DNA of 64,000 nucleotides from Chthoniobacteraceae bacterium (lineage in GTDB: Bacteria > Verrucomicrobiota > Verrucomicrobiia > Chthoniobacterales > Chthoniobacteraceae), in the NCBI GenBank assembly GCA_031409335.1, contig JANNWY010000307.1, positions 78,407 to 142,406 on the forward strand. The letters are read 5' to 3'. The position numbers and the translations under genes were made by a program. The notes beneath the pieces are model-generated. The model did not search any database. It was not told the origin of the DNA and saw only the letters and a list, made by a program, of their open reading frames with translations. Positions 1 through 64,000 of this stretch are shown here, in pieces (within the stretch, counting starts at the first letter, position 1; each line of letters opens with the position of its first letter).

Positions 1-2
1 CC

Positions 3-3000
3 GGCCGGTCAAACAAGTTCGACCTCAACGGCTTCAGCCAAACACTCGGCGGACTACAAAACACTGCGGCCAACTCAAGAACCCAGCAGATACTCAACTC
101 CTCCACCACCGCCACGCTCACGATCAACAACACCGCCGACTACACCTTTTCCGGTGATATCGACGGCACCAATCTCAGCCTGACCAAAACGGGCTCCGGC
201 ACGCAGACTCTCTCGGGCACCAACAGCTACACCGGCACCACCACCCTCAACGCAGGCAAACTACGGGGAGTCGTCGGCGGAAATTGTGTGAACTCTGCCG
301 TCACCCTCAACAACTCCGCAACGACTCTCGGCGTTTCCATTTCTGACAACACCAAGATCTGGACCTGTGCCGCCCTCACCACCAGCGCCGCAGGGAAATT
401 GGAGTTCGACTTCGGCGCCATCCTGCCCGGAACCATCAGTCCGCTGACCATCACGGGGCTGGCGAGTTTTGCGACAACCCCCACGGTGCGCGTCATCGTG
501 AGCACTGGCCTCGCGCCGGGCACCTATCCGTTGATTTCGTGGGGCTCTACGTCCGGGACGGTTCCTTCGGTGGTGTCCGTGTTGAAGCCGGATGGGACAA
601 ACGGTCTCGCTGGCGGCACCGTGGCCAGCCTCAGCGTGGTCGGCACCAAACTCAATCTGGTCATCACCGCCAACGTATCCACGCTCACCAAGGCCAACAA
701 CGCGACCAACCTCAATGTCGGCACCAGTTGGGTTGGCAATCTGGCACCGGGCTTGGCCTCCACCGCTAGGTGGAACAGTACAGTCACCGCCGCCAACACC
801 ACCGTCCTGGGTGCGAATATGACTTGGGCTGGCATCATCGTCGCAAATCCCACTGGCACGGTGACCATCAACGCGGGTCACACGCTCACTCTCGGAGAAA
901 ATGACAATGACATTGATCTGAGCGCGGCCACCGCCAACCTGACTTTGAACTGCCCGCTCACGCTCGGCGACGCCAACGTCTGGAATGTCACCACGGGGCG
1001 GACATTGACCATCGGTGGCGTAGTTTCCGGTGCCTTCCCCGTCACCAAAGAAGGTGCAGGCACGGCGATCCTTTCCGGGACAAACACCTACACCGGTGAC
1101 ACCGCGATCTCCGCGAACTCCGGCACACTTGATATTGGCGGAGCTGGCAAGCTCGGCAATGGGACTTACGCCGGAGCCATCGAAATCGGAAGTGGCTCGC
1201 TTTTCAAATACAGCAGCAGCGCCGCCCAGACACTCAGCGGAGCCATCAGCGGAGCGGGGGCAATTATTAAAAACACTGGCACCAGCACGCTGACACTCAG
1301 CGGCGCAAACACCTCCTTCACCGGAGCCCTTACAGTCAATGCTGGCACGCTTAGCTTGGGCCACATCAATGCCTTGGGCGGCACCAGTGCAATCACACTC
1401 ACTGGTGGCACCACGCTTTCCACCAGCACCACTGGCATATCCACGAACGCGCCGATCACTCTGGGCGCCACTGGCACCGATTCCACGGTGGCATTTGGTC
1501 GGGCCACAGCGGCCACGGGCTCGATCACACTCAACGGCTCAATCAGCGGCGCTGGCGATCTGATCTTTACCACGCCCAACAATAGTAGCGGCAACAACCT
1601 GCAAACCATCTTGCTCGGATCGACGAATACCTACAGCGGCAGCACCCTCATCACGACCGGAAATACAGGCAACACCATGACGGTCAAATCCGGAGTCGCC
1701 AACGCTTTGCCGACGACCACCGTGCTCACCTTGGACGGCGGCAACGGCAGCGGCACCGGTCGGACGACCTCGTATGATCTAAACGGCTACAACCAAACCC
1801 TCGCTGGCCTGACTAACACCACGGGCCTGACATTGCGCAACCAGAGAATTTTCAACAGCGGCGGCGAAGCTGCGATACTCGCGATCAACAATTCCGCGAG
1901 CTACAGCTTTTCCGGCAACATCAACGGTGCCGGCCTGGAGTTGCTCAAATCGGGTGCTGGCACCCAGACTCTCTCGGGTGCGAACACCTACAACGGCAGC
2001 ACCACGATCAGCGCAGGCATCCTCAGCCTCGGCCACAGCCAAGCGATGCAAAACAGTGCGTTGGAAACATTCGACAGCGTCGCGGGCAACGCGACCAGCG
2101 GCCTCAGAACCACGGTGACCACTTTGACGCTCGGCGGACTCACCGGCGACAGAGCCCTCGCTTCCGTCTTCACGACCACTTCCGGCGGGTACTCGGGAGT
2201 GACCGCGCTGACGCTGAATCCCGACACCGGAGCCACCCACAGCTACTCCGGCATCATCGCCAACGGAGCCGCCGGCATGACCCTCTCCAAGACCGGTCTA
2301 GGCACCCAGATCCTCTCCGGGGCTGACACCTACACCGGCCTGACCAATGTCACTGCGGGCACCCTGACGCTTTCTGGCAACCGCACAACTCAGGCGACCG
2401 GTGGTTTCAGTATCGGCACGGTGACCGGGAGCACAGGCACTTTGAACGTCACGAACGGCGCATTCACGGTTGGAACCTCTGGATCGAATTTTCTCGTCGG
2501 CAACGGCACCGACAGCACAGGCATCCTCAATCAATCCGGCGGCAGCCTGACGACCATCGGCAACCAGTTGCTAGTCGGGAATGGTGATTCCACCGGCATC
2601 TACAATCTCAGCGCAGGAACGCTCACCACGGTCGCCGGTTCACTCGGCGTCACAATCGGAGTCAACACGGGTGCCACTGCCACCTTCAACCTCAGCGGCA
2701 CGGGCACACTCACCATGCCCGCGGACTCCACTCTGCAAATCTGCCGCTCGGATAGTAACGCGGCATCAGGCGTGACCGGCACCTTTTCACAGACAGGTGG
2801 AACCGCCACGGTTGGAATCCTTCAGATGGGTGGCAGCGCTACGACCCCTGCCAACAATGCCAATGCCAATGCCACTCTGAGCCTCGCTGGGGGCAGTTTC
2901 TCGGTCACGACGTTCAGCGTCCTCTCGGGTGCCGACAACAGCACCTCCACGATCAACATCGGCGGCACGGCCATTGTCACCCTGCCCGCCTTCCCGACCG

Positions 3001-3995
3001 TGCGCGGCTCGGGTTCCACGGCGACCCTCTATTTCGACGGCGGCATCCTCAAATCGCTCGCCTCCAGCACCGCCTACCTCGGCGGCCTCACCAATGCCTT
3101 CATCAAGGCCGGCGGCGCCACCTTCGATACCACCAATGGCAGCATCACCATCAGCCAGACCCTCCTGACGGATGCAGTCTCCACCGGCGGCGGCCTCACC
3201 AAGAATGGGTCCAACACTCTCACCCTCACTGGCGCGAACACCTACACTGGTGACACGACCGTCACCGCTGGCTCGCTGGCCTTGGGCGCGAGCAACGTCC
3301 TGCCCGACAGCGCGGCGGTCTCCATCGGCAACGCCACACTCGATGCGGCGACCTTTACCGACACCGTCGGAACCCTAGACGTCACGGGCACATCCACCAT
3401 CAATCTAGGTGCCAGTCCCGCCCTGGCCTTCGCCAACAGCAGCGCGATCGACTGGACCGGCGGCACGCTCAATCTCACTGGAACCTTCGTATCCGGCGCG
3501 TCCCTCCGCTTCGGCACGAATAGCAGTGGCCTGACACCCACCCAGCTTACCCTCATCTCAGCACCCGGATTCAATTCCTTCGCCCTGAATGCAAGCGGCT
3601 ACCTAACGGCCAGCGTGCCAACCGCTTTCTCCTCGTGGATCACCGGCACCTTCACCGGCGGGGCGAGCGTCCCGGTGAATCAGCAAGGCCCCAATGACGA
3701 CCCCGACAACGACGGCATCAGCAATCTCCTGGAATACGCCGTGGCCGGTCAGGATCCGACGGTATCTAGCGCCTCCGTCGGCACCTTCAGCGACAACACC
3801 CTCAGCTTCACCAAGCGCCCCGGCACCAGCGGCCTTACCTACTCGATTCAGGACTCCACCGACCTCGGCGTGACCGACGCTTGGACGGAGGTCGCGGCCG
3901 GCTCCTACGTGAACAGCGCGACCACCATCTCCTACACCCTCACACCGGGCACCCCGGTGAGCTACTTCCTGCGTCTCCTGATCCTGCAGAACTGA
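3..3995 (+). CDS. Autotransporter-associated beta-strand repeat surface protein, 5'-partial, with Verrucomicrobia-type C-terminal domain (no beta-barrel, no PEP-CTERM)
   Basis: Frame is open from nt 3 (GRSNKFDLNGFSQTLGGL...) into the 288..3995 ORF. Many LTKxGxGTxxLSGxNTYTG repeats. C-terminus FSSW...DDPDNDGISNLLEYA...YFLRL. Confidence 0.9.
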   Translation, partial: GRSNKFDLNGFSQTLGGLQNTAANSRTQQILNSSTTATLTINNTADYTFSGDIDGTNLSLTKTGSGTQTLSGTNSYTGTTTLNAGKLRGVVGGNCVNSAVTLNNSATTLGVSISDNTKIWTCAALTTSAAGKLEFDFGAILPGTISPLTITGLASFATTPTVRVIVSTGLAPGTYPLISWGSTSGTVPSVVSVLKPDGTNGLAGGTVASLSVVGTKLNLVITANVSTLTKANNATNLNVGTSWVGNLAPGLASTARWNSTVTAANTTVLGANMTWAGIIVANPTGTVTINAGHTLTLGENDNDIDLSAATANLTLNCPLTLGDANVWNVTTGRTLTIGGVVSGAFPVTKEGAGTAILSGTNTYTGDTAISANSGTLDIGGAGKLGNGTYAGAIEIGSGSLFKYSSSAAQTLSGAISGAGAIIKNTGTSTLTLSGANTSFTGALTVNAGTLSLGHINALGGTSAITLTGGTTLSTSTTGISTNAPITLGATGTDSTVAFGRATAATGSITLNGSISGAGDLIFTTPNNSSGNNLQTILLGSTNTYSGSTLITTGNTGNTMTVKSGVANALPTTTVLTLDGGNGSGTGRTTSYDLNGYNQTLAGLTNTTGLTLRNQRIFNSGGEAAILAINNSASYSFSGNINGAGLELLKSGAGTQTLSGANTYNGSTTISAGILSLGHSQAMQNSALETFDSVAGNATSGLRTTVTTLTLGGLTGDRALASVFTTTSGGYSGVTALTLNPDTGATHSYSGIIANGAAGMTLSKTGLGTQILSGADTYTGLTNVTAGTLTLSGNRTTQATGGFSIGTVTGSTGTLNVTNGAFTVGTSGSNFLVGNGTDSTGILNQSGGSLTTIGNQLLVGNGDSTGIYNLSAGTLTTVAGSLGVTIGVNTGATATFNLSGTGTLTMPADSTLQICRSDSNAASGVTGTFSQTGGTATVGILQMGGSATTPANNANANATLSLAGGSFSVTTFSVLSGADNSTSTINIGGTAIVTLPAFPTVRGSGSTATLYFDGGILKSLASSTAYLGGLTNAFIKAGGATFDTTNGSITISQTLLTDAVSTGGGLTKNGSNTLTLTGANTYTGDTTVTAGSLALGASNVLPDSAAVSIGNATLDAATFTDTVGTLDVTGTSTINLGASPALAFANSSAIDWTGGTLNLTGTFVSGASLRFGTNSSGLTPTQLTLISAPGFNSFALNASGYLTASVPTAFSSWITGTFTGGASVPVNQQGPNDDPDNDGISNLLEYAVAGQDPTVSSASVGTFSDNTLSFTKRPGTSGLTYSIQDSTDLGVTDAWTEVAAGSYVNSATTISYTLTPGTPVSYFLRLLILQN

Positions 3996-4013
3996 AGAGC
4001 GGATTCCTCCTCT

Positions 4014-4048
4014 TTCCATCAGCAATCCAAAATCCACCATCCCGCCTC
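4014..4048. repeat. Degenerate heptamer tandem tract
   Basis: TTCCATC AGCAATC CAAAATC CACCATC CCGCCTC just after the stop codon. Confidence 0.45.
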
Positions 4049-4081
4049 ACCCGACATCTTGTGAGCACAGTCACCAAACCA

Positions 4082-4273
4082 CTATCGCCCGCCGCCATGA
4101 ACCACGCCCCTTCGTCCAAGCCCGCTATCCTCCACGCGCCACAGCTTTTCATTCCCCTCCCAGCCCGCGAGCGTTTTGCCATCAAACATCGGCGTGGTTT
4201 TCCCCACCGGAGGAGGCGGCTCGGCGTGGAGGGTGAATGAGCCAAAGACGAGGAGGACGAGCAGGGGTTTCAT
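4082..4273 (-). pseudogene. N-terminal fragment of a DUF1080 (3-keto-disaccharide hydrolase-like) protein
   Basis: Signal peptide MKPLLVLLVFGSFTLHA, then MFDGKTLAGWEGNEKLWRVED, typical of a DUF1080 start. Stops after about 63 aa. Confidence 0.7.
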
Positions 4274-4364
4274 GGATGGAAAGGTTGCTTGGTGTGAATC
4301 CGATCGTCGAGGTTGTCTTGGGGAAAGTCGGGCAACGCATGCGCCCATCCGCGCGGCGCGAATT

Positions 4365-4402
4365 TCCATCAAATCGTTGCTTCAACGTCATCACGATGTC
4401 AC
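4365..4402 (+). promoter_or_regulatory. Pho-box-like 11-bp-periodic direct repeats upstream of phoD
   Basis: TCCATCAAATC GTTGCTTCAAC GTCATCACGAT GTCAC; GTCAT and GTCAC are exactly 11 bp apart. Confidence 0.55.
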
Positions 4403-4452
4403 GGCGCTCCACTTCACTCGGAGGAGCTTTTCAAACCACAAACCCTGCACCC

Positions 4453-6237
4453 ATGAAACACGCTCCGAATATCCTGCTCGCTTCCATCTCTTCACTCGCT
4501 GCTGCCGCCGTCGCGCTGCCGATCGCGGCTCGCGCGGAGCTGCCGCTCGGGGTCGCCGCGGGCGATACGACCCAGACTTCCTCCGTCCTCTGGGGAAAGG
4601 CGAATGCGCCCGGGGCCGTCGCCTTTGACATCGCGACGGACGCCGCCTTTACCAACATCGTCGGTTCGCAATCCGTAACGGTGCTCGACGCCACGCTGCC
4701 TGCGAAGTGGGACGTGAGCGGGCTGGCGGCGGGAACGCAATATTACTACCGCGCGTCGGACGATGGCGGGGCGAGCTTTTCGCGGGGACTGTTCCGCACT
4801 TTTGAAAATGCCGGCGTCGGCGCGGGCGTTCACTTTGGCGTGAGCGGCGACTGGCGCGGGGAACTCGGCTCGTACCCGGCGGTGGCAAATGCCGCGGGTC
4901 GCAATCTGGATTTCTTCGTGGCGCTCGGGGACACGATCTATGGCGATGTCGCTTCGCCAGCTTCGGCAGGCTTCACGAATCCAAACCAGGCTCAGACGCT
5001 GGCGGAGTATCGCGCGAAACACGCGGAGGGTTACGGGCCGGGCCTGACGGGGACGAGCACGCTGGCGGCGCTGCGCGCTTCGACTTCCACGTTCGTCACA
5101 ATCGACGATCACGAGGTGACGAACGATTTCGCGGGTGGCGCGCTCATTTCCAGCGATGCGCGTTTTACCGGGACACCCACCGATCGCATCAATGACAGCG
5201 CGCTTTACAACAACGGGCGGCAGGCGTTTCAGGAATACAATCCCGTGCGCGACTTGAGCTATGGCGTGGTGGGTGGCGATGGCCGGATGGATGGGGAAAA
5301 GAAGCTTTATCGCGCCCAGCAGTTTGGCAGCAAGGCGGCGATGTTCATGCTGGATGCGCGTTCGTTTCGCGACAAGGAGGCGGTGCTCAGCGGGCCGGGT
5401 GCAAATCCCGGCGAGGTCTTCGTGCCGGGTCGCACGATGCTGGGCAGCCAGCAACTCGCGGACGTGAAAGCGGACCTGCTCTCCGCGCAAGGCAGCGGAG
5501 TAACGTGGAAATTCGTGATGGTGCCCGAGCCGATGCAGCAGCTCGGCGCGATCGGTGCGGCAGACCGTTTCGAGGGTTACTTTTCCGAACGCAACGACCT
5601 GCTTTCCTTCATCGACGCGAACGACATCCAGAATGTGGTCTTCGTCGCGGCGGACATTCACGGGACGGTGCTGAACGATGTGAACTATTCGAGCACTGGT
5701 TTCCCCGGAGGCGCGACGCTCCCGAGCGGTGCGTTCGAGATCACGACTGGGTCGGTTGCGTATGACAAGCCATTCACGCCCACCGTCATCGACCTCGCGG
5801 AGGGGGCCGGACTTATCCCGCCCGCCACGGCTGCGTTTCTGCGGAGCCTTCCACCCGCGGCGCAGGATGCGCAGGTCGCAAATATCATCAACTCCGCGAT
5901 CGCGAACGACGCGCTCTTCGGCCCGCTCGACCCACTCGGCCTGGAACTCGGGGAAGGCATCGACTTCAACATGCTGCAAGGACCGGCGAATGGGTTCGTG
6001 GGTTCGACCTTCGGCTGGACGGAATTCGATATCGCAGCCGATGGGTTGCTGACAGTGACGACCTGGGGCGTCCCCGCGTACGATCTCGCCGACCTGCAAG
6101 CGAACCCAGCCGCCATCGCCGCGCTCACGCCAACGATTCAGAGCCAGTTCACCGTCGCGCCCGTGCCCGAACCGACTTCCGCGAGTTTGCTCCTGGCAAG
6201 TTTGTGCGGATGGCTCGGACGGCGCCGCCGCCGTTGA
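4453..6237 (+). CDS. phoD: Alkaline phosphatase D family protein with PEP-CTERM anchor
   Basis: Signal peptide, GVAAGD, LGDTIYGD, DDHEVTND, LDARSFRD and ADIHG motifs. C-terminal VPEPTSASLLLASLCGWLGRRRRR. Confidence 0.92.
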   Translation: MKHAPNILLASISSLAAAAVALPIAARAELPLGVAAGDTTQTSSVLWGKANAPGAVAFDIATDAAFTNIVGSQSVTVLDATLPAKWDVSGLAAGTQYYYRASDDGGASFSRGLFRTFENAGVGAGVHFGVSGDWRGELGSYPAVANAAGRNLDFFVALGDTIYGDVASPASAGFTNPNQAQTLAEYRAKHAEGYGPGLTGTSTLAALRASTSTFVTIDDHEVTNDFAGGALISSDARFTGTPTDRINDSALYNNGRQAFQEYNPVRDLSYGVVGGDGRMDGEKKLYRAQQFGSKAAMFMLDARSFRDKEAVLSGPGANPGEVFVPGRTMLGSQQLADVKADLLSAQGSGVTWKFVMVPEPMQQLGAIGAADRFEGYFSERNDLLSFIDANDIQNVVFVAADIHGTVLNDVNYSSTGFPGGATLPSGAFEITTGSVAYDKPFTPTVIDLAEGAGLIPPATAAFLRSLPPAAQDAQVANIINSAIANDALFGPLDPLGLELGEGIDFNMLQGPANGFVGSTFGWTEFDIAADGLLTVTTWGVPAYDLADLQANPAAIAALTPTIQSQFTVAPVPEPTSASLLLASLCGWLGRRRRR

Positions 6238-7270
6238 GCGCAGCCCGAGTCGCGGGAGGTTTGCCTCCTTTGCCGTAGATTGAAGTTGGCCGGGAAATTC
6301 TCGCGGTCTGATCTCGGTCGGCGGGCGTGGCTGACTCGCTGGCCAGCGCGCCGCAGCGCAAGCCCCGGCGGCTCACGGTCAGGGAATCGAAATCCAGGCA
6401 CGCGAGCGCCGTGTCAAAGATTGCGGCACCGGTCAGGATCACGTCGGCGCGCTTCTCTGGCAGACCAGCGATCAGTTTCCGCTCGCGCAAGGAGAGCTGC
6501 CAGAGGCGTTCGGTGTGAAAATGAACCTCGCTGCGCGACATTTGCAGTGTCGGGATTTTCCCATCACGCCGCCTGCCGCCTGCCTGCATGGTGGCGAGGC
6601 AGATCGCCGTGCCGCCGGTTCCGAAGAATTGGAAATCGTGTGCCGCGGACCCCAGTTCGGATCGCACGTCGGGCGCGACGGACGCGGTGAAAAACTGTTC
6701 TAGGAATTCCGTGCACCGTTCCCGATCTCCGGCGGTCGGCGGATCGCTCATCGGCAGCATTTCCATGAACCGGACTGTCCCCAATTGATAGCTCCGACGG
6801 AATCGAATCCGGTCTCCGCTCGATACGATCAACTCCGTGCTCCCCCCACCCACGTCCAAAATTACGAGTGATTTTCCGGTGATCGCCGGATCGGAGGCCA
6901 CGCCGCGATGGACCAGTTCCGCCTCACGCACGCCAGAGATCACCTCCAGCGGGAGACCGGTTCGCGCCAGCACCAGCGCTTCGAATTCACCGCGATTGAG
7001 GGCATCGCGAACGGCGCTGGTGGCGACGAGGCGGATCGACTGCGGTTGAAAGTGCGCGGCGCGTTCGATGAGTTCCTTGATGGCAAAAATCGCGGCATTC
7101 ATCGACTCGGGCTGAAGGCTCCGCGACAGATAAAGGCCCGTGCCGAGACGCGCGGAATTTTTGGCGGTGGCATCAAGAACCGGCGTCACCGCTTCCGGGG
7201 TCACGCTGGCCACCAGAAGTTTTACCGAATTCGTGCCGAGGTCGATGACCGCTTTGATTTCTGGATTCAT
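6149..7270 (-). CDS. ppx: Ppx/GppA family exopolyphosphatase
   Basis: AVIDLGTNSVKL, ATSAVRDA, DVGGGSTE, GTGGT and RADVI motifs. Confidence 0.92.
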   Translation of the reverse strand: MNPEIKAVIDLGTNSVKLLVASVTPEAVTPVLDATAKNSARLGTGLYLSRSLQPESMNAAIFAIKELIERAAHFQPQSIRLVATSAVRDALNRGEFEALVLARTGLPLEVISGVREAELVHRGVASDPAITGKSLVILDVGGGSTELIVSSGDRIRFRRSYQLGTVRFMEMLPMSDPPTAGDRERCTEFLEQFFTASVAPDVRSELGSAAHDFQFFGTGGTAICLATMQAGGRRRDGKIPTLQMSRSEVHFHTERLWQLSLRERKLIAGLPEKRADVILTGAAIFDTALACLDFDSLTVSRRGLRCGALASESATPADRDQTARISRPTSIYGKGGKPPATRAALNGGGAVRAIRTNLPGANSRKSVRARARR

Positions 7271-7380
7271 GGTGGCCAGTGATTTGAGGCGGAGCGTCCG
7301 GTGCTTTCCACCGAGATTCTTTGTTACGGACCTATATCAAACGAATGGTGGCCTCATTGAGATGCGTCAAATGCGTCAAT

Positions 7381-7407
7381 ATCACGATTTGATGGCGTTC
7401 TGATGAC
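7381..7407 (-). promoter_or_regulatory. Pho-box-like repeats upstream of ppx
   Basis: Minus strand reads GTCATCAGAAC GCCATCAAATC GTGAT and shares the 12-mer CCATCAAATCGT with the phoD upstream region. Confidence 0.5.
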
Positions 7408-7537
7408 GGCGGAGGGTTTCGATGTCCAGACCGACAAGCCGCGACACCCAAACGCCACGAAATCTTCACGAACCGGCGCTCAACGAACTGCCTAAAATGC
7501 GCTTTATTGAAAGCGCAGTTTCGGCCTCCCCAAATCT

Positions 7538-10500
7538 ATGAGAACTCGATTCTTACCGTTCGCCGCCGCGCTACTCATTCAATGCGGCACGGTCCTTTCA
7601 CAAACTGGCGGGCTCAATGCGCCGCAGCCGGTCGCGCCGTTTCTGAATGGCGTTTTCCCGGCGACTTCACCGGGCGAGGCGACCGGGTGGACGACGGTCA
7701 ATGCGTTTCCCAATCTCACGTTCGTCGATCCGATCTGGCTCACGCCCTATCCCGGCACGAACAATCTCGTGGTCGCGGGAAAGAACGGGGAAATCTGGCT
7801 CTTTAACAACAACCCCAACGTGGCGGCGGCGACGCGGATTCTGGATCTCCGCACGAAGGTTCAGACGGAAGGCGATCAAGGATTGTATTGCCTCGTGTTT
7901 CATCCGCAGTTCGGTCAGGCCGGATCGCCGAACCGCGGCTATATCTATATTAGTTACAACCATCGCCCGGCGCTGGCTGGCGCGGGGCCGGATGCGAGCT
8001 ATCAGCGGCTGTCGCGCTTTACCATTCCCGATGGCAGTAACATCCCGGACGCGGCTTCCGAGCAGGTGCTCATTCATCAATACGATCCGCAGTCTTGGCA
8101 CAATGGCGGGGCGATGTTGTTTGGGCCGGATGGGTTTCTCTATTTGACGAACGGCGACGGCGGAAACTCGAACGATTCCTATAACAATTCGCAACGCATC
8201 GACTTCGGGCTGTTCAGCGGTGTGCTGCGCATCGACGTGGATCGCGATCCGGCGCGGAGCCATCCGATCCGGCGGCAGCCGCAGGATGCAGGTCGCCCGG
8301 CTGGCTGGCCGGTGAGTTTCACGGCGAATTATTACATTCCAAATGACAACCCGTGGCTCGATCCGGCGGGCACGATCCTGGAGGAATTTTATACGGTCGG
8401 CCTGCGCAGTCCCCACGCGATGCATCGCGACGCGGTGACTGGCGACATCTGGCTGGGTGATGTGGGTCAGGGGACGCAGGAGGAGATCAGCCTCGTCGTG
8501 CGGGGCGGGAATAATCAGTGGGCCTTTCGCGAAGGCGCGGTGGCCGGGCCGAAGGCGCGCCCGGCGGTGCTCATTGGCACGGAGCAGCCGCCGGTGCATT
8601 CGTACGGACGCGGAGTGGGTTCGTGCGTGATCGGTGGGCTCGTTTATCGCGGACCCGAGTTCGCGACGGCGCTGGGTGGAAAGTACCTTTTCGGCGATCA
8701 CGTCGCGGGCGTGATTTGGGCGATGACCTACACACCGGGTCAGCCGCCGCAGATCACGACGCTGTGCAATTTTCCCACGGGAAACAAAGCGGGGCTGGCG
8801 AACTTCTGCGAGGACGCGAGCGGCAACGTGTATCTGATGAATCTCGCGGGCACGAATGTCGCGGGCGGCACGATCCGCAAGCTCGCGAATACCGGCCTTT
8901 CGCCCGAGCCGCCGGCGCTGCTTTCGCAAACCGGCGCATTTTCAAATCTCGCCACGCTCGCGCCCGCGGCGGGCCTCCTGCCCTACGACATCGGCTCGCC
9001 GCTCTGGTCGGATGGCGCGGAGAAATGGCGCTGGATCGCGCTGCCGAATGACGGCTCGCACAACACGGCGGCGGAGAAGATTGTTTTCAGCGAAAAGGGC
9101 AACTGGGTTTTCCCGGCGGGCACCGTTTTCGTGAAGCACTTCGAGCTGCCGATCGACGAGGGAAATCCGCTGCTGGCGAAACGTCTCGAAACGCGCTTCC
9201 TCATCGCGACCGCGCGCGGCGGCCACTACGGCGTGACGTATCGCTGGAACGCCACGGGCACGGAGGCGACGCTGCTGCAGACGGGTGAATCGGCGATCAT
9301 TTCCATCGCCACGAGCGGTGGCGGAACGCGAATGCAGCAGTGGGATTTCCCCAGCCGCAATGACTGTCTGCGCTGCCACAATCTCGCCTCTGGCCAGGCG
9401 CTCGGCGTGCGCACCGCGCCGCTCGATCACGATTATTTCTACCCGCCGACCGGACGCACCGCGAACCAGCTCCGCACCTGGAATGCGCTCGGCATGTTCG
9501 ACCGCACGCTCAATTCCACCGAGATCGACAACTTCATGGCGTCGCGCGCGCTTACCGACACCGCGGCACCGCTGGAGCATCGCGTGCGCTCGTACCTCGA
9601 CTCGAACTGCTCGCACTGCCATCGCCCCGGCGGCGCGTTCGATGGCTTCGATGCGCGGCTCGGCACGCCGCTCAGCACGCAGAATCTGATCAACGGATTG
9701 CTCACCGGAAATTTCAGCAGCAATCCAAATCATCGCTACCTCCGGCCCGGTGATTTGGCGAACTCGATCGTGCATCTGCGGGCCTCGCAGGCCGGCCCAA
9801 ACAACGGCGTGGCCATGCCGCCGCTGGCGAAAAACAAAGTCGATGACACGGCGGTGCAGGCGCTTGCGGCTTACATCGGCTCGATCACTGAAGCGGAGTT
9901 CGACTCGACTTACACGGTCGCCCGCTACGTGCGGCTGATCGGCGATTCCGAGATGTTTGGCAATCCGTGGACGACCATCGCCGAACTCACCATCCTCCGG
10001 GGTTCGGGTCAGCCGATTCCACAATCGGATTACATCGTGACAGTCGATGCCGAGGAGCCCGACGGCCTCGGCATCTACGCCGTCGATGGCAACCCGGACA
10101 CGCTCTGGCACACGAGCTGGCGCGACAGCGATCCGCCGCATCCGCACACTTTCACCGTCGATCTCGGCGAGCTGACGACGGTCGGCGGTTTCCGCTATTT
10201 GCCGCGGCAGGACATGGCGAATGGGCGGATCAAAGACTGGCGCTTCCAGATCAGCACGGATGGCGTGACTTGGACGCAGGCGGGTGCGGGGCAGTTCACG
10301 GACGGCACCGATCTGAAAATTTTCGACACGCTCGTCGGCGGGATTCGTCCGGCGCGCGCTTCGCTGGCCGGTCCGTCGGGAACGGTGGGCGGTGAATTCG
10401 AGGTCACGCTCACTTTCGATTTCGATGTGACCGGAATGACAGCGGGAGATTTCGCGGTGACGAATGGCGCGCTGACCGGGCTGCGCGGCAGCGGGCATTA

Positions 10501-12364
10501 TTACGTGGCGAAAGTGCGGCCCGTCGCTTCGCCCGTGACCGTCTCGCTACCTGCGAATCGCGTCACCGCGAGCAATGGCGCGGGCAACAATGCGTCGATC
10601 ATTTTGAATCTGCCGTTCCTCGATGTGTCCGGTCCAGTGCCGGGCTTCACGCAATTGCCGCCCGGCTCGATCGTCAGCGGCGCATTCACCATCGGCGTGG
10701 ATTTTGGTGAAACCGTGGTCGGTTTGACTGCGGCCGATTTTCAAATCACAAACGGCACGCTCACCTCGCTCGGCGGCAACGGCAGTCTGTTCGCGCTCGG
10801 CATCGCGCCGCTCGCGCCGGGGCCGGTCGTCGTGACGGTGCGCGCGGGTGCCGTCGCGGATCTGCTCGGCAATGCGATGGGGCCTGCGGTGAGCGCCAGC
10901 TTTTTGAATCAAAGCAACGTGTATCTCGTGGAAGCGGAAAACGGCGCGCTCGGCGGCGGCTTCGTGATCGCAAACTCGGCGAACGCGAGCGGTGGAAAAT
11001 ACATCGTCTTTCCCGATGGCACCGGCGGCGGCGTCGAGTTTGTGGACGCGCGTCGCGCGGACTATTCGCTGTCCGTCCCCGAGGCCGGCGACTACCGGCT
11101 CGTGGGCCGCGTCAATTCGCCGGACAACAGCGCGGATTCGTTCTTCGTGCGCATGGATGGCGCGCCCGCGACGCCGTATCTCTGGGACACGCCGGTCACC
11201 GGCGGTTTTGTCGTCGATTACGTCAATAACCGCGGCGGTGCCGATCCCGTCATCTTTCCACTCACCGTCGGCCCGCACGTCGCGTCGATCTACGAGCGCG
11301 ACGACGGCACGCAGCTCGACTGGATCGCGCTCGAGCCGGTGAATCCGATCGTGCGCCTCAGCACTGCGGCGGGTGCGGTGTCCGGCGATTTCACGGTCAG
11401 CATCTTCTTCACGCAAAATGTCACCGGCCTCGCCGCGGCGGATTTTTCCATCGCGGGAGGAAACGTCACGAGCCTCGCCGGAAGCGGAGCCAGCTACACG
11501 CTCACCGTTCATCCCACCACGTCGCCCGTCATCATCTCGCTGCCCGCCGATGCCGCGGCAGACGCGCTTGGCGGCGGCAATCGGCCATCGAACACCGTGC
11601 TCGTGCCGTTCAACGATCCCGCGTTGCGCAACATCAGCATCTCGTCCGTCAGCGTCCCCGAAAATGCCGGTACCGCTGCCGTGATCGTTTCACTCAACGC
11701 ACCCGCAGTCGCGGGCGTGTCCGCGAGTTTTATCACGCTCAACGGCACCGCCGCGAGTCCCGGCGATTTTGTGGGAAGCTCAGGCAGCGTCACGATTCCA
11801 GCCGGGCAGCAGCAGACGATTGTGAACGTGCCGATCGTCAACGACTCGATCCGCGAAGCGAACGAATCGTTCACCGTGGAATTGCACACGCCCGTCAACG
11901 CCCAAATCGCCAGCGCGACCGCCGTCGTCACCATTCAAAACGACGACACGCTCTTCGACGAATGGGCGGGTGCGAACGGCCTCGCGGGCGCAACTCCCGG
12001 TGGCGACATCGACGGCGACGGCCTGCTCGACGCGCTCGAATTCGCCTTCAATCTCAACCCGCACAGCGGCCACGCGCCGCCATGGATTCCTGGCACCAAC
12101 ACCGGCCTCCCATCCGCCTCACTCGTCCTCGTGAACGAAGAGCCCACCTTCTTCGACCTCCACTATCTCCGCCGTCGCGCAGCCACAAATCCCGGCATCA
12201 CCTACCGCGCGCACATCGCGCACAATCTCGCCGACTGGCAGCCGTGGACCGGCGCGGAAACGGTCACCACGATCGACGCAACTTGGGAATCCGTCCGCAT
12301 CCGCGTCCCCCTCGCGCCCGGCAATCCACGGTGCTTCGGGCGGGTCGAGATTCAGATGCCTTGA
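7538..12364 (+). CDS. Secreted multidomain protein: glucose/sorbosone dehydrogenase-like propeller + diheme cytochrome c + F5/8 (discoidin) + Ig-like + CBM-like + Calx-beta + Verrucomicrobia-type C-terminal domain
   Basis: HNGGAMLFGPDGFLY and GLRSPH (GSDH); CLRCH and CSHCH heme motifs; AVDGNPDTLWHT (F5/8); NDSIREANESFTVEL (Calx-beta); DIDGDGLLDALEFAF...FGRV. Confidence 0.88.
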   Translation: MRTRFLPFAAALLIQCGTVLSQTGGLNAPQPVAPFLNGVFPATSPGEATGWTTVNAFPNLTFVDPIWLTPYPGTNNLVVAGKNGEIWLFNNNPNVAAATRILDLRTKVQTEGDQGLYCLVFHPQFGQAGSPNRGYIYISYNHRPALAGAGPDASYQRLSRFTIPDGSNIPDAASEQVLIHQYDPQSWHNGGAMLFGPDGFLYLTNGDGGNSNDSYNNSQRIDFGLFSGVLRIDVDRDPARSHPIRRQPQDAGRPAGWPVSFTANYYIPNDNPWLDPAGTILEEFYTVGLRSPHAMHRDAVTGDIWLGDVGQGTQEEISLVVRGGNNQWAFREGAVAGPKARPAVLIGTEQPPVHSYGRGVGSCVIGGLVYRGPEFATALGGKYLFGDHVAGVIWAMTYTPGQPPQITTLCNFPTGNKAGLANFCEDASGNVYLMNLAGTNVAGGTIRKLANTGLSPEPPALLSQTGAFSNLATLAPAAGLLPYDIGSPLWSDGAEKWRWIALPNDGSHNTAAEKIVFSEKGNWVFPAGTVFVKHFELPIDEGNPLLAKRLETRFLIATARGGHYGVTYRWNATGTEATLLQTGESAIISIATSGGGTRMQQWDFPSRNDCLRCHNLASGQALGVRTAPLDHDYFYPPTGRTANQLRTWNALGMFDRTLNSTEIDNFMASRALTDTAAPLEHRVRSYLDSNCSHCHRPGGAFDGFDARLGTPLSTQNLINGLLTGNFSSNPNHRYLRPGDLANSIVHLRASQAGPNNGVAMPPLAKNKVDDTAVQALAAYIGSITEAEFDSTYTVARYVRLIGDSEMFGNPWTTIAELTILRGSGQPIPQSDYIVTVDAEEPDGLGIYAVDGNPDTLWHTSWRDSDPPHPHTFTVDLGELTTVGGFRYLPRQDMANGRIKDWRFQISTDGVTWTQAGAGQFTDGTDLKIFDTLVGGIRPARASLAGPSGTVGGEFEVTLTFDFDVTGMTAGDFAVTNGALTGLRGSGHYYVAKVRPVASPVTVSLPANRVTASNGAGNNASIILNLPFLDVSGPVPGFTQLPPGSIVSGAFTIGVDFGETVVGLTAADFQITNGTLTSLGGNGSLFALGIAPLAPGPVVVTVRAGAVADLLGNAMGPAVSASFLNQSNVYLVEAENGALGGGFVIANSANASGGKYIVFPDGTGGGVEFVDARRADYSLSVPEAGDYRLVGRVNSPDNSADSFFVRMDGAPATPYLWDTPVTGGFVVDYVNNRGGADPVIFPLTVGPHVASIYERDDGTQLDWIALEPVNPIVRLSTAAGAVSGDFTVSIFFTQNVTGLAAADFSIAGGNVTSLAGSGASYTLTVHPTTSPVIISLPADAAADALGGGNRPSNTVLVPFNDPALRNISISSVSVPENAGTAAVIVSLNAPAVAGVSASFITLNGTAASPGDFVGSSGSVTIPAGQQQTIVNVPIVNDSIREANESFTVELHTPVNAQIASATAVVTIQNDDTLFDEWAGANGLAGATPGGDIDGDGLLDALEFAFNLNPHSGHAPPWIPGTNTGLPSASLVLVNEEPTFFDLHYLRRRAATNPGITYRAHIAHNLADWQPWTGAETVTTIDATWESVRIRVPLAPGNPRCFGRVEIQMP

Positions 12365-12407
12365 ACGCGCATTGCAGTCGCGAGATCGGTGCTCCGCCAA
12401 CGCGGCA
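12361..12407 (+). repeat. 47-bp direct repeat A, copy 1
   Basis: TTGAACGCGCATTGCAGTCGCGAGATCGGTGCTCCGCCAACGCGGCA; 42/47 identical to 20698..20744. Confidence 0.85.
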
Positions 12408-12527
12408 TCTTTCGGGGGCGAGGTCCTGACCCGCGGCGCGAGCCAGGCGGTGCCCGAACCCGGATCGGCGGCCCTGCTGCTCGGGGGCCTGGCCACCCTG
12501 CTCGGCCTGCGCCGACGGCAGGCGTGA
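12408..12527 (+). pseudogene. Orphan PEP-CTERM 3' gene fragment
   Basis: Reads SFGGEVLTRGASQAVPEPGSAALLLGGLATLLGLRRRQA* with no upstream gene body. Confidence 0.85.
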
Positions 12528-12591
12528 ACAATTTCGTCCGGGGAAGGACGGGGTGGCGGCAGTTTTCTTGACGGGGCACTGCCGCTCTCAA
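12525..12591 (+). repeat. Conserved post-PEP-CTERM element B (hairpin), copy 1
   Basis: TGAACAATTTCG...GTGGCGGCAGTTTTCTTGACGGGGCACTGCCGCTCTCAA; near-identical to 20356..20422. Confidence 0.85.
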
Positions 12592-12602
12592 AAGGGGGGT
12601 TC

Positions 12603-12638
12603 AAAGCCGCGCGGTGGGGACCGCGCGGCTTTCTTTTT
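12603..12638 (+). terminator. Probable intrinsic terminator
   Basis: AAAGCCGCGCGG-TGGGGA-CCGCGCGGCTTT followed by CTTTTT. Confidence 0.7.
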
Positions 12639-12806
12639 CCGATCGCGGGAGCCAGCGTGGCCGCAACCGCTGTTTCGCTACAGTCGGTTTCATGCCGGAT
12701 TGGTCGATGAGGCAGGCGAAGACGTCGGCCTGCTGGGCGATCTTTTCGGTGAGGGTGTTGCGCTGATCCCGGGCATTCAGCGTGATGGAGTTCGCACCCC
12801 CCCAGC

Positions 12807-13895
12807 TTACTCTCCGCTGCCCGCCGCCGCCGGTCCGATCGTCCCGCCGGGGATGAACTCCGCCCGGGTCAGCGTTTGCCGGATGTCCTTGCCACCCCGG
12901 CTCACCGTCGCCGCCCAGCGCACGATGCTGCGCACCACCGGACCGGAATCCCAGCGGATATGGGAGATGGACGGCGTACACCAGGCAAAGGTGGGATCGG
13001 CATCCGTGCAGACCAGCGAGACCTGCTCGGGCACCAGCAAGCGCCGCCGGGCGAGAAATTGCTGCGTCGCGGCGAAAAAGGTCGCTTCCTGGATGATCAG
13101 CGCGGTGGGTGGCGTGACTTGGAAGAGCGCGCCCAGCAGCTCCTGCAAGCCCTCCCTCGTCTCTTCCCAGTCCGGCAGATTGTAGGCACCCACCGCCACC
13201 CCGTGGACCTTGAGTTCCTCCAGAAAGACGCGCTCACTTTTGCCGGGCTCCGGCAGCCGCCGCAGCCGGCGGGCCAGCAGCACGATGCGCCGATGGCCGA
13301 GCCCGAGCAGTTCGCGGGTGGCGGCGGCCATGGCCGGCGGCTTATCCGGTCCGGCGGACGCGATGGGCACTTCGAGTCGGCGTCCGAAAAGGTCAAACGC
13401 CGGCACCGGCTGCACGGAAAACCACTCCAGCACCGCGCGCGCGCCGCCGATCACCACCCAGGCATCCGCCGCGGTCTTTTGCACCATCCGGGCGATGCGC
13501 GGCACCTCCATGCCGAGTTCCATCATGGCATGGGACGCGTAAATCGCCCCGTGCCCCGCCTCCACCAGCGCGTGCTGGAGTTCCACGATATAGTCCAGCT
13601 TCCGGTCGGCCGGCTCGAAGAGCAGAATCCCCACCCGCAAGGAGGGCGGGGCCTGGCCCTCCGGCAGCCGCTCCGGCAGCCGGATGAGCCGCTGCCGGCC
13701 GGCCCCTTGGGCGACCAGCAGCCCCTCCGCTTCGAGCTGCCGCAGCGCGGCCTCCACGGTCTTGTTGTTGACCTCCAATTCCTTCGCCAGGTGATGCTTC
13801 CCCGGCATGAGCCCGCGCCAGCGCCCCCGCCAGAGATCCGCCCGCAGAGCCCCGGTGACTTGCTCGGTGATCGACAAAAAACGGCTCGCAGCCAT
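12807..13895 (-). CDS. GntR-type HTH / LacI-type substrate-binding transcriptional regulator
   Basis: MPGKHHLAKELEVNNKTVEAALRQLEAEGLL (wHTH); LLGLGHRRIVL and VPEQVSLVC (periplasmic-binding-like). Divergent from the 14065 gene. Confidence 0.88.
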   Translation of the reverse strand: MAASRFLSITEQVTGALRADLWRGRWRGLMPGKHHLAKELEVNNKTVEAALRQLEAEGLLVAQGAGRQRLIRLPERLPEGQAPPSLRVGILLFEPADRKLDYIVELQHALVEAGHGAIYASHAMMELGMEVPRIARMVQKTAADAWVVIGGARAVLEWFSVQPVPAFDLFGRRLEVPIASAGPDKPPAMAAATRELLGLGHRRIVLLARRLRRLPEPGKSERVFLEELKVHGVAVGAYNLPDWEETREGLQELLGALFQVTPPTALIIQEATFFAATQQFLARRRLLVPEQVSLVCTDADPTFAWCTPSISHIRWDSGPVVRSIVRWAATVSRGGKDIRQTLTRAEFIPGGTIGPAAAGSGE

Positions 13896-13967
13896 GCCGC
13901 CGGACTTGGCCCAAAACCGGCCAGGCAGCGAGGAAAAAATATTTTGCCCACTCCGAGCGGGGTGGTA

Positions 13968-13993
13968 TGGGGAAATTCTGTAACGATTCCCCA
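13968..13993. promoter_or_regulatory. Candidate operator palindrome
   Basis: TGGGGAA-ATTCTGTAACGA-TTCCCCA between the divergent regulator and surface protein genes. Confidence 0.4.
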
Positions 13994-14064
13994 CAACGTC
14001 TCCTTCCCTCAACCTCCGTCGCACCTCTCCGCTCTCAGCAATCTCCCTTTCAAAGCCCAATACG

Positions 14065-17000
14065 ATGAAACCACGCCTCTTCTCCGCCGCTCGCCGTTCC
14101 TTCGCGCTCGCCGGCTCTATCGCCGCCCTGCTCGCCGCGCCTTCCGCCCAAGCCAACAACACTTGGGATGGTGATGCGGGTGGATCTTTCCTTTGGAGTA
14201 ACCCCGTAAACTGGGGATCGGATACCCCGCCCGTTTACGGCACGCTCACTTTCTCTGGCTCGATCGGCACCACCAATGTCAACGACAGCATTACGTCCAT
14301 GAACGGACTGCTGTGGACTGGCACAAGTGCGTGGACGCTCAACAACAGCGGCGGCACCATCCTTAGCCTTTTCGACCTCGGTGGCAGCACGCCGGCGAAA
14401 ATCGAAAACCAGAGCTCCGGCTTGGTGACCATCAATGCGCCGATCACTTTCGCAGCGACGGCAGGCCCGGTTTGGGGTGAAATCAACGCGGTCAATGGCG
14501 GCATCACCTTCGGTAGCGGGACTTTGACGGTCAACGGTTCGCAAGTGCAATACATCAAAATGTTCGGCGGCGGGCAGACCACCACCTTCAACAACACCGT
14601 CAGCGCCACCGGAAAGGCCTTCTACACGACCTCCGGGAGCGGGATGACCATGGCGGTGGGTGGCGCGTTCACTTCGGGTGACATTTTCATCATGAACGGC
14701 AGCACCCTGCGACTCAACAGCGGGGGCAGTATCACGACCAGTCAGTTGCGCCTGGGTGGCGATTTCGGAACGACACTGACGCAAAATCTAGCTCTGGGCG
14801 CGACGTTTGCCCTCACCAATGCGAGCGGTGGCCAAAGCTTTTCCAGCGGAATCAACACGGTTGGTAGCAACACTTCCAACGCGCTGCTCATCGATTCTCA
14901 AAACACCAGTGGGACGAACACCATCAGCAGCGCGATTGCCCTCGATTCCGGGCTGAGAATCCAGCAGGCGGCGGGCGGATCGCTGACGTTCAGCGGCGGC
15001 AGCATCAATATCAAAGCGCAGACCCTGACCGTTCAGGGTGCCGGGACCACCACCATCAATGAAGTGCTCGGCAGTTCGCTCGGTGCGGGCGGATCGCTGG
15101 TCAAGACCGGGGCCGGCACGCTGATCCTCCAGGGAATTACCAACAATTACACTGGAACCACCGCAGGCACTCTGAACGCCAACGGCACCCAGATCAATCA
15201 GGGAACGTTGGGTATCTATGGTGACCTCAGCCTCGGTGTGGCTCCCACTAGCGCCTACAACAACATTCAATTCACCGGCAGCGCCACTCTCCAGGACACC
15301 GCCAACAACATCACGTTGGCCGCGACGCGCAATATCAGCATCGCCGCTGGTGCAACGGCCACTTTTGACAGCCTTGCCAATACGTTCACCATCCCTGGCG
15401 TTATCTCTGGCGCGACCGGTGTGGTCACCAAGATTGGCACCGGCACTCTGACGCTCAACGGTGCAGCCGTGAACACCTTCGCCGGCGGCTTGAACGCCAA
15501 CGGCGGCACCCTGATACTCGACTACTCGAACCTCAGCACCCCGACCGCCACCACCCCGACCAACCTCATTGCTGCCACCAACGCCCTGCAGATCAACAAT
15601 GCCACGCTCACCATCACCGGCAAGAGCCTCGCTTCTACCACCACGGCGCAGACTTTCGCGGGCACGACGCTCGGCGCGGGAATCAATACGGTCAACATCG
15701 CCAAGGGCGCGTTGGGCACTTCCGCCACGCTCACTCTCGGCGCGCTCACGTTGAGCTCCATTTCCCTCACCACCTTCAGCCCGACCACGGCTTGGACGAC
15801 TGTGGCATCCGCCACCGAAAGGGTATTCATCTCCGCTGGTGGCAGTGTTAATGGGAGTGCCCTAGTACTTCCCAGCGGTGCCAACACGGCCTTTGTCAAC
15901 GCCGGCATGTTTCACCGCGTAGCGGGCGGTGCCGCAGGATCACTCCGCCTGGCCGCCGTGAATTCCAGTGGCCAACTCCTGGATAAAGCAAATGCCGCGA
16001 ATGTCGGAACCGCTACTTCTGGCGTTTTAACTGACGCGACTGCTTCTTACCAGTGGAACTCGAGCGTAAACACAACCCTTACGAACACTTCGGCCACGGC
16101 CTACGGATTGTTGCTCAATGGAAACAGCGACTTTCTAACCCTCACCTTGGCAGCCGGTGGCACCTTGACCATTAATTCGATTATCCAGATCAAATCCGCT
16201 CAAGGATTGACGTTCGCCCCCGGATCAGGAACCAGCAATATCATCATCGGTGCGGAAAGAAACCTGGTCATCGCCATGGACAACTCTTCCTTTGTGGCCA
16301 TCACCGCCCCCATCGCCAACAACGGTAGCACCGGAGGCACGGGCGGCACGGCATCTGCCCTCACCATCGCCGGCACCAGCCCGGGCTCGCAGGGCGCTGT
16401 GACCCTAGGCGGTGCAAACACCTACTCCGGTGCCACCACCATCACCCGCGGCACCTTGGCTCTGGGTAACGCGAGCGCCCTGTCAACCACCAGCGGCCTC
16501 ACCCTCGGCGGTGCCTCTGCGGCGACGCTTACCAACTCCGGGGACATCAACAACATCGTCATTAACGGGCCGATCACCGCGGCCAACAGCGGCATCACCT
16601 CCACCATCGCCTACGGCAGAACCACATCCGCTCAGGGGTCGATAAGCTTGCTTGGCGGCATTACGGGCGGCGGGGGCAACGTCACGTTTACCACTGTTAG
16701 CACCAGCAGTGGCGGCAACGTCCAGACCATCGTGTTGGGCGGTGGGGTCGGCAGCGCCGGCGCTTATGGCGGCAGCACGACCATTACGACCGGCAACGTC
16801 GGCAACTCCATGACGCTCAGGTCCGGAATCGCCAATGCCCTGCCCACGACCACCGTGTTGACCTTCGCTCAGAATAACGGCTCAGGCAGTGGTCGCACGA
16901 CGACTTTCGATCTAAACGGCAACAATCAGACGCTCGCCGGTTTGAGCAACACGGGCGTGGTGCCTGAGAATAGAAATATGACTGTGACCAGCGGAAGCGC

Positions 17001-20000
17001 AGCCACGCTGACCATCAACAGCACAGCCAACCACACCTTCGGCGGCAGAACGATTTCCACAGTGCAAACCACTGTCGGCACCAACACGAGAGCTCAAATT
17101 GCGGGGGCCATCTCCCTGATAAAGAATGGGGCGGGCACGTTCACCTTGGGCGGCACCCTGGCCGGTGGTGCCGTGGCGGCCGGCAACACCTTCACCGGCA
17201 GCACCCAGATCCTGGCAGGCATCCTGGTGCTGGGTGAGACCCTTTCAATCCAGAGCAGCGCCTTCGACACGGGGAGCGTTTTGGGTGATACCAACAACGG
17301 TCTTCGCGCCGGCATCGGCGGCACCGGCGTCACCACCCTGACCCTCGGCGGTCTCACCGGCGGCAACAGCTTCGCCAGTCGCTTCACCAGCACCACCGGT
17401 GGCTACACCGGCTTGACCGACCTCACGCTCAATCCAGGCACCGGAGTCACCCACACCTACTCCGGCGACGTCGGCAATGGAGCTGGCGCCATGGCCCTCA
17501 CCAAGTCCGGCGCGGGCACCCATGTCCTTTCCGGAACCAATACTCACACCGGCGGAACCAACATCAGCGCAGGCACGCTGTCCTTTGCCAATGGAGCGCT
17601 TGGCACGACTGGCAACATCACCTTCACCGGCAACAGCACTCTGCAATGGAACGGCGCCAACACGCAGGATATCTCCGCCCGCCTAGTGATGTCCACCGGC
17701 GTGACCTCCACCCTCGACACCAACAACAACAATGTGACGCTTGCCACGGGCTTCGGTAGTTCGAGCACGGGCGCGCTGACCAAGGTCGGCTCCGGCATCC
17801 TCACCCTTTCCGGAATCAACACCTACTCTGGCGCCACCACGATTGCAAGTGGTGGTGGCACGCTGCGCCTCGAAAATATCGCCGCCGTGTCAGCCTCCAG
17901 CGGAGTAACTCTCCTTGGAACCGGTGCCAATGCCACCGTCCTGCAATTTGCCACCAATACCCCGTTCGCAGGTTTCCCGCAAATCACCCATGGCTTTTCA
18001 AGCTCGTCGGGGGGCACCATTGTTTCAGATCGCTTGACCACAGGCGGTGGCCTCGTCCAAGTGCTTGGAAATGCATCACTCGGCAACGTTCAGATCAATT
18101 TCACTCAGGGGAGTCTCGTGAACGATACCGGAGCCGCTGGGATTTCACTTGGCAATGTCACCTTTGATACGTCCACCTCCGGAGGCAGCACGACATTCAA
18201 CCCGACCACGGCCAATCTCATCATCACGGGCACTGTCGCAGGTGGGGCCAGCGCCCTTGGTTCCCACACCATGGTTTTGGGTGGAACCAGCTTAGGAAAC
18301 CTCGTCAGCGGGAACATCACCAATGGATCAAGGCCCACCCAGAACCTCACCAAATCCGGCATCAGCACCTGGGTGCTCTCCGGCACCGGGAGCAATTACA
18401 ACGGTGCGACTACCATCAGCGGCGGCACGCTCGCCGGCATCGGAGCCAACGCCTTCGGCAACACCACGGGCATCAGCATCGCAGCGGCCTCCAGTGCCAC
18501 CCTCAGCCTGCGCGGCGATGCCAGCACTAACTTCGTCCGCGCCATAGACAGCGTGCCCTACTCAGTGACCACCACGGCCAACGGCGCGACCATCAACGTG
18601 GACGCTGCGACCGGAGTCACCACCCCCAAGACCATGACCATCGGCACGCTGCTGCTGAACACCGCCATCACCAACGGCACCACGTTCACTGGAGCCAACA
18701 ACACTAGCCTGAGCATCGGAGCCGTGACGACCGGAAACTCTGTCAGCGGCACCGAGACCCTGACGAACAGTATTTCCAGCAGCGGCACCCTCACGCTGGC
18801 CAGTGTCTCCGTGCTGCGCACGACAGCCCCGACCCTGAAATTCGATGGCGCTGGCAACACCACCGTCACTGGAGCAATCACCGAGTCCGCCCCCACAGCT
18901 CTGACCAAGGAAGGTGCTGGGACGCTTACCCTCACTGGCAGCAACAGCTACACGGGCACGACCACGGTCACGCTTGGCACGCTGAAACTCGACCGGGCCG
19001 CGGCGGACAACAACACCATCGCCACCGATGGACTCACCGCCACCACCTCGGACATCCTCATCAATGGCGGCACCTTGGAGCTGGCCGCCAGCGAGCAGAT
19101 CGCCAACACCGGCTCGATCAACATGACCAGTGGTGCCTTCAACTTCGGCGCGGCCACCGGCAAGACCGAGACCATCGACAAGTTCAGTAACAGCGGCGGC
19201 GCGTTCACCACCGGAGCGAACACCCTCATCGGTCTCGGCGCCACCATCACCTGGTCGGGCGGCACCAACACCGTCAGCGCCGGCGGCAACGTCCAAGACG
19301 GCCACATCGTCATCAGCGGCGGAACGAACACCGTGGAAGGTGGAGCCACCGGCGGCGTATTGGAGCTGCTTAGCACCTCACCGGCCTTGCTGGAAATGTC
19401 CGCCGGCAGCACCCTGACCCTGAACTCCGATAATGGCGTGGCCGGCAAGCTTCTGCTCAGGGGCAATGTCAGCACCAGTGGCGACTCCACCGTGACCATC
19501 GCCAGCGGCCTGGCGCTGACCAACAAGGGGAACATCGATCTGGATGGGCCAAGCGCGCGCACCTTCACCGTCGCGGAAGGCGCAGCGGCCACCGATCTCG
19601 CGATCAGCGCGGTCATCACCAACGGGGCATTGACCAAGGCAGGCGCGGGCACGATGGCCCTGACCGCCGTGAATACCTACACTGGCACGACGCTGGTGAG
19701 CAACGGAACCTTGAGCGTGGACAACAACAATACCACGACCTTTGGCAAGATCACCGGCAGTGCGGCGGCGGCGTCCATCACCGTGAACAATGGCGGGACG
19801 CTGCTGCTGGCCGGAGCGGGGAACAATGACCGCATCGCCAACGCCGCTGGGGTGACGCTGGCTGGCGGGACGCTGGGTCTGGCCGCGGGAGTGAATGTCA
19901 GTGAAGGGGTGGCAATGGAGAAGAACGCCGGGGTGCTGACGGTGGGCACGAGCAGTGTGGGTCTGGGCTTGCTGACCTTGTCGGCCAACTCGACGCTGGA

Positions 20001-20358
20001 CTTTGGCACGGGCGGCGTGGGGACGCTGGTCTTCACGACCTTTGCGCCCGGCGCTTTCACCCTGAACATCCTCAACTACACCAGCGTTGCGAGCGGCTAC
20101 GATCTGAACCAAAGCGGCCTTACGGCCAGCGACGACCGGCTGATTTTCCAACACGATATCAGCACCGCGGGATTCCTGAATCAGATCACCTTCAACGGAG
20201 TCGGCGCGTCGCAAATCTCGCTCGATAGCGGCTACTTTGAAATCGTGCCCGTGCCGGAGCCATCGAGCGTCGCGACCGTGATGGGGCTGCTCGGGCTCGT
20301 CGGCTGGCGCGAACGGCAGCGGGGACAGCGGGCGCGGCGCGTCGAACGCTTGGGGTGA
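14065..20358 (+). CDS. Giant autotransporter-associated beta-strand repeat protein with PEP-CTERM (2097 aa)
   Basis: Signal peptide, many LTKxGAGTLxLxGxNxY repeats, C-terminal VPEPSSVATVMGLLGLVGWRER. Confidence 0.92.
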   Translation: MKPRLFSAARRSFALAGSIAALLAAPSAQANNTWDGDAGGSFLWSNPVNWGSDTPPVYGTLTFSGSIGTTNVNDSITSMNGLLWTGTSAWTLNNSGGTILSLFDLGGSTPAKIENQSSGLVTINAPITFAATAGPVWGEINAVNGGITFGSGTLTVNGSQVQYIKMFGGGQTTTFNNTVSATGKAFYTTSGSGMTMAVGGAFTSGDIFIMNGSTLRLNSGGSITTSQLRLGGDFGTTLTQNLALGATFALTNASGGQSFSSGINTVGSNTSNALLIDSQNTSGTNTISSAIALDSGLRIQQAAGGSLTFSGGSINIKAQTLTVQGAGTTTINEVLGSSLGAGGSLVKTGAGTLILQGITNNYTGTTAGTLNANGTQINQGTLGIYGDLSLGVAPTSAYNNIQFTGSATLQDTANNITLAATRNISIAAGATATFDSLANTFTIPGVISGATGVVTKIGTGTLTLNGAAVNTFAGGLNANGGTLILDYSNLSTPTATTPTNLIAATNALQINNATLTITGKSLASTTTAQTFAGTTLGAGINTVNIAKGALGTSATLTLGALTLSSISLTTFSPTTAWTTVASATERVFISAGGSVNGSALVLPSGANTAFVNAGMFHRVAGGAAGSLRLAAVNSSGQLLDKANAANVGTATSGVLTDATASYQWNSSVNTTLTNTSATAYGLLLNGNSDFLTLTLAAGGTLTINSIIQIKSAQGLTFAPGSGTSNIIIGAERNLVIAMDNSSFVAITAPIANNGSTGGTGGTASALTIAGTSPGSQGAVTLGGANTYSGATTITRGTLALGNASALSTTSGLTLGGASAATLTNSGDINNIVINGPITAANSGITSTIAYGRTTSAQGSISLLGGITGGGGNVTFTTVSTSSGGNVQTIVLGGGVGSAGAYGGSTTITTGNVGNSMTLRSGIANALPTTTVLTFAQNNGSGSGRTTTFDLNGNNQTLAGLSNTGVVPENRNMTVTSGSAATLTINSTANHTFGGRTISTVQTTVGTNTRAQIAGAISLIKNGAGTFTLGGTLAGGAVAAGNTFTGSTQILAGILVLGETLSIQSSAFDTGSVLGDTNNGLRAGIGGTGVTTLTLGGLTGGNSFASRFTSTTGGYTGLTDLTLNPGTGVTHTYSGDVGNGAGAMALTKSGAGTHVLSGTNTHTGGTNISAGTLSFANGALGTTGNITFTGNSTLQWNGANTQDISARLVMSTGVTSTLDTNNNNVTLATGFGSSSTGALTKVGSGILTLSGINTYSGATTIASGGGTLRLENIAAVSASSGVTLLGTGANATVLQFATNTPFAGFPQITHGFSSSSGGTIVSDRLTTGGGLVQVLGNASLGNVQINFTQGSLVNDTGAAGISLGNVTFDTSTSGGSTTFNPTTANLIITGTVAGGASALGSHTMVLGGTSLGNLVSGNITNGSRPTQNLTKSGISTWVLSGTGSNYNGATTISGGTLAGIGANAFGNTTGISIAAASSATLSLRGDASTNFVRAIDSVPYSVTTTANGATINVDAATGVTTPKTMTIGTLLLNTAITNGTTFTGANNTSLSIGAVTTGNSVSGTETLTNSISSSGTLTLASVSVLRTTAPTLKFDGAGNTTVTGAITESAPTALTKEGAGTLTLTGSNSYTGTTTVTLGTLKLDRAAADNNTIATDGLTATTSDILINGGTLELAASEQIANTGSINMTSGAFNFGAATGKTETIDKFSNSGGAFTTGANTLIGLGATITWSGGTNTVSAGGNVQDGHIVISGGTNTVEGGATGGVLELLSTSPALLEMSAGSTLTLNSDNGVAGKLLLRGNVSTSGDSTVTIASGLALTNKGNIDLDGPSARTFTVAEGAAATDLAISAVITNGALTKAGAGTMALTAVNTYTGTTLVSNGTLSVDNNNTTTFGKITGSAAAASITVNNGGTLLLAGAGNNDRIANAAGVTLAGGTLGLAAGVNVSEGVAMEKNAGVLTVGTSSVGLGLLTLSANSTLDFGTGGVGTLVFTTFAPGAFTLNILNYTSVASGYDLNQSGLTASDDRLIFQHDISTAGFLNQITFNGVGASQISLDSGYFEIVPVPEPSSVATVMGLLGLVGWRERQRGQRARRVERLG

Positions 20359-20422
20359 ACAATTTCGACCGAGGAAGGAAGGAGTGGCGGCAGTTTTCTT
20401 GACGGGGGACTGCCACTCTCAA
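20356..20422 (+). repeat. Conserved post-PEP-CTERM element B, copy 2
   Basis: TGAACAATTTCG...GTGGCGGCAGTTTTCTTGACGGGGGACTGCCACTCTCAA. Confidence 0.85.
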
Positions 20423-20593
20423 GTGGGAAAAGACGAAAGCCGCGTGCGGTTGCTCGAACGTGAGCAACCCGGTCGTCGCGCCTTTCCGCGCAGGCGCGAG
20501 GATGAAAATCTCGCCCGGTTTCGGCGCAGGCAATACCCATTCGCCATTGAGATCGGGCCGATCGGGAATGCCAGCGCGCGAGGGGAGCAGCAG

Positions 20594-20659
20594 AGTAGTC
20601 CACGACTTTAGTCGGCTAAACCGAGGCCACGTCTTGGCCGACTGAAGTCGTGGACTACT
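20594..20659. repeat. GTAG-type REP doublet (REPIN-like)
   Basis: AGTAGTCCACGACTTTAGTCGGC ... GCCGACTGAAGTCGTGGACTACT, an inverted pair. Confidence 0.75.
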
Positions 20660-20697
20660 TTCGCAAGCGCCGTACGAGGGGTGTCTCGCTGGAAAGC

Positions 20698-20744
20698 TTG
20701 AACGCGCGGTGCAGTCGCGGGATCGGTGCTCCGCCGAAGCGGCA
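20698..20744 (+). repeat. 47-bp direct repeat A, copy 2
   Basis: TTGAACGCGCGGTGCAGTCGCGGGATCGGTGCTCCGCCGAAGCGGCA. Confidence 0.85.
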
Positions 20745-21193
20745 GCAATCGGGCAACCGTCATTTCCGGCTGCGTTCACGGTTTGCCATGCCGTGGGAAG
20801 TGTCGCCAAGCCCTGCCACCGGGTGCTGCCCGCACCCGCGATTCCGTGACGCGACGGAACCCACTGCATCGCTGAAAAAACTTGGCCCGCCCCGGTTTTC
20901 ACCGAAGCGGGCCGTTATCCCGTCATGTGATTCACGGTGTCTCACGACAGCGCGATCTCCACACGACGCCAAGTTCGTTCCCGGCAGATCCCCCGAGCCA
21001 CCGAGAACGATCACATCGTCCTCCGCGGCACCGATGCGCTCAATCCAAGGTTTGTAACATTCCGACGACACAAGCGGTCGCTGGAGCCCGCCCCACGCCG
21101 AGGCGATGCGATGTGAAGAAAGCCGCTCTTTTTTTCACAGAAACCGGCACGGTGTTTCGACGCCAAAGATCGAAGTGGCTCCCAACCGAGAGT

Positions 21194-21428
21194 GATTATA
21201 CTGCCGCGCATCAAGTTTTGTGAACTGGGCCTGCGTCCTTTGGCGTTTGGCGTTTGACGTTTGGAGTTTGGAGTTTAGCCCCGCGCAGCGGCCTCGCGGT
21301 TGTTCACCCGTCATCCGAAGCGATGGCGCTTGCAGCGGGCCAAACGCCAAACGCCAAACTTCAAACGCCAAACTTCAAATCATGCCACTGCCCAATTTTC
21401 CAAAAACTTCATGCGTGGCAGTATAATC
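21194..21428. mobile_element. MITE-like element (~235 bp) with ~37-bp imperfect terminal inverted repeats and internal heptamer hairpin
   Basis: GATTATACTGCCGCGCATCAAGTTTTGTGAACTGGGC versus the reverse complement of GCCCAATTTTCCAAAAACTTCATGCGTGGCAGTATAATC. No transposase inside. Confidence 0.7.
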
Positions 21429-21551
21429 TCCGCTGTCCCTCCGGGACAAAGAGCGAGCGCCGTGTTTGCACCACATCCAATCACACCCATGCAGGTGAAA
21501 CTGGACGCGGTGATTTCCATCGCATTAGTGTCGCGCCTTTCACCGCAAACC

Positions 21552-22127
21552 ATGCGCACCACCGCTCCAGAAAAAATCCTGAAGATCATCGACGACATCG
21601 ACGCGCAGGGAAACGCATCGCTGACCCGCCTGACGGTGTTGAAAAAATGGTTCGAGCATCCGGGCCGGCTGTCCGCCTTTGGGCTGTGGATCGCGCGCAT
21701 GGCAGCAGGCCGGAAGGGCAAGACGAAGGGCAAGGCGGGCGCGCTGTTGGACGAAACGCGCGCTTTGCTCGGTTCCCCGGCGACACGGGAGAGTTACTTC
21801 CAAAAGATCAACTGGAATTCGGCGAAGAGCTTGCACGGCCGGGCGCGGGATTTTCACAGCGACTTCCAGAAGCAGCAATGGGGGCCGGTGCGGATCATCC
21901 ACTGCTGGCCGCTGCTGCTGGTCGAGGAAGGGCTGGCGCTCTATCTGGGATGGACGAAATCGCCGAGTGACGGCTACAAGCTGGCTGCCGACTGGACGAA
22001 GAACTACGACTCCCGCTACGGCGATGGCCTGAACGGTCCCAGCTCCGGCAAGCTCAAGGAACTTGTGCAGTTCATGTTCACCGTCGAAGCGATCCAGGAG
22101 GACCAATCACGCGAGAAGGGTGGTTGA
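21552..22127 (+). CDS. Hypothetical protein (191 aa)
   Basis: Globular, protein-like ORF (MRTTAPEKILKIIDDID...YDSRYGDGLNGPS) with coding-like codon usage. Start is uncertain. Confidence 0.7.
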   Translation: MRTTAPEKILKIIDDIDAQGNASLTRLTVLKKWFEHPGRLSAFGLWIARMAAGRKGKTKGKAGALLDETRALLGSPATRESYFQKINWNSAKSLHGRARDFHSDFQKQQWGPVRIIHCWPLLLVEEGLALYLGWTKSPSDGYKLAADWTKNYDSRYGDGLNGPSSGKLKELVQFMFTVEAIQEDQSREKGG

Positions 22128-22172
22128 ATCCGCACTTCTGCGAGGGCACACCGCGGCCGCGGACGTTCCCAC

Positions 22173-23360
22173 TCAATCGTAGAGCAAGGTCATATGACGC
22201 CGGTGCTCGAACGCGGCCTCTTCTTTCGCCCACTCCGGCAGCAGATCGCGCCACGGTTTTCCCACATCGAGATGCTCGCGTTCGCGTGATGAGCCAAACA
22301 GCAGGTCGATCGCGATCGGCTTTTTCTTGAACTCGTAAACCTCGCCGCGCCACGCGAATTGCGCGCCCGACATTTCCCGGATCACCGCGAGCAGTGCGAG
22401 GCTCGCGCGCACTGGCTGGAAGGTGGCGCGATCGGTCACGTGCAATTGCACGCCGCCGCAGTCCTTGTCCTTGTGCTTTTGAAAAGTCGGGCGGAACCAC
22501 AGCGCGCGGAACCGCACGCCAGGCAGTTTTTCGTCCTCCATCCGCCGCGCGAGCTTCGTCGCATCCAGCCACGGCGCGCCGCAGATCTCGAAAGGCCGCG
22601 TCGTGCCGCGACCCTCGCTGAGATTCGTGCCTTCAAAGAGACACTGCCCCGGATAGACCACGGCAGTTTCCAGCGTCGGCATGTTTGGCGAAGGCAGCAC
22701 CCACGGCAGGCCGGTTTCGTCGAAATATTGCGCGCGCTTCCAGCCTTCGCACGGCACGACGTACAGCTCCCCGCGATCGAGATTCAGCTCGCGCTGATAG
22801 AGCATCGCCAGCTCACCCATCGTCAATCCGTGGCGCGTCGCGATGTCATGAATTCCCACGAAACTCTCGAACCCGGCCCGCAGCGCCGGCCCCTCGACCG
22901 CCACGCCGCCGAGCGGATTCGGGCGATCGAGCACCCACACTTTCATCCCGCGCGAAAGCGCCGCATCAAGGCAATACCGCATCGTCGCCTGAAACGTGTA
23001 GTAGCGGCTCCCCACATCCTGCATGTCGATCACCAGCGCATCGAGCTCCTTCATTTGCTCCTCGGTCGGCCGCAGGCTCTCCGGCTTCGTGCCATACAAA
23101 CTATGCACCGGCACCGCCGCCGGCACCTTCGACTCCGCACTCGTGATCCCAATCAAATCCTGCGCCTGCCCCAGCAAGCCATGCTCCGGCCCAAAGATCG
23201 CGCCGAGCTTCACGCCCGGTGCCGTCGAAAAAAGATCAATCGCGTGCCGCAACTGCGCATCCACCGCCGCCGGATGCGTGACCAAGCCGACACGCAAGCC
23301 CCGCAACGGAGCGAATTCCTGCGCGACGAGAACATCAAGACCGGAGCGGACTTTGGGCAT
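22173..23360 (-). CDS. namZ: DUF1343 exo-beta-N-acetylmuramidase (NamZ family)
   Basis: IFGPEHG, DMQDVGSRYYT, LDRPNPLGG, PSPNMP and NLSEGRGTTRPFE motifs. Confidence 0.92.
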   Translation of the reverse strand: MPKVRSGLDVLVAQEFAPLRGLRVGLVTHPAAVDAQLRHAIDLFSTAPGVKLGAIFGPEHGLLGQAQDLIGITSAESKVPAAVPVHSLYGTKPESLRPTEEQMKELDALVIDMQDVGSRYYTFQATMRYCLDAALSRGMKVWVLDRPNPLGGVAVEGPALRAGFESFVGIHDIATRHGLTMGELAMLYQRELNLDRGELYVVPCEGWKRAQYFDETGLPWVLPSPNMPTLETAVVYPGQCLFEGTNLSEGRGTTRPFEICGAPWLDATKLARRMEDEKLPGVRFRALWFRPTFQKHKDKDCGGVQLHVTDRATFQPVRASLALLAVIREMSGAQFAWRGEVYEFKKKPIAIDLLFGSSREREHLDVGKPWRDLLPEWAKEEAAFEHRRHMTLLYD

Positions 23361-23411
23361 GGCGGCGAGGTATCAGCGTTCGCGGAAAATGGCGAGCGGA
23401 AGCAGCGCGCG

Positions 23412-23999
23412 TTACCCGCCTGCGTGCGCCCGAATTTCATCCACGACCCGGGCCGACTCGACGATCATCGCAGGCTGATAGTCCATCGCCGCCAGCCGAC
23501 GTTCGATCGCCTGCCCGTCGATGCGTCCGGCACGAAGCAGCGCGCTGACGACGCTGATGTCCTTCATGCCGCGATCCACTCCGCCACGTCCCATGCGGAT
23601 GGAAAGCCGCGCGCCCGCCGTCGCGGCGATTTTCGACACAGCCATGTCCACGGGATCGAGGGCGAAGACGCGCTCGAATCCCGGCATCGGCACAAGCCGC
23701 TCCCGCCAGCCTGCGGGGAAATTTTCCGAAACGCGCAGATCCACGAAATCGCCGTAGTAACCGGTGGCGTCGTGGAATTCGTGGTCTTTCCCGAGGCTCT
23801 CCAGCAGCCGCGCGCGCAATCCTGCATCGTCGGGATCGAGCAGAAAATCCGCGTCGAGGGTGACTTCGACACCGAGCCGCGCCGGTGGATCGGCTGGGAA
23901 TGAGGCGAAGAGCGAGGACGATCCGAAAAGAATGATCCGCTGCTCCGGGACGATCGCCTGCACACGACCGATGAGTTGAGTCAATGACTCGATGTCCAC
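23412..23999 (-). CDS. DUF6036-like nucleotidyltransferase
   Basis: IILFGSSSL...TLDADF (GS...DxD NTase signature), FHDATGYYGD, PAGWRERL, LDPVDMAVSK. GTG start. Confidence 0.75.
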   Translation of the reverse strand: MDIESLTQLIGRVQAIVPEQRIILFGSSSLFASFPADPPARLGVEVTLDADFLLDPDDAGLRARLLESLGKDHEFHDATGYYGDFVDLRVSENFPAGWRERLVPMPGFERVFALDPVDMAVSKIAATAGARLSIRMGRGGVDRGMKDISVVSALLRAGRIDGQAIERRLAAMDYQPAMIVESARVVDEIRAHAGG

Positions 24000-24337
24000 G
24001 AAAGCCGGTCGAGATCCCCTGCATTCAGGATGCCCGGAAATGGCGAGAAGCCTTTCCACTGCATCGCGTCGGGAGATTCATCCACGAGCAGGGCGAGAAG
24101 TTTCTCAAAAGCCGCGGCGTCTTGCTGCGCCGCCTCGATCATCGTGCGCCAGCCTTCGAGCCGGTCGCGGCTGGCGTGCCCGCGCGCGAGCCAGCGGGCG
24201 ATGTTGGCGAGAGGGATGGCGAGCAGGGAAGGGTCCGCCTGGATCTTCGCCGCGACCGTCTCGAAGCGCAGGCGCGAGATTCTCTCCGCAGGCCGCGTAT
24301 CGTATGGGAAAAGAGCGGGATCTGAATCAGCGGACAT
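23981..24337 (-). CDS. Small helical protein, putative partner/antitoxin of the NTase
   Basis: AAKIQADPSLLAIPLANIARW...SPFPGIL; overlaps the NTase start by 19 nt. Confidence 0.65.
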   Translation of the reverse strand: MSADSDPALFPYDTRPAERISRLRFETVAAKIQADPSLLAIPLANIARWLARGHASRDRLEGWRTMIEAAQQDAAAFEKLLALLVDESPDAMQWKGFSPFPGILNAGDLDRLSWTSSH

Positions 24338-24434
24338 CGGCATGGCGTGCGCAAGATGACACCGCTTTCCACTCGCGCCAAGAGCGGAGAGGCGTGCTTT
24401 GGATGGTGCCGCACGGTCGGGCAAGCAAGTCACT

Positions 24435-25970
24435 TCAATAACTCTTTGCCCACACCACGCGCCGCGCGCTTCGCTCGCCGGTCAGGATGCATTTCCCGTC
24501 TTCTTCCGTGCCGGAAAATGGGATGCAGCGGATCGTTACTTTGAGATCTTCTTTGATCTTGTTTTCGACTTCGGCGGAGCCGTTCCAATGCGCGAGCGCG
24601 AAGCCTCCGTGGATCTCGGGTTTGTCGGAATTCTTGGCGGTGAAGAAGGCGTAGAATTCTTCCTTGGTGTCGATCTTCACGGTGTTCGCATCGCGCAGGG
24701 CGGTGGCGCGGGCGAGGAGCGTGGACTGTATTTCGTCGAGGATCGTCGCGGTTTTTCCGACGAAATCCGCCGTTGGCAAAAACTCTTTTTCCTTCGAACC
24801 GCGATCACGGCGGGCGACGGCAACGCTGCCCTTTTCCAAATCGCGCGGGCCGATCTCGACGCGCAGCGGTACGCCTTTTTTGATCCATTCCCAATTCTTC
24901 TGCCCGCCGCCGATGTCGCGCTTGTCGATCTCCACGCGGATGGGTTCGCCCGCGTAACTTTGCGCGCGCAATTCACCCGCGAGTTTTTCCACCGCGGCGA
25001 GCACGGCGTCGCGCGTTTCGGGCTTTGGCGTGACGGGTAAAATGACGACGTGCGCGGGGGCGACGCGCGGCGGGAGGATGAGGCCGTCGTCGTCGCCATG
25101 CGCCATGATGACGGTGCCGAGGAGGCGCGTGCTCACGCCCCAGCTCGTCGTCCAGGCGAGTTCCTGTTTGTTGTCGCGCGAGAGGAATTGAATGCCGCTG
25201 GCCTTCGCAAAATTCTGTCCGAGAAAGTGCGACGTGCCAGCCTGAATCGCCTTCCGATCCTGCACCATCGCCTCGATGCACAGCGTTTTCACCGCGCCGG
25301 GAAAACGTTCGCCCGCACTTTTTTCGCCCGTGAAAACGGGCAGCGCCAGCCAGTCGCGCGCGAATGTTTCGTAAATGCCGAGGATCAAATCCGTCTCCGC
25401 CAGCGCCTCCGCTTCGGTCTCGTGCGCGGTGTGACCTTCCTGCCAGAGAAACTCCGCGGTGCGCAGAAAAATCCGCGGGCGCAATTCCCAGCGCACCACG
25501 TTCGCCCATTGATTGATGAGGATCGGCAGGTCGCGCCACGACTGCACCCATTTCGCGTAGCTCGCACCGATGATCGTCTCGCTCGTGGGCCGCACCACGA
25601 GCGGCTCGGTGAGCTGCGCGGAAGGTGCCGGACGCAGCCCGCCCGCGCCATCCGATTCGAGCCGGTGATGCGTCACGACCGCGCATTCTTTTGCGAAACC
25701 TTCGACGTGCTCCGCTTCTTTCGCGAGGTATGAGAGCGGGATGAATAGCGGGAAATAAGCGTTCTTATGTCCCGTCTCCTTAAACATCCGATCCAGCGTC
25801 CGCTGCATCGCTTCCCACAATCCGTAGCCCCACGGCTTGATGACCATGCAGCCGCGCACGTCCGAGTTTTCCGCCATGTCGGCGGCGCGCACGACTTGCT
25901 GATACCACTCGGGAAAATCCTCGTCGCGGCGGGGTGTGATGGCGGTTTTTTCTTGCTGTGGCTGGCTCAT
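24435..25970 (-). CDS. proS: Proline--tRNA ligase (archaeal/eukaryote-like type)
   Basis: VRPTSET, QWANVVRWE, FLRTAEFLWQEGHT, GTSHFLGQNF and C-terminal AKSY. Confidence 0.97.
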   Translation of the reverse strand: MSQPQQEKTAITPRRDEDFPEWYQQVVRAADMAENSDVRGCMVIKPWGYGLWEAMQRTLDRMFKETGHKNAYFPLFIPLSYLAKEAEHVEGFAKECAVVTHHRLESDGAGGLRPAPSAQLTEPLVVRPTSETIIGASYAKWVQSWRDLPILINQWANVVRWELRPRIFLRTAEFLWQEGHTAHETEAEALAETDLILGIYETFARDWLALPVFTGEKSAGERFPGAVKTLCIEAMVQDRKAIQAGTSHFLGQNFAKASGIQFLSRDNKQELAWTTSWGVSTRLLGTVIMAHGDDDGLILPPRVAPAHVVILPVTPKPETRDAVLAAVEKLAGELRAQSYAGEPIRVEIDKRDIGGGQKNWEWIKKGVPLRVEIGPRDLEKGSVAVARRDRGSKEKEFLPTADFVGKTATILDEIQSTLLARATALRDANTVKIDTKEEFYAFFTAKNSDKPEIHGGFALAHWNGSAEVENKIKEDLKVTIRCIPFSGTEEDGKCILTGERSARRVVWAKSY

Positions 25971-26013
25971 ATTTTTTTGGGAAAAGGGCCGCGAAGCTAA
26001 ACGCCGCGCGCGA

Positions 26014-27075
26014 TCACGGCAAGCCGCTCCGGGAAAGGTGATACACGGCGAAGGTCGCGAGCCAGTGTTCGCCTTCGTAGTGGCCGCTGAAAACGTAGCG
26101 CAGGCCAGCCTCGGCGTGCGCTTTCATCGCGGCGTCGATCGCGGCGCGGCGCGCATCGTCCGCGGGCAGCGCGGCGGCGATGCCTTGCAGCGTCCAGGCG
26201 CGGCTGAGATTCAGGCCGACGAGATGCACGATGCGCGGGTCGGAGAGGTCGCTGACTTCGGCGGGCGTGGTCCAGGCGGCGGGCAGCGCGGGCATGAAAT
26301 CGGTGAGCCATTTTGAAAACTCGGCGGCGGGCAGGACGCGGCGCATGAGGTCGGCTTCGTTGAGGCCGGGGGAGAAGAAGTCTTCGCCGGACGGTTCGTA
26401 GGCGGCGGGATAGGCGCGGTCTTTTAGAAAATAATCGCGGGCGCGTTGTTCGACGAGGCTCGCGAGTTCGATGTCTTTCACCGCTTTCGCGTAGTCGTGG
26501 ATTTGGCCGAGCGCGAAGGCCGTGTCGGGATGCACGCCGGTGCGGATCGGGTAGGTGAGGCGCGGCAGATAATCCTTCGTCAGCGCGACGAGTTTGGTTT
26601 CGAGCGGGACGAAATTCGCGGCCCAGCGCGTAGCGTCGGGATCGTCCCACGCGCGGAGTTCCGCGGCGAGCCGCAGCGCCCAGGCCCAGCCATACATGCG
26701 CTCGAAACCGCGATTCTTTTTGTCTTCAAAATAGGCAGTTTCGATCGCGATGTTTGCGGCGGTGAGATGCGCTTCGAGGCGCGCGCGGATTTCGGCGGCG
26801 TTGGAAATTGCAGGCTGGATGCGCAGCAGCCGCGCGAGCATCCAGTGCCCGTGGACCGCGGAGTGCCAGTCGAAGCAGCCGAAGAACGCAGGATGCATTT
26901 GCCGCGGCGTGCGGAGGTCTTCCGGCTTGGCGAGGACGTCGCCGGGTTTGTTGGGAAATTCCTGGTCGATGCCTTTCAGCGCGAGCTTCGCGAAGGCGGC
27001 GGCGCGTTCCGCATCGAGCGGCTCCTGAGCAGACGAGGAAATGACGAGTGCGATCAAGGCGGGGAGGGCTTTCAT
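26014..27075 (-). CDS. DUF2891 family protein
   Basis: HPAFFGCFDWHSAVHGHW, FERMYGWAW, HLVGLNLSRAW and YEGEHWLATFA; signal peptide. Confidence 0.9.
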   Translation of the reverse strand: MKALPALIALVISSSAQEPLDAERAAAFAKLALKGIDQEFPNKPGDVLAKPEDLRTPRQMHPAFFGCFDWHSAVHGHWMLARLLRIQPAISNAAEIRARLEAHLTAANIAIETAYFEDKKNRGFERMYGWAWALRLAAELRAWDDPDATRWAANFVPLETKLVALTKDYLPRLTYPIRTGVHPDTAFALGQIHDYAKAVKDIELASLVEQRARDYFLKDRAYPAAYEPSGEDFFSPGLNEADLMRRVLPAAEFSKWLTDFMPALPAAWTTPAEVSDLSDPRIVHLVGLNLSRAWTLQGIAAALPADDARRAAIDAAMKAHAEAGLRYVFSGHYEGEHWLATFAVYHLSRSGLP

Positions 27076-27094
27076 TTTTTGGGAAGGGGAAACA

Positions 27095-27209
27095 TTCAAC
27101 GTCCAACTTTCAACGTTCAACGTTCAAAGGCCGAGTTCCGAGTGGACGCTGCTTGCTCCTTTGAAAGTTGAGCGTTGGACGTTGGACGTTGAGCCCCGCG
27201 CAGCGGCCT
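27095..27209. repeat. Inverted heptamer-repeat hairpin element with conserved 18-mer
   Basis: (TTCAACG)-like x5, spacer, (CGTTGGA)-like x5, then AGCCCCGCGCAGCGGCCT, identical to 21277..21294. Confidence 0.8.
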
Positions 27210-27283
27210 TCCATTCGTTTCTTCCACATCGACCTCGCGCCGAGCCGTGCAGTATGCAGCATCCACGTTTGAATATCCCCGCC

Positions 27284-29152
27284 ATGAAAAAACTCTTCGC
27301 CTTTCTCTCGATGCTGCTCGCCGGATGCAGCACCGTCTTCGCTCAGGACGCAAAACCAAACATCGTCTTCATCCTCACCGACGATCTCGGGATCAACGAT
27401 CTGAGTTGCTACGGGCGGAAGGATCAGCCGACGCCGCATCTCGACCGGCTCGCGGCGCAGGGGATGCGGTTCACGAGCGCGTATTGCGCGCAGCCGATCT
27501 GTTCGCCGTCGCGCGCGGCGCTGCTCACGGGGAAGTGTCCCGCGCGTTTGCATCTCACCAATTTCCTCCCGGGCCGCGCGGATGCCCCCTCGCAAAAGTT
27601 GAAGCAACCGGTGATCGAGGGGCAGCTCCCGCTGGAGGAAACGACGCTCGCGGAGCTGCTGCGCGATGCGGGTTACGCAACGGCTTGCATTGGGAAATGG
27701 CATCTCGGCGGGCAGGGATTCGGGCCGAAGGCGCAGGGATTCGAGCATGTGTTCACGGGAAAGGCGGACACGCAGCCGGGCGCGGACGAGGGTGGAAAAG
27801 GCGAGTACGGACTGACCGCGGAGGCAACTCGCTGGATCGAGGAAAACAAGGCTCGCCCATTCTTCCTCTACCTCGCGCACAACACGCCGCACGTGCCGCT
27901 CGGTGCGCGACCGGAGCTGATCGAGAAACATCGCGACGCGTGGAATCCGATGATGGCGGCGATGATCGAAGCGATGGACGATTGCGTGGGCCGCGTGATG
28001 GCGAAGCTTGATGAAGCGGGCCTCGCCGAGCGCACGATTTTCGTCTTCGCGAGCGACAACGGCGGGCTGCACGTCCACGAACTCCCGCTCACGCCGGCGA
28101 CCTACAACGCGCCATTTCGCGCGGGAAAAGGCTTTCTCTACGAAGGCGGGCTGCGCGTGCCGCTGATCGTGCGCTGGCCGGGAAAAGTGAAGCCGGGAGT
28201 GGTGGATGAGATGCCGGTTGTGCTGACCGATCTCATGCCGACGTTGCTCGAAGCGGCTGGCATCGATCCCGCGAAGACTGTCGGCCCGCTCGACGGGGTG
28301 AGCCTGATCAAGTATCTGAAAGACACCGAATCCCATCCCGAGCAGTTCGCGGAACGTGCGCTGTTCTGGCATTTCCCAAACTACACGAACCAGGGCGGAC
28401 GCCCTGCCGGCGCGGTGCTGAAGCTTGGATGGAAGCTCGTCGAAAACTATGAAGACGGGAGCTTGGAGCTTTTCGATCTGAACAAGGATATTGGGGAAAC
28501 GAAAGACCTGTCGAAGGATCGACCCGAGCGCACTTCGGAATTGCGAGCGCTGCTCGACGCGTGGCGCAAGCGAGTCGGCGCGCAAATGCCCGTGCCGAAT
28601 GCGGAATTCGACGCGGCGCTTCACCGGAAGCTTTATGCGGATATCGATCCGAGTCTCATCGGCCAGGGCGCGAACGCGGCCGAAGTGCGTGCGAAGCTGA
28701 CCGAATGGCGGGCGGCCATGAATGCCGCGCCGAAAGGCAATCGCCCGCGCGTGACGCCTGCGGGCGGCGACATCCGGCTGCACGCGAAGGATGCGAAAGT
28801 CCACGGCACGCAGGCGCGCTACGAAGATGCGCCGAACAAGAATGTGATCGGTTTTTGGACGAAGCCGGAGGACTGGGTGAGTTGGGATTTCGAGGTCGCG
28901 AAGGCGGGCAAGTATGAAGTGGAAATCCAGCAGGGTTGCAGCGGCGGCGGCTCGGAAGTGGCGGTTGAAATCGCTGGGCAGACGCTGAAATTCACCGTCG
29001 AGGGCACGGGCCATTTTCAAAACATGATCCTGCGAACGATCGGCGAGGTGGAGCTACCGGCCGGCCCGCAAACGCTGGCCGTCAAACCGCAAAGCAAGAA
29101 GGGCGGCGCGGTGATGGATTTGCGGCGCGTGGTGTTGCGTCCGGCGATGTGA
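27284..29152 (+). CDS. Sulfatase (formylglycine-dependent) with C-terminal beta-sandwich/CBM-like domain
   Basis: KPNIVFILTDDLG, CSPSRAALLTG, GKWHLG and SDNGG motifs. Confidence 0.92.
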   Translation: MKKLFAFLSMLLAGCSTVFAQDAKPNIVFILTDDLGINDLSCYGRKDQPTPHLDRLAAQGMRFTSAYCAQPICSPSRAALLTGKCPARLHLTNFLPGRADAPSQKLKQPVIEGQLPLEETTLAELLRDAGYATACIGKWHLGGQGFGPKAQGFEHVFTGKADTQPGADEGGKGEYGLTAEATRWIEENKARPFFLYLAHNTPHVPLGARPELIEKHRDAWNPMMAAMIEAMDDCVGRVMAKLDEAGLAERTIFVFASDNGGLHVHELPLTPATYNAPFRAGKGFLYEGGLRVPLIVRWPGKVKPGVVDEMPVVLTDLMPTLLEAAGIDPAKTVGPLDGVSLIKYLKDTESHPEQFAERALFWHFPNYTNQGGRPAGAVLKLGWKLVENYEDGSLELFDLNKDIGETKDLSKDRPERTSELRALLDAWRKRVGAQMPVPNAEFDAALHRKLYADIDPSLIGQGANAAEVRAKLTEWRAAMNAAPKGNRPRVTPAGGDIRLHAKDAKVHGTQARYEDAPNKNVIGFWTKPEDWVSWDFEVAKAGKYEVEIQQGCSGGGSEVAVEIAGQTLKFTVEGTGHFQNMILRTIGEVELPAGPQTLAVKPQSKKGGAVMDLRRVVLRPAM

Positions 29153-29246
29153 TGCCGCGGGTTGGGCGACGCCGATTGCGCCTGCCCTTTCGCCCGTCTG
29201 TTTGACAACAGCGGAACCGATCCTAGCGTCACGCCACGAAAATCCC

Positions 29247-29999
29247 GTGAACGACCAGAACCCTCTCTCACGTCCCGACCGGCGTCAGTTCATCAAACAC
29301 TTCGCGGTGAGCACGGCGGCGTCCTGGTTTTGCGGGAAAATGTGGACGGCGAATGTGATCGCCGAAGTGACGCCCGCGGTGCTGGCGGTCGGGAGGATTC
29401 CGATCAAGATCAGCGCTTATCCCACGTTCCAACTGCCGTACGGTTCGGTTCGGTTTGCGTTCGCCGATCCTTCGGGCGGGATTTATCCGTTTGTGCTTAC
29501 GCGCGTGGAAGCCGGGCAGTTTTTCGCGGTCGATACAAAATGCAGTCACGCGGGCTGCATCGTCGAGCCGTTCAGCGATGGGCCGTTCGCGATGGAGTGT
29601 TACTGCCATGGTTCGCGGTACGATTTCATGGGGCAGGTGACCAACGGCCCGGCCACGGTGGATCTGCTTCGGTATGAAACGGAGTTCGACGGCGTGGACA
29701 CGGTGACGGTGCTCGTGCCGGGCATCGACATGACGATTTGCAACGCCGTCGTGCAGGAGAAAACGTCGAGCGCGGTGCGCCTGCGTTTGCAATTTCCCAC
29801 GATTTTGCTCGGGAATTACGGTGTGCATTTCCGCCAAAATATGTCGGACCCGCCGCAGCGGATTTCGTTTTCCACATCACCGACCGGGAGTCCGGCGATC
29901 AATCAGATCGCGGGCAACGGGCAGATTCGGACGATCTACGTGCAGGCGGCCCTGCCACAGGGCTTCTTTTCCGTGGCGCTGCTGGTGGACGTTTTTTGA
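29247..29999 (+). CDS. Tat-exported Rieske [2Fe-2S] protein with extra C-terminal domain
   Basis: DRRQFIK Tat motif; CSHAGC and CYCHGSRYD. Confidence 0.85.
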   Translation: MNDQNPLSRPDRRQFIKHFAVSTAASWFCGKMWTANVIAEVTPAVLAVGRIPIKISAYPTFQLPYGSVRFAFADPSGGIYPFVLTRVEAGQFFAVDTKCSHAGCIVEPFSDGPFAMECYCHGSRYDFMGQVTNGPATVDLLRYETEFDGVDTVTVLVPGIDMTICNAVVQEKTSSAVRLRLQFPTILLGNYGVHFRQNMSDPPQRISFSTSPTGSPAINQIAGNGQIRTIYVQAALPQGFFSVALLVDVF

Positions 30000-30208
30000 G
30001 GGAAAATGCGGGGCTGAATTTTCGCGCACCAGCAGATTGAGCTTGCGGCACAGACGAGACGTTACACAATAACGATAATTAAAAGGAACGCACTTCACCG
30101 CCGCGCTCCCACCCAAATCCTCCCGCAAACCCCATCAAGTCGAACTGCGCTACGCTGCGCCGAGATGCAGTTCCAAACCGCCCGCCGAAACCAGTCCCCA
30201 CATATCCC

Positions 30209-33200
30209 ATGAAAACAAACTCCGCTTCCTTCAAACGCTCATCGTCATTGCAACGCACCATCCTTTCCGCCAGCGCCGCCTCGCTGCTTGCTGCGGTGCT
30301 CACCGTGCCGCAGGTCCATGCGCAAATCTCGATCGGCGCGCCGAGCGTCTATTCGCAAAATTTTGACACGCTCCCGACTGTCGCGGGCAATTGGACGGAC
30401 AACACCACGCTGGCTGGCTGGTATGCGACGAGCATGAACTTTTTCCCCGCCACCGGGGTGCTCGCTCCGCTTCCGCTCGGGGCGTACACGACGGGCGCCG
30501 CGCGGGCGAGCGGGTTTTTCAGCGCGGGCACCGGCACGGAGCGGGCGCTGGCGTGGGGGGCGACCACCACCGGCTACGGCGCTTCCGCGATGGGCGTCGT
30601 CTTTGAAAATACCAGCGGGAATACGCTGTCGATCGGCAATATCTCCTTCAACGGGGAGATGTATGCGGGTCAGGCGACTGCGGGTGCGCTCGACGGCCTC
30701 CAGTTCTTTTACCAGGTCGGCGGCGCTGCCATCACCAACTTGGCGGGCACGGCGGTGCATGCCAACGGCGCGCTCTATGCGGCCAATGCCGCGCTCGAAG
30801 ACACGGGCTGGACGCGCATCTCGGGGCTTGAGTATTTCGATTCGGTCGCGGTGGCGGGGCAAGTGCAGAACCCGGCGAAAATAAAAGCCGTCGGCCTGAA
30901 CGCGGGCCTCACCCTGGCACCGGGCGAGTTCATCACGCTGCGCTGGCGCAGCCTGAATGACAGCGGCGCGGATGGGATAGTCGGCATCGACGATTTGCTG
31001 GTCAACTTTCTTTCGGCTCCGAACAACCTCGTTTACAACCGCAATACATTTCCGAATGGCATCGTTCAGATTGGCGGGGGCAATGTCTGGCTGAATGGAG
31101 CAAACCCGGCTGCGTTGGGCGCCAATGACAATGCTTTCTTCAGCCAGCCCGGGAGTGCCGCGCTGGACGTGCAGGGAAGCGTGCCCCTCAACACGATTAA
31201 CATCACCGCGGCCTCCGGAACCAACACTTTCAGCGGTGCGGGCAGCATGAGCGGGGCGCTCATCAAATCGGGGGCGGGGAATGCGGCGCTCGGCAATGCG
31301 AACACGTTCTCCAGCCTTACGATCAGCGAGGCGGGTGTGCTTCAAGCCACCGTCCCGCAAACGATCTCGGGTCCGATCACTGCCCCATTCGACCCGGATG
31401 GGACGCCCACCATCCAGACCGATGCCGATGTCACGGCAACATCCCTGAATGGCGCGGGTACGCTCATCAAGACCGGCACTGCGGCGCTGGTTCTGACCGG
31501 GGCGAGCGCCGGGACCGGCGGCGGCGGCGTCTCGGTAACGCAGGGCAGCTTGCGCACGGCCACGGCGGCGGCGCTCGGGCCAAGGAATATCGCGATCAAC
31601 GGCGCCGACGCGGCGCTTTCCTTTGCGCACACGGCTGGCGATCAGACGCTGAATGCCGCCACGACGATCACTCCCGGCGCGGCGGGCGCGGAGATCAATG
31701 TTGCAAATGGGGCAATCGGTTTGGGCGTCATTATTGGCACGGCGGACCGGCTGATCGGGGCCAACACGATCACCAAGACCGGACCCGGTATCCTGCGCAT
31801 GAGTGCCAACCAGACGAGCTTCACGGGGAATTGGATCATCAATGGCGGAGCCGTGCAGTATGGCAACGGGCTCGCGAATGCGCTCGGCAGCGGCAGCGTT
31901 ACCATCAACACCGGCGGCGAACTCGCCGGGCAAAACACGATCGTGCCCGTGGCGAGCATCACGCTCAATGGCGGCGCGCTCGGCACGCGCACTGGCGCTG
32001 CGACGGATTTCACCGGCACGGTGAATGTCGTCGCGAATTCCGAGGCGCGACTCCGCAGTGTCTCGACGCCGACTGGCACACAGGCGTTCACGATCAGCGG
32101 CGTGCTCACCGGCGCGGGCGATCTGACACTGACCGGAAATCTCCCGCTCACCGACAGCGGCGGCACTGCGCAATTGCGGCTGACGAACGACGCTAACACC
32201 TTCACCGGCACGTTCCGCGCCACGCAATTCCAGACCCTCACGAGCGAACGGCTCGCGGGCACCGGCAGCGCGCTGAATGGCCGCCCCGTCCTCCTCAGCG
32301 GCGGACGGCTGCGGCTGCTAGACAATGGCGCGGCGGACAACGGGACGATCACTTTTGGGAATAACGTGACCGTGGACTCCGGCGTCGCGAGCGTCGATGT
32401 GGACCGGCAGGCGGCCGGCACTTTCAGCGGCAACGCGATCCAGCTCGGCACGCTCGCCATCGCTGGCGGGAGCACGCTCGGCAGCACCGGCGGCAATGGC
32501 TATCAGGCGCACTTCACCGGGCTCACGAGCGTGACCGGCGCGGGCGACGTGACCTTTAGCCCCACCACTGCGCCGCTCATCCTCGCGGGCGGCATTGGCG
32601 GCGGCACTTATGGCATCGTGAAAAATGGCACTGGTGTGTTCGGCATCAATGGCAACGCCAGCTACACGGGAAATACGACCGTCAACGAAGGCACCTTCGG
32701 CACGAACGGCCAGCTCACTGGCACGCCGCGCATCGACATCAGGACGGGGGCGACGCTCGACGTGAGCCTCGTCGCCGGCGGCTTCAATGTCGGCGCGGGC
32801 CAGACGCTCGCCGGGACCGGGAGCGTGGCGGGTTCCGCCAATGTCCTCAGCGGCGGCACGATCGAAGGCGGCGATCTGCTCGGAGTCGGCACGCTGACCA
32901 CCGGCCCGCTCACGCTCGGCGCGAGCGCGATCGTCCGTGCCGCGGGTGGGAATGTGGGTGGCTCGATCGTCGTCTCAGGCACGGACACGCTCACCGCAAC
33001 GGGCCCCTTGGCTTCCGTGACGGTCAACGTGATCGGCGCACAGCCGGCAATCGGCCAGCATGTGCTCATCGACTACGACGGCGTCATCGGCGGCCCCAAC
33101 GGCTTCGGGGCTTTCACCCTTGGCACGCTTCCACCACGAACCACAGCCACGCTGCAAAACGACGCCAACCCGCTCATCACCACGATCTTTTTGGACGTCT

Positions 33201-35194
33201 CATCCATCGACTTCCCCAAATGGAGAGGCGCGCAGGGCAGCGAGTGGAGCACCAATACGATTTTGCCGGCGAAGAACTGGGCGCTCAACTCGAATAACTC
33301 CGGCACCGACTTCCTCGTTGGCGACAAGGTTCTCTTTAACGACACCGCCACCACGACGCTCGTCGATATCAGCGTTGCCGACGTGCTGCCGCAGGAAGTC
33401 ATCTTCGACAATTTGACGAAGGCATACACCCTCCAGGGTAGTAGCGGAATCGCAGGACTGATTGGCATCACCAAGAACGGCGACGGCTCTGCGACCTCGC
33501 TGCTCACGATCATTAACACCAACAGCTTCACCGGCCCCGTCACGATGAATGGCGGCACCGTGAGTGTCGCGGTGGTCGCCGACAGCGGCGTCGCCAGCCC
33601 GCTCGGCGCGGGATCGAGCCTCGTCTTCAATGGCGGCACGCTGGAATTCACCGGAGCTGCCGGCACGACGAATCGCCCCACGACGATCGACGCGGGCGGC
33701 GGGACCGTGAAAACGGCCACCGCACTGGCGCTCACCGGCGTCCTCGGCGGCGCTGGCGATCTCACAAAATCCGGCAGCGGCGTGCTGACGCTCACGGGCC
33801 TCAGCACCTTCAGCGGCGCGGTGAATATCAACGGTGGAACCGTCAGCGTTCCGACCATCGCCACATTCGGAGTCAACAGCCCGCTCGGCACTGGCACGGC
33901 GATGGCATTCGACGCCGGGACGCTCGACTACACCGGTGCGGTCGCGACCACGCTCGATCGCAACATCACGATCAACGGCGGCGGCTCAACCATCCGCAAC
34001 GTGGGCAACGTCACCGCGAGCGGATTCATCTCCGGCACGGGAGGTCTCACCAAAGTCGGTGCGGGCGCGGTGATCCTCAGCGGCGCGGTTGACAACACCT
34101 ATTCCGGCGACACGCGCGTCACGCAAGGCGAGCTCATTCTGTCGAGTCCGAGCGGGATCAATTCGATCGGCGGCAATCTCATCGTCGAGACCGGTGCGAT
34201 TGCGAGCTACGGCACCACTGCCGGGCAGTTGCAGGATCACATCCCGGACACGGCGAGCATCACGATCAATGGCGGCACCTTCGGATCGGGTTCGGGAAAC
34301 ACGGAGGCCGGGCCGACGGCGGGAGTCTCGGACACCGTCGCGAACGTGAGCGTCAGCAGCGGGAAATTCCTCAGCGGACGCGGCCCTGGCGGCGCGGCCA
34401 ACGTTCGGCCCACGCCGTTTGTCATCACTGGTGCATTGGAAATGACGGGCGGCACCGCGCTGGTTTCGCGCGGTGGCTGGCTCACCGCAAACTCCGTCGA
34501 GATCGCGTCGCCCGCGGTCTTGAATCTCGATGGTGCCAGCGGCACACCGGAAAACCAGAGCCGCCTCACCGTCGGCGCGGGAGGACTTTCGCTGACTGGC
34601 GCGACGATCAATTTCAACGCGGGACCGAACGCCATCGGCGCCGGCTCCGTCGGGAGTGTCCTGACGCTCAATGGCACCCTGACCTCCACCGGAACGAGCA
34701 GCCTCGCGCGGCTCAGTCCCACCCTCTCAACGGCGATTGTCGATCTCGACGGCGCAGTACGCACCTTCGATGTCACCGGCGTCCTCACCGTCGCGCCCGA
34801 TGTCGGCACGCTCGCGGACCTCGCGGCGGGCGGCATTTTAAAAACCGGCAGCGGCAAGCTCGCGCTCGAAGGCGCGCAGAGCTACACCTCGCTCACGAAC
34901 AACGCCGGGCGCACCGATGTCAGCAGGACCATCGGCACCGGCACATCGACCGTCACCGCAAACGCCGGCGAGGTGAATTTCGGTGCTTCGCAAACGCTCA
35001 CCTCGCTCGACATCGGCGCAGGTGCCGTCGTCACGCTCGGCTCGCCGCTGCCGCCCGCGCCGGAGCAGGGCATCGCCTTCGATGCCTCGTTCGCGGACGC
35101 CGTTTCGCCCGCCGCCGTGCCCGAGCCCGGCAGCGCTGCGATGATCCTCGCCGGCCTCGCGACACTGCTCGGCATCCGCCGTCGGCGCGTGTGA
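30209..35194 (+). CDS. Autotransporter-associated beta-strand repeat protein with PEP-CTERM (1661 aa)
   Basis: Signal peptide, N-terminal YSQNFDTL domain, passenger repeats, VPEPGSAAMILAGLATLLGIRRRRV. Confidence 0.92.
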   Translation: MKTNSASFKRSSSLQRTILSASAASLLAAVLTVPQVHAQISIGAPSVYSQNFDTLPTVAGNWTDNTTLAGWYATSMNFFPATGVLAPLPLGAYTTGAARASGFFSAGTGTERALAWGATTTGYGASAMGVVFENTSGNTLSIGNISFNGEMYAGQATAGALDGLQFFYQVGGAAITNLAGTAVHANGALYAANAALEDTGWTRISGLEYFDSVAVAGQVQNPAKIKAVGLNAGLTLAPGEFITLRWRSLNDSGADGIVGIDDLLVNFLSAPNNLVYNRNTFPNGIVQIGGGNVWLNGANPAALGANDNAFFSQPGSAALDVQGSVPLNTINITAASGTNTFSGAGSMSGALIKSGAGNAALGNANTFSSLTISEAGVLQATVPQTISGPITAPFDPDGTPTIQTDADVTATSLNGAGTLIKTGTAALVLTGASAGTGGGGVSVTQGSLRTATAAALGPRNIAINGADAALSFAHTAGDQTLNAATTITPGAAGAEINVANGAIGLGVIIGTADRLIGANTITKTGPGILRMSANQTSFTGNWIINGGAVQYGNGLANALGSGSVTINTGGELAGQNTIVPVASITLNGGALGTRTGAATDFTGTVNVVANSEARLRSVSTPTGTQAFTISGVLTGAGDLTLTGNLPLTDSGGTAQLRLTNDANTFTGTFRATQFQTLTSERLAGTGSALNGRPVLLSGGRLRLLDNGAADNGTITFGNNVTVDSGVASVDVDRQAAGTFSGNAIQLGTLAIAGGSTLGSTGGNGYQAHFTGLTSVTGAGDVTFSPTTAPLILAGGIGGGTYGIVKNGTGVFGINGNASYTGNTTVNEGTFGTNGQLTGTPRIDIRTGATLDVSLVAGGFNVGAGQTLAGTGSVAGSANVLSGGTIEGGDLLGVGTLTTGPLTLGASAIVRAAGGNVGGSIVVSGTDTLTATGPLASVTVNVIGAQPAIGQHVLIDYDGVIGGPNGFGAFTLGTLPPRTTATLQNDANPLITTIFLDVSSIDFPKWRGAQGSEWSTNTILPAKNWALNSNNSGTDFLVGDKVLFNDTATTTLVDISVADVLPQEVIFDNLTKAYTLQGSSGIAGLIGITKNGDGSATSLLTIINTNSFTGPVTMNGGTVSVAVVADSGVASPLGAGSSLVFNGGTLEFTGAAGTTNRPTTIDAGGGTVKTATALALTGVLGGAGDLTKSGSGVLTLTGLSTFSGAVNINGGTVSVPTIATFGVNSPLGTGTAMAFDAGTLDYTGAVATTLDRNITINGGGSTIRNVGNVTASGFISGTGGLTKVGAGAVILSGAVDNTYSGDTRVTQGELILSSPSGINSIGGNLIVETGAIASYGTTAGQLQDHIPDTASITINGGTFGSGSGNTEAGPTAGVSDTVANVSVSSGKFLSGRGPGGAANVRPTPFVITGALEMTGGTALVSRGGWLTANSVEIASPAVLNLDGASGTPENQSRLTVGAGGLSLTGATINFNAGPNAIGAGSVGSVLTLNGTLTSTGTSSLARLSPTLSTAIVDLDGAVRTFDVTGVLTVAPDVGTLADLAAGGILKTGSGKLALEGAQSYTSLTNNAGRTDVSRTIGTGTSTVTANAGEVNFGASQTLTSLDIGAGAVVTLGSPLPPAPEQGIAFDASFADAVSPAAVPEPGSAAMILAGLATLLGIRRRRV

Positions 35195-35265
35195 ACGGCG
35201 ATCCGCCGCACAGTGCCGGCTCAAACACGGGCGATCCCGCTGCCCCGACAGGAAGACCTTCCCCT

Positions 35266-38200
35266 ATGAAAACCAACGCAATCCTCACCCGCGGCATCGC
35301 CACTCTTTTCGCACTTGCGCCCTTCGCGGCGCATGGCGCGGCGGACACGCTCACCGGCACCGGCGGTGCCACTCAGCCGGGCGTCTCGTGGGCGCCGACG
35401 ACTGCGGCCGGTGGCACCATCGGCGTTTGGAGTCTCGGCGCGATACCGGGCGCGGGCGACAACGCGATCATCGCCGCGACCGGTCTGATCGATGTCCGCG
35501 GCTCGGCGGCGGCGTTCAATCCGAGCGCGACGGTGGGAACCACCGAGATTCAGGATCTCACCTTCAACAGCACGGCGGCGGTGACATTGAACAACAATAC
35601 CACCTCGCGGGACATGGTGCTCATCCTGAATGGCGGACGCGGCGCGGGTGTGCCGCTCATTTCGACGATCGGCGATTTCGCGTACACGATTCAAGGGGCG
35701 GGCAGCAATGGCACCACGCCGAGGCCGCTGCGGCTGCAACTCAACGCAAGCGGCGGCATCGACGTGACGGCGAACGCGCTCTCGATCAGCGCCGTCATCA
35801 CTGAAAGTGGCGGCGCGCGGAGCCTCAGTAAAACTGGCGCGGGCAGGCTCGTGCTGAGTGGTGCGAATACGTTCACGGGTGGCATCGCGCTTTCGGCGGG
35901 AATCCTGCGCGCCACGGGAAATGCGGGCGCGCTCGGCACGGGAACGCTCACGCTCGCGGGCGGGGAACTGCAACTCGCGAACGACGCGGCGACCGCTTTC
36001 AACCGCAACACCGTCGTCACCGCGAACGCCCAGATCACCAGTGATCGCGCGGCGGCGGGCGCGGGCGTGACGCATACGCTGGGCACGCTCGCGATCGGCG
36101 CGCAGACGCTCACGATCGCGCCGGGCGCGCTCAGCACTTCGGGAACGGCGGGCGTCACTTTCGGTGCGACCACGCTTTCCGGCGCGGCCATTTTTTCCGT
36201 GGCGACGGGCGCGGCGCTCACGCTCGGCGCGACCGATGTCGGCGCAAATCCGCTCACCGCGAGCGGCCCGGGCACGATGACGATCAGCGGCGCGATCAGC
36301 GCGGGCGCGGGTGGTCTCGTGCGGGGCGGCGCGGGGCGCGTGATCCTCGCGGGCGCGAGCACTTTCACCACGGGCGCGACGCTGCTGGAGGGCGTGACGG
36401 AGGTGACGAACAACGACGCGCTCGGCACGGGCGCAATCGCGATCAACAGCGGCGCGACGCTCGAAGTGAATCTCGCGGGCGCGAATCTCCGCGCCGCGTC
36501 CATCACCGCGAATCCCGGCGGACGCGTCGCGGTGCGCGGGCTGACGTTGAACAGCGCGGTGACGCTCGCGGGCGGCATCCTCGGCACCCGCACGAACGAT
36601 CTCGGGACATTCGCCGGGCCGGTGAATGTCGCGGCGAATTCGTCGGTGGAGCTGATCAATTACACCGCGCCCGCGAACAATCAGAGCATCATCATTTCCG
36701 GCAAACTCTCCGGCGCGAACACGCTCAACGTCGTCGGCGGCGCGACGGCGAACGCGGGAGCGAAGGCGCTGATTCTCACCGACACCGCGAACGATTTCAG
36801 CGGCGTTTTCAATGTCGCGTCCGGCCAGCGGCTCAGCAGCATTCCCGCCGCCACGACCGGCAGCACGCTCGGCACGGCGTCGGTGAATCTCAGCGGGGGA
36901 TTTTTGCGCCTGAATGACAACGGCGTCGGTGTGGATGGCACGCTCGCGTACGGCAACAACCTCACCGTCGGCGGCGCGAGCACGATCGATCTCGATCGCG
37001 TGAACGGCGCAAACAGCGGCAACACTTTCGTCCTCGGCACGCTCACCGCCGGATCGGGCACGCTCACGATCAATGGCGCGAATGGCTACAAGGCGAGCTT
37101 CACCGGCGGCACGCTGAACGGCAGCGCGACGATCAATCACGCCGGCGCGGTCGCGATCACCGGCGCGATCGGGGGATTTTTTGGGCTGAACAAAACCGGT
37201 GCGGGCACGCTCACGCTCGGCGGCGCGAATACTTATCTCGGCACGACGACTGTCAGCGTGGGCGGATTGAATCTCACCGGCTCGCTCGCGGGTGTGCTCG
37301 CGCTCGGCGCGAATACGACGCTCTCTGGCGCAGGCACGGTGCTCGCCGGCACGTCGGTCGCCAACGGCGCGGTGCTCAATCCCGGCAACGCGAACGCGGG
37401 CACTTTCACCACGGGCGCGCTCACCTTTGGCGCGGCGGACGCGGACTTGGCGACGGTGAATTTCACCACCGGCGCGGTGCCGGGAAACATCAACGTGACC
37501 GCCGCAAACGGACTCGCTGCTTTCGGCGCAGCCGGCTCGGTCGGGCTGAAGCTGCTCACGACGCTGCCCGCGCTCGGCACGCACACCGTCATCGACTACA
37601 GCGGCGCGATCGGCGGCACTGGCTTCTCCGCTTTCACCCTCGCCCCGCTGCCAAATCCGCGCATCGTCGCCACGCTCGCGAACAACCTCGCCGCCACGCG
37701 CATCGAACTCACCGTCACCGCCGTCGATGCCCCGCGCTGGAGCGGCGCGTTGAGCGGCGAATGGAGCACTGCCATTCTCGGCACGCCGAAAAACTGGAGC
37801 CTCATCATCGGCGTGGGAACGACCGACTTCATCAGCGGCGACAACGCGCTCTTCGACGACGCGGCCGCGGGTGGCGTGCGCGACATCGTTTTGAATGTGG
37901 AAAACGTGGCACCGGACAGCGTCGTTTTCGACAACTCGTTCGCGGTCCCCTACACACTCAGCGGCACGAACGCGATCGCCGGCACCACGGGGCTGACGAA
38001 GACGCGCAACGGCACGCTCACGATCTCGAATACGAACAGCTTCACCGGTCCCGTCAGCATCAGCGCGGGCACGATCAGCGTGAACGCAGTCGCCAACAGC
38101 GCGGCGAACAGTCCGCTCGGAGCAGGCGCGATCGTGAATATCTCAAATGGCGGCACGCTGGATTTCACTGGCGCGACGGGCAGCACGAATCGCGCGCTCA

Positions 38201-40071
38201 ATGTCGGCGCGGGCGGCGGCACCGTGCGCATCCCCGCCGCCTCCACGCTGACGCAGGCGGGCGCGATCACCGCGGCGGGCTTGTTCACTTTGGAAAATGC
38301 GGGCACTGCGACCCTGAGCGGAGCGATCGGCGGAGCGGCGGGAGTCGTCGTGAACACCAGCGGCACGACCAGCATTTCCGGGAACGTCGCGACCGCGCTG
38401 ACGCTCAACGGCGCGGGCAGCAGCGCGATTTCCGGCAACATCACCATCGCCAGCGTGCTCACCAAAAACGGCTCCGCCACCACGACGCTCACCGGCGCTG
38501 CGAACAATCCAGTCAGCACCACGATCGCCGCGGGCATCCTCCAGATCGGCGATGGCGTCGCCTCGGGCAGCATCGGCAATGGCGTCATCACCAACAACGC
38601 CATCCTCGCCTTCAACAATCCCGCGGCGGTCACGGCCGGCGGCGCGATCGGCGGCACCGGCATCCTGACGAAGACCGGCGCGGGGATCACGACGCTCAGC
38701 GGCGCGGCGGCAAATACGTTCACCGGAACGACGACGGTGAGCGGCGGCAATCTCGTGCTCGCGAAAACTTCCGGCGTCGATGCGATCGGTGGAAATCTCG
38801 TCATCGAAACCGGCGGCACCGTTTCCTACAGCGCGACCGCCGGTCAGTTCGCGGATCACATTCCAAACACCGCGACCATCACGATCAACGGCGGCACCTT
38901 CGGCTCCGGCGTGGGCGCGACGCTCGCCGCGCCGACGACGGGCGTGATGGACACCGTCGGGAATGTCACCGTCAACAGCGGCACCTTCCTCAGCGGGCGC
39001 GGTCCCGGCGCGACGCCCGCGCCGTTCGTGGTGCTCGGCGATTTCAAAGTGCTCGGCGGAAACGCGCTCGTGCAGCGCGGCGGCGCGCTCACCGCGACTT
39101 CCGTGCAACTCACCGCGCCCGCCGTGCTCGACCTCGACGGCGGCAGCGGCACGGCAAACAATCAGAGCCGGCTGAATGTCGGTGGGGACGGACTCGCGCT
39201 GACCGGCGCGACGATCAATCTCAACGCCGGGCCGAGCACCGTGAATGCCGCGTCGCTCGGCAGCATCGTGACCCTCGGCGGCAACGTGATTTCCACCGGC
39301 ACGAGCAGCATCGCGCGATTGAATCCGACGCTGTCGAATGCGTTTGTCGATCTCGCCGCGGCCACCCGCACCTTCGATGTCGCGGGCGCGCTGACCATCG
39401 CGCCCGCGGTGCGAAATGGCGGACTTCTCAAGACCAACGCCGGCACGCTGACGCTCACCGGCGTGAACACGCACGCCGACGGCACGACGATCACCGGCGG
39501 CATTTTGAATGCGAACGCCGACGCTGCGCTCGGTGCCGCGGCGGGTCCCGTCACAATCAGTGGTGGCGCAGTGCTGCAAGCTGGCGGCGCGATTTCCACG
39601 ACCGCGCGCACGGTCACGCTCGGAGCTGGCGGCGGACGCATCGACACGAATGGCAACGCCGTCACGCTCGGCATCGGCAGCACCGTCACCGGCACGAGTT
39701 TGACGAAAGTCGGCACAGGCACACTGACTCTCGCCGGCACCCAGACCTACGACACGCTCACGACTTCCGCGGGCCGCACCGATCTCACCAGCGCGCTCGG
39801 CACGGGCACCTCGACGATCAACTCCAACGCCGAAACCAACACCAGCGTCAGCCAGACCCTCACCGCGTTGAACATCGGCGACGGCGCGGTTTTCTCATTG
39901 GGCGCGCTGCCGCCCGCGCCCGCGCCGGGCCTCGCTTTCGAGCCAGCGTTCGCAAATTTCGAAGCAGCCGTGTCGTCCGCCGCCGCAGTCCCCGAGCCAG
40001 GCGCGACCGCGCTCCTGCTCGGAGCCGTCGTGATGTTTTTCGGACGCCTTCCGCGTTCGGATTTGCGTTAA
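35266..40071 (+). CDS. Autotransporter-associated beta-strand repeat protein with PEP-CTERM (~1600 aa)
   Basis: MKTNAIL signal peptide, repeats, VPEPGATALLLGAVVMFFGR. Confidence 0.92.
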   Translation: MKTNAILTRGIATLFALAPFAAHGAADTLTGTGGATQPGVSWAPTTAAGGTIGVWSLGAIPGAGDNAIIAATGLIDVRGSAAAFNPSATVGTTEIQDLTFNSTAAVTLNNNTTSRDMVLILNGGRGAGVPLISTIGDFAYTIQGAGSNGTTPRPLRLQLNASGGIDVTANALSISAVITESGGARSLSKTGAGRLVLSGANTFTGGIALSAGILRATGNAGALGTGTLTLAGGELQLANDAATAFNRNTVVTANAQITSDRAAAGAGVTHTLGTLAIGAQTLTIAPGALSTSGTAGVTFGATTLSGAAIFSVATGAALTLGATDVGANPLTASGPGTMTISGAISAGAGGLVRGGAGRVILAGASTFTTGATLLEGVTEVTNNDALGTGAIAINSGATLEVNLAGANLRAASITANPGGRVAVRGLTLNSAVTLAGGILGTRTNDLGTFAGPVNVAANSSVELINYTAPANNQSIIISGKLSGANTLNVVGGATANAGAKALILTDTANDFSGVFNVASGQRLSSIPAATTGSTLGTASVNLSGGFLRLNDNGVGVDGTLAYGNNLTVGGASTIDLDRVNGANSGNTFVLGTLTAGSGTLTINGANGYKASFTGGTLNGSATINHAGAVAITGAIGGFFGLNKTGAGTLTLGGANTYLGTTTVSVGGLNLTGSLAGVLALGANTTLSGAGTVLAGTSVANGAVLNPGNANAGTFTTGALTFGAADADLATVNFTTGAVPGNINVTAANGLAAFGAAGSVGLKLLTTLPALGTHTVIDYSGAIGGTGFSAFTLAPLPNPRIVATLANNLAATRIELTVTAVDAPRWSGALSGEWSTAILGTPKNWSLIIGVGTTDFISGDNALFDDAAAGGVRDIVLNVENVAPDSVVFDNSFAVPYTLSGTNAIAGTTGLTKTRNGTLTISNTNSFTGPVSISAGTISVNAVANSAANSPLGAGAIVNISNGGTLDFTGATGSTNRALNVGAGGGTVRIPAASTLTQAGAITAAGLFTLENAGTATLSGAIGGAAGVVVNTSGTTSISGNVATALTLNGAGSSAISGNITIASVLTKNGSATTTLTGAANNPVSTTIAAGILQIGDGVASGSIGNGVITNNAILAFNNPAAVTAGGAIGGTGILTKTGAGITTLSGAAANTFTGTTTVSGGNLVLAKTSGVDAIGGNLVIETGGTVSYSATAGQFADHIPNTATITINGGTFGSGVGATLAAPTTGVMDTVGNVTVNSGTFLSGRGPGATPAPFVVLGDFKVLGGNALVQRGGALTATSVQLTAPAVLDLDGGSGTANNQSRLNVGGDGLALTGATINLNAGPSTVNAASLGSIVTLGGNVISTGTSSIARLNPTLSNAFVDLAAATRTFDVAGALTIAPAVRNGGLLKTNAGTLTLTGVNTHADGTTITGGILNANADAALGAAAGPVTISGGAVLQAGGAISTTARTVTLGAGGGRIDTNGNAVTLGIGSTVTGTSLTKVGTGTLTLAGTQTYDTLTTSAGRTDLTSALGTGTSTINSNAETNTSVSQTLTALNIGDGAVFSLGALPPAPAPGLAFEPAFANFEAAVSSAAAVPEPGATALLLGAVVMFFGRLPRSDLR

Positions 40072-40099
40072 GAATCCGCGCGGCATCGCGATTGCGTTG

Positions 40100-43099
40100 A
40101 TGCCCATGCCTGCCAAGAATTCCCCGTATTTCCGACCGGCGGTCGTGGCGTGCTTTTTTGGAATGCTCGCGCAGTTCGCGTTCGCCGCGGATGCGCTGGA
40201 CTTCGTGAAGGACGTGCGCCCGATTTTGGAGCGAAGCTGCTTTGGCTGTCACGGGCCGGAGAAGCAGAAGAATGGCTACCGGCTGGATGTGCGCGCGGTG
40301 GCTTTGAAAGGCGGCGAGAGCGGCGAGCGGGCGATCGTGCCGCACGATGCGAAGGCGAGTCCGCTGATCCGCTACGTGAGCGGCGAGGATGAGGAGATGC
40401 TGATGCCGCCGAAGAAAAGCGACGCGACGCGGCTGACCGCGGAACAGGTGGCGACCTTGCGCGCGTGGATCGACGCCGGGCCAGCGTGGCCCGATGAATT
40501 TGCCGGAGCTGCCGACACCAAGCCGCACTGGTCGCTGCAACCGCTCGTGAAACCGCCGGTGCCGGGCAGCGACGCAAATCCGATCGACGCTTTCATCCGC
40601 GCAAAACTCGCAGGAAAAAAGATCGCACCTTCGCCGGAAGCAGATGCGCACACGCTGATCCGCCGCGTGTCCTTCGATCTCACCGGATTGCCGCCAACGC
40701 CCGCGGAAGTGGACGCCTTTTCCCATGAGTCGAATGGGTCCACTGAGTCCTATGAAAAGATCGTGGACCACCTGCTCGCGAGCCCGCGCCACGGCGAACG
40801 CTGGGCGCGGCACTGGCTCGATACGATCCACTTCGCCGACTCGCACGGCTTTGAACACGACGTCGGTCGCGACCACGCGTGGCGCTTCCGCGACTACGTG
40901 ATCGCCGCGCTGAACCACGACGCGCCGTGGCCGCGCTTCGTCCGCGAGCAATTGGCCGCGGACGTGTTTTTCCCCGATGAACCGCAGCTCACTCCCGCGC
41001 TCGGTTTTCTCGGCGCGGGGACGTTCGATCTGAGCGCCTTCGGCACCGCGCCGGTTACGTTCGACTACCTCGATCGCGACGATCTGGTGACACAGACGAT
41101 GGCCGCTTTCGTCAGCACCACGGCGAATTGCGCGCGCTGCCACGCGCACAAATTCGATCCCATCACGCAGGAGGATTATTACGCGCTGCAAGCCGTGTTC
41201 GCCGGCATTTTGAAAGGCGACGTTTCCTACGATGAAGACCTCGCGGTAAAGCGCCAGCGGCAGCGCTGGCAATCGCTGCTCGCCGCCGCGGACAAGCGCG
41301 ATGCCGCCGTGCTGCTCGCCGCTGAAAACGCGTCGCTGACCGATGAGTGGCTCGCGCAACGCGGCGCGGGAGCGCGCTGGCAGCCGCTGGATGCGGAGAC
41401 GTTTCTCTCCGCGGAAGGCGCGACGCTCACGCGCGACGCGGACGGCGTCATCCTTGCCAGCGGCGTGCTGCCGGAGCGCGACACTTACACGGTCACGGTC
41501 GCGACACTGCCCGAGCGTATCATCGCGCTGCGGCTGAATGTGCTGCCGCACGATTCGCTGCCGATGCGCGGGCCGGGCCGCTGCGAAAACGGAAATTTGC
41601 ACCTTTCCGAAATCGAACTCCGCATCTTCGCGCCCGGTGCGCCGGAAGGTCGCGTGACGAAAATTTCCAGCGTGACTGCGGACTTCAATCAGGCTGGATG
41701 GGGCATCGAGCGCGGTCTGGATGGTGACATTAAAACCGCGTGGGGCATTCATCCCGCCGTCGGGCAGGCGCATCACGCGGTCTTCGCGCTCGCGGAACCG
41801 CTCACGCTGAAAGCGGGCGCGCGGCTTTCCATCACACTGCGCCAGGCGCACGGCGGCTCGCATCTCATCGGCGCATTCAGCCTCGCGGTGACGACCGACG
41901 CCGCTGCCAACGCCACCGCACTTCCCGGCGAAATCGAAGCCGCACTCGCCGCCACCGAGCGCACGGAAACGCAACGCATCGCGCTCGCCGCGCACGCGCT
42001 GCGGATCGTCGCGAATCAAGCACTGGCCAGGCTTCCGCCGCAGTCCATCGTCTTCGCCGCCGCCGCCGCGGTGAACATCCCATCCGGCGAGGGCGCGATG
42101 CAGTCGCGCGCGCTCCCCGAGCCAAAGGTCGTGAACATTTTGCATCGCGGCGACTTCGACAAACCGCGCGCCATCGCCGCGCCCGGCGCACTGTCCGCGC
42201 TCACCCATTTGCCCGCGCGTTTCATTTTGAAAAACCCGAAGGACGAAGCCGAACGCCGCGCCGCGCTCGCCGACTGGATCGCGCACCGCGACAACGTACT
42301 GGCGTGGCGCAGCATCGTGAATCGCGTGTGGCACCACCATTTCGGGCGCGGCCTCTGCGACACGCCGAGCGATTTTGGAAAAATGGGCGGGGAACCTTCG
42401 CACGTCGAATTGCTCGACTGGCTCGCCGTCTGGTTCCGCGACGACGCGCACGGTTCGCTGAAAAAATTGCACCGTCTCATCGTCACCAGCGCGACCTACC
42501 GGCAGTCTTCCGCGCTGCGCGAAGACGCCGCGAAACTCGACGCCGACAACCGCCTGCTCTGGCGGCAAAACCGCCACCGCCTCGACGCCGACGCCGTGCG
42601 CGATTTCACCCTCGCCGCCTCCGGCCAGCTCGACCTGACGATGGCCGGCCCGAGCATCCGCCATTTCAAAGCCAGCAAAGGCCCGCAAGCCACGCCCGCG
42701 CTCGACTACACCGCCTACGATTGGAACAGCCCCGGCGCAGGCCGCCGCAGCATTTACCGCAACGTCTGGCGCGGCATCGCCGATCCCTTCATGGAAGCCC
42801 TCGACTTCCCCGACCTCGGCCTGCTCGCCCCCGCGCGCAATTTCTCCGTCTCCTCGCTGCAAGCCCTCACGCTTTTCAACAACGACTTCATCCTGCAAAA
42901 CAGCGCGGCTTTGGCGCAGCGCGCAGCGCTCGAAACGCCCGCGCTCGAGGCACAAATCAGCAACGCCGTGCGCCTCGTCTGGCTGCGCAATCCGACCGCG
43001 GATGAACACCGCGATTTCACCGACTTCACCCGCGCGAATGGCCTGCCCGCGCTCTGCCGCGTGCTGCTGAACAGCAACGAATTTCTCTTCATCCCGTGA
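40100..43099 (+). CDS. DUF1549/DUF1553 (PSD1) planctomycete cytochrome c domain protein
   Basis: CFGCH, NPIDAFI, DLTGLPPT, GERWARHWLD, CARCHAHKFDPI and VNRVWHHHFGRG motifs. Confidence 0.92.
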   Translation: MPMPAKNSPYFRPAVVACFFGMLAQFAFAADALDFVKDVRPILERSCFGCHGPEKQKNGYRLDVRAVALKGGESGERAIVPHDAKASPLIRYVSGEDEEMLMPPKKSDATRLTAEQVATLRAWIDAGPAWPDEFAGAADTKPHWSLQPLVKPPVPGSDANPIDAFIRAKLAGKKIAPSPEADAHTLIRRVSFDLTGLPPTPAEVDAFSHESNGSTESYEKIVDHLLASPRHGERWARHWLDTIHFADSHGFEHDVGRDHAWRFRDYVIAALNHDAPWPRFVREQLAADVFFPDEPQLTPALGFLGAGTFDLSAFGTAPVTFDYLDRDDLVTQTMAAFVSTTANCARCHAHKFDPITQEDYYALQAVFAGILKGDVSYDEDLAVKRQRQRWQSLLAAADKRDAAVLLAAENASLTDEWLAQRGAGARWQPLDAETFLSAEGATLTRDADGVILASGVLPERDTYTVTVATLPERIIALRLNVLPHDSLPMRGPGRCENGNLHLSEIELRIFAPGAPEGRVTKISSVTADFNQAGWGIERGLDGDIKTAWGIHPAVGQAHHAVFALAEPLTLKAGARLSITLRQAHGGSHLIGAFSLAVTTDAAANATALPGEIEAALAATERTETQRIALAAHALRIVANQALARLPPQSIVFAAAAAVNIPSGEGAMQSRALPEPKVVNILHRGDFDKPRAIAAPGALSALTHLPARFILKNPKDEAERRAALADWIAHRDNVLAWRSIVNRVWHHHFGRGLCDTPSDFGKMGGEPSHVELLDWLAVWFRDDAHGSLKKLHRLIVTSATYRQSSALREDAAKLDADNRLLWRQNRHRLDADAVRDFTLAASGQLDLTMAGPSIRHFKASKGPQATPALDYTAYDWNSPGAGRRSIYRNVWRGIADPFMEALDFPDLGLLAPARNFSVSSLQALTLFNNDFILQNSAALAQRAALETPALEAQISNAVRLVWLRNPTADEHRDFTDFTRANGLPALCRVLLNSNEFLFIP

Positions 43100-43104
43100 G
43101 CGCA

Positions 43105-43288
43105 AGTAGCGCAGGCGCCCCGCCTGTCGGCTGTAGTAGCGCAGGCGCCTCGCCTGTCGGCTGTAGTAGCGCAGGCGCCTCGCCTGCCGGCAGTCCGGGC
43201 GGGCACCCCGCCTGCATGACCTCCCGGGAACGAACATGCAGGCGAGGCGCCCGCCCAGACAGCCGGCAGGCGGGGCGCCTGCGCTACT
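43105..43288. repeat. GTAG-type REP cluster (three 30-bp tandem units plus inverted partner)
   Basis: GTAGCGCAGGCGCC(C/T)CGCCTG at 43106, 43136 and 43166; inverted CAGGCGGGGCGCCTGCGCTAC ends at 43287. Confidence 0.85.
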
Positions 43289-43359
43289 TCCTTTTCGTGC
43301 GCCGCTGGGCGCATGAAACCGGAGATTGAGATTGCACGCGCCCTGTGCATCATCGCGCG

Positions 43360-44754
43360 ATGACAACGCCTTCCACCCTCGCTCCCGCCTCCCCGGTCAC
43401 CCGGCGGAGCTTCCTGAAAACCGGCACCGTGCTCGCCACCGGCATCGCGTCGCTCTCGCTGAGCGCGCGCGCCCAGACGAACAAGAACAGCAAGCTGCAA
43501 CTCCTGCACATCGGCGTCGGCGGCAGCATCGCGCCGCACGATCGGATGCAGCTCAAAAAGCACCCGGCGGTCGTCTTTACTGGGCTGTGTGATATCGACT
43601 CGAACACGATCGAGAAAATCTCGAAGGAGCATCCCGAGGCGTTCACCTGCCGCGATTTTCGCGAGGCTTTTGAAAAGCACTCGGACAAGTTTGACGCCGT
43701 GGTCGTTTGCACGCCGGACCACAATCACGCGGTGATCGACATGACGGCGATGAAAGCAGGCAAGCATGTGTACGGGCAGAAACCGCTGGTGCAGCAGCTT
43801 TCCGAAGTGGCGGCGATCGAGGGCGCGATCAAGGCGTGTCCGAATCTCATCACGCAAGCCGGCAACCAGCGCATGGGGCCGGTGGGGCGGCAGTATGCGG
43901 TGGATATTTTGAAGAAAGGGCTGCTCGGGAAAGCGATCGAGGCGCATGTGTGGGTCGGTGGTCCGCCGCCGGGAACACAGGGATATTTTTGGTACGGCGG
44001 ACTGCAAGAGCCGACGCCTCCGCCGCCGAATATCGACTGGACGCTCTGGCTCGGTTGCGCGCTCGACGCGCCGCATCGTCCCGGCCTCATCAATCTGCAA
44101 TGGCGCTCCTCGTGGGACTACGGCACGGGCCAGCTCGGCGACTGGTGTACGCATCTGCTCGACATCCTCTACTTCGCCTACGATCTCCCCTCTCCCATCG
44201 CCGTGCAGACGAACCAGCACGAGCCGACCGGCTTTTACCACACGCGCCACGCGCGCTCGACGCTGACTTACAAGGTGCCCGAGGACCGCTTCGCGAATGG
44301 CAAATTCGTCGTCAACTACGCCGACCAATCGCAAGCCCCCTCGCGCGCCTCGCTCGGGCTGCCGCCCGGAAAGTGGCCGGGCACGGGCACGCTCGTGGTG
44401 TGCGAAAAAGGCGTGCTGATGGTCGAGCCGGAGGGCAATCCCGAAGTCTGGATCGGTGGCAACCCCGGCGATTTCGAGACGCTCCCTGGTCTCGATACGC
44501 CGACCGCGCGCAATCACTGGCACTCGTGGGTGGACAAGATTCTCGGCAAGCCCGACGCATTCGTGCAGACCCCGTTTTCCTACGCCGCCAAGATCGCGGA
44601 AGCCGGCCTGCTCTGCGCCAAAGCCTCACGCTTTCCCAACACGGAACTGCGCTGGGATAAAGCCACGCTCACCTTCCCGAACCACGCCGAAGCGACAAAG
44701 ACAATCGTGCGCCGCGAATACCGCAAGGGATTCGAGTTGCCGACGTTTGCATGA
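43360..44754 (+). CDS. Gfo/Idh/MocA family oxidoreductase, Tat signal
   Basis: TRRSFLK, IGVGG, TPDHNHA, KHVYGQKPL and GQLGDWCTH motifs. Confidence 0.92.
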   Translation: MTTPSTLAPASPVTRRSFLKTGTVLATGIASLSLSARAQTNKNSKLQLLHIGVGGSIAPHDRMQLKKHPAVVFTGLCDIDSNTIEKISKEHPEAFTCRDFREAFEKHSDKFDAVVVCTPDHNHAVIDMTAMKAGKHVYGQKPLVQQLSEVAAIEGAIKACPNLITQAGNQRMGPVGRQYAVDILKKGLLGKAIEAHVWVGGPPPGTQGYFWYGGLQEPTPPPPNIDWTLWLGCALDAPHRPGLINLQWRSSWDYGTGQLGDWCTHLLDILYFAYDLPSPIAVQTNQHEPTGFYHTRHARSTLTYKVPEDRFANGKFVVNYADQSQAPSRASLGLPPGKWPGTGTLVVCEKGVLMVEPEGNPEVWIGGNPGDFETLPGLDTPTARNHWHSWVDKILGKPDAFVQTPFSYAAKIAEAGLLCAKASRFPNTELRWDKATLTFPNHAEATKTIVRREYRKGFELPTFA

Positions 44755-45179
44755 TCGGCGCGAATCCGCGCGTCCATTCCGTGGGCGCCACCATCGTCGC
44801 GATGCGAATGCTGTCGGCTGTCGGCGTTGTCGCGGCAGAGGATGCGGCTACGCTCCAGTTTCCCGAATCCGACGTCACATCTGTGCTGAACTTTTATGCC
44901 CGCCTGACGGGACGCAAAGTCTGGCTGGACCTGGAGGTTTGGGGCCGGGTTTCCATTCAGATCGACAAGCCAATTCCGAAGACGCAAGCGATCGAATTGA
45001 TCCGCACGACGCTCTTGGAAAAGCACGGAATCGAGATGCGGGAGCCCAATGACAGGGAGACATTTGTAACGTGGTCCGCCGATCCGAAATACAAGGAGAT
45101 CATCGCGGCCACGAAAAAGGCAGCACCTTCAACAACGGCTCCGGTCGCCCCAGGTGGCAGGATACGCGTCGTTCGCTGA
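44751..45179 (+). CDS. Small exported protein resembling a stand-alone secretin (GspD) N0 domain
   Basis: LQFPESDVTSVLNFYARLTGRKVWLDLEVWGRVSI...PKTQAIELI. ATGA overlap with the upstream gene; start is uncertain. Confidence 0.55.
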   Translation: MIGANPRVHSVGATIVAMRMLSAVGVVAAEDAATLQFPESDVTSVLNFYARLTGRKVWLDLEVWGRVSIQIDKPIPKTQAIELIRTTLLEKHGIEMREPNDRETFVTWSADPKYKEIIAATKKAAPSTTAPVAPGGRIRVVR

Positions 45180-45290
45180 ACAGCCGCTCATTTGGAAGCC
45201 ACGATGCACAGGTTGGTGCGGTGCTTGAGTTTTCCGCCAAGGTGCGGAAGGCGTGTGGATTAAGACTGTGGCGCGGTGATCGCGCCACCC

Positions 45291-46694
45291 ATGAAAGCCA
45301 CACCTCGCCAAAGCCGCCGGGATTTCCTGTGGAATCTCGGCGGCGGCTTTGGTGGGCTGGCGGTTTCGCAGCTCTTTTCGCGCGAGGCGCTGGCCGCGGG
45401 CATCCAGCATCATGTGCCGAAGGTGAAGCGCGTCATCCAGCTTTTCATGACGGGCGGGGCGAGCCCGATGGACACCTTCGACTACAAGCCGGCGCTGGAA
45501 AAACTCCACGGGCAGATGCTCGGGCCGAAGGAGAAGCCGGAGGGGCAGACCGGGATGCCGGGGGCGATGATGAAGAGCCCGTTTCAATTCGCGCGGCATG
45601 GGCAGAGCGGGCGGTGGGTGAGTAGCGTTTTTCCCGAGCAGGCGAAGCTCGTGGATGAGATGGCGTTTCTGATGGCGATGCAGTCGAAGACGAACGTGCA
45701 TGGGCCGGGGACTTACATGATGAACTCGGGGTTTTTGCTGCCGGGGTTTCCGTGCATGGGCGCTTGGATTTCTTATGCGCTGGGAAATTTGGCGGACAAT
45801 TTGCCGACCTTCGTCGTGCTGCCGGATGCGCGCGGTTTGCCGTACAATCAGCGCGGGTGTTTTTCGAGCGGCTTCCTGCCGGCGGTGCATCAGGGCACGG
45901 TCATCAATGCGGCGTCGCCGCGTCCGGTGCCGGATCTTTTTGCGTCGGAAAAATATGCTTTTGCCACGCGCGAGGCGGATCGGGCGGGGCTCGCGCTTTT
46001 GGATAAAATGAATCGCGCGCACGCGGCGGAAAATCCGGGCGATTCGCGGCTCGACGCCCGCATCGCCAGCTACGAACTCGCGGCGAAAATGCAACTCAGC
46101 GCGCCGGAAGCCTTCGACGTGATGCGCGAGCCGGAGTCGGTGCGGACGGCTTACGGGCTGGGGAATAAGGTGACGGAAGATTTTGGGCGGCGCTGTCTGC
46201 TGGCGACGCGGCTGATTGAGCGCGGCGTCCGTTTCGTGCAAGTCTGGAGCGGGCCGCAGGGTGCGGTGAATAATTGGGACAATCACGGCAACATTCAGAC
46301 CGAACTCCCGCCGATGGCCGCGAGCGTGGATCAGCCGATCGCCGCGCTGCTGCGCGATCTGAAATCGCGCGGCCTCGACTCGGACACGCTGGTGATTTGG
46401 ACGACCGAGTTTGGCCGCACGCCTTTTGCGCAAGGCTCGCTCGGGCGCGATCACAATGGCGGCTCGTTCGTGACGTGGCTGTGGGGCGCGGGCGTGAAAG
46501 CGGGCGTTTCGTACGGGAGCAGCGATGACTGGGGCTATCAGGCGGTGGAAAACAAAACGTATTGCTACGATCTGCACGCGACCATTCTCCACCTGATGGG
46601 CATCGATCACGAAAAGCTCACCGTGCGGCAGAACGGCATCGACCGTCGGCTCACGGATGTCCACGGTCACGTCATCCGCGAGATTCTCGCGTGA
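45291..46694 (+). CDS. DUF1501 family protein
   Basis: SRRDFL, KRVIQLFMTGGASPMDTFDYKP, LIERGVRFVQ, WDNH, TEFGRTP, GRDHN and RRLTDVHG motifs. Confidence 0.93.
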   Translation: MKATPRQSRRDFLWNLGGGFGGLAVSQLFSREALAAGIQHHVPKVKRVIQLFMTGGASPMDTFDYKPALEKLHGQMLGPKEKPEGQTGMPGAMMKSPFQFARHGQSGRWVSSVFPEQAKLVDEMAFLMAMQSKTNVHGPGTYMMNSGFLLPGFPCMGAWISYALGNLADNLPTFVVLPDARGLPYNQRGCFSSGFLPAVHQGTVINAASPRPVPDLFASEKYAFATREADRAGLALLDKMNRAHAAENPGDSRLDARIASYELAAKMQLSAPEAFDVMREPESVRTAYGLGNKVTEDFGRRCLLATRLIERGVRFVQVWSGPQGAVNNWDNHGNIQTELPPMAASVDQPIAALLRDLKSRGLDSDTLVIWTTEFGRTPFAQGSLGRDHNGGSFVTWLWGAGVKAGVSYGSSDDWGYQAVENKTYCYDLHATILHLMGIDHEKLTVRQNGIDRRLTDVHGHVIREILA

Positions 46695-46715
46695 AAATGC
46701 GACCTGCGGGCGCGG

Positions 46716-48083
46716 CTACGGCTTGGCCCACAAGCCGAGCAATCCCTCGACTTCCGGCTCGTACTCCGGGTTCAACTTCGCGGCCTCGCTGAGCAGCGCG
46801 CGGGCTTCGTCAGCCTTGCCGATGAACGCCGCGAAATTTCCGAGATTCCACTTTCGCACGGAAGCCTTGGCCGCATCCTCATCCGCGGTCACCAGCGATT
46901 TCGCCATCGCAAAATAGCTCTCCGCCGCGAGCGCACTCCACGGAGCCTGCTTCTCGCCCGCGTTCGTCCGCAGATACACGAACGAGTCATCCAGCTTCGC
47001 GATCCCCCGTTCAACCGCTTCACCATTCTTCAGCGTCACGGGTTTCGCGTAGCCTTCGTCGCGCATTTCCAGGAGTAGAAAAAATTTGAACTGATCGAGA
47101 TACGCCGCCTGGCTGGCCATCAGTTCCTGCTCCTTCTTTCGCCGGGTGGTGGTCAGTTTCGCTTCAAAAATCGCCCGCCTCGCGTCGCCGAATTCATACT
47201 TCGCGCACAGCTCCATCCACTTTGCTTTCGCCAGCGGAAAGGCCTCCGCATCGGCGTCGTCCTGCGCCGCCATCACTGCTTTTTTCTCAACGAGTTGCGG
47301 GTCGAGCGACGCCATCAGTTTGCCGTTGTGTTTGATCCGCGCCCGCACGGATTTCGCCTCGTTCACCGCCTTCTCGATCGTCTCTTCGCTGGCGGCACTC
47401 GCCCGGGATTTCGTGGCGGTATCCACCAGCTCCTCGTATTCGCAAATGTCCGTCGCGATCTGCCGCAGTCTTTTCAGCTCGGGATTGAAGCCAACCCACA
47501 ACTCCGGCCCCAGCGCCGTCGCCGTGGCGAACTGCCGGTAGAATGTGATCGCGTCGTCCAGCGCCCCGAGGTTTTCGTTTTTCAGCGCGAACAGATACAG
47601 CGCGATGGCCTCGTGATTTCCCCGATCGTAACGCGATGCCCCGCGCCCCGGCACCGTCGCGTCGCCGCTCATCACGATCCCGAGATCGTACAGAAATGGC
47701 GCGAGTTTTCCCTGGGTCCGCGATGCAGCCCAGCGCTCCGCCAGTTGGGCGAAAAGCGGACGCGCCTCCTTCTCGCGGCCTTCGAGCAATTCCGCCATCC
47801 CGCCAAAAATCATCACCCAATCCTGCAACGCCGCCGGCACATCATTGCGCGCGTTCAGGCGGCGCATCCTCGCCGCGGCGTCCGCGTAGTTTCCCACCAG
47901 GATATCCGCCCGCGCCTCGCGGAAATCGGCGTCCGCGGGACCCTGTTTTTGCAGTGGCGCCACCGGCTTCGCGGCGGGCTTGCGCGGTGCTTTTTTGCAT
48001 GAGGAAAACAACACCGCCGGGAAAATCGTGAGCGAAAAAAACAGGCCGGAAATCCACGCGGTCGTGGCTCGTTTTCGGATCAT
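46716..48083 (-). CDS. Hypothetical helical (TPR-like) lipoprotein
   Basis: Lipobox-like VLFSSC; long all-helical composition. Confidence 0.7.
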   Translation of the reverse strand: MIRKRATTAWISGLFFSLTIFPAVLFSSCKKAPRKPAAKPVAPLQKQGPADADFREARADILVGNYADAAARMRRLNARNDVPAALQDWVMIFGGMAELLEGREKEARPLFAQLAERWAASRTQGKLAPFLYDLGIVMSGDATVPGRGASRYDRGNHEAIALYLFALKNENLGALDDAITFYRQFATATALGPELWVGFNPELKRLRQIATDICEYEELVDTATKSRASAASEETIEKAVNEAKSVRARIKHNGKLMASLDPQLVEKKAVMAAQDDADAEAFPLAKAKWMELCAKYEFGDARRAIFEAKLTTTRRKKEQELMASQAAYLDQFKFFLLLEMRDEGYAKPVTLKNGEAVERGIAKLDDSFVYLRTNAGEKQAPWSALAAESYFAMAKSLVTADEDAAKASVRKWNLGNFAAFIGKADEARALLSEAAKLNPEYEPEVEGLLGLWAKP

Positions 48084-48181
48084 GGCGCGCATCATTCCCC
48101 AGGATCATCGGCGAGAAAACCGCGCCTTGTCGAGTCGTGTTCCGCCTTGGCGCGAAACGGCGGGCCGGTTAGCGTCACCGC

Positions 48182-49075
48182 ATGAAATCGCTTTCGCGCC
48201 GCTCCTTCCTCACCACTTCCGCGGCCACTCTCGCCGCCGCATCCATTTCCCAGCGCCTCTCCGCCGCCAATGCCGCGACGGGATCGAAAGGCAACATCCA
48301 CCATTCCGCCTGCAAATGGTGCTACTCGAAAATCAGCCTCGATGAACTCTGCGCCGCCGGGAAACCGATGGGCCTCACGTCGATCGACCTGCTCCAACCC
48401 GCCGATTTTCCGACGTTAAAAAAATACGATCTCACCTGCGCGATGGTGAGCAACCCGACCGTCAAAGCACCCGACGGCAAAACGCTCGGCGGCATCGAGC
48501 GCGCGTGGAATCGCAAGGAGCACCACGATTTGCTCGTGCAAGCATATGAACCACAGATCGCCGCGGTCGCGGATGCGGGGATGAAACATCTCATCTGCTT
48601 CTCGGGAAATCGCGAGAAGCTGGACGACGAGAGCGGCATCAAGAATTGCGCCGAAGGCCTGAAACGGCTGATGGCGTTGTGCGAAAAACGCGGCGTCATC
48701 CTCGTCATGGAGCTGCTCAACAGCCGCGTGAATCACGCCGATTACCAGTGCGACAAAAGCGCGTGGGGCGTCGAGCTGTGCAAGCAGATCGGCTCCGCGC
48801 ATTTCAAACTGCTCTACGACATTTACCACATGCAGATCATGGAGGGAGACGTGATCGCGACGATCAAACGCGAGCATCAATTCTTCGCGCACTACCACAC
48901 TGGCGGCGTCCCCGGCCGCAACGAGATCGACGAGACGCAGGAGCTGAACTACGCCCCGATCATGAAGGCAATCGTCGCAACCGGCTTCAAGGGCCACGTC
49001 GCGCAGGAGTTCATCCCGGCCAGGCCGGATGCGATCGCTTCGCTGAAACAAGCTGTCGGCATCTGCGACGTGTGA
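48182..49075 (+). CDS. Hydroxypyruvate isomerase-family TIM barrel protein, Tat signal
   Basis: SRRSFL, MELLNS, LLYDIYHMQIMEGD and HTGGVPGRNE motifs. Confidence 0.9.
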   Translation: MKSLSRRSFLTTSAATLAAASISQRLSAANAATGSKGNIHHSACKWCYSKISLDELCAAGKPMGLTSIDLLQPADFPTLKKYDLTCAMVSNPTVKAPDGKTLGGIERAWNRKEHHDLLVQAYEPQIAAVADAGMKHLICFSGNREKLDDESGIKNCAEGLKRLMALCEKRGVILVMELLNSRVNHADYQCDKSAWGVELCKQIGSAHFKLLYDIYHMQIMEGDVIATIKREHQFFAHYHTGGVPGRNEIDETQELNYAPIMKAIVATGFKGHVAQEFIPARPDAIASLKQAVGICDV

Positions 49076-49247
49076 TCCGCGTTTTGATGCGTTTGCCCTA
49101 TGGCGGAGCGCCCTCGACCACGTCGGCCACGCAGCTTCCCAATCCCGGTGGATTTATCCAAAACCAGTTAGCGCTTATGGGGCAACGCCGTGGGTTGGCC
49201 TGTCTCAGCCCTTCGGGCTGCCGACACTGGCAGCTTACAAACACGCC

Positions 49248-49610
49248 CTAGAGCAAGGCGATGGCCGCGCACATCGCGAGCACGGCGATGGACGGCAGCG
49301 CTTTTTGCATCGGGTCTTTCACTTTCAAATGCATGACGAACGCACCCAGCATGAGCACTCCCAGGGCGATCGCCGCCGGTCGGGCCAGACCGGGAATCCA
49401 GATGGCCGCCAGTAGGGTCAGAGCCAGTCCGACTTTCATCACGCCGACCAAATACATGAACCAGGATGGCAGCCCGTAAGTGCCAAACTCCTCGCGAATG
49501 CTGATCGCATCGCCGCCGCGATACCGGGTCTTCCGGCCCGCGCGGAGGACCCATACATTCAGGATGCCGAGGGCGACGATGAGTTGCAAAACGATGCGAG
49601 CAGTTTCCAC
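49248..49610 (-). CDS. DoxX family membrane protein
   Basis: LNVWVLR...YRGG...EEFGTYGLP...MLGAFVMHLKVKDP; four hydrophobic segments. Confidence 0.85.
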   Translation of the reverse strand: METARIVLQLIVALGILNVWVLRAGRKTRYRGGDAISIREEFGTYGLPSWFMYLVGVMKVGLALTLLAAIWIPGLARPAAIALGVLMLGAFVMHLKVKDPMQKALPSIAVLAMCAAIALL

Positions 49611-49974
49611 GGTGGATGATTGAGCCGGATTTGACTCACCGTCATCTTGCCGCGCAGCCTCCGGACCCGCAAGCGAATCTCCCAACCGGCAAAAATGTCG
49701 CGGATGTCGCGCAGCCAATCCGGAATGCGATCCTGTTTGAATTTCCCGATGATGCTGTCGTGGCGGATGACCTACACGACAAGGATCGAGGCAGCACCAT
49801 CGCTTGCAGAATAATTGTCACGTAACCCATCCCGGATTCGTAGGACTTGCACGGTTGGTTTTGTAAAAGGTCGCAAGAGACTCGCGAAAGCACCTTCCAA
49901 GGCCGCAGACTTGGTTGCAGCGCAACTGCGAAACATTCGACTTTACGCCAAAACACGCGGAAAACTTTCCACTT

Positions 49975-50445
49975 ATGAAAACCTCAAAAACGACCAAGAC
50001 CAAGAGCCACTCTCAGCTATCCGGCAGCCTGAATCAGGTGCTCGCGGATTCCTACGCGCTGCTTTCCCTCACGCATCTCGCGCACTGGAATGTCGAGGGC
50101 CCCGGCTTCTTCGCGCTGCACACGGCGTTTCAAACGCAATACGAGGAACTCTTCATGGCGATCGACGAAATCGCCGAGCGCATCCGGTCGCTGGAAGCAT
50201 ACGCCATCGGCGGTCTGGGCAAGCTGGCTGGGGTCGCGCAGATGAAGGAATTCGCGGCCCCGCTCGCGCAGGAGGATTACGTGCGGATGCTGATCGCGGG
50301 GAATGAAAAGCTCGTGGCCGATGCGGCCCAGGCGCGCGATGCGGCGGGCGCGGCCAACGATCAGGAGACCCAGGATCTGATGGTCGGGCGCATCACCATT
50401 CACCAGAAAACCATCTGGATGCTGAAAAGCTTTCTCAAAGGCTGA
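49975..50445 (+). CDS. dps: DNA starvation/stationary phase protection protein Dps
   Basis: HWNVEGPGFFALH, DEIAERI and HQKTIWML motifs. Confidence 0.95.
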   Translation: MKTSKTTKTKSHSQLSGSLNQVLADSYALLSLTHLAHWNVEGPGFFALHTAFQTQYEELFMAIDEIAERIRSLEAYAIGGLGKLAGVAQMKEFAAPLAQEDYVRMLIAGNEKLVADAAQARDAAGAANDQETQDLMVGRITIHQKTIWMLKSFLKG

Positions 50446-50482
50446 TCGGCGGGCGCTGCGATGAGACGCACCGCGGGGAGCG

Positions 50483-51568
50483 TCACGCCAAGGGCGGGAA
50501 AACCCAAAGCGGGGGGCGGCCGACATTGCAATGCACCGCGCGGCCGAGCAGCGTGAGCGTCGCCCATGAGTAGTAGAGATTGCTGCGCGCGAGATTGCCG
50601 GGGATGAAACCGGACGCTGAATTTTCGAGGGCGCGGAGCCGCAGCGCGGCCGCGGGGATCGGGTAGAAGATGGTCTGCACCGTGGCGCTGGAACTGCCGT
50701 CCTCGCCAGTGAGCGCGGGGAAGCGCGTGATCCACGCGCGCGGATCGAGCCCGGAATCGGCGGCGGCGCGGTCGGCGGCGAAGACGACGCGGCGGCTCAA
50801 GACTGGCAGCACGAGCAAGCTGCCGAAGGTCCAGAGCGTCATCCAGCAGGCGTGACCGAGCAGCGCCTCGGCGCGCGCGCGCGTGGCGAAGCCGAAGACC
50901 ATCGAGCCAGTCGCGGTGCCCAAAAGATTCCAACTCAGGACGAGCGAGAAGGCGCGCGCCGGCAACCCGTTTTCGATCTGCCATTGCCGCCGACGGGCTT
51001 CCACGGCGAGTTCCGTTTTTGGCAAAGTGTCGCGCCAACTCGCGGGCAGCACGCTCACCGCCCGACGCCCGAATCCGACGACCCCGCCGGTGAACGCCGG
51101 GTCGTCCACCGCAGCGACGATCCCAGTTTTCCCCTCTTGGAAAATCTCCGTCAAGGAGGCGCCGCCGATCGTCTGCAAGAGCTGGCGGCGTCCCAGCGCG
51201 AGCGCGATCGACGCCAGCAGCACCGCCACCGCGAATCCGGAGGTGAAGATGAAACTCGCGTAGCTGAGAAGGCCCACGCCCGCCAGCACCAGCGTGTGCG
51301 CGAGCGCACCAGGAAACCAGCGCCGCAAAAAATCCGCGCTCGCGGGCCGAGGCGGCGGCATCAGCCACGCCCCGCCGATGAAATCAAACAACGCCTGGGC
51401 AGCCAGGATCGCAATGACGAGGAGCGCGCCGTGCCGCGCCGCGAGCGAAAACCCGTCGCCGACGGTCAGCCAGAAAAGTCCGCCAGCGGCGATCAGCACC
51501 CAAAAGCCGACATTGGTGATGCCGAGCCGCAGACGACTGCGGGCCAGCTTGATTTGATCGAAAGTCAT
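50483..51568 (-). CDS. Hypothetical integral membrane protein
   Basis: MTFDQIKLARSRLRLGI...; several TM segments; C-terminal RAVHCNVGRP. Confidence 0.75.
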   Translation of the reverse strand: MTFDQIKLARSRLRLGITNVGFWVLIAAGGLFWLTVGDGFSLAARHGALLVIAILAAQALFDFIGGAWLMPPPRPASADFLRRWFPGALAHTLVLAGVGLLSYASFIFTSGFAVAVLLASIALALGRRQLLQTIGGASLTEIFQEGKTGIVAAVDDPAFTGGVVGFGRRAVSVLPASWRDTLPKTELAVEARRRQWQIENGLPARAFSLVLSWNLLGTATGSMVFGFATRARAEALLGHACWMTLWTFGSLLVLPVLSRRVVFAADRAAADSGLDPRAWITRFPALTGEDGSSSATVQTIFYPIPAAALRLRALENSASGFIPGNLARSNLYYSWATLTLLGRAVHCNVGRPPLWVFPPLA

Positions 51569-51619
51569 CGGAACCACAACGACCCAGCCACAGCTCAGGG
51601 ACGCGACGAAATCCAATCT

Positions 51620-51679
51620 CCCGCGTCCGCGCCCGGCACCGCAACCGTTTCCCTCCCACCGATGCCATGACCTCGACCA
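51620..51679 (+). repeat. Diverged ~60-bp direct repeat C, copy 1
   Basis: CCCGCGTCCGCGCC...CCGATGCCATGACCTCGACCA; matches 55564..55622. Confidence 0.75.
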
Positions 51680-51701
51680 GCACGCCGTGAAGCGCGCCGG
51701 C

Positions 51702-51983
51702 GAGTTGCTCCGCAATTTCCAGGTTCGGCACGGTCGTCGCAAACTCGGTCGTGACATCCAGCAGACCGCTTTCCGGGATTGGAAGATCGAGGTCGGAAGC
51801 AAATTGCGACGCCATGATTTCGCAGACAAGTCCCGTGGCTGCGCGTTCGCCGCTGCCCCGGAGTTTGAGGTAAAACTCCGCTTCCTCCCCACGCACGTCC
51901 TCGCAGAAAACCAGGCAGGGCTTTGTGCGGGTGTTCTCCACCCGTTTGTGAAAACGGGCGACGGTGTAGCGTGCGAGGCTCAT
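51702..51983 (-). pseudogene. HipA-family kinase N-terminal fragment
   Basis: RTKPCLV...EFYLKL...GLVCEIMASQFASDLDLPIP. Similarity ends at about aa 94, before any catalytic loop. ATGA-coupled to the R-M gene. Confidence 0.65.
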
Positions 51984-54900
51984 GAGAAAAGATCGCCCGT
52001 CGAATCATCCGCATTCTTCCGCGTCGGTTTGGCGATGGTTTCCAGCGCGCCACTTGCACTCAATTCTTCGGCGGTGATCGTCGGCCCGGTGCAAATCTTC
52101 TCCAGCAGCGCGGCTTGCTGCGGCTCCATTTCCACCAGCCAGCCGAGCACGTTCAGCACGTTGATCAGCTCGGTGGTGTATTCGGCGAGCCAGTGGTCGG
52201 GCTGGATCTGGCCGAGCGGCGAGGGCGGGCGGCGGTCGCCGATGATCGGGCGCTCGCGGTCGCGCTTCCGGTAGCTGAACCATTGCAGCAGCACCTGCTT
52301 GCCGGAGACTTCGTAGTGCCACACGGCGGGCGGCACGTTCTCCACGTAGCCGCTGCCGATCGACAGGCGTTGTTTGCCCGCGTCGTAGCTGAGCGCATCC
52401 GGCATCGCTTCCGGCGTCTGTGGGATCGCGCCGGCGGCGGGAACGCGCGGGCGTTTCGCTTCGGGCAGGCGCGGCGGTTGGGCGGGGCGTCCGTGGTCGG
52501 GATCGGCCAGGCGTTCGCCGAAGGTGTGCAGCCAGATGACGGTGCGCCCGAGCGCGACGGCGGCGGTGAAGGTGGCGGCGTCGGCGGTGAGCGGGAGGCG
52601 CAGGCCGGGCGTCGAGAGGTCGTCTTGAAAGCGCGCGGTGAAGGCCGGGTGCGCGGCGGTCGCGGCCACGTAGGCGAGGAAATCCTCGGCGCTCACGGCG
52701 CAGCCCAGGCGCTGCGCGAGGCAGGGCAGCAGCTTCGGCGGAAGATTCGCGCTGCTCGCGCCGGCATCGCGCCAGAGCGGGAAGACGCGGCCACCGAACG
52801 AGCCTTTGTAGTGATCAAGATCAGGATTGAGGCCGGTGATTGTGAGCGCGGGGCCAGAGGACGGCGACGTGCGCGACATGGCGGTGAGATAAACTTGGCG
52901 ATCCGAGTGCATGCCCCACAGCTCGGGGTTCGGACGGTTGATCAACCGGTTGTCGGGAATGATCCACTGCCGGCGAATGACCGATACCCGTAGCGCACTG
53001 GAGCAATGCACCCGCCGGTTTCGTCCGCGACGGGTTTTGGTCGTGCTTCATAACCGGGAAGACCTTGTTTCACGACGCGTTGACTGTGCCTGTCACCGAG
53101 CTTCCCGCCAGAAAGGTGCGGCTGGAAAAGAGCGTCCATCTCGGATTTCGGCGACGCGATGAGTTTTCTCCACCGCTTCTCCAACGATTCAGAATCCGGC
53201 GCGATAATCCATGTGCGCCCCGGCATCGATCCCGAGCCGTTGTAGATGAAAAGGTCTTCGAGTTTCGGAAACGTCGCCCACGCGCCCGTCGAGGCTGGCA
53301 GGAACGGCGCGCGCCAATCGGTCGGGCAGTCGATCCATTCGCCCATGCCGATCCGCAGTTCGCCGAGCGCCTTGAACTTCTCCGTGCGATGGCCGGTCGG
53401 CAGCGCGTGGAAGCGCACCTTCGCCGGCACGCTCGGGTCGCTCTTCGCCGAGCGCGAGGCGAGCACGATGCAGACGGGCTGCTGCACGCCCTGGAAGATG
53501 CGCGTGTTCACCTCCGGCTGATGCCCCTCGGGCGAGCAGTCGATGACCCAGATGTCGTCGCAGGTGCGCCGGAGGTAATCGCGCATCTTTTGAAAACCCG
53601 GCCCGCCGAGGAAGCCGGCGACGGTGATGTAGCAGACGATGCCGGCGCGGTTCGCGGGGTGGTGATCGAAGACCTTCCACGTCGCCCAGCGCCAGAAGTA
53701 GATGTAGAGATTGCGCAGGTGCTTGCTGTGCGCGCCCGCGCCCCACTCGCGCGGCGGCATCCACTCGGCGAGCGGTGCGGTTTTCTCCGCCGCAGCGTCT
53801 TCGCCCTCGATCCAGCCGCCGCGGCCCTTGGCCTTTTCTTTGTAGGGCGGGTTGCCGAAGACGACGGTGACGGGTTCGTCGCGCTTGATCTTGTTCGCGG
53901 CCTTCCGCGACTGCGCGATGGGCGCGAGCATCCCGGGAATCCAGCCTTCGTCGTCGTCGGGATTTCCGAGCGTATTCGTGACGAACATGCGCACGGACTC
54001 CTGCGGCACCGCGCCGGTCAGCTCGACGATCTCGGCGAGGATGCGGAGCTGCGCGACGGCGAACGGACCGAGCTGCATCTCGAAAGCGATGAGCCTTTTC
54101 ACCGCCGCGTCGATCGCGCCGCGGACCGCGCCCGCGCCTTCATCCGCCGCGATGGTCTCGGCGATTTTGCGCAGCACGCCGAGCAGGAAGGTGCCGGTGC
54201 CCGTGGCCGGATCGACGAGCGTGACGACGGGCGAGGCGAGGCCGGCGTGGAGCTGGAAGCGGTCGCTGCGCAGCACGTCATCGACGAGGCGGACCATGGC
54301 GCCGACGACTTCCGGCGGGGTGTAGTAGGAGCCGGTGAGCTTGCGCAGCGCGCTGTCGTAGATCTCGAGAAAGTCCTCGTAGAAGTAGAGCCACGCGTCG
54401 GGCTGGCCCTTGCTGACTTTGCTCCAGTTCACGGCGTCGAGCACGCGGGTGAGCGTGCCGAGCGAGGTCTTGAGCGTGGCCTGATTCTCGGCGTTGTCGG
54501 TGAGCAGGCGGAGCGCGGCGCCGATCAGCGAGTTCGATTTGGTGAGTTCGTTGGCGACTTGCTGGAGGCCGGTGGTGAGCGGGATGTCCTTCGCCCGCGC
54601 CATGAGCAGGCCGAAGGTGACGGCCTGCGCGTAGCCGTCGGCGAACCGCTCGTCGGTGGCGTCGGGGAAGAGCAGCTTGCGCCAGTCGGTGGCGAGGGCG
54701 GTGAGGGCTTCGCTGCCGAGGGCGAGTTGCTCGGTCACTTCATCGCGGAGGAAGCGGCAGAGGCGGGCGCTGATGTGGGCGAGGTCTTTGGCGCTGCGCG
54801 GCGGGATGGGTTCCCAGCGGAGGAAATTCTCGAACAGCGCGAGCAGGCCGGGCGGCGCAGCGAGTTTGTCGCCGGAGCTTTCGATGTCGCCGATGAGCGT

Positions 54901-55308
54901 GACGACGGCATCGACCAGTTCGCCGTTTTGCCAAAGGCTGAACGCATTGCCGTCGGTGTAGAGGACGTTTGGCAGCGAGCGCAGCTTTTCCCACTGCGCC
55001 TTGTCGTGCGGGTCGCGAAACTTGCGCGGATCGCCACCTTTGCCCGGCGCTTTCAACTCCACAAAACCGACGAGCGCGTGATGGACGGTGATCGCGTAAT
55101 CGGGCCGCGTCTTCAGTTCGCTGAGTGACGATTCGCCGACGGCGGTGACTTTCGCGCGCGGGATGTTCGCGAGTTCCGCCATGTCGCCGAGCAATTGCTC
55201 GAAGGGCGCGCGGAGCTGGTCCTCCGGCTCGCCGTTGGCCGCTATATTGGAGAGTTTCTGTTTAGCCGCCGCACCAAACGCAGCGATCGCTGGGGAGGTA
55301 ATCGGCAT
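51980..55308 (-). pseudogene. Type IIG/ISP-like single-chain restriction-modification enzyme (N6-adenine MTase), split by a 1-nt frameshift near 52973
   Basis: RPDY..VELKAP nuclease, YYTPPEVV, DPATGTGTF and GNPPY motifs. YGYRSF continues as RQWIIPD in another frame (type ISP C-terminal specificity domain). Confidence 0.85.
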
Positions 55309-55496
55309 TATCGGTTGCGAGCGGCGCGGCGGGGGAAGCGCACATGGAACGAAATAAAGTTGTCGCCCTCGACGATGAGATTGCCCTCGCCCGGCGCGCC
55401 GCAGCCCAGCTCGGGCACGTCGTGCAGCAGGTCAAACGGCACCTGCAAATGGTGGTTCACCACCGCGTCTTTTCCAATCCAGTTCAGCGTGGGCAT
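55308..55496 (-). pseudogene. N-terminal stub of a type III R-M Mod methyltransferase
   Basis: MPTLNWIGKDAVVNHHLQVPF...NLIVEGDN, then similarity breaks off. Confidence 0.75.
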
Positions 55497-55563
55497 GAAC
55501 CGCGCATCCTTGTCCGCCGTGCCGCCCCCGGCAATGCCCGAGTTCGAGCGTCTTCTGCAATTC

Positions 55564-55622
55564 CCCGCGTCCGCGCCACGTTCACCAGCCGTTCTATTCT
55601 GCCGATGCCATGACCACGACCA
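55564..55622 (+). repeat. Diverged direct repeat C, copy 2 (covers the start of the 55610 gene)
   Basis: CCCGCGTCCGCGCC...CCGATGCCATGACCACGACCA. Confidence 0.75.
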
Positions 55623-56017
55623 CCTCCGCGCCGCGCTGGATGCGCAATGTTCTCCTCGCCGCGGGCGCTTACAATGTGCTCTGGGGCGCGTTCGCCGTGC
55701 TCTTTCCGAATGTGATCTTTCGCTGGCTCGACATGCCGCTGCCAAACTACCCGCAGTTCTGGCAATGCATCGGGATGATCGTCGGCGTGTATGGGCTCGG
55801 CTATGCCATCGCCGCCTTCGATCCCGTGCGCCACTGGCCCATCGTGCTCGTCGGTTTTTTGGGAAAAGTGTTGGGTCCGCTCGGGATGGTGGAAGCGTTG
55901 TGGACGAGCGCGCTGCCGTGGGGCTTTGCGCTGAATTGCGTGACCAACGACCTCATCTGGTGGGTGCCTTTCGCGCTCATCCTGAAACACGCGTGGGTCC
56001 GCAATACCGCGGCATGA
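55610..56017 (+). CDS. Small membrane protein (domain type also seen fused to peroxiredoxin-like proteins)
   Basis: LLAAGAYNVLWG, WQCIGMIVGVYGLGY, GKVLGP and NDLIWWVPF motifs. Confidence 0.8.
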   Translation: MTTTTSAPRWMRNVLLAAGAYNVLWGAFAVLFPNVIFRWLDMPLPNYPQFWQCIGMIVGVYGLGYAIAAFDPVRHWPIVLVGFLGKVLGPLGMVEALWTSALPWGFALNCVTNDLIWWVPFALILKHAWVRNTAA

Positions 56018-56427
56018 CGACCCTGCTCGCGGTTCACGCCGCGGCGACGTGGGCGCTCGTCGGCCTGATCTGGACGGTGCAACTCGTCCACTACCCGCTC
56101 TTCGCGCAAGTCGGCGCCGACGCCTTCCGCAGCTACCACGCGCGCCACACGCGGCAGATCACCTGGATCGTCGCGCCGCTCATGGCGGTGGAACTTCTCA
56201 CCGCCATCCTGCTCCTCGTTCGTGGCGCGCGCGAGCCGTGGCTGCTCGCGAGCTTCGTCCCGCTGGCGTTCAACTGGCTCGCAACCTGGCGCGTGCAAAT
56301 CCCGCTCCACAACCGCCTCGCCGCCGGCTTCGACGCCGACGTGCATCGCCAGCTCGTGGCCACGAATTGGTGGCGGACGGCTGCCTGGAGCCTGCGCGGC
56401 GGCTGCCTGCTCCTTGGCTTCTCCTGA
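56014..56427 (+). CDS. Conserved membrane protein
   Basis: GLIWTVQLVHYPLF...QIPLH...LVATNWWRT; ATGA overlap with the upstream gene. Confidence 0.8.
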   Translation: MTTLLAVHAAATWALVGLIWTVQLVHYPLFAQVGADAFRSYHARHTRQITWIVAPLMAVELLTAILLLVRGAREPWLLASFVPLAFNWLATWRVQIPLHNRLAAGFDADVHRQLVATNWWRTAAWSLRGGCLLLGFS

Positions 56428-56448
56428 CCCTGCGCAAACGATTTGATC

Positions 56449-57402
56449 TCACCGCTTCCAGCGCGCCGCGTTCGCCGGCCGTGCCTTCTTCGTCCGCGCC
56501 ACGACCGTCCTCGCCAACAGATTCACAGCGGGATGTTCGATCCGTCGTTCCGCGGTGATGAGATAGAGTTGGACTTCGCACGCCTCCGTCTTTCCCACCG
56601 AGATAAAGCCGTAGCGCTCGATCGCTTCCGCAGCGACGACAGTGGGCACGACGGTGATGCCGACGCCCTCGGTCGCCACGATCTTCGCCAGCGCGGCATC
56701 CTCAAATTCGCCAACCACCACAGGCTCGACCCGCACCGTGCGGAACCATTTTTCCAAGTCCCGCCGCAGCGCGGTATTCTGCGTGGGCAGGAGCATGGGT
56801 GCGCCATGAAGGTTTCGGGGAAAGCGGCCGGCCAGCTCTCGCGCCAGCGTCGGCGCGGCACAAAAGGTGACCCCACTCACCCCGAGCGGATGGGTGAAGG
56901 TCTTGACCTTGCTGCCCGATGGAGGCGGCTCGTCGGCGAGCACGGCGTCGAGCCGATGCGCCGCGAGTTGCCCGAGCAAATCGTCGAGCTTTCCCTCCCG
57001 GCAACTGACTTGCACGGTCGGCACGTGCGCAAAGACGGGGCGCAGGATGTCGAGGCTGAGCAGCTTTGGGAAGGAATCGACGATCCCCACGTGCAGCCGC
57101 AGCGTCCGGGTGCTCGGCGCGCGTTTGGCGATGGTGAGCAGCTCCCGACCCAGCGCGAGAATCTCATCGGCATAGCCGTAGATGAGCCGTCCAAAATCGG
57201 TGAGCACGATCGAGCGACCGCTGCGCCGGTAAAGCGTTTCGCCGAGGGCTGATTCGAGCTGCTTTACCTGCGTGCAGATCGACGGTTGCGAAGTGCGCAA
57301 CTTCTCCGAAGCGCGCCGCACGCTGCCCTCCCGGGCCACGGCGTGAAAGTAACGGAGGTGATGATAGTTCAGCCATTCGTCTGCTGGATTCTTGGATTCC
57401 AT
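56449..57402 (-). CDS. nhaR: LysR-family transcriptional activator, NhaR subfamily
   Basis: WLNYHHLRYF, YGYADEI, CREG, HRLDAVL, EFEDAAL and ERRIEHPAV, as in NhaR. Confidence 0.85.
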   Translation of the reverse strand: MESKNPADEWLNYHHLRYFHAVAREGSVRRASEKLRTSQPSICTQVKQLESALGETLYRRSGRSIVLTDFGRLIYGYADEILALGRELLTIAKRAPSTRTLRLHVGIVDSFPKLLSLDILRPVFAHVPTVQVSCREGKLDDLLGQLAAHRLDAVLADEPPPSGSKVKTFTHPLGVSGVTFCAAPTLARELAGRFPRNLHGAPMLLPTQNTALRRDLEKWFRTVRVEPVVVGEFEDAALAKIVATEGVGITVVPTVVAAEAIERYGFISVGKTEACEVQLYLITAERRIEHPAVNLLARTVVARTKKARPANAARWKR

Positions 57403-57471
57403 AAAAGCTCACGGTAGCTGCGAGATTGCGTCTTTGTCGAATCCGGATGTCGCAGTGAAAGTCGGCGCTCC

Positions 57472-57825
57472 ATGAAATTCATCCTCACTCACCGCCACCA
57501 TCAACCCTCGCCATCCTTCATCGCGCTGATTGAACAGCGTTTGGAATCGCTGCGCGAGGCTCTGCAAATCGACGAAGCTCGCGTAATGATCGAGCGCAGG
57601 CTCGAAGAGAGCCCTCCCTTCCGGGTCTCGGCGCATCTTGTGACGCCAGGGCCGGACGTCCTCGCGGAAGCCGTCGATCACACCTTGCGCGCCGCGCTGG
57701 GCAAGCTGTTCGGAAAGCTCGATGAGCGCATTGATCACCGCCACGAAAAGCGCGTCCGGAGCGGACCCAATCCAATCAAGAAGACTTCGCCCGCGCCGCG
57801 TGCGCCGGTCGGCGGACGGACCTAG
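57472..57825 (+). CDS. HPF/RaiA-like ribosome-associated protein
   Basis: Short basic protein with HPF-like pattern (...VSAHLVTPGPDVLAEAVDHTLRAAL...). Confidence 0.7.
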   Translation: MKFILTHRHHQPSPSFIALIEQRLESLREALQIDEARVMIERRLEESPPFRVSAHLVTPGPDVLAEAVDHTLRAALGKLFGKLDERIDHRHEKRVRSGPNPIKKTSPAPRAPVGGRT

Positions 57826-57866
57826 ATCACCAGCAACTCATCTCAACAGACACGCCTGCCGAACCT

Positions 57867-58316
57867 ATGAAAAAATTGAACCCGACCCTTTCCTCATACA
57901 TGAACTACGTCTCCGAAGAGGGGCTGAATCTCGATCGCTTTGTCGAGCACGGCGGCCGGATACTCGGTCCGGACGAGGCACGCGGTCTTGCGGACGGCTC
58001 CGACGATCTTCGCGAGAAGATCAGCGACGTGCGCCGCGCGCATCCATTGCTCGCGCGGCAACTCGAATTCCTCGCGAGTTTCTTCGAGGCCGCTCCGCCG
58101 GATGTGTCCGAGGACGTCCGCAATGAAACGATCTTCGCTCTGCTCTACGCCGCGAAAGACATGGACATGATGCCGGATGACATGCCGGAAGTCGGCTATC
58201 TCGATGACGCTGCCGTCACCGAAAGCGTCCTCTCGCGGCACGCCGATGTCTTCGCAGAATACTGCGCCACGCACGACCTCGAGTGGGCCGCATTGAAGCC
58301 CGAAACTCGCCACTGA
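57867..58316 (+). CDS. DUF1232 (YkvA) family protein
   Basis: ALLY...DMMPDDMPEVGYLDDAAV. Confidence 0.8.
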   Translation: MKKLNPTLSSYMNYVSEEGLNLDRFVEHGGRILGPDEARGLADGSDDLREKISDVRRAHPLLARQLEFLASFFEAAPPDVSEDVRNETIFALLYAAKDMDMMPDDMPEVGYLDDAAVTESVLSRHADVFAEYCATHDLEWAALKPETRH

Positions 58317-58347
58317 AAACTCTTCACCACGCACTTCCCGATACTCC

Positions 58348-58677
58348 ATGCATCGGTCCTTCACAATTGGCCGAATGCTCGGCATCGACGTGTTCCTGCA
58401 CGTTACCTTCCTACTCGTGCTCGGCTTCATCGCGATCACGCATTGGTTCGTCCATAGTTCGCTTGCCGCGGTCATTGGCGGCGTCGGCTTCTTCGTCGCG
58501 CTTTTTGCCTGTGTACTGCTGCATGAAAATCGGCACGCCCTCCTGGCGCGACGCTTTGGCATCGCCAGGCGCAACATCACGCTGCTGCCCATCGACAGCG
58601 TGGCGCGCCGGGAGCGCGGTGCCGAGCCGCCTCCGCTGCCGCTCGACGCTCGTATAAGGTTTCTCGCCCGTCGTTAA
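58348..58677 (+). pseudogene. Truncated site-2 protease (M50) remnant
   Basis: GIDVFLHVTF, LLHENRHALLARRFG (degenerate HExxH context) and ITLLPIDSVAR (normally LLPIGGVAR). Ends before the NxxPxxxxDG motif. Confidence 0.75.
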
Positions 58678-58740
58678 CAGAAAACCCGCGCCATGTTCGC
58701 CCATCACGGAAGGCATTGGCGCACCAACTACAAATTCATT

Positions 58741-59184
58741 TTGAAAACCAAACCCAAGACCAAACAACTCACCGGCGCAGACTTCATTGCGTTCATCACC
58801 CGCGGAGCATCCCTGCTCACTCCGGCATCCGTCCAGCAGCTCGTCTCCGACCTGCCGGATTTGCGCGAACGCTTTGGCCTTCTGCGCGAAGCCGGATATC
58901 CCGACGCCGAGCAGCAGCTCCACTTTCTTTCGCAGATCGTCGAACTGGTGTGGACCGATCAGTATCGCGACATGCCTTATGGTGCCGCGCTCGAGGCCGC
59001 CTTTGCTGTCTCCTATTTCGCCCGCGAGGGCGATCTCATCCCCGACACCCTCGGGGCGATCGGCCTCATCGACGACATCGCCGTCGCGCAGACCGTGCTG
59101 TTGCGGAACGTAGATGCGTTCGAAGCGTTCACCGCCACCACGAAGCTGCCCTCGCCAAACATTTCGTTACCCACGCGCGCCTGA
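58741..59184 (+). CDS. DUF1232 (YkvA) family protein, second paralogue
   Basis: AVSYF...DLIPDTLGAIGLIDDIAV. Start is uncertain (58693 ATG or 58741 TTG). Confidence 0.78.
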   Translation: MKTKPKTKQLTGADFIAFITRGASLLTPASVQQLVSDLPDLRERFGLLREAGYPDAEQQLHFLSQIVELVWTDQYRDMPYGAALEAAFAVSYFAREGDLIPDTLGAIGLIDDIAVAQTVLLRNVDAFEAFTATTKLPSPNISLPTRA

Positions 59185-59229
59185 TCGCCTCCGGCAGCGT
59201 TCTCATCTCGCTTCGCAGAAAATCATTGA

Positions 59230-60192
59230 ATGACTAACAACACCTGGCTCTGGATCGGCTTCAACCTCTTCGTCCTCTTCATGCTCGCGCTCGACCTTGG
59301 CGTCTTCCACCGGAAGGCACATGTGGTCTCGTTTCGCGAAGCCATCGCTTGGACGGTCGCCTGGGTCACGCTGGCCATGCTCTTCAACATGGGCATCTGG
59401 TATTACGCCGGAGCGCAGAAAGCCCTGGAATTCACCACCGGCTACGTCATCGAATACTCGCTGAGCGTCGATAACATCTTCGTCTTCGCGATGCTGTTTT
59501 CCTATTTCGCGGTGCCGCCGCTTTATCAGCACCGCGTGCTCTTTTGGGGCATCCTCGGCGCGCTCGTCCTGCGCGCTCTCATGATCGTCGCTGGCACAGT
59601 GCTCATCACGAAGTTCGCGTGGATCATCTACGTCTTCGGCGCGTTTCTCATCCTCACGGGCATTAAGATGATCGTGAAGCGCGAGGAGGAGATTCATCCC
59701 GAGCGCAACCCGGTGGTGCGCTGGTTTAAGAAACTCATGCCCGTGACCAGCGACTATCGCGGCGACAAATTTTTCGTTCGCGAAAATGGCGTCCGCATGG
59801 CTACGCCGCTCTTCGTCGTGCTCTTGCTCGTGGAAGTCTCGGACGTGATTTTCGCGGTCGATTCCATCCCGGCGATATTCGCCGTCACGAAGGATGCTTT
59901 CATTGTCTATACCTCGAACGTCTTCGCCATCCTTGGCCTGCGCTCGCTCTACTTCGCGCTCGCGGGCGTGCTGGACAAATTCCACTACCTCAAGATCGGT
60001 CTCGGTGTGGTGCTGACCTTTGTCGGCGTGAAGATGCTGCTCGGGCATACCGCTTACAAGATCGACACACTCGTCTCGCTCGGCGTGATCGTTGCCGTGC
60101 TGGCCACCTCGATCATCGTGTCGCTGCTGCGGCCGAAGAAAGCGGAGTTGCATCTCGGCCACGCTCCGGTTGTGACCCCTTCGGAACCCTGA
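59230..60192 (+). CDS. terC: TerC/Alx family metal-homeostasis membrane protein (copy 1)
   Basis: EYSLSVDNIFVF, DVIFAVDSIPA and SNVFAILGLR motifs. Confidence 0.92.
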   Translation: MTNNTWLWIGFNLFVLFMLALDLGVFHRKAHVVSFREAIAWTVAWVTLAMLFNMGIWYYAGAQKALEFTTGYVIEYSLSVDNIFVFAMLFSYFAVPPLYQHRVLFWGILGALVLRALMIVAGTVLITKFAWIIYVFGAFLILTGIKMIVKREEEIHPERNPVVRWFKKLMPVTSDYRGDKFFVRENGVRMATPLFVVLLLVEVSDVIFAVDSIPAIFAVTKDAFIVYTSNVFAILGLRSLYFALAGVLDKFHYLKIGLGVVLTFVGVKMLLGHTAYKIDTLVSLGVIVAVLATSIIVSLLRPKKAELHLGHAPVVTPSEP

Positions 60193-60280
60193 TGAGCATC
60201 GTCCTAGCCGCGCGCGCCCCGTTGCAAAGCGGGGCAGATTGCGGCTTAACCATCAACGTTTCCACACACCATCGTAACTA

Positions 60281-61243
60281 ATGACTGACAACCTCTGGCT
60301 CTGGATCGGCTTCAACGTCTTCGTCCTCCTCATGCTCGCGCTCGACCTTGGCGTCTTCCATCGGAAGGCGCACGTCGTGACTTTCAAGGAGTCGATGGCG
60401 TGGACCGTCGTCTGGATCACGCTCGCGCTGGTCTTCAACGTCGGCGTTTACCACTACATGGGATCGCAGAAGGGGCTCGAGTTCTTCACCGGCTACGTCA
60501 TCGAGAAGTCGCTCAGCGTGGATAACGTCTTTGTCTTCGCGCTGCTCTTTTCCTACTTCGCGGTGCCGCCGCTTTATCAGCACAAGGTGCTCTTCTGGGG
60601 CATCCTCGGCGCGTTGATCATGCGGGCGATCATGATCTTCCTCGGCGCGGCGCTGATCGAACGCTTCACTTGGATCATCTACGTCTTCGGCGCGTTCCTC
60701 ATTCTCACGGGCATCAAGATGATCGTGAAGCGCGACGAGGAAATCCACCCCGAGCGCAACCCGCTGGTGCGGTGGTTTAAGAAGCTCATGCCGGTGACGA
60801 ACGACTATCGGGGCGATAAATTCTTCGTGCGGGAAAATGGCATCCGCATGGCTACGCCGCTCTTTGTGGTGCTGCTGCTCGTCGAGTTCTCCGATCTCAT
60901 CTTTGCGGTCGATTCGATCCCCGCGATCTTCGCCGTCACCAAGGATCCGTTCATCGTTTATACATCGAACGTCTTCGCCATCCTCGGCCTGCGTTCACTC
61001 TACTTCGCCCTCGCGGGAGTGATGGATAAGTTTCATTACCTCAAGATCGGCCTGGGTGTCGTGCTCGCCTTCGTCGGTGTGAAGATGCTACTCGGGCATA
61101 CCGCTTACAAGATCGACACACTCGTCTCGCTCGGCGTGATCGTTTCGGTGCTCGCCATCTCGATCATCGTGTCGCTGCTGCGACCGAAGCAAGCCGTGCT
61201 GCGCCTCGGCCATGCCCCGGGGACGACTCCTGAGCAGCCCTGA
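60281..61243 (+). CDS. terC: TerC/Alx family protein (copy 2)
   Basis: EKSLSVDNVFVF and DLIFAVDSIPA; same length (320 aa) and very similar to copy 1. Confidence 0.92.
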   Translation: MTDNLWLWIGFNVFVLLMLALDLGVFHRKAHVVTFKESMAWTVVWITLALVFNVGVYHYMGSQKGLEFFTGYVIEKSLSVDNVFVFALLFSYFAVPPLYQHKVLFWGILGALIMRAIMIFLGAALIERFTWIIYVFGAFLILTGIKMIVKRDEEIHPERNPLVRWFKKLMPVTNDYRGDKFFVRENGIRMATPLFVVLLLVEFSDLIFAVDSIPAIFAVTKDPFIVYTSNVFAILGLRSLYFALAGVMDKFHYLKIGLGVVLAFVGVKMLLGHTAYKIDTLVSLGVIVSVLAISIIVSLLRPKQAVLRLGHAPGTTPEQP

Positions 61244-62574
61244 TGAGCGTCGTCTTTGTCGAAATCCTGATCGTCGTCGCGCTGTTCATCGCGAATGGAG
61301 TCTTTGCGATGAGCGAGATGGCTGTCGTGTCGTCGCGCAAGTCGCGGCTCAAGCAAATGGCGGCGGACGGCAACGCGGGTGCGGCCGCGGCGCTGCGCCT
61401 GGCGGAAACGCCGAATCGTTTCCTGCCCACCGTGCAGATCGGTATCACGCTGATCGGTCTGCTGGCCGGTGCCTTCAGCGGCGCGACGCTGGCCGGCGAG
61501 TTGGCCGCGCGGTTGAAGCCGCTGCCGGGTTTCGCGCCGTATGCCGATGCGGTGAGCGTGGGTCTTGTCGTCGTCGCGCTCGCCTTCCTCTCGGTCATCA
61601 TTGGCGAACTCGCGCCGAAACGCATCGCGCTGGCCGCACCGGAGAAGATCGCCAGCCGCCTGGCGCGACCCATCGAGTTACTCAGTCGCCTCGCCCAGCC
61701 AGTGGTCCAACTACTGAGCGGCGCGACCGATCTCCTCCTCCGCCTATTGCGGATCAAACCCAGCCAACCGGCGAGCGTTTCCGAAGACGAAGTGCGGCTC
61801 CTTTTGCGCGAAGGGCGGGAGAGTGGGGTCTTTCTCAAGGAGGAGCCGCGCATGGTGGATTCCGTGCTCTCCTTCGATCGCAGGCCCGTGCGGGAAATCA
61901 TGACGCCGCGCGCGAAGCTCGTTTGCGTGAGCACCGCTGATACCCAGGAAACGCTCTGGCACAAAATCGTCGTCTCCGGCCATTCGAGCTACCCGGTCTT
62001 CGCGCATGATCGCGATCACATCGTCGGTGTGGTCGCGGTGAAAGCCATCTACGCAAACCTCGCCGCGGGTGCCCCGGTGCGCGTGGCCGATCTGCTCACC
62101 GCGCCGCTCTTTGTCGCACCGGACGAGCCAGTGCTGGATGTCCTGAACCAATTCAAACGCACCGGCGTGCATCTCGCCGTGGTGCGGGAAGCGGATGGCC
62201 GCGCCGTCGGACTCGTGACCCTCGTGGACGTGCTGGAAGCCATCGTCGGCGACATTCCCTCGTTCGAAGATCGCCTGCAGCCCAAAGCCCGGCAGCGCCC
62301 GGATGGGTCGTGGCTGGTCGATGGCCAATACGATTTCGCCAAGCTCGCCGCCCTGCTCGGTGTCGCCATCGCGCCGCCCGCTTCCGACGCCAGCGCCACC
62401 CTCGCCGCGTTCGTCAGCGATCAACTCGCCGGTCATCCGCGCGAGGGCGATTGCTTTACCTCCGCTGGTCTGCGCTTCGAGATCATCGACATGGATCGCA
62501 CCTCCGTGGACAAGATCCTCATCGAGCCCGCCGGCACCCCTCGACCCATGGAAACCTCAGTCGCGTCCGCATGA
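61243..62574 (+). CDS. Hemolysin-family CNNM/CorC transporter (DUF21 + 2 CBS + CorC_HlyC)
   Basis: NGVFAMSEMAVVSSR, TVQIGIT, GELAPK, VREIMTPR and DGSWLVDG motifs. Confidence 0.92.
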   Translation: MSVVFVEILIVVALFIANGVFAMSEMAVVSSRKSRLKQMAADGNAGAAAALRLAETPNRFLPTVQIGITLIGLLAGAFSGATLAGELAARLKPLPGFAPYADAVSVGLVVVALAFLSVIIGELAPKRIALAAPEKIASRLARPIELLSRLAQPVVQLLSGATDLLLRLLRIKPSQPASVSEDEVRLLLREGRESGVFLKEEPRMVDSVLSFDRRPVREIMTPRAKLVCVSTADTQETLWHKIVVSGHSSYPVFAHDRDHIVGVVAVKAIYANLAAGAPVRVADLLTAPLFVAPDEPVLDVLNQFKRTGVHLAVVREADGRAVGLVTLVDVLEAIVGDIPSFEDRLQPKARQRPDGSWLVDGQYDFAKLAALLGVAIAPPASDASATLAAFVSDQLAGHPREGDCFTSAGLRFEIIDMDRTSVDKILIEPAGTPRPMETSVASA

Positions 62575-63407
62575 CCCTCCTCGCAAAACGCATCGTCGAT
62601 TCGAGACCGTTCCGCGCCACGATCATCGCGGTGATCCTCCTCGCCGGCGTGCTTGCTGGCGTGGAAACGAGCGCCGCCATGCTCGCGCAACACGGTGCCT
62701 TACTGCACGCGCTTGATGCCGCCGTGCTCGCCATCTTCATCCTCGAGATCGTGCTGAAACTCGTCTCCCACGGCCGCCGCCCGCTCGACTACTTCCGCGA
62801 TGGCTGGAACGTCTTCGACTTCACCATCGTCGCGCTCTGCATACTGCCGGTCGGCGGCCCATTCGCCGCGGTGCTGCGACTCGTGCGGACGCTGCGGCTG
62901 CTGCGACTCGTCACCGCGCTGCCGAAGCTGCAACTCCTCGTCGGCGCGCTCATCAAGAGCCTGAGTTCCATGGGCTACGTCGGACTACTCCTCGGTCTGA
63001 TCTTCTACATCTATGCCGTCACAGGGGTCCATTTGTTTGGGAAGGCATCCCCCGAGTATTTTGGAAGCCTGACCGCCGCCCTGCTCTCACTCTTCCAGAT
63101 GATCACGCTCGATGACTGGAGGACCATGTATGACGGCGCGCAAGCTGCCGCGCCCTTCGCCGCCACCCCTTACTTCGTCAGCTTTATCCTGCTCGGCACG
63201 ATGATCATGCTGAACCTCTTCATCGGCATCGTCATGAACAGCATGGCCGAGATGCACACCGAACTCGACGAGTTGAAGGAAGCCGCCCGAGCCACTGCGG
63301 AAAAAGGCACCGTGCTCAGCGATATAACCGCGCTCGACCAGCAACTCGCCGGTTTGCGATCCCAGCTCGATGCGCTCCGGGCAAAGCTTTCGCAAACCCC
63401 TTCATGA
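62571..63407 (+). CDS. Bacterial voltage-gated cation channel (BacNav/Cav-like, 6TM)
   Basis: FRDGWNVFDF, S4 LRLVRTLRLLRL, pore FQMITLDDW, S6 LNLFIGIV, C-terminal coiled coil. Confidence 0.92.
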   Translation: MTLLAKRIVDSRPFRATIIAVILLAGVLAGVETSAAMLAQHGALLHALDAAVLAIFILEIVLKLVSHGRRPLDYFRDGWNVFDFTIVALCILPVGGPFAAVLRLVRTLRLLRLVTALPKLQLLVGALIKSLSSMGYVGLLLGLIFYIYAVTGVHLFGKASPEYFGSLTAALLSLFQMITLDDWRTMYDGAQAAAPFAATPYFVSFILLGTMIMLNLFIGIVMNSMAEMHTELDELKEAARATAEKGTVLSDITALDQQLAGLRSQLDALRAKLSQTPS

Positions 63408-63649
63408 AAACCAAACACTGGCTGCTCGTGCTCTGGGTGCTCATCGTCTTCGCGCTCCATCAGGATGTGTGGAACTGGACTAAGTCTGGCCCGCTCCTCT
63501 TCGGCCTGCTGCCGCCGGGGTTGACTTATCACCTCGGTTACTCCGTGCTCGCCGCGTTCACCATGGCGCTGCTTGTGCGCTTCGCCTGGCCCGCGCATCT
63601 CGAAGATGAAGCGCCCGGCGACCAACAGCCTCCCACCAAGAAGCCATGA
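63404..63649 (+). CDS. DUF3311-like small membrane partner of an SSS transporter
   Basis: LHQDVWNW...[12 protein letters not shown]...RFAWP; immediately upstream of the symporter. Confidence 0.8.
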
Positions 63650-64000
63650 TCCCCGCCATCGTCGTCTTCATCTACCTCGCGATCATCCTCTACGTGGGGA
63701 TGTTTGCCTTCCGCAAGAGCACCGGCTCAAAGGAGGATTTCTTCCTCGCGAGCCGGTCGCTCGGGCCGTGGGTGTTTCTGCTCACCGTCTTCGGCACGAA
63801 CATGACGGCCTTCGCCATCCTCGGCAGCTCCGGCCTCGCCTATCAGCGCGGCATCGGGGTCTATGGGCTCATGGCTTCATCGTCGGGGCTCATCATTCCG
63901 CTCACCATTTTCCTCATCGGCACGCGGCTGTGGTCGCTCGGGAAGCGGCACGGCTACATGACGCAGGTGCAGTATTTCCGCGACCGCTGGGAGTGCGATG
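63646..64000 (+). CDS. Sodium:solute symporter family protein, 3'-partial
   Basis: [11 protein letters not shown]...[11 protein letters not shown]...[11 protein letters not shown]...[12 protein letters not shown]. Confidence 0.88.

Follow-up and report, generated by a model that had tools for sequence, protein, structure and literature searches.

The window, the whole stretch of 64,000 nucleotides of Chthoniobacteraceae DNA analysed here, encodes a single-domain channel of the voltage-gated type with the native selectivity filter TLDDWRT. Our best explanation, to which we give a probability of about 0.45 as a whole, is a voltage-gated channel passing Ca2+, Na+ and K+ together, which would serve an alkaline, low-CO2 operon as its cation-entry route. 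Taken separately, the selectivity part (Ca2+ passing together with Na+ and K+, not Ca2+ selectivity) is slightly favoured by comparison with measured channels, and the alkaline, low-CO2 part somewhat more so.

Channel gene and selectivity filter

The channel gene and its landmarks in the window are the following.

62571..63407, + strand: single-domain voltage-gated-type cation channel with six transmembrane segments, 278 residues (P0001), of the Asp3 clade among AnclNav-type channels (Pfam PF00520, PDB sequence matches, tree)
62877..62906, + strand: S4 gating charges R103, R106, R109 and R112, invariant in 44/44 aligned proteins
63105..63125, + strand: selectivity filter TLDDWRT, T179-L-D181-D182-W-R184-T185, positions 1–7 (codons ACG CTC GAT GAC TGG AGG ACC)
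63195..63227, + strand: S6 from G209-T210 to G219, aligning with the GT...NLFIG stretch of NaChBac (alignment to 6vwx)
63252..63392, + strand: C-terminal helices (predicted at residues 195–245 and 248–274), likely a tetramer coiled coil by analogy with BacNavs

The original prediction had named a natural TLDDW filter in the pore sequence FQMI-TLDDWRT and an intact S4 with four arginines. All are present in the reading frame, FQMI directly preceding the filter. The Pfam domain Ion_trans covers residues 12–230 (E 9e-45), and the protein has the features of the BacNav type: an S1–S6 Ion_trans domain, a P1–filter–P2 pore, the S4 pattern RxxRxxRxxR, counter-charges and the charge-transfer Phe. The canonical Na+-selective BacNav filter TLESW (Glu3, Ser4) is absent. 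In an alignment of 44 out of 121 proteins (the query and its 120 best matches), E32, D49, F56, E59 and W79-N-x-F-D83 are invariant together with the S4 arginines, as are G209, T210 and G219 in S6; the NaChBac stretch aligned to the latter holds the inactivation residues T220 and G229 (PMC7041947). The P2 helix carries one more acidic residue, D188. The channel likely forms a voltage-gated tetramer.

By sequence, the closest bacterial solved structures are NavCt (4bgn, 190.7 bits) and NaChBac (6vwx, 178.2 bits), with NavMs (160.1 bits) and NavAb/CavAb (150.7 bits) ranking behind. A model of the monomer had a pLDDT of 65 (about 78–84 in the pore) and a pTM of 0.41; its top Foldseek matches were CavAb and NavAb, at a TM of about 0.37.

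The two Asp codons are native, as public contigs of four runs agree on them. Contigs from two of the runs span 63041–63119 without difference, and in the four runs, all of one study, the sole listed change within the filter is the synonymous T63113C. TLDDW occurs once in six frames of the whole 7.9-Mb genome. A sequencing error at these codons is ruled out by the public contigs and by the recurrence of TLDDW in related proteins. The two best-matching runs are freshwater sediment metagenomes, one of which may be the source sample. An RNA run gave short pieces, mostly less than 95% alike, which are not evidence of transcription.

Filter variation in the Asp3 clade

Homologue filters were surveyed in two best-match searches. 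The first returned 120 best matches of 66–93% identity out of 8000 scored candidates, assigned to Chthoniobacteraceae or Verrucomicrobiota wherever a name is given. With the query included, 81 of these 121 proteins have TLDDW (TLDDWRT 46, TLDDWKF 19, others 16) and most others TLDNW. The second search set out from a member further away and contributed another 120 proteins, almost all of them with TLDNW(G/A/S)D. The survey thus comprised 241 distinct proteins, of which 240 could be parsed and one could not.

Asp at position 3 is near-universal (239/240), and the residues at positions 6 and 7 depend on position 4. Arg or Lys stands at position 6 or 7 in 79 of the 82 proteins with Asp4. Among the 158 proteins that lack Asp4, an acid at position 7 is found in 157 and a basic residue in four. 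The CavAb pattern (Asp3, Asp4, neutral residue at 6, Asp7) occurs in 0/82 Asp4 proteins and 0/240 overall. The net charge of positions 3–7 is −2 (160 proteins), −1 (78) or 0 (2), and never −3. The same split between Asp4 and a basic residue appears in 81 genome rows (49/50 versus 0/31). From this covariation across 240 proteins, Asp4 takes the place of the acid at position 7 and comes with a counter-charge, so that no charge is added. A caveat in the original prediction, that the third acidic site is Thr and that Arg follows the Trp, thereby became the main point, since both changes covary with Asp4 throughout the clade.

The covariation rests on few evolutionary events. When the filter and the P2 helix were removed from the tree, Asp4 and the basic residue needed four changes each, and only one independent Asp4–basic pair lay on well-supported branches. 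Repeated independent origin of Asp4 with Arg or Lys, hinted at by the free tree, was not adopted, as a single origin is not rejected (p-AU 0.109).

A profile search of 1.84 billion representatives gave 150 listed matches, nearly all longer than 600 residues, i.e. multi-domain channels. Natural filters of the TLDDW or TLDNW type were not found in the running text of mostly open-access papers, though figures, subscription papers and the sequence files of PMC7041947 may contain them; where TLDDW occurs in the passages retrieved, it refers to the engineered CavAb or CaChBac.

Phylogenetic position

The tree was calculated with filter columns removed from 112 rows: the query, 80 GTDB loci (the best 80 of at least 334), 27 loci of the phylum and four plasmid-collection channels. 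The latter were taken from 39 plasmid-collection records matching the channel, all at 37% identity or less; L005 and L006 were dropped as duplicates. All rows of the Asp3 clade plus one TLEGWVD channel (L102) form one branch (SH-aLRT 100), apart from two long-branch Asp3 rows (L033, L134) that lie outside it. This branch is nested in a 94-row branch (SH-aLRT 95) with TLEGWVD, TLEGWTE, TLEDWTD and TLENWPD channels. TLESWSM channels fall outside both, and the nearest outgroup filters of the Asp3 clade are TLEDWTD.

TLEGWVD is the filter of CavMr and TLEDWTD that of NavPp (PMC7041947). Because it is nested among channels with these filters, the channel most likely belongs to the AnclNav group, on a tree that holds no CavMr, NavPp or Bacillus sequences. 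AnclNavs are defined by a polar or acidic residue at position 7 and Gly or Asp at position 4 (PMC7041947); the channel has Asp4 and Thr7.

Operon organization

The channel gene is part of a predicted operon with a divergent regulator.

56449..57402, − strand: divergent LysR regulator, NhaR-like (best NCBIfam match NhaR, NF008284, 191.8 bits, cut-off 219; next family 95 bits)
57397..57441, no strand assigned: conserved divergent control region with TTCC-N7-GGAA-like and TTCG-N7-CAAA-like boxes, predicted as a likely LysR operator (alignment of 56 distinct regions)
57472..57825, + strand: HPF/S30AE-like protein, first gene of the predicted operon (PF02482, E 3.8e-9)
57867..58316, + strand: DUF1232 small protein (Pfam match)
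58348..58677, + strand: 5' fragment of an M50 peptidase–CBS gene (95 of the 372 residues of a relative are matched)
58693..59184, + strand: DUF1232 small protein (Pfam match)
59230..60192, + strand: TerC, Alx subfamily, copy 1 (TIGR03718, 445.3 bits, cut-off 246.4; 84% identical to copy 2)
60281..61243, + strand: TerC, Alx subfamily, copy 2 (TIGR03718, 455.7 bits, cut-off 246.4)
61243..62574, + strand: CNNM–CBS–CorC_HlyC protein, substrate not established (best NCBIfam match PaeA, below cut-off)
63404..63649, + strand: DUF3311-like small membrane protein (below Pfam cut-off)
63646..64000, + strand: Na+/solute symporter (SSF), cut by the contig end (the remainder matches contig C140)

Start and stop codons overlap from the second terC gene onwards: by 1 nt at 61243 between terC and the CNNM gene, and as ATGA between the CNNM gene and the channel (62571–62574), the channel and the DUF3311-like gene (63404–63407) and the latter and the symporter gene (63646–63649). 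Both TerC copies score above the Alx cut-off and preserve the spacing of the acidic residues essential to E. coli Alx, E86/D92 and E213/D216/D222 (compared with PMC10197570).

An Rfam scan of 55000–64000 for a yybP-ykoY or Na+/Li+ riboswitch revealed no riboswitch and one chance snoRNA match. Unlike that of E. coli Alx, control of the operon thus appears to act via the divergent LysR protein. NhaR of E. coli is the family closest to this regulator, by about 97 bits, yet the match stays under its cut-off. At alkaline pH, NhaR responds to Na+ by activating nhaA; this gene is absent among the annotated recurring neighbours.

The first half-site of the control region overlaps the start codon of the regulator. 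A genome scan with a matrix of this region, which includes the regulator start codon and five misregistered rows, scored the home site at 40.4 and the next site at 17.6. In the source genome, SbtA and a DUF533-like gene lie on contig C279, apart from the channel contig. A link of this sbtA cluster to the LysR regulator was considered and dropped, since the scan scored only the home site well.

Gene neighbourhood in relatives and controls

Related loci were compared for the best 80 of at least 334 confirmed GTDB loci (57–95% identity; two pairs share a genome), and the counts in this and the next paragraph refer to these best 80. The genome records of all 80 carry titles that mark them as MAGs. 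TerC lies within 7 kb of the channel in 73/80 loci, and in 72/80 it is upstream on the same strand within 2.6 kb. The link spans Chthoniobacteraceae, Verrucomicrobiaceae, Akkermansiaceae, Opitutaceae and Pedosphaeraceae. An HPF-like gene is found in 53/80 loci, an NhaR-like LysR gene in 46/80 and a CNNM gene in 24–26/80 (24 at the stricter threshold). The predicted coupling to TerC and CNNM genes is real in this operon, where the genes overlap; across relatives it is strongly conserved for TerC but not for CNNM. Conserved gene order among kin may have been inherited or moved as a block.

Clustering of open reading frames revealed further recurring neighbours: SbtA (22/80), a DUF533-like protein (22), PurK (13), PurE (13), a PII/SbtB-like protein (10) and beta-carbonic anhydrase (6). 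SbtA, carbonic anhydrase, PurK or PurE is present in 30/80 loci. These bicarbonate genes lie on the strand of the channel in 25 loci; among the 53 loci that extend at least 5 kb downstream, 24 have one or more of them. In one protein cluster (P0274), channel and PurK form a single reading frame. Among 51 longer matches no fusion of the channel to TerC or CNNM was found; a probably deleted channel–SSF reading frame was seen among the longer matches. Bicarbonate context accompanies 11/31 TLDNW and 19/49 TLDDW loci; since both forms share it, it is a feature of the Asp3 clade rather than of the Asp–Asp motif. The TerC is of the Alx type and the other recurring neighbours are bicarbonate-related, not calcium genes.

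The controls, 18 further channels from this phylum with up to 7 kb on each side, comprised 17 Glu3 channels and a divergent channel with Asp3. Module and bicarbonate genes were found in 0/18 control loci, the sole exception being one phospholipase D match. This figure is weaker than it looks, because a TerC above the Alx cut-off is listed in only 2/18 control genomes. In five genomes having both a Glu3 channel and an Alx TerC, the two are always on different contigs; in two Asp3 genomes of the same sample, channel and Alx TerC are adjacent.

In the reverse approach, 40 of 70 regulator matches were fetched, 27 of them at 60% identity or more. Around these 27 regulators we found an HPF-like gene in 22 loci, TerC in 16, CNNM in 11 and the channel in seven. 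Within the family, 24 of 151 genomes yielded the channel. By both counts it is an optional member of a LysR–HPF–TerC module.

Discussion

Comparison with measured channels

In NaChBac, PCa/PNa is 0.15 with LESWAS, 35 with LEDWAS, 73 with LEDWAD and 133 with LDDWAD (PMC2229573). The canonical backbones of CaChBac (TLDDWAD) and CavAb (TLDDWSD), both engineered, are about 34–40% identical to our channel, and their filters are identical to its own at positions 1–5; beyond these, their position 6 is neutral and position 7 is Asp, where the channel has R184 and T185. A CavAb variant that lacks Asp7 is reported to be non-conducting.

AnclNav-type channels behave differently. NavPp of Plesiocystis pacifica (TLEDWTD) prefers Na+ and is blocked by Ca2+ (PCa/PNa 0.31). 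CavMr of Meiothermus ruber (TLEGWVD) reaches 218, with Gly4 as the Ca2+ determinant and Asp7 not needed; its G4D mutant has 7.7 and its version with the NavPp filter 13.8, both then passing K+ and Cs+. AnclNav backbones with Asp4 filters span 0.31–13.8 (PMC7041947). NavPp, likewise a single-domain voltage-gated channel with Asp4, and CavMr most likely belong to the same broad group as our channel. TLEDWTD channels are sister lineages of the Asp3 clade at 39–48% identity, and TLEGWVD channels adjoin the clade (L007) and lie inside it (L102). However, NavPp has Glu3, Thr6, Asp7 and a net charge of −3 where our channel has Asp3, Arg6, Thr7 and −1 in a TerC operon, and CavMr relies on Gly4 and Val6 where it has Asp4 and Arg6.

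Natural Asp3 is known from NsvBa of Bacillus alcalophilus (TLDSWGS), the closest functional model, which is likewise tied to alkaline pH homeostasis. NsvBa is non-selective and does not pass Mg2+; D186E alone makes it Na+-selective, so Asp3 (D181 here) is what admits Ca2+ and Ba2+, and the full LDDWAD graft gives a PCa/PNa of only about 30 with monovalent leak (PMC4225499; DeCaen et al., 2014). It belongs to the Bacillus group and has Ser4, Gly6 and a GxG (WGSG) adding K+ permeability, whereas our channel has WRTM without GxG and carries Asp4 and Arg6, both of which NsvBa lacks. The diatom channel OsEukCatA1 (TLDAWAD), a natural single-domain Asp3 channel of eukaryotes one residue from the clade filters TLDAWSD and TLDNWAD, conducts with either Na+ or Ca2+ (PMC6509283) and is termed non-selective in a review (PMC10120453). 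According to the same review, CatSper1, also eukaryotic, shares Asp3 and Asp4 with our channel; CatSper is a heterotetramer and thus does not form a fourfold Asp–Asp ring.

As to position 6, residues 3 or 4 after the high-field-strength site form an outer ring in four-domain channels (PMC4436565), from which Arg6 plausibly faces the pore mouth. An invertebrate Cav3 channel becomes Na+-permeable when a Lys neutralises its position-4 Asp (PMC10120453). No test of a basic residue at filter position 6 was found in the literature searched.

What the filter may pass

On these comparisons the channel is likely to be Ca2+-permeable and not Na+-selective, because Asp3 admits Ca2+ and Ba2+ in NsvBa and Asp4 raises the PCa/PNa of NaChBac to 35. 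High, CavAb-like Ca2+ selectivity is unlikely, because the channel is nested among channels with AnclNav-type filters, in which Asp4 gives block or poor selectivity. The candidate Ca2+-permeable channel of the original prediction is thus retained as regards permeability, but a CavAb-like selectivity is not to be expected with this background, Arg6 and no Asp7. In the mixed-permeation reading, the short Asp3 would widen the high-field-strength ring and remove Na+ selectivity as in NsvBa. Asp4 would add a Ca2+ site, and Arg6 with the loss of Asp7 would cancel that charge, leaving −1 per subunit versus −3 in CavAb. Two observations count against this reading: NaChBac with Glu3–Asp4 only is already at 35 (PMC2229573), and a review holds that a position-4 Asp in one-domain channels means Ca2+ selectivity or Ca2+ block, as in CatSper1 with Asp at both sites (PMC10120453).

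Mainly Na+ (or monovalent) conduction with block by millimolar Ca2+ at Asp3/Asp4, as in NavPp, is an alternative that we regard as unlikely. The channel would then supply Na+ for a cycle of SbtA and the SSF symporter. The outgroup filters next to the clade are those of NavPp, Na+-coupled transporters and an NhaR-like regulator are encoded nearby, and NavPp stayed Ca2+-blocked when given TLEDWSD or TLEDWAD (PMC7041947). However, NavPp has Glu3, and it is this Glu/Asp difference that decides Na+ selectivity in NsvBa (PMC4225499); Arg6 and the missing Asp7 should also weaken a blocking Ca2+ site.

We give a small chance to a native channel that is highly Ca2+-selective through its Asp3–Asp4 rings, with Arg6 pointing off the pore. 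The PCa/PNa of NaChBac rises from 0.15 to 35 with Asp4 alone and to 133 with LDDWAD (PMC2229573), CatSper1 is described as Ca2+-selective (PMC10120453), D188 provides an additional acid on the P2 helix, and one clade member (L102) carries the CavMr filter. Against this, the channel has neither Asp7 nor Gly4, no member of the clade reaches −3 (240 proteins), and the CavAb recipe failed in an AnclNav backbone (PMC7041947) and proved leaky in NsvBa (PMC4225499). No Ca2+ pump, exchanger or EF-hand gene was found among the annotated recurring neighbour clusters.

Physiological role

The gene context points to an alkaline, low-CO2 module. E. coli Alx exports Mn2+ that accumulates at alkaline pH (PMC10197570). 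Alkaliphilic Bacillus regains the cations needed for cation/H+ antiport through a channel and Na+/solute symporters, and activation of the Bacillus channels shifts by −28 to −34 mV from pH 7.4 to 9.4 (PMC4225499). The neighbour SbtA is named as a Na+-dependent bicarbonate transporter. At low CO2, PurK and carbonic anhydrase are important. From the Alx, SbtA and Bacillus analogies, with NsvBa as the functional model, we take the channel to be a likely route of cation re-entry during a response to alkaline pH and low CO2. The NhaR-like regulator would induce the operon under high pH or Na+ stress, the Alx-type TerC would export excess Mn2+, and SbtA, carbonic anhydrase and PurK/E would secure bicarbonate. 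Through the channel, cations would return to the cell and supply cation/H+ antiport as well as Na+-coupled uptake, a role proposed for NavBp and NsvBa of Bacillus.

It is improbable that the channel is instead a passenger in a mobile LysR–HPF–TerC block, or handles transition metals or Mg2+ with TerC and CNNM, with the bicarbonate genes uninformative on its role: its patchy distribution, the frequent occurrence of the module without it and the origin of both Asp3 filter and TerC link on one branch (which makes them one event, not many) would fit, but the link persists over five named families at 57–95% identity while other genes are reshuffled, the genes overlap at their start and stop codons, a CNNM gene occurs in no more than 24–26 of the best 80 of at least 334 loci and NsvBa does not pass Mg2+ (PMC4225499).

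Significance

A native prokaryotic Ca2+ channel, left unmentioned in the original prediction, is already known in CavMr (Shimomura et al., 2020; PMC7041947), so the present channel would not be the first in bacteria. Within this known kind of channel, the filter variant and its operon context are apparently undescribed. Full-text searches found no link of a TerC/Alx/NhaR/SbtA module to voltage-gated channels and no discussion of AnclNav filters with arginine. In the passages of literature searched, a tested physiological role is reported for the alkaliphilic Bacillus channels only, and those of CavMr and NavPp are speculated upon.

A bolder proposal, which we consider a long shot, is that this widespread Verrucomicrobiota clade naturally evolved an Asp–Asp filter that conducts Ca2+ in a homotetramer and is tuned by Arg or Lys rings at position 6. 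A LysR-controlled operon for alkaline conditions and inorganic carbon would then tie Ca2+ entry and the uptake of bicarbonate to membrane depolarisation at high pH. If true, this would be a third route to divalent permeation, beside the three acids of CavAb and the glycine of CavMr, and would place an AnclNav-type channel in a defined physiological pathway. On a single backbone, the clade offers a natural series of filter mutations (TLDNWSD/GD/AD, TLDDWRT, TLDDWKF, TLDDWGK, TLDAWSD and one TLEGWVD). It makes testable the aspartate rule of CavAb versus the glycine rule of CavMr, and the effect of a fourfold Arg/Lys ring at the outer mouth. The conserved operon offers a concrete condition, high pH and low CO2, under which expression and phenotype may be sought.

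The LysR–HPF–TerC module and the channel operon

In loci of Verrucomicrobiota, the module formed by the NhaR-like LysR gene, the HPF-like gene and the gene for a TerC protein of the Alx subfamily, together with its conserved divergent control region, is also found without the channel. At the window's copy of the module, an Rfam scan of 55000-64000 revealed no riboswitch. The module may represent an undescribed regulon, which would be of interest in its own right.

Three further features of the window are:

51980-55308, minus strand: overlapping ORF pair (788 and 343 aa), read by eye
58348-58677: M50 peptidase-CBS gene of the operon, cut down to its first 95 codons
59230-61243: tandem pair of Alx-type terC genes, encoding proteins with 84% identity

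Tandem terC pairs also occur in the loci L037, L053, L082 and L091. A complete copy of the M50 peptidase-CBS gene is located on contig C148, where it adjoins another HPF-like gene. The first ORF of the overlapping pair (788 aa) contains an NPPY motif, and by eye the pair looks like a frameshift-split, putative DNA methyltransferase/type IIG restriction-modification gene.

The genome from which the window derives carries a second cluster on contig C279 (about 35500-44600). It includes genes for a neutral zinc peptidase, an HPF-like protein and a response regulator, a gene pair resembling membrane protease regulators (HflK/C-like by eye), a TMEM14-like gene, a DUF533-like gene and sbtA. Several of these genes are members of the channel operon in other genomes.

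Unusual channel copies and filters

Protein P0274 (7 member sequences, 1 contig) is encoded by a single ORF of 680 aa comprising a complete channel with the filter TLDDWKF and a complete PurK; this may reflect either a true fusion or the loss of a stop codon. On contig C194 of genome G470, two channels (L213 and L231) with the filters TLDDWRT and TLDDWRN are separated by about 2.3 kb. The channel at L102:329-1159, for which 328 bases of upstream sequence were examined, is placed within the clade of Verrucomicrobiota channels with Asp at filter position 3 and has the CavMr filter TLEGWVD, possibly by reversion or a filter swap. L226 (54% identity) likewise has a TLEGW-type filter, TLEGWVE.

Multi-repeat channels

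Six proteins (P0122, P0123, P0124, P0129, P0130 and P0272) are large, eukaryote-like multi-repeat channels of 800-1750 aa. Their repeats contain filters, such as TLEDWTD, TLENWSD and TGEDWTD, which resemble those of the AnclNav group (NavPp and CavMr). In the profile search, P0122-P0124 scored higher with the bacterial profile than every other four-domain channel among the matches listed, which may bear on how multi-domain channels originated.
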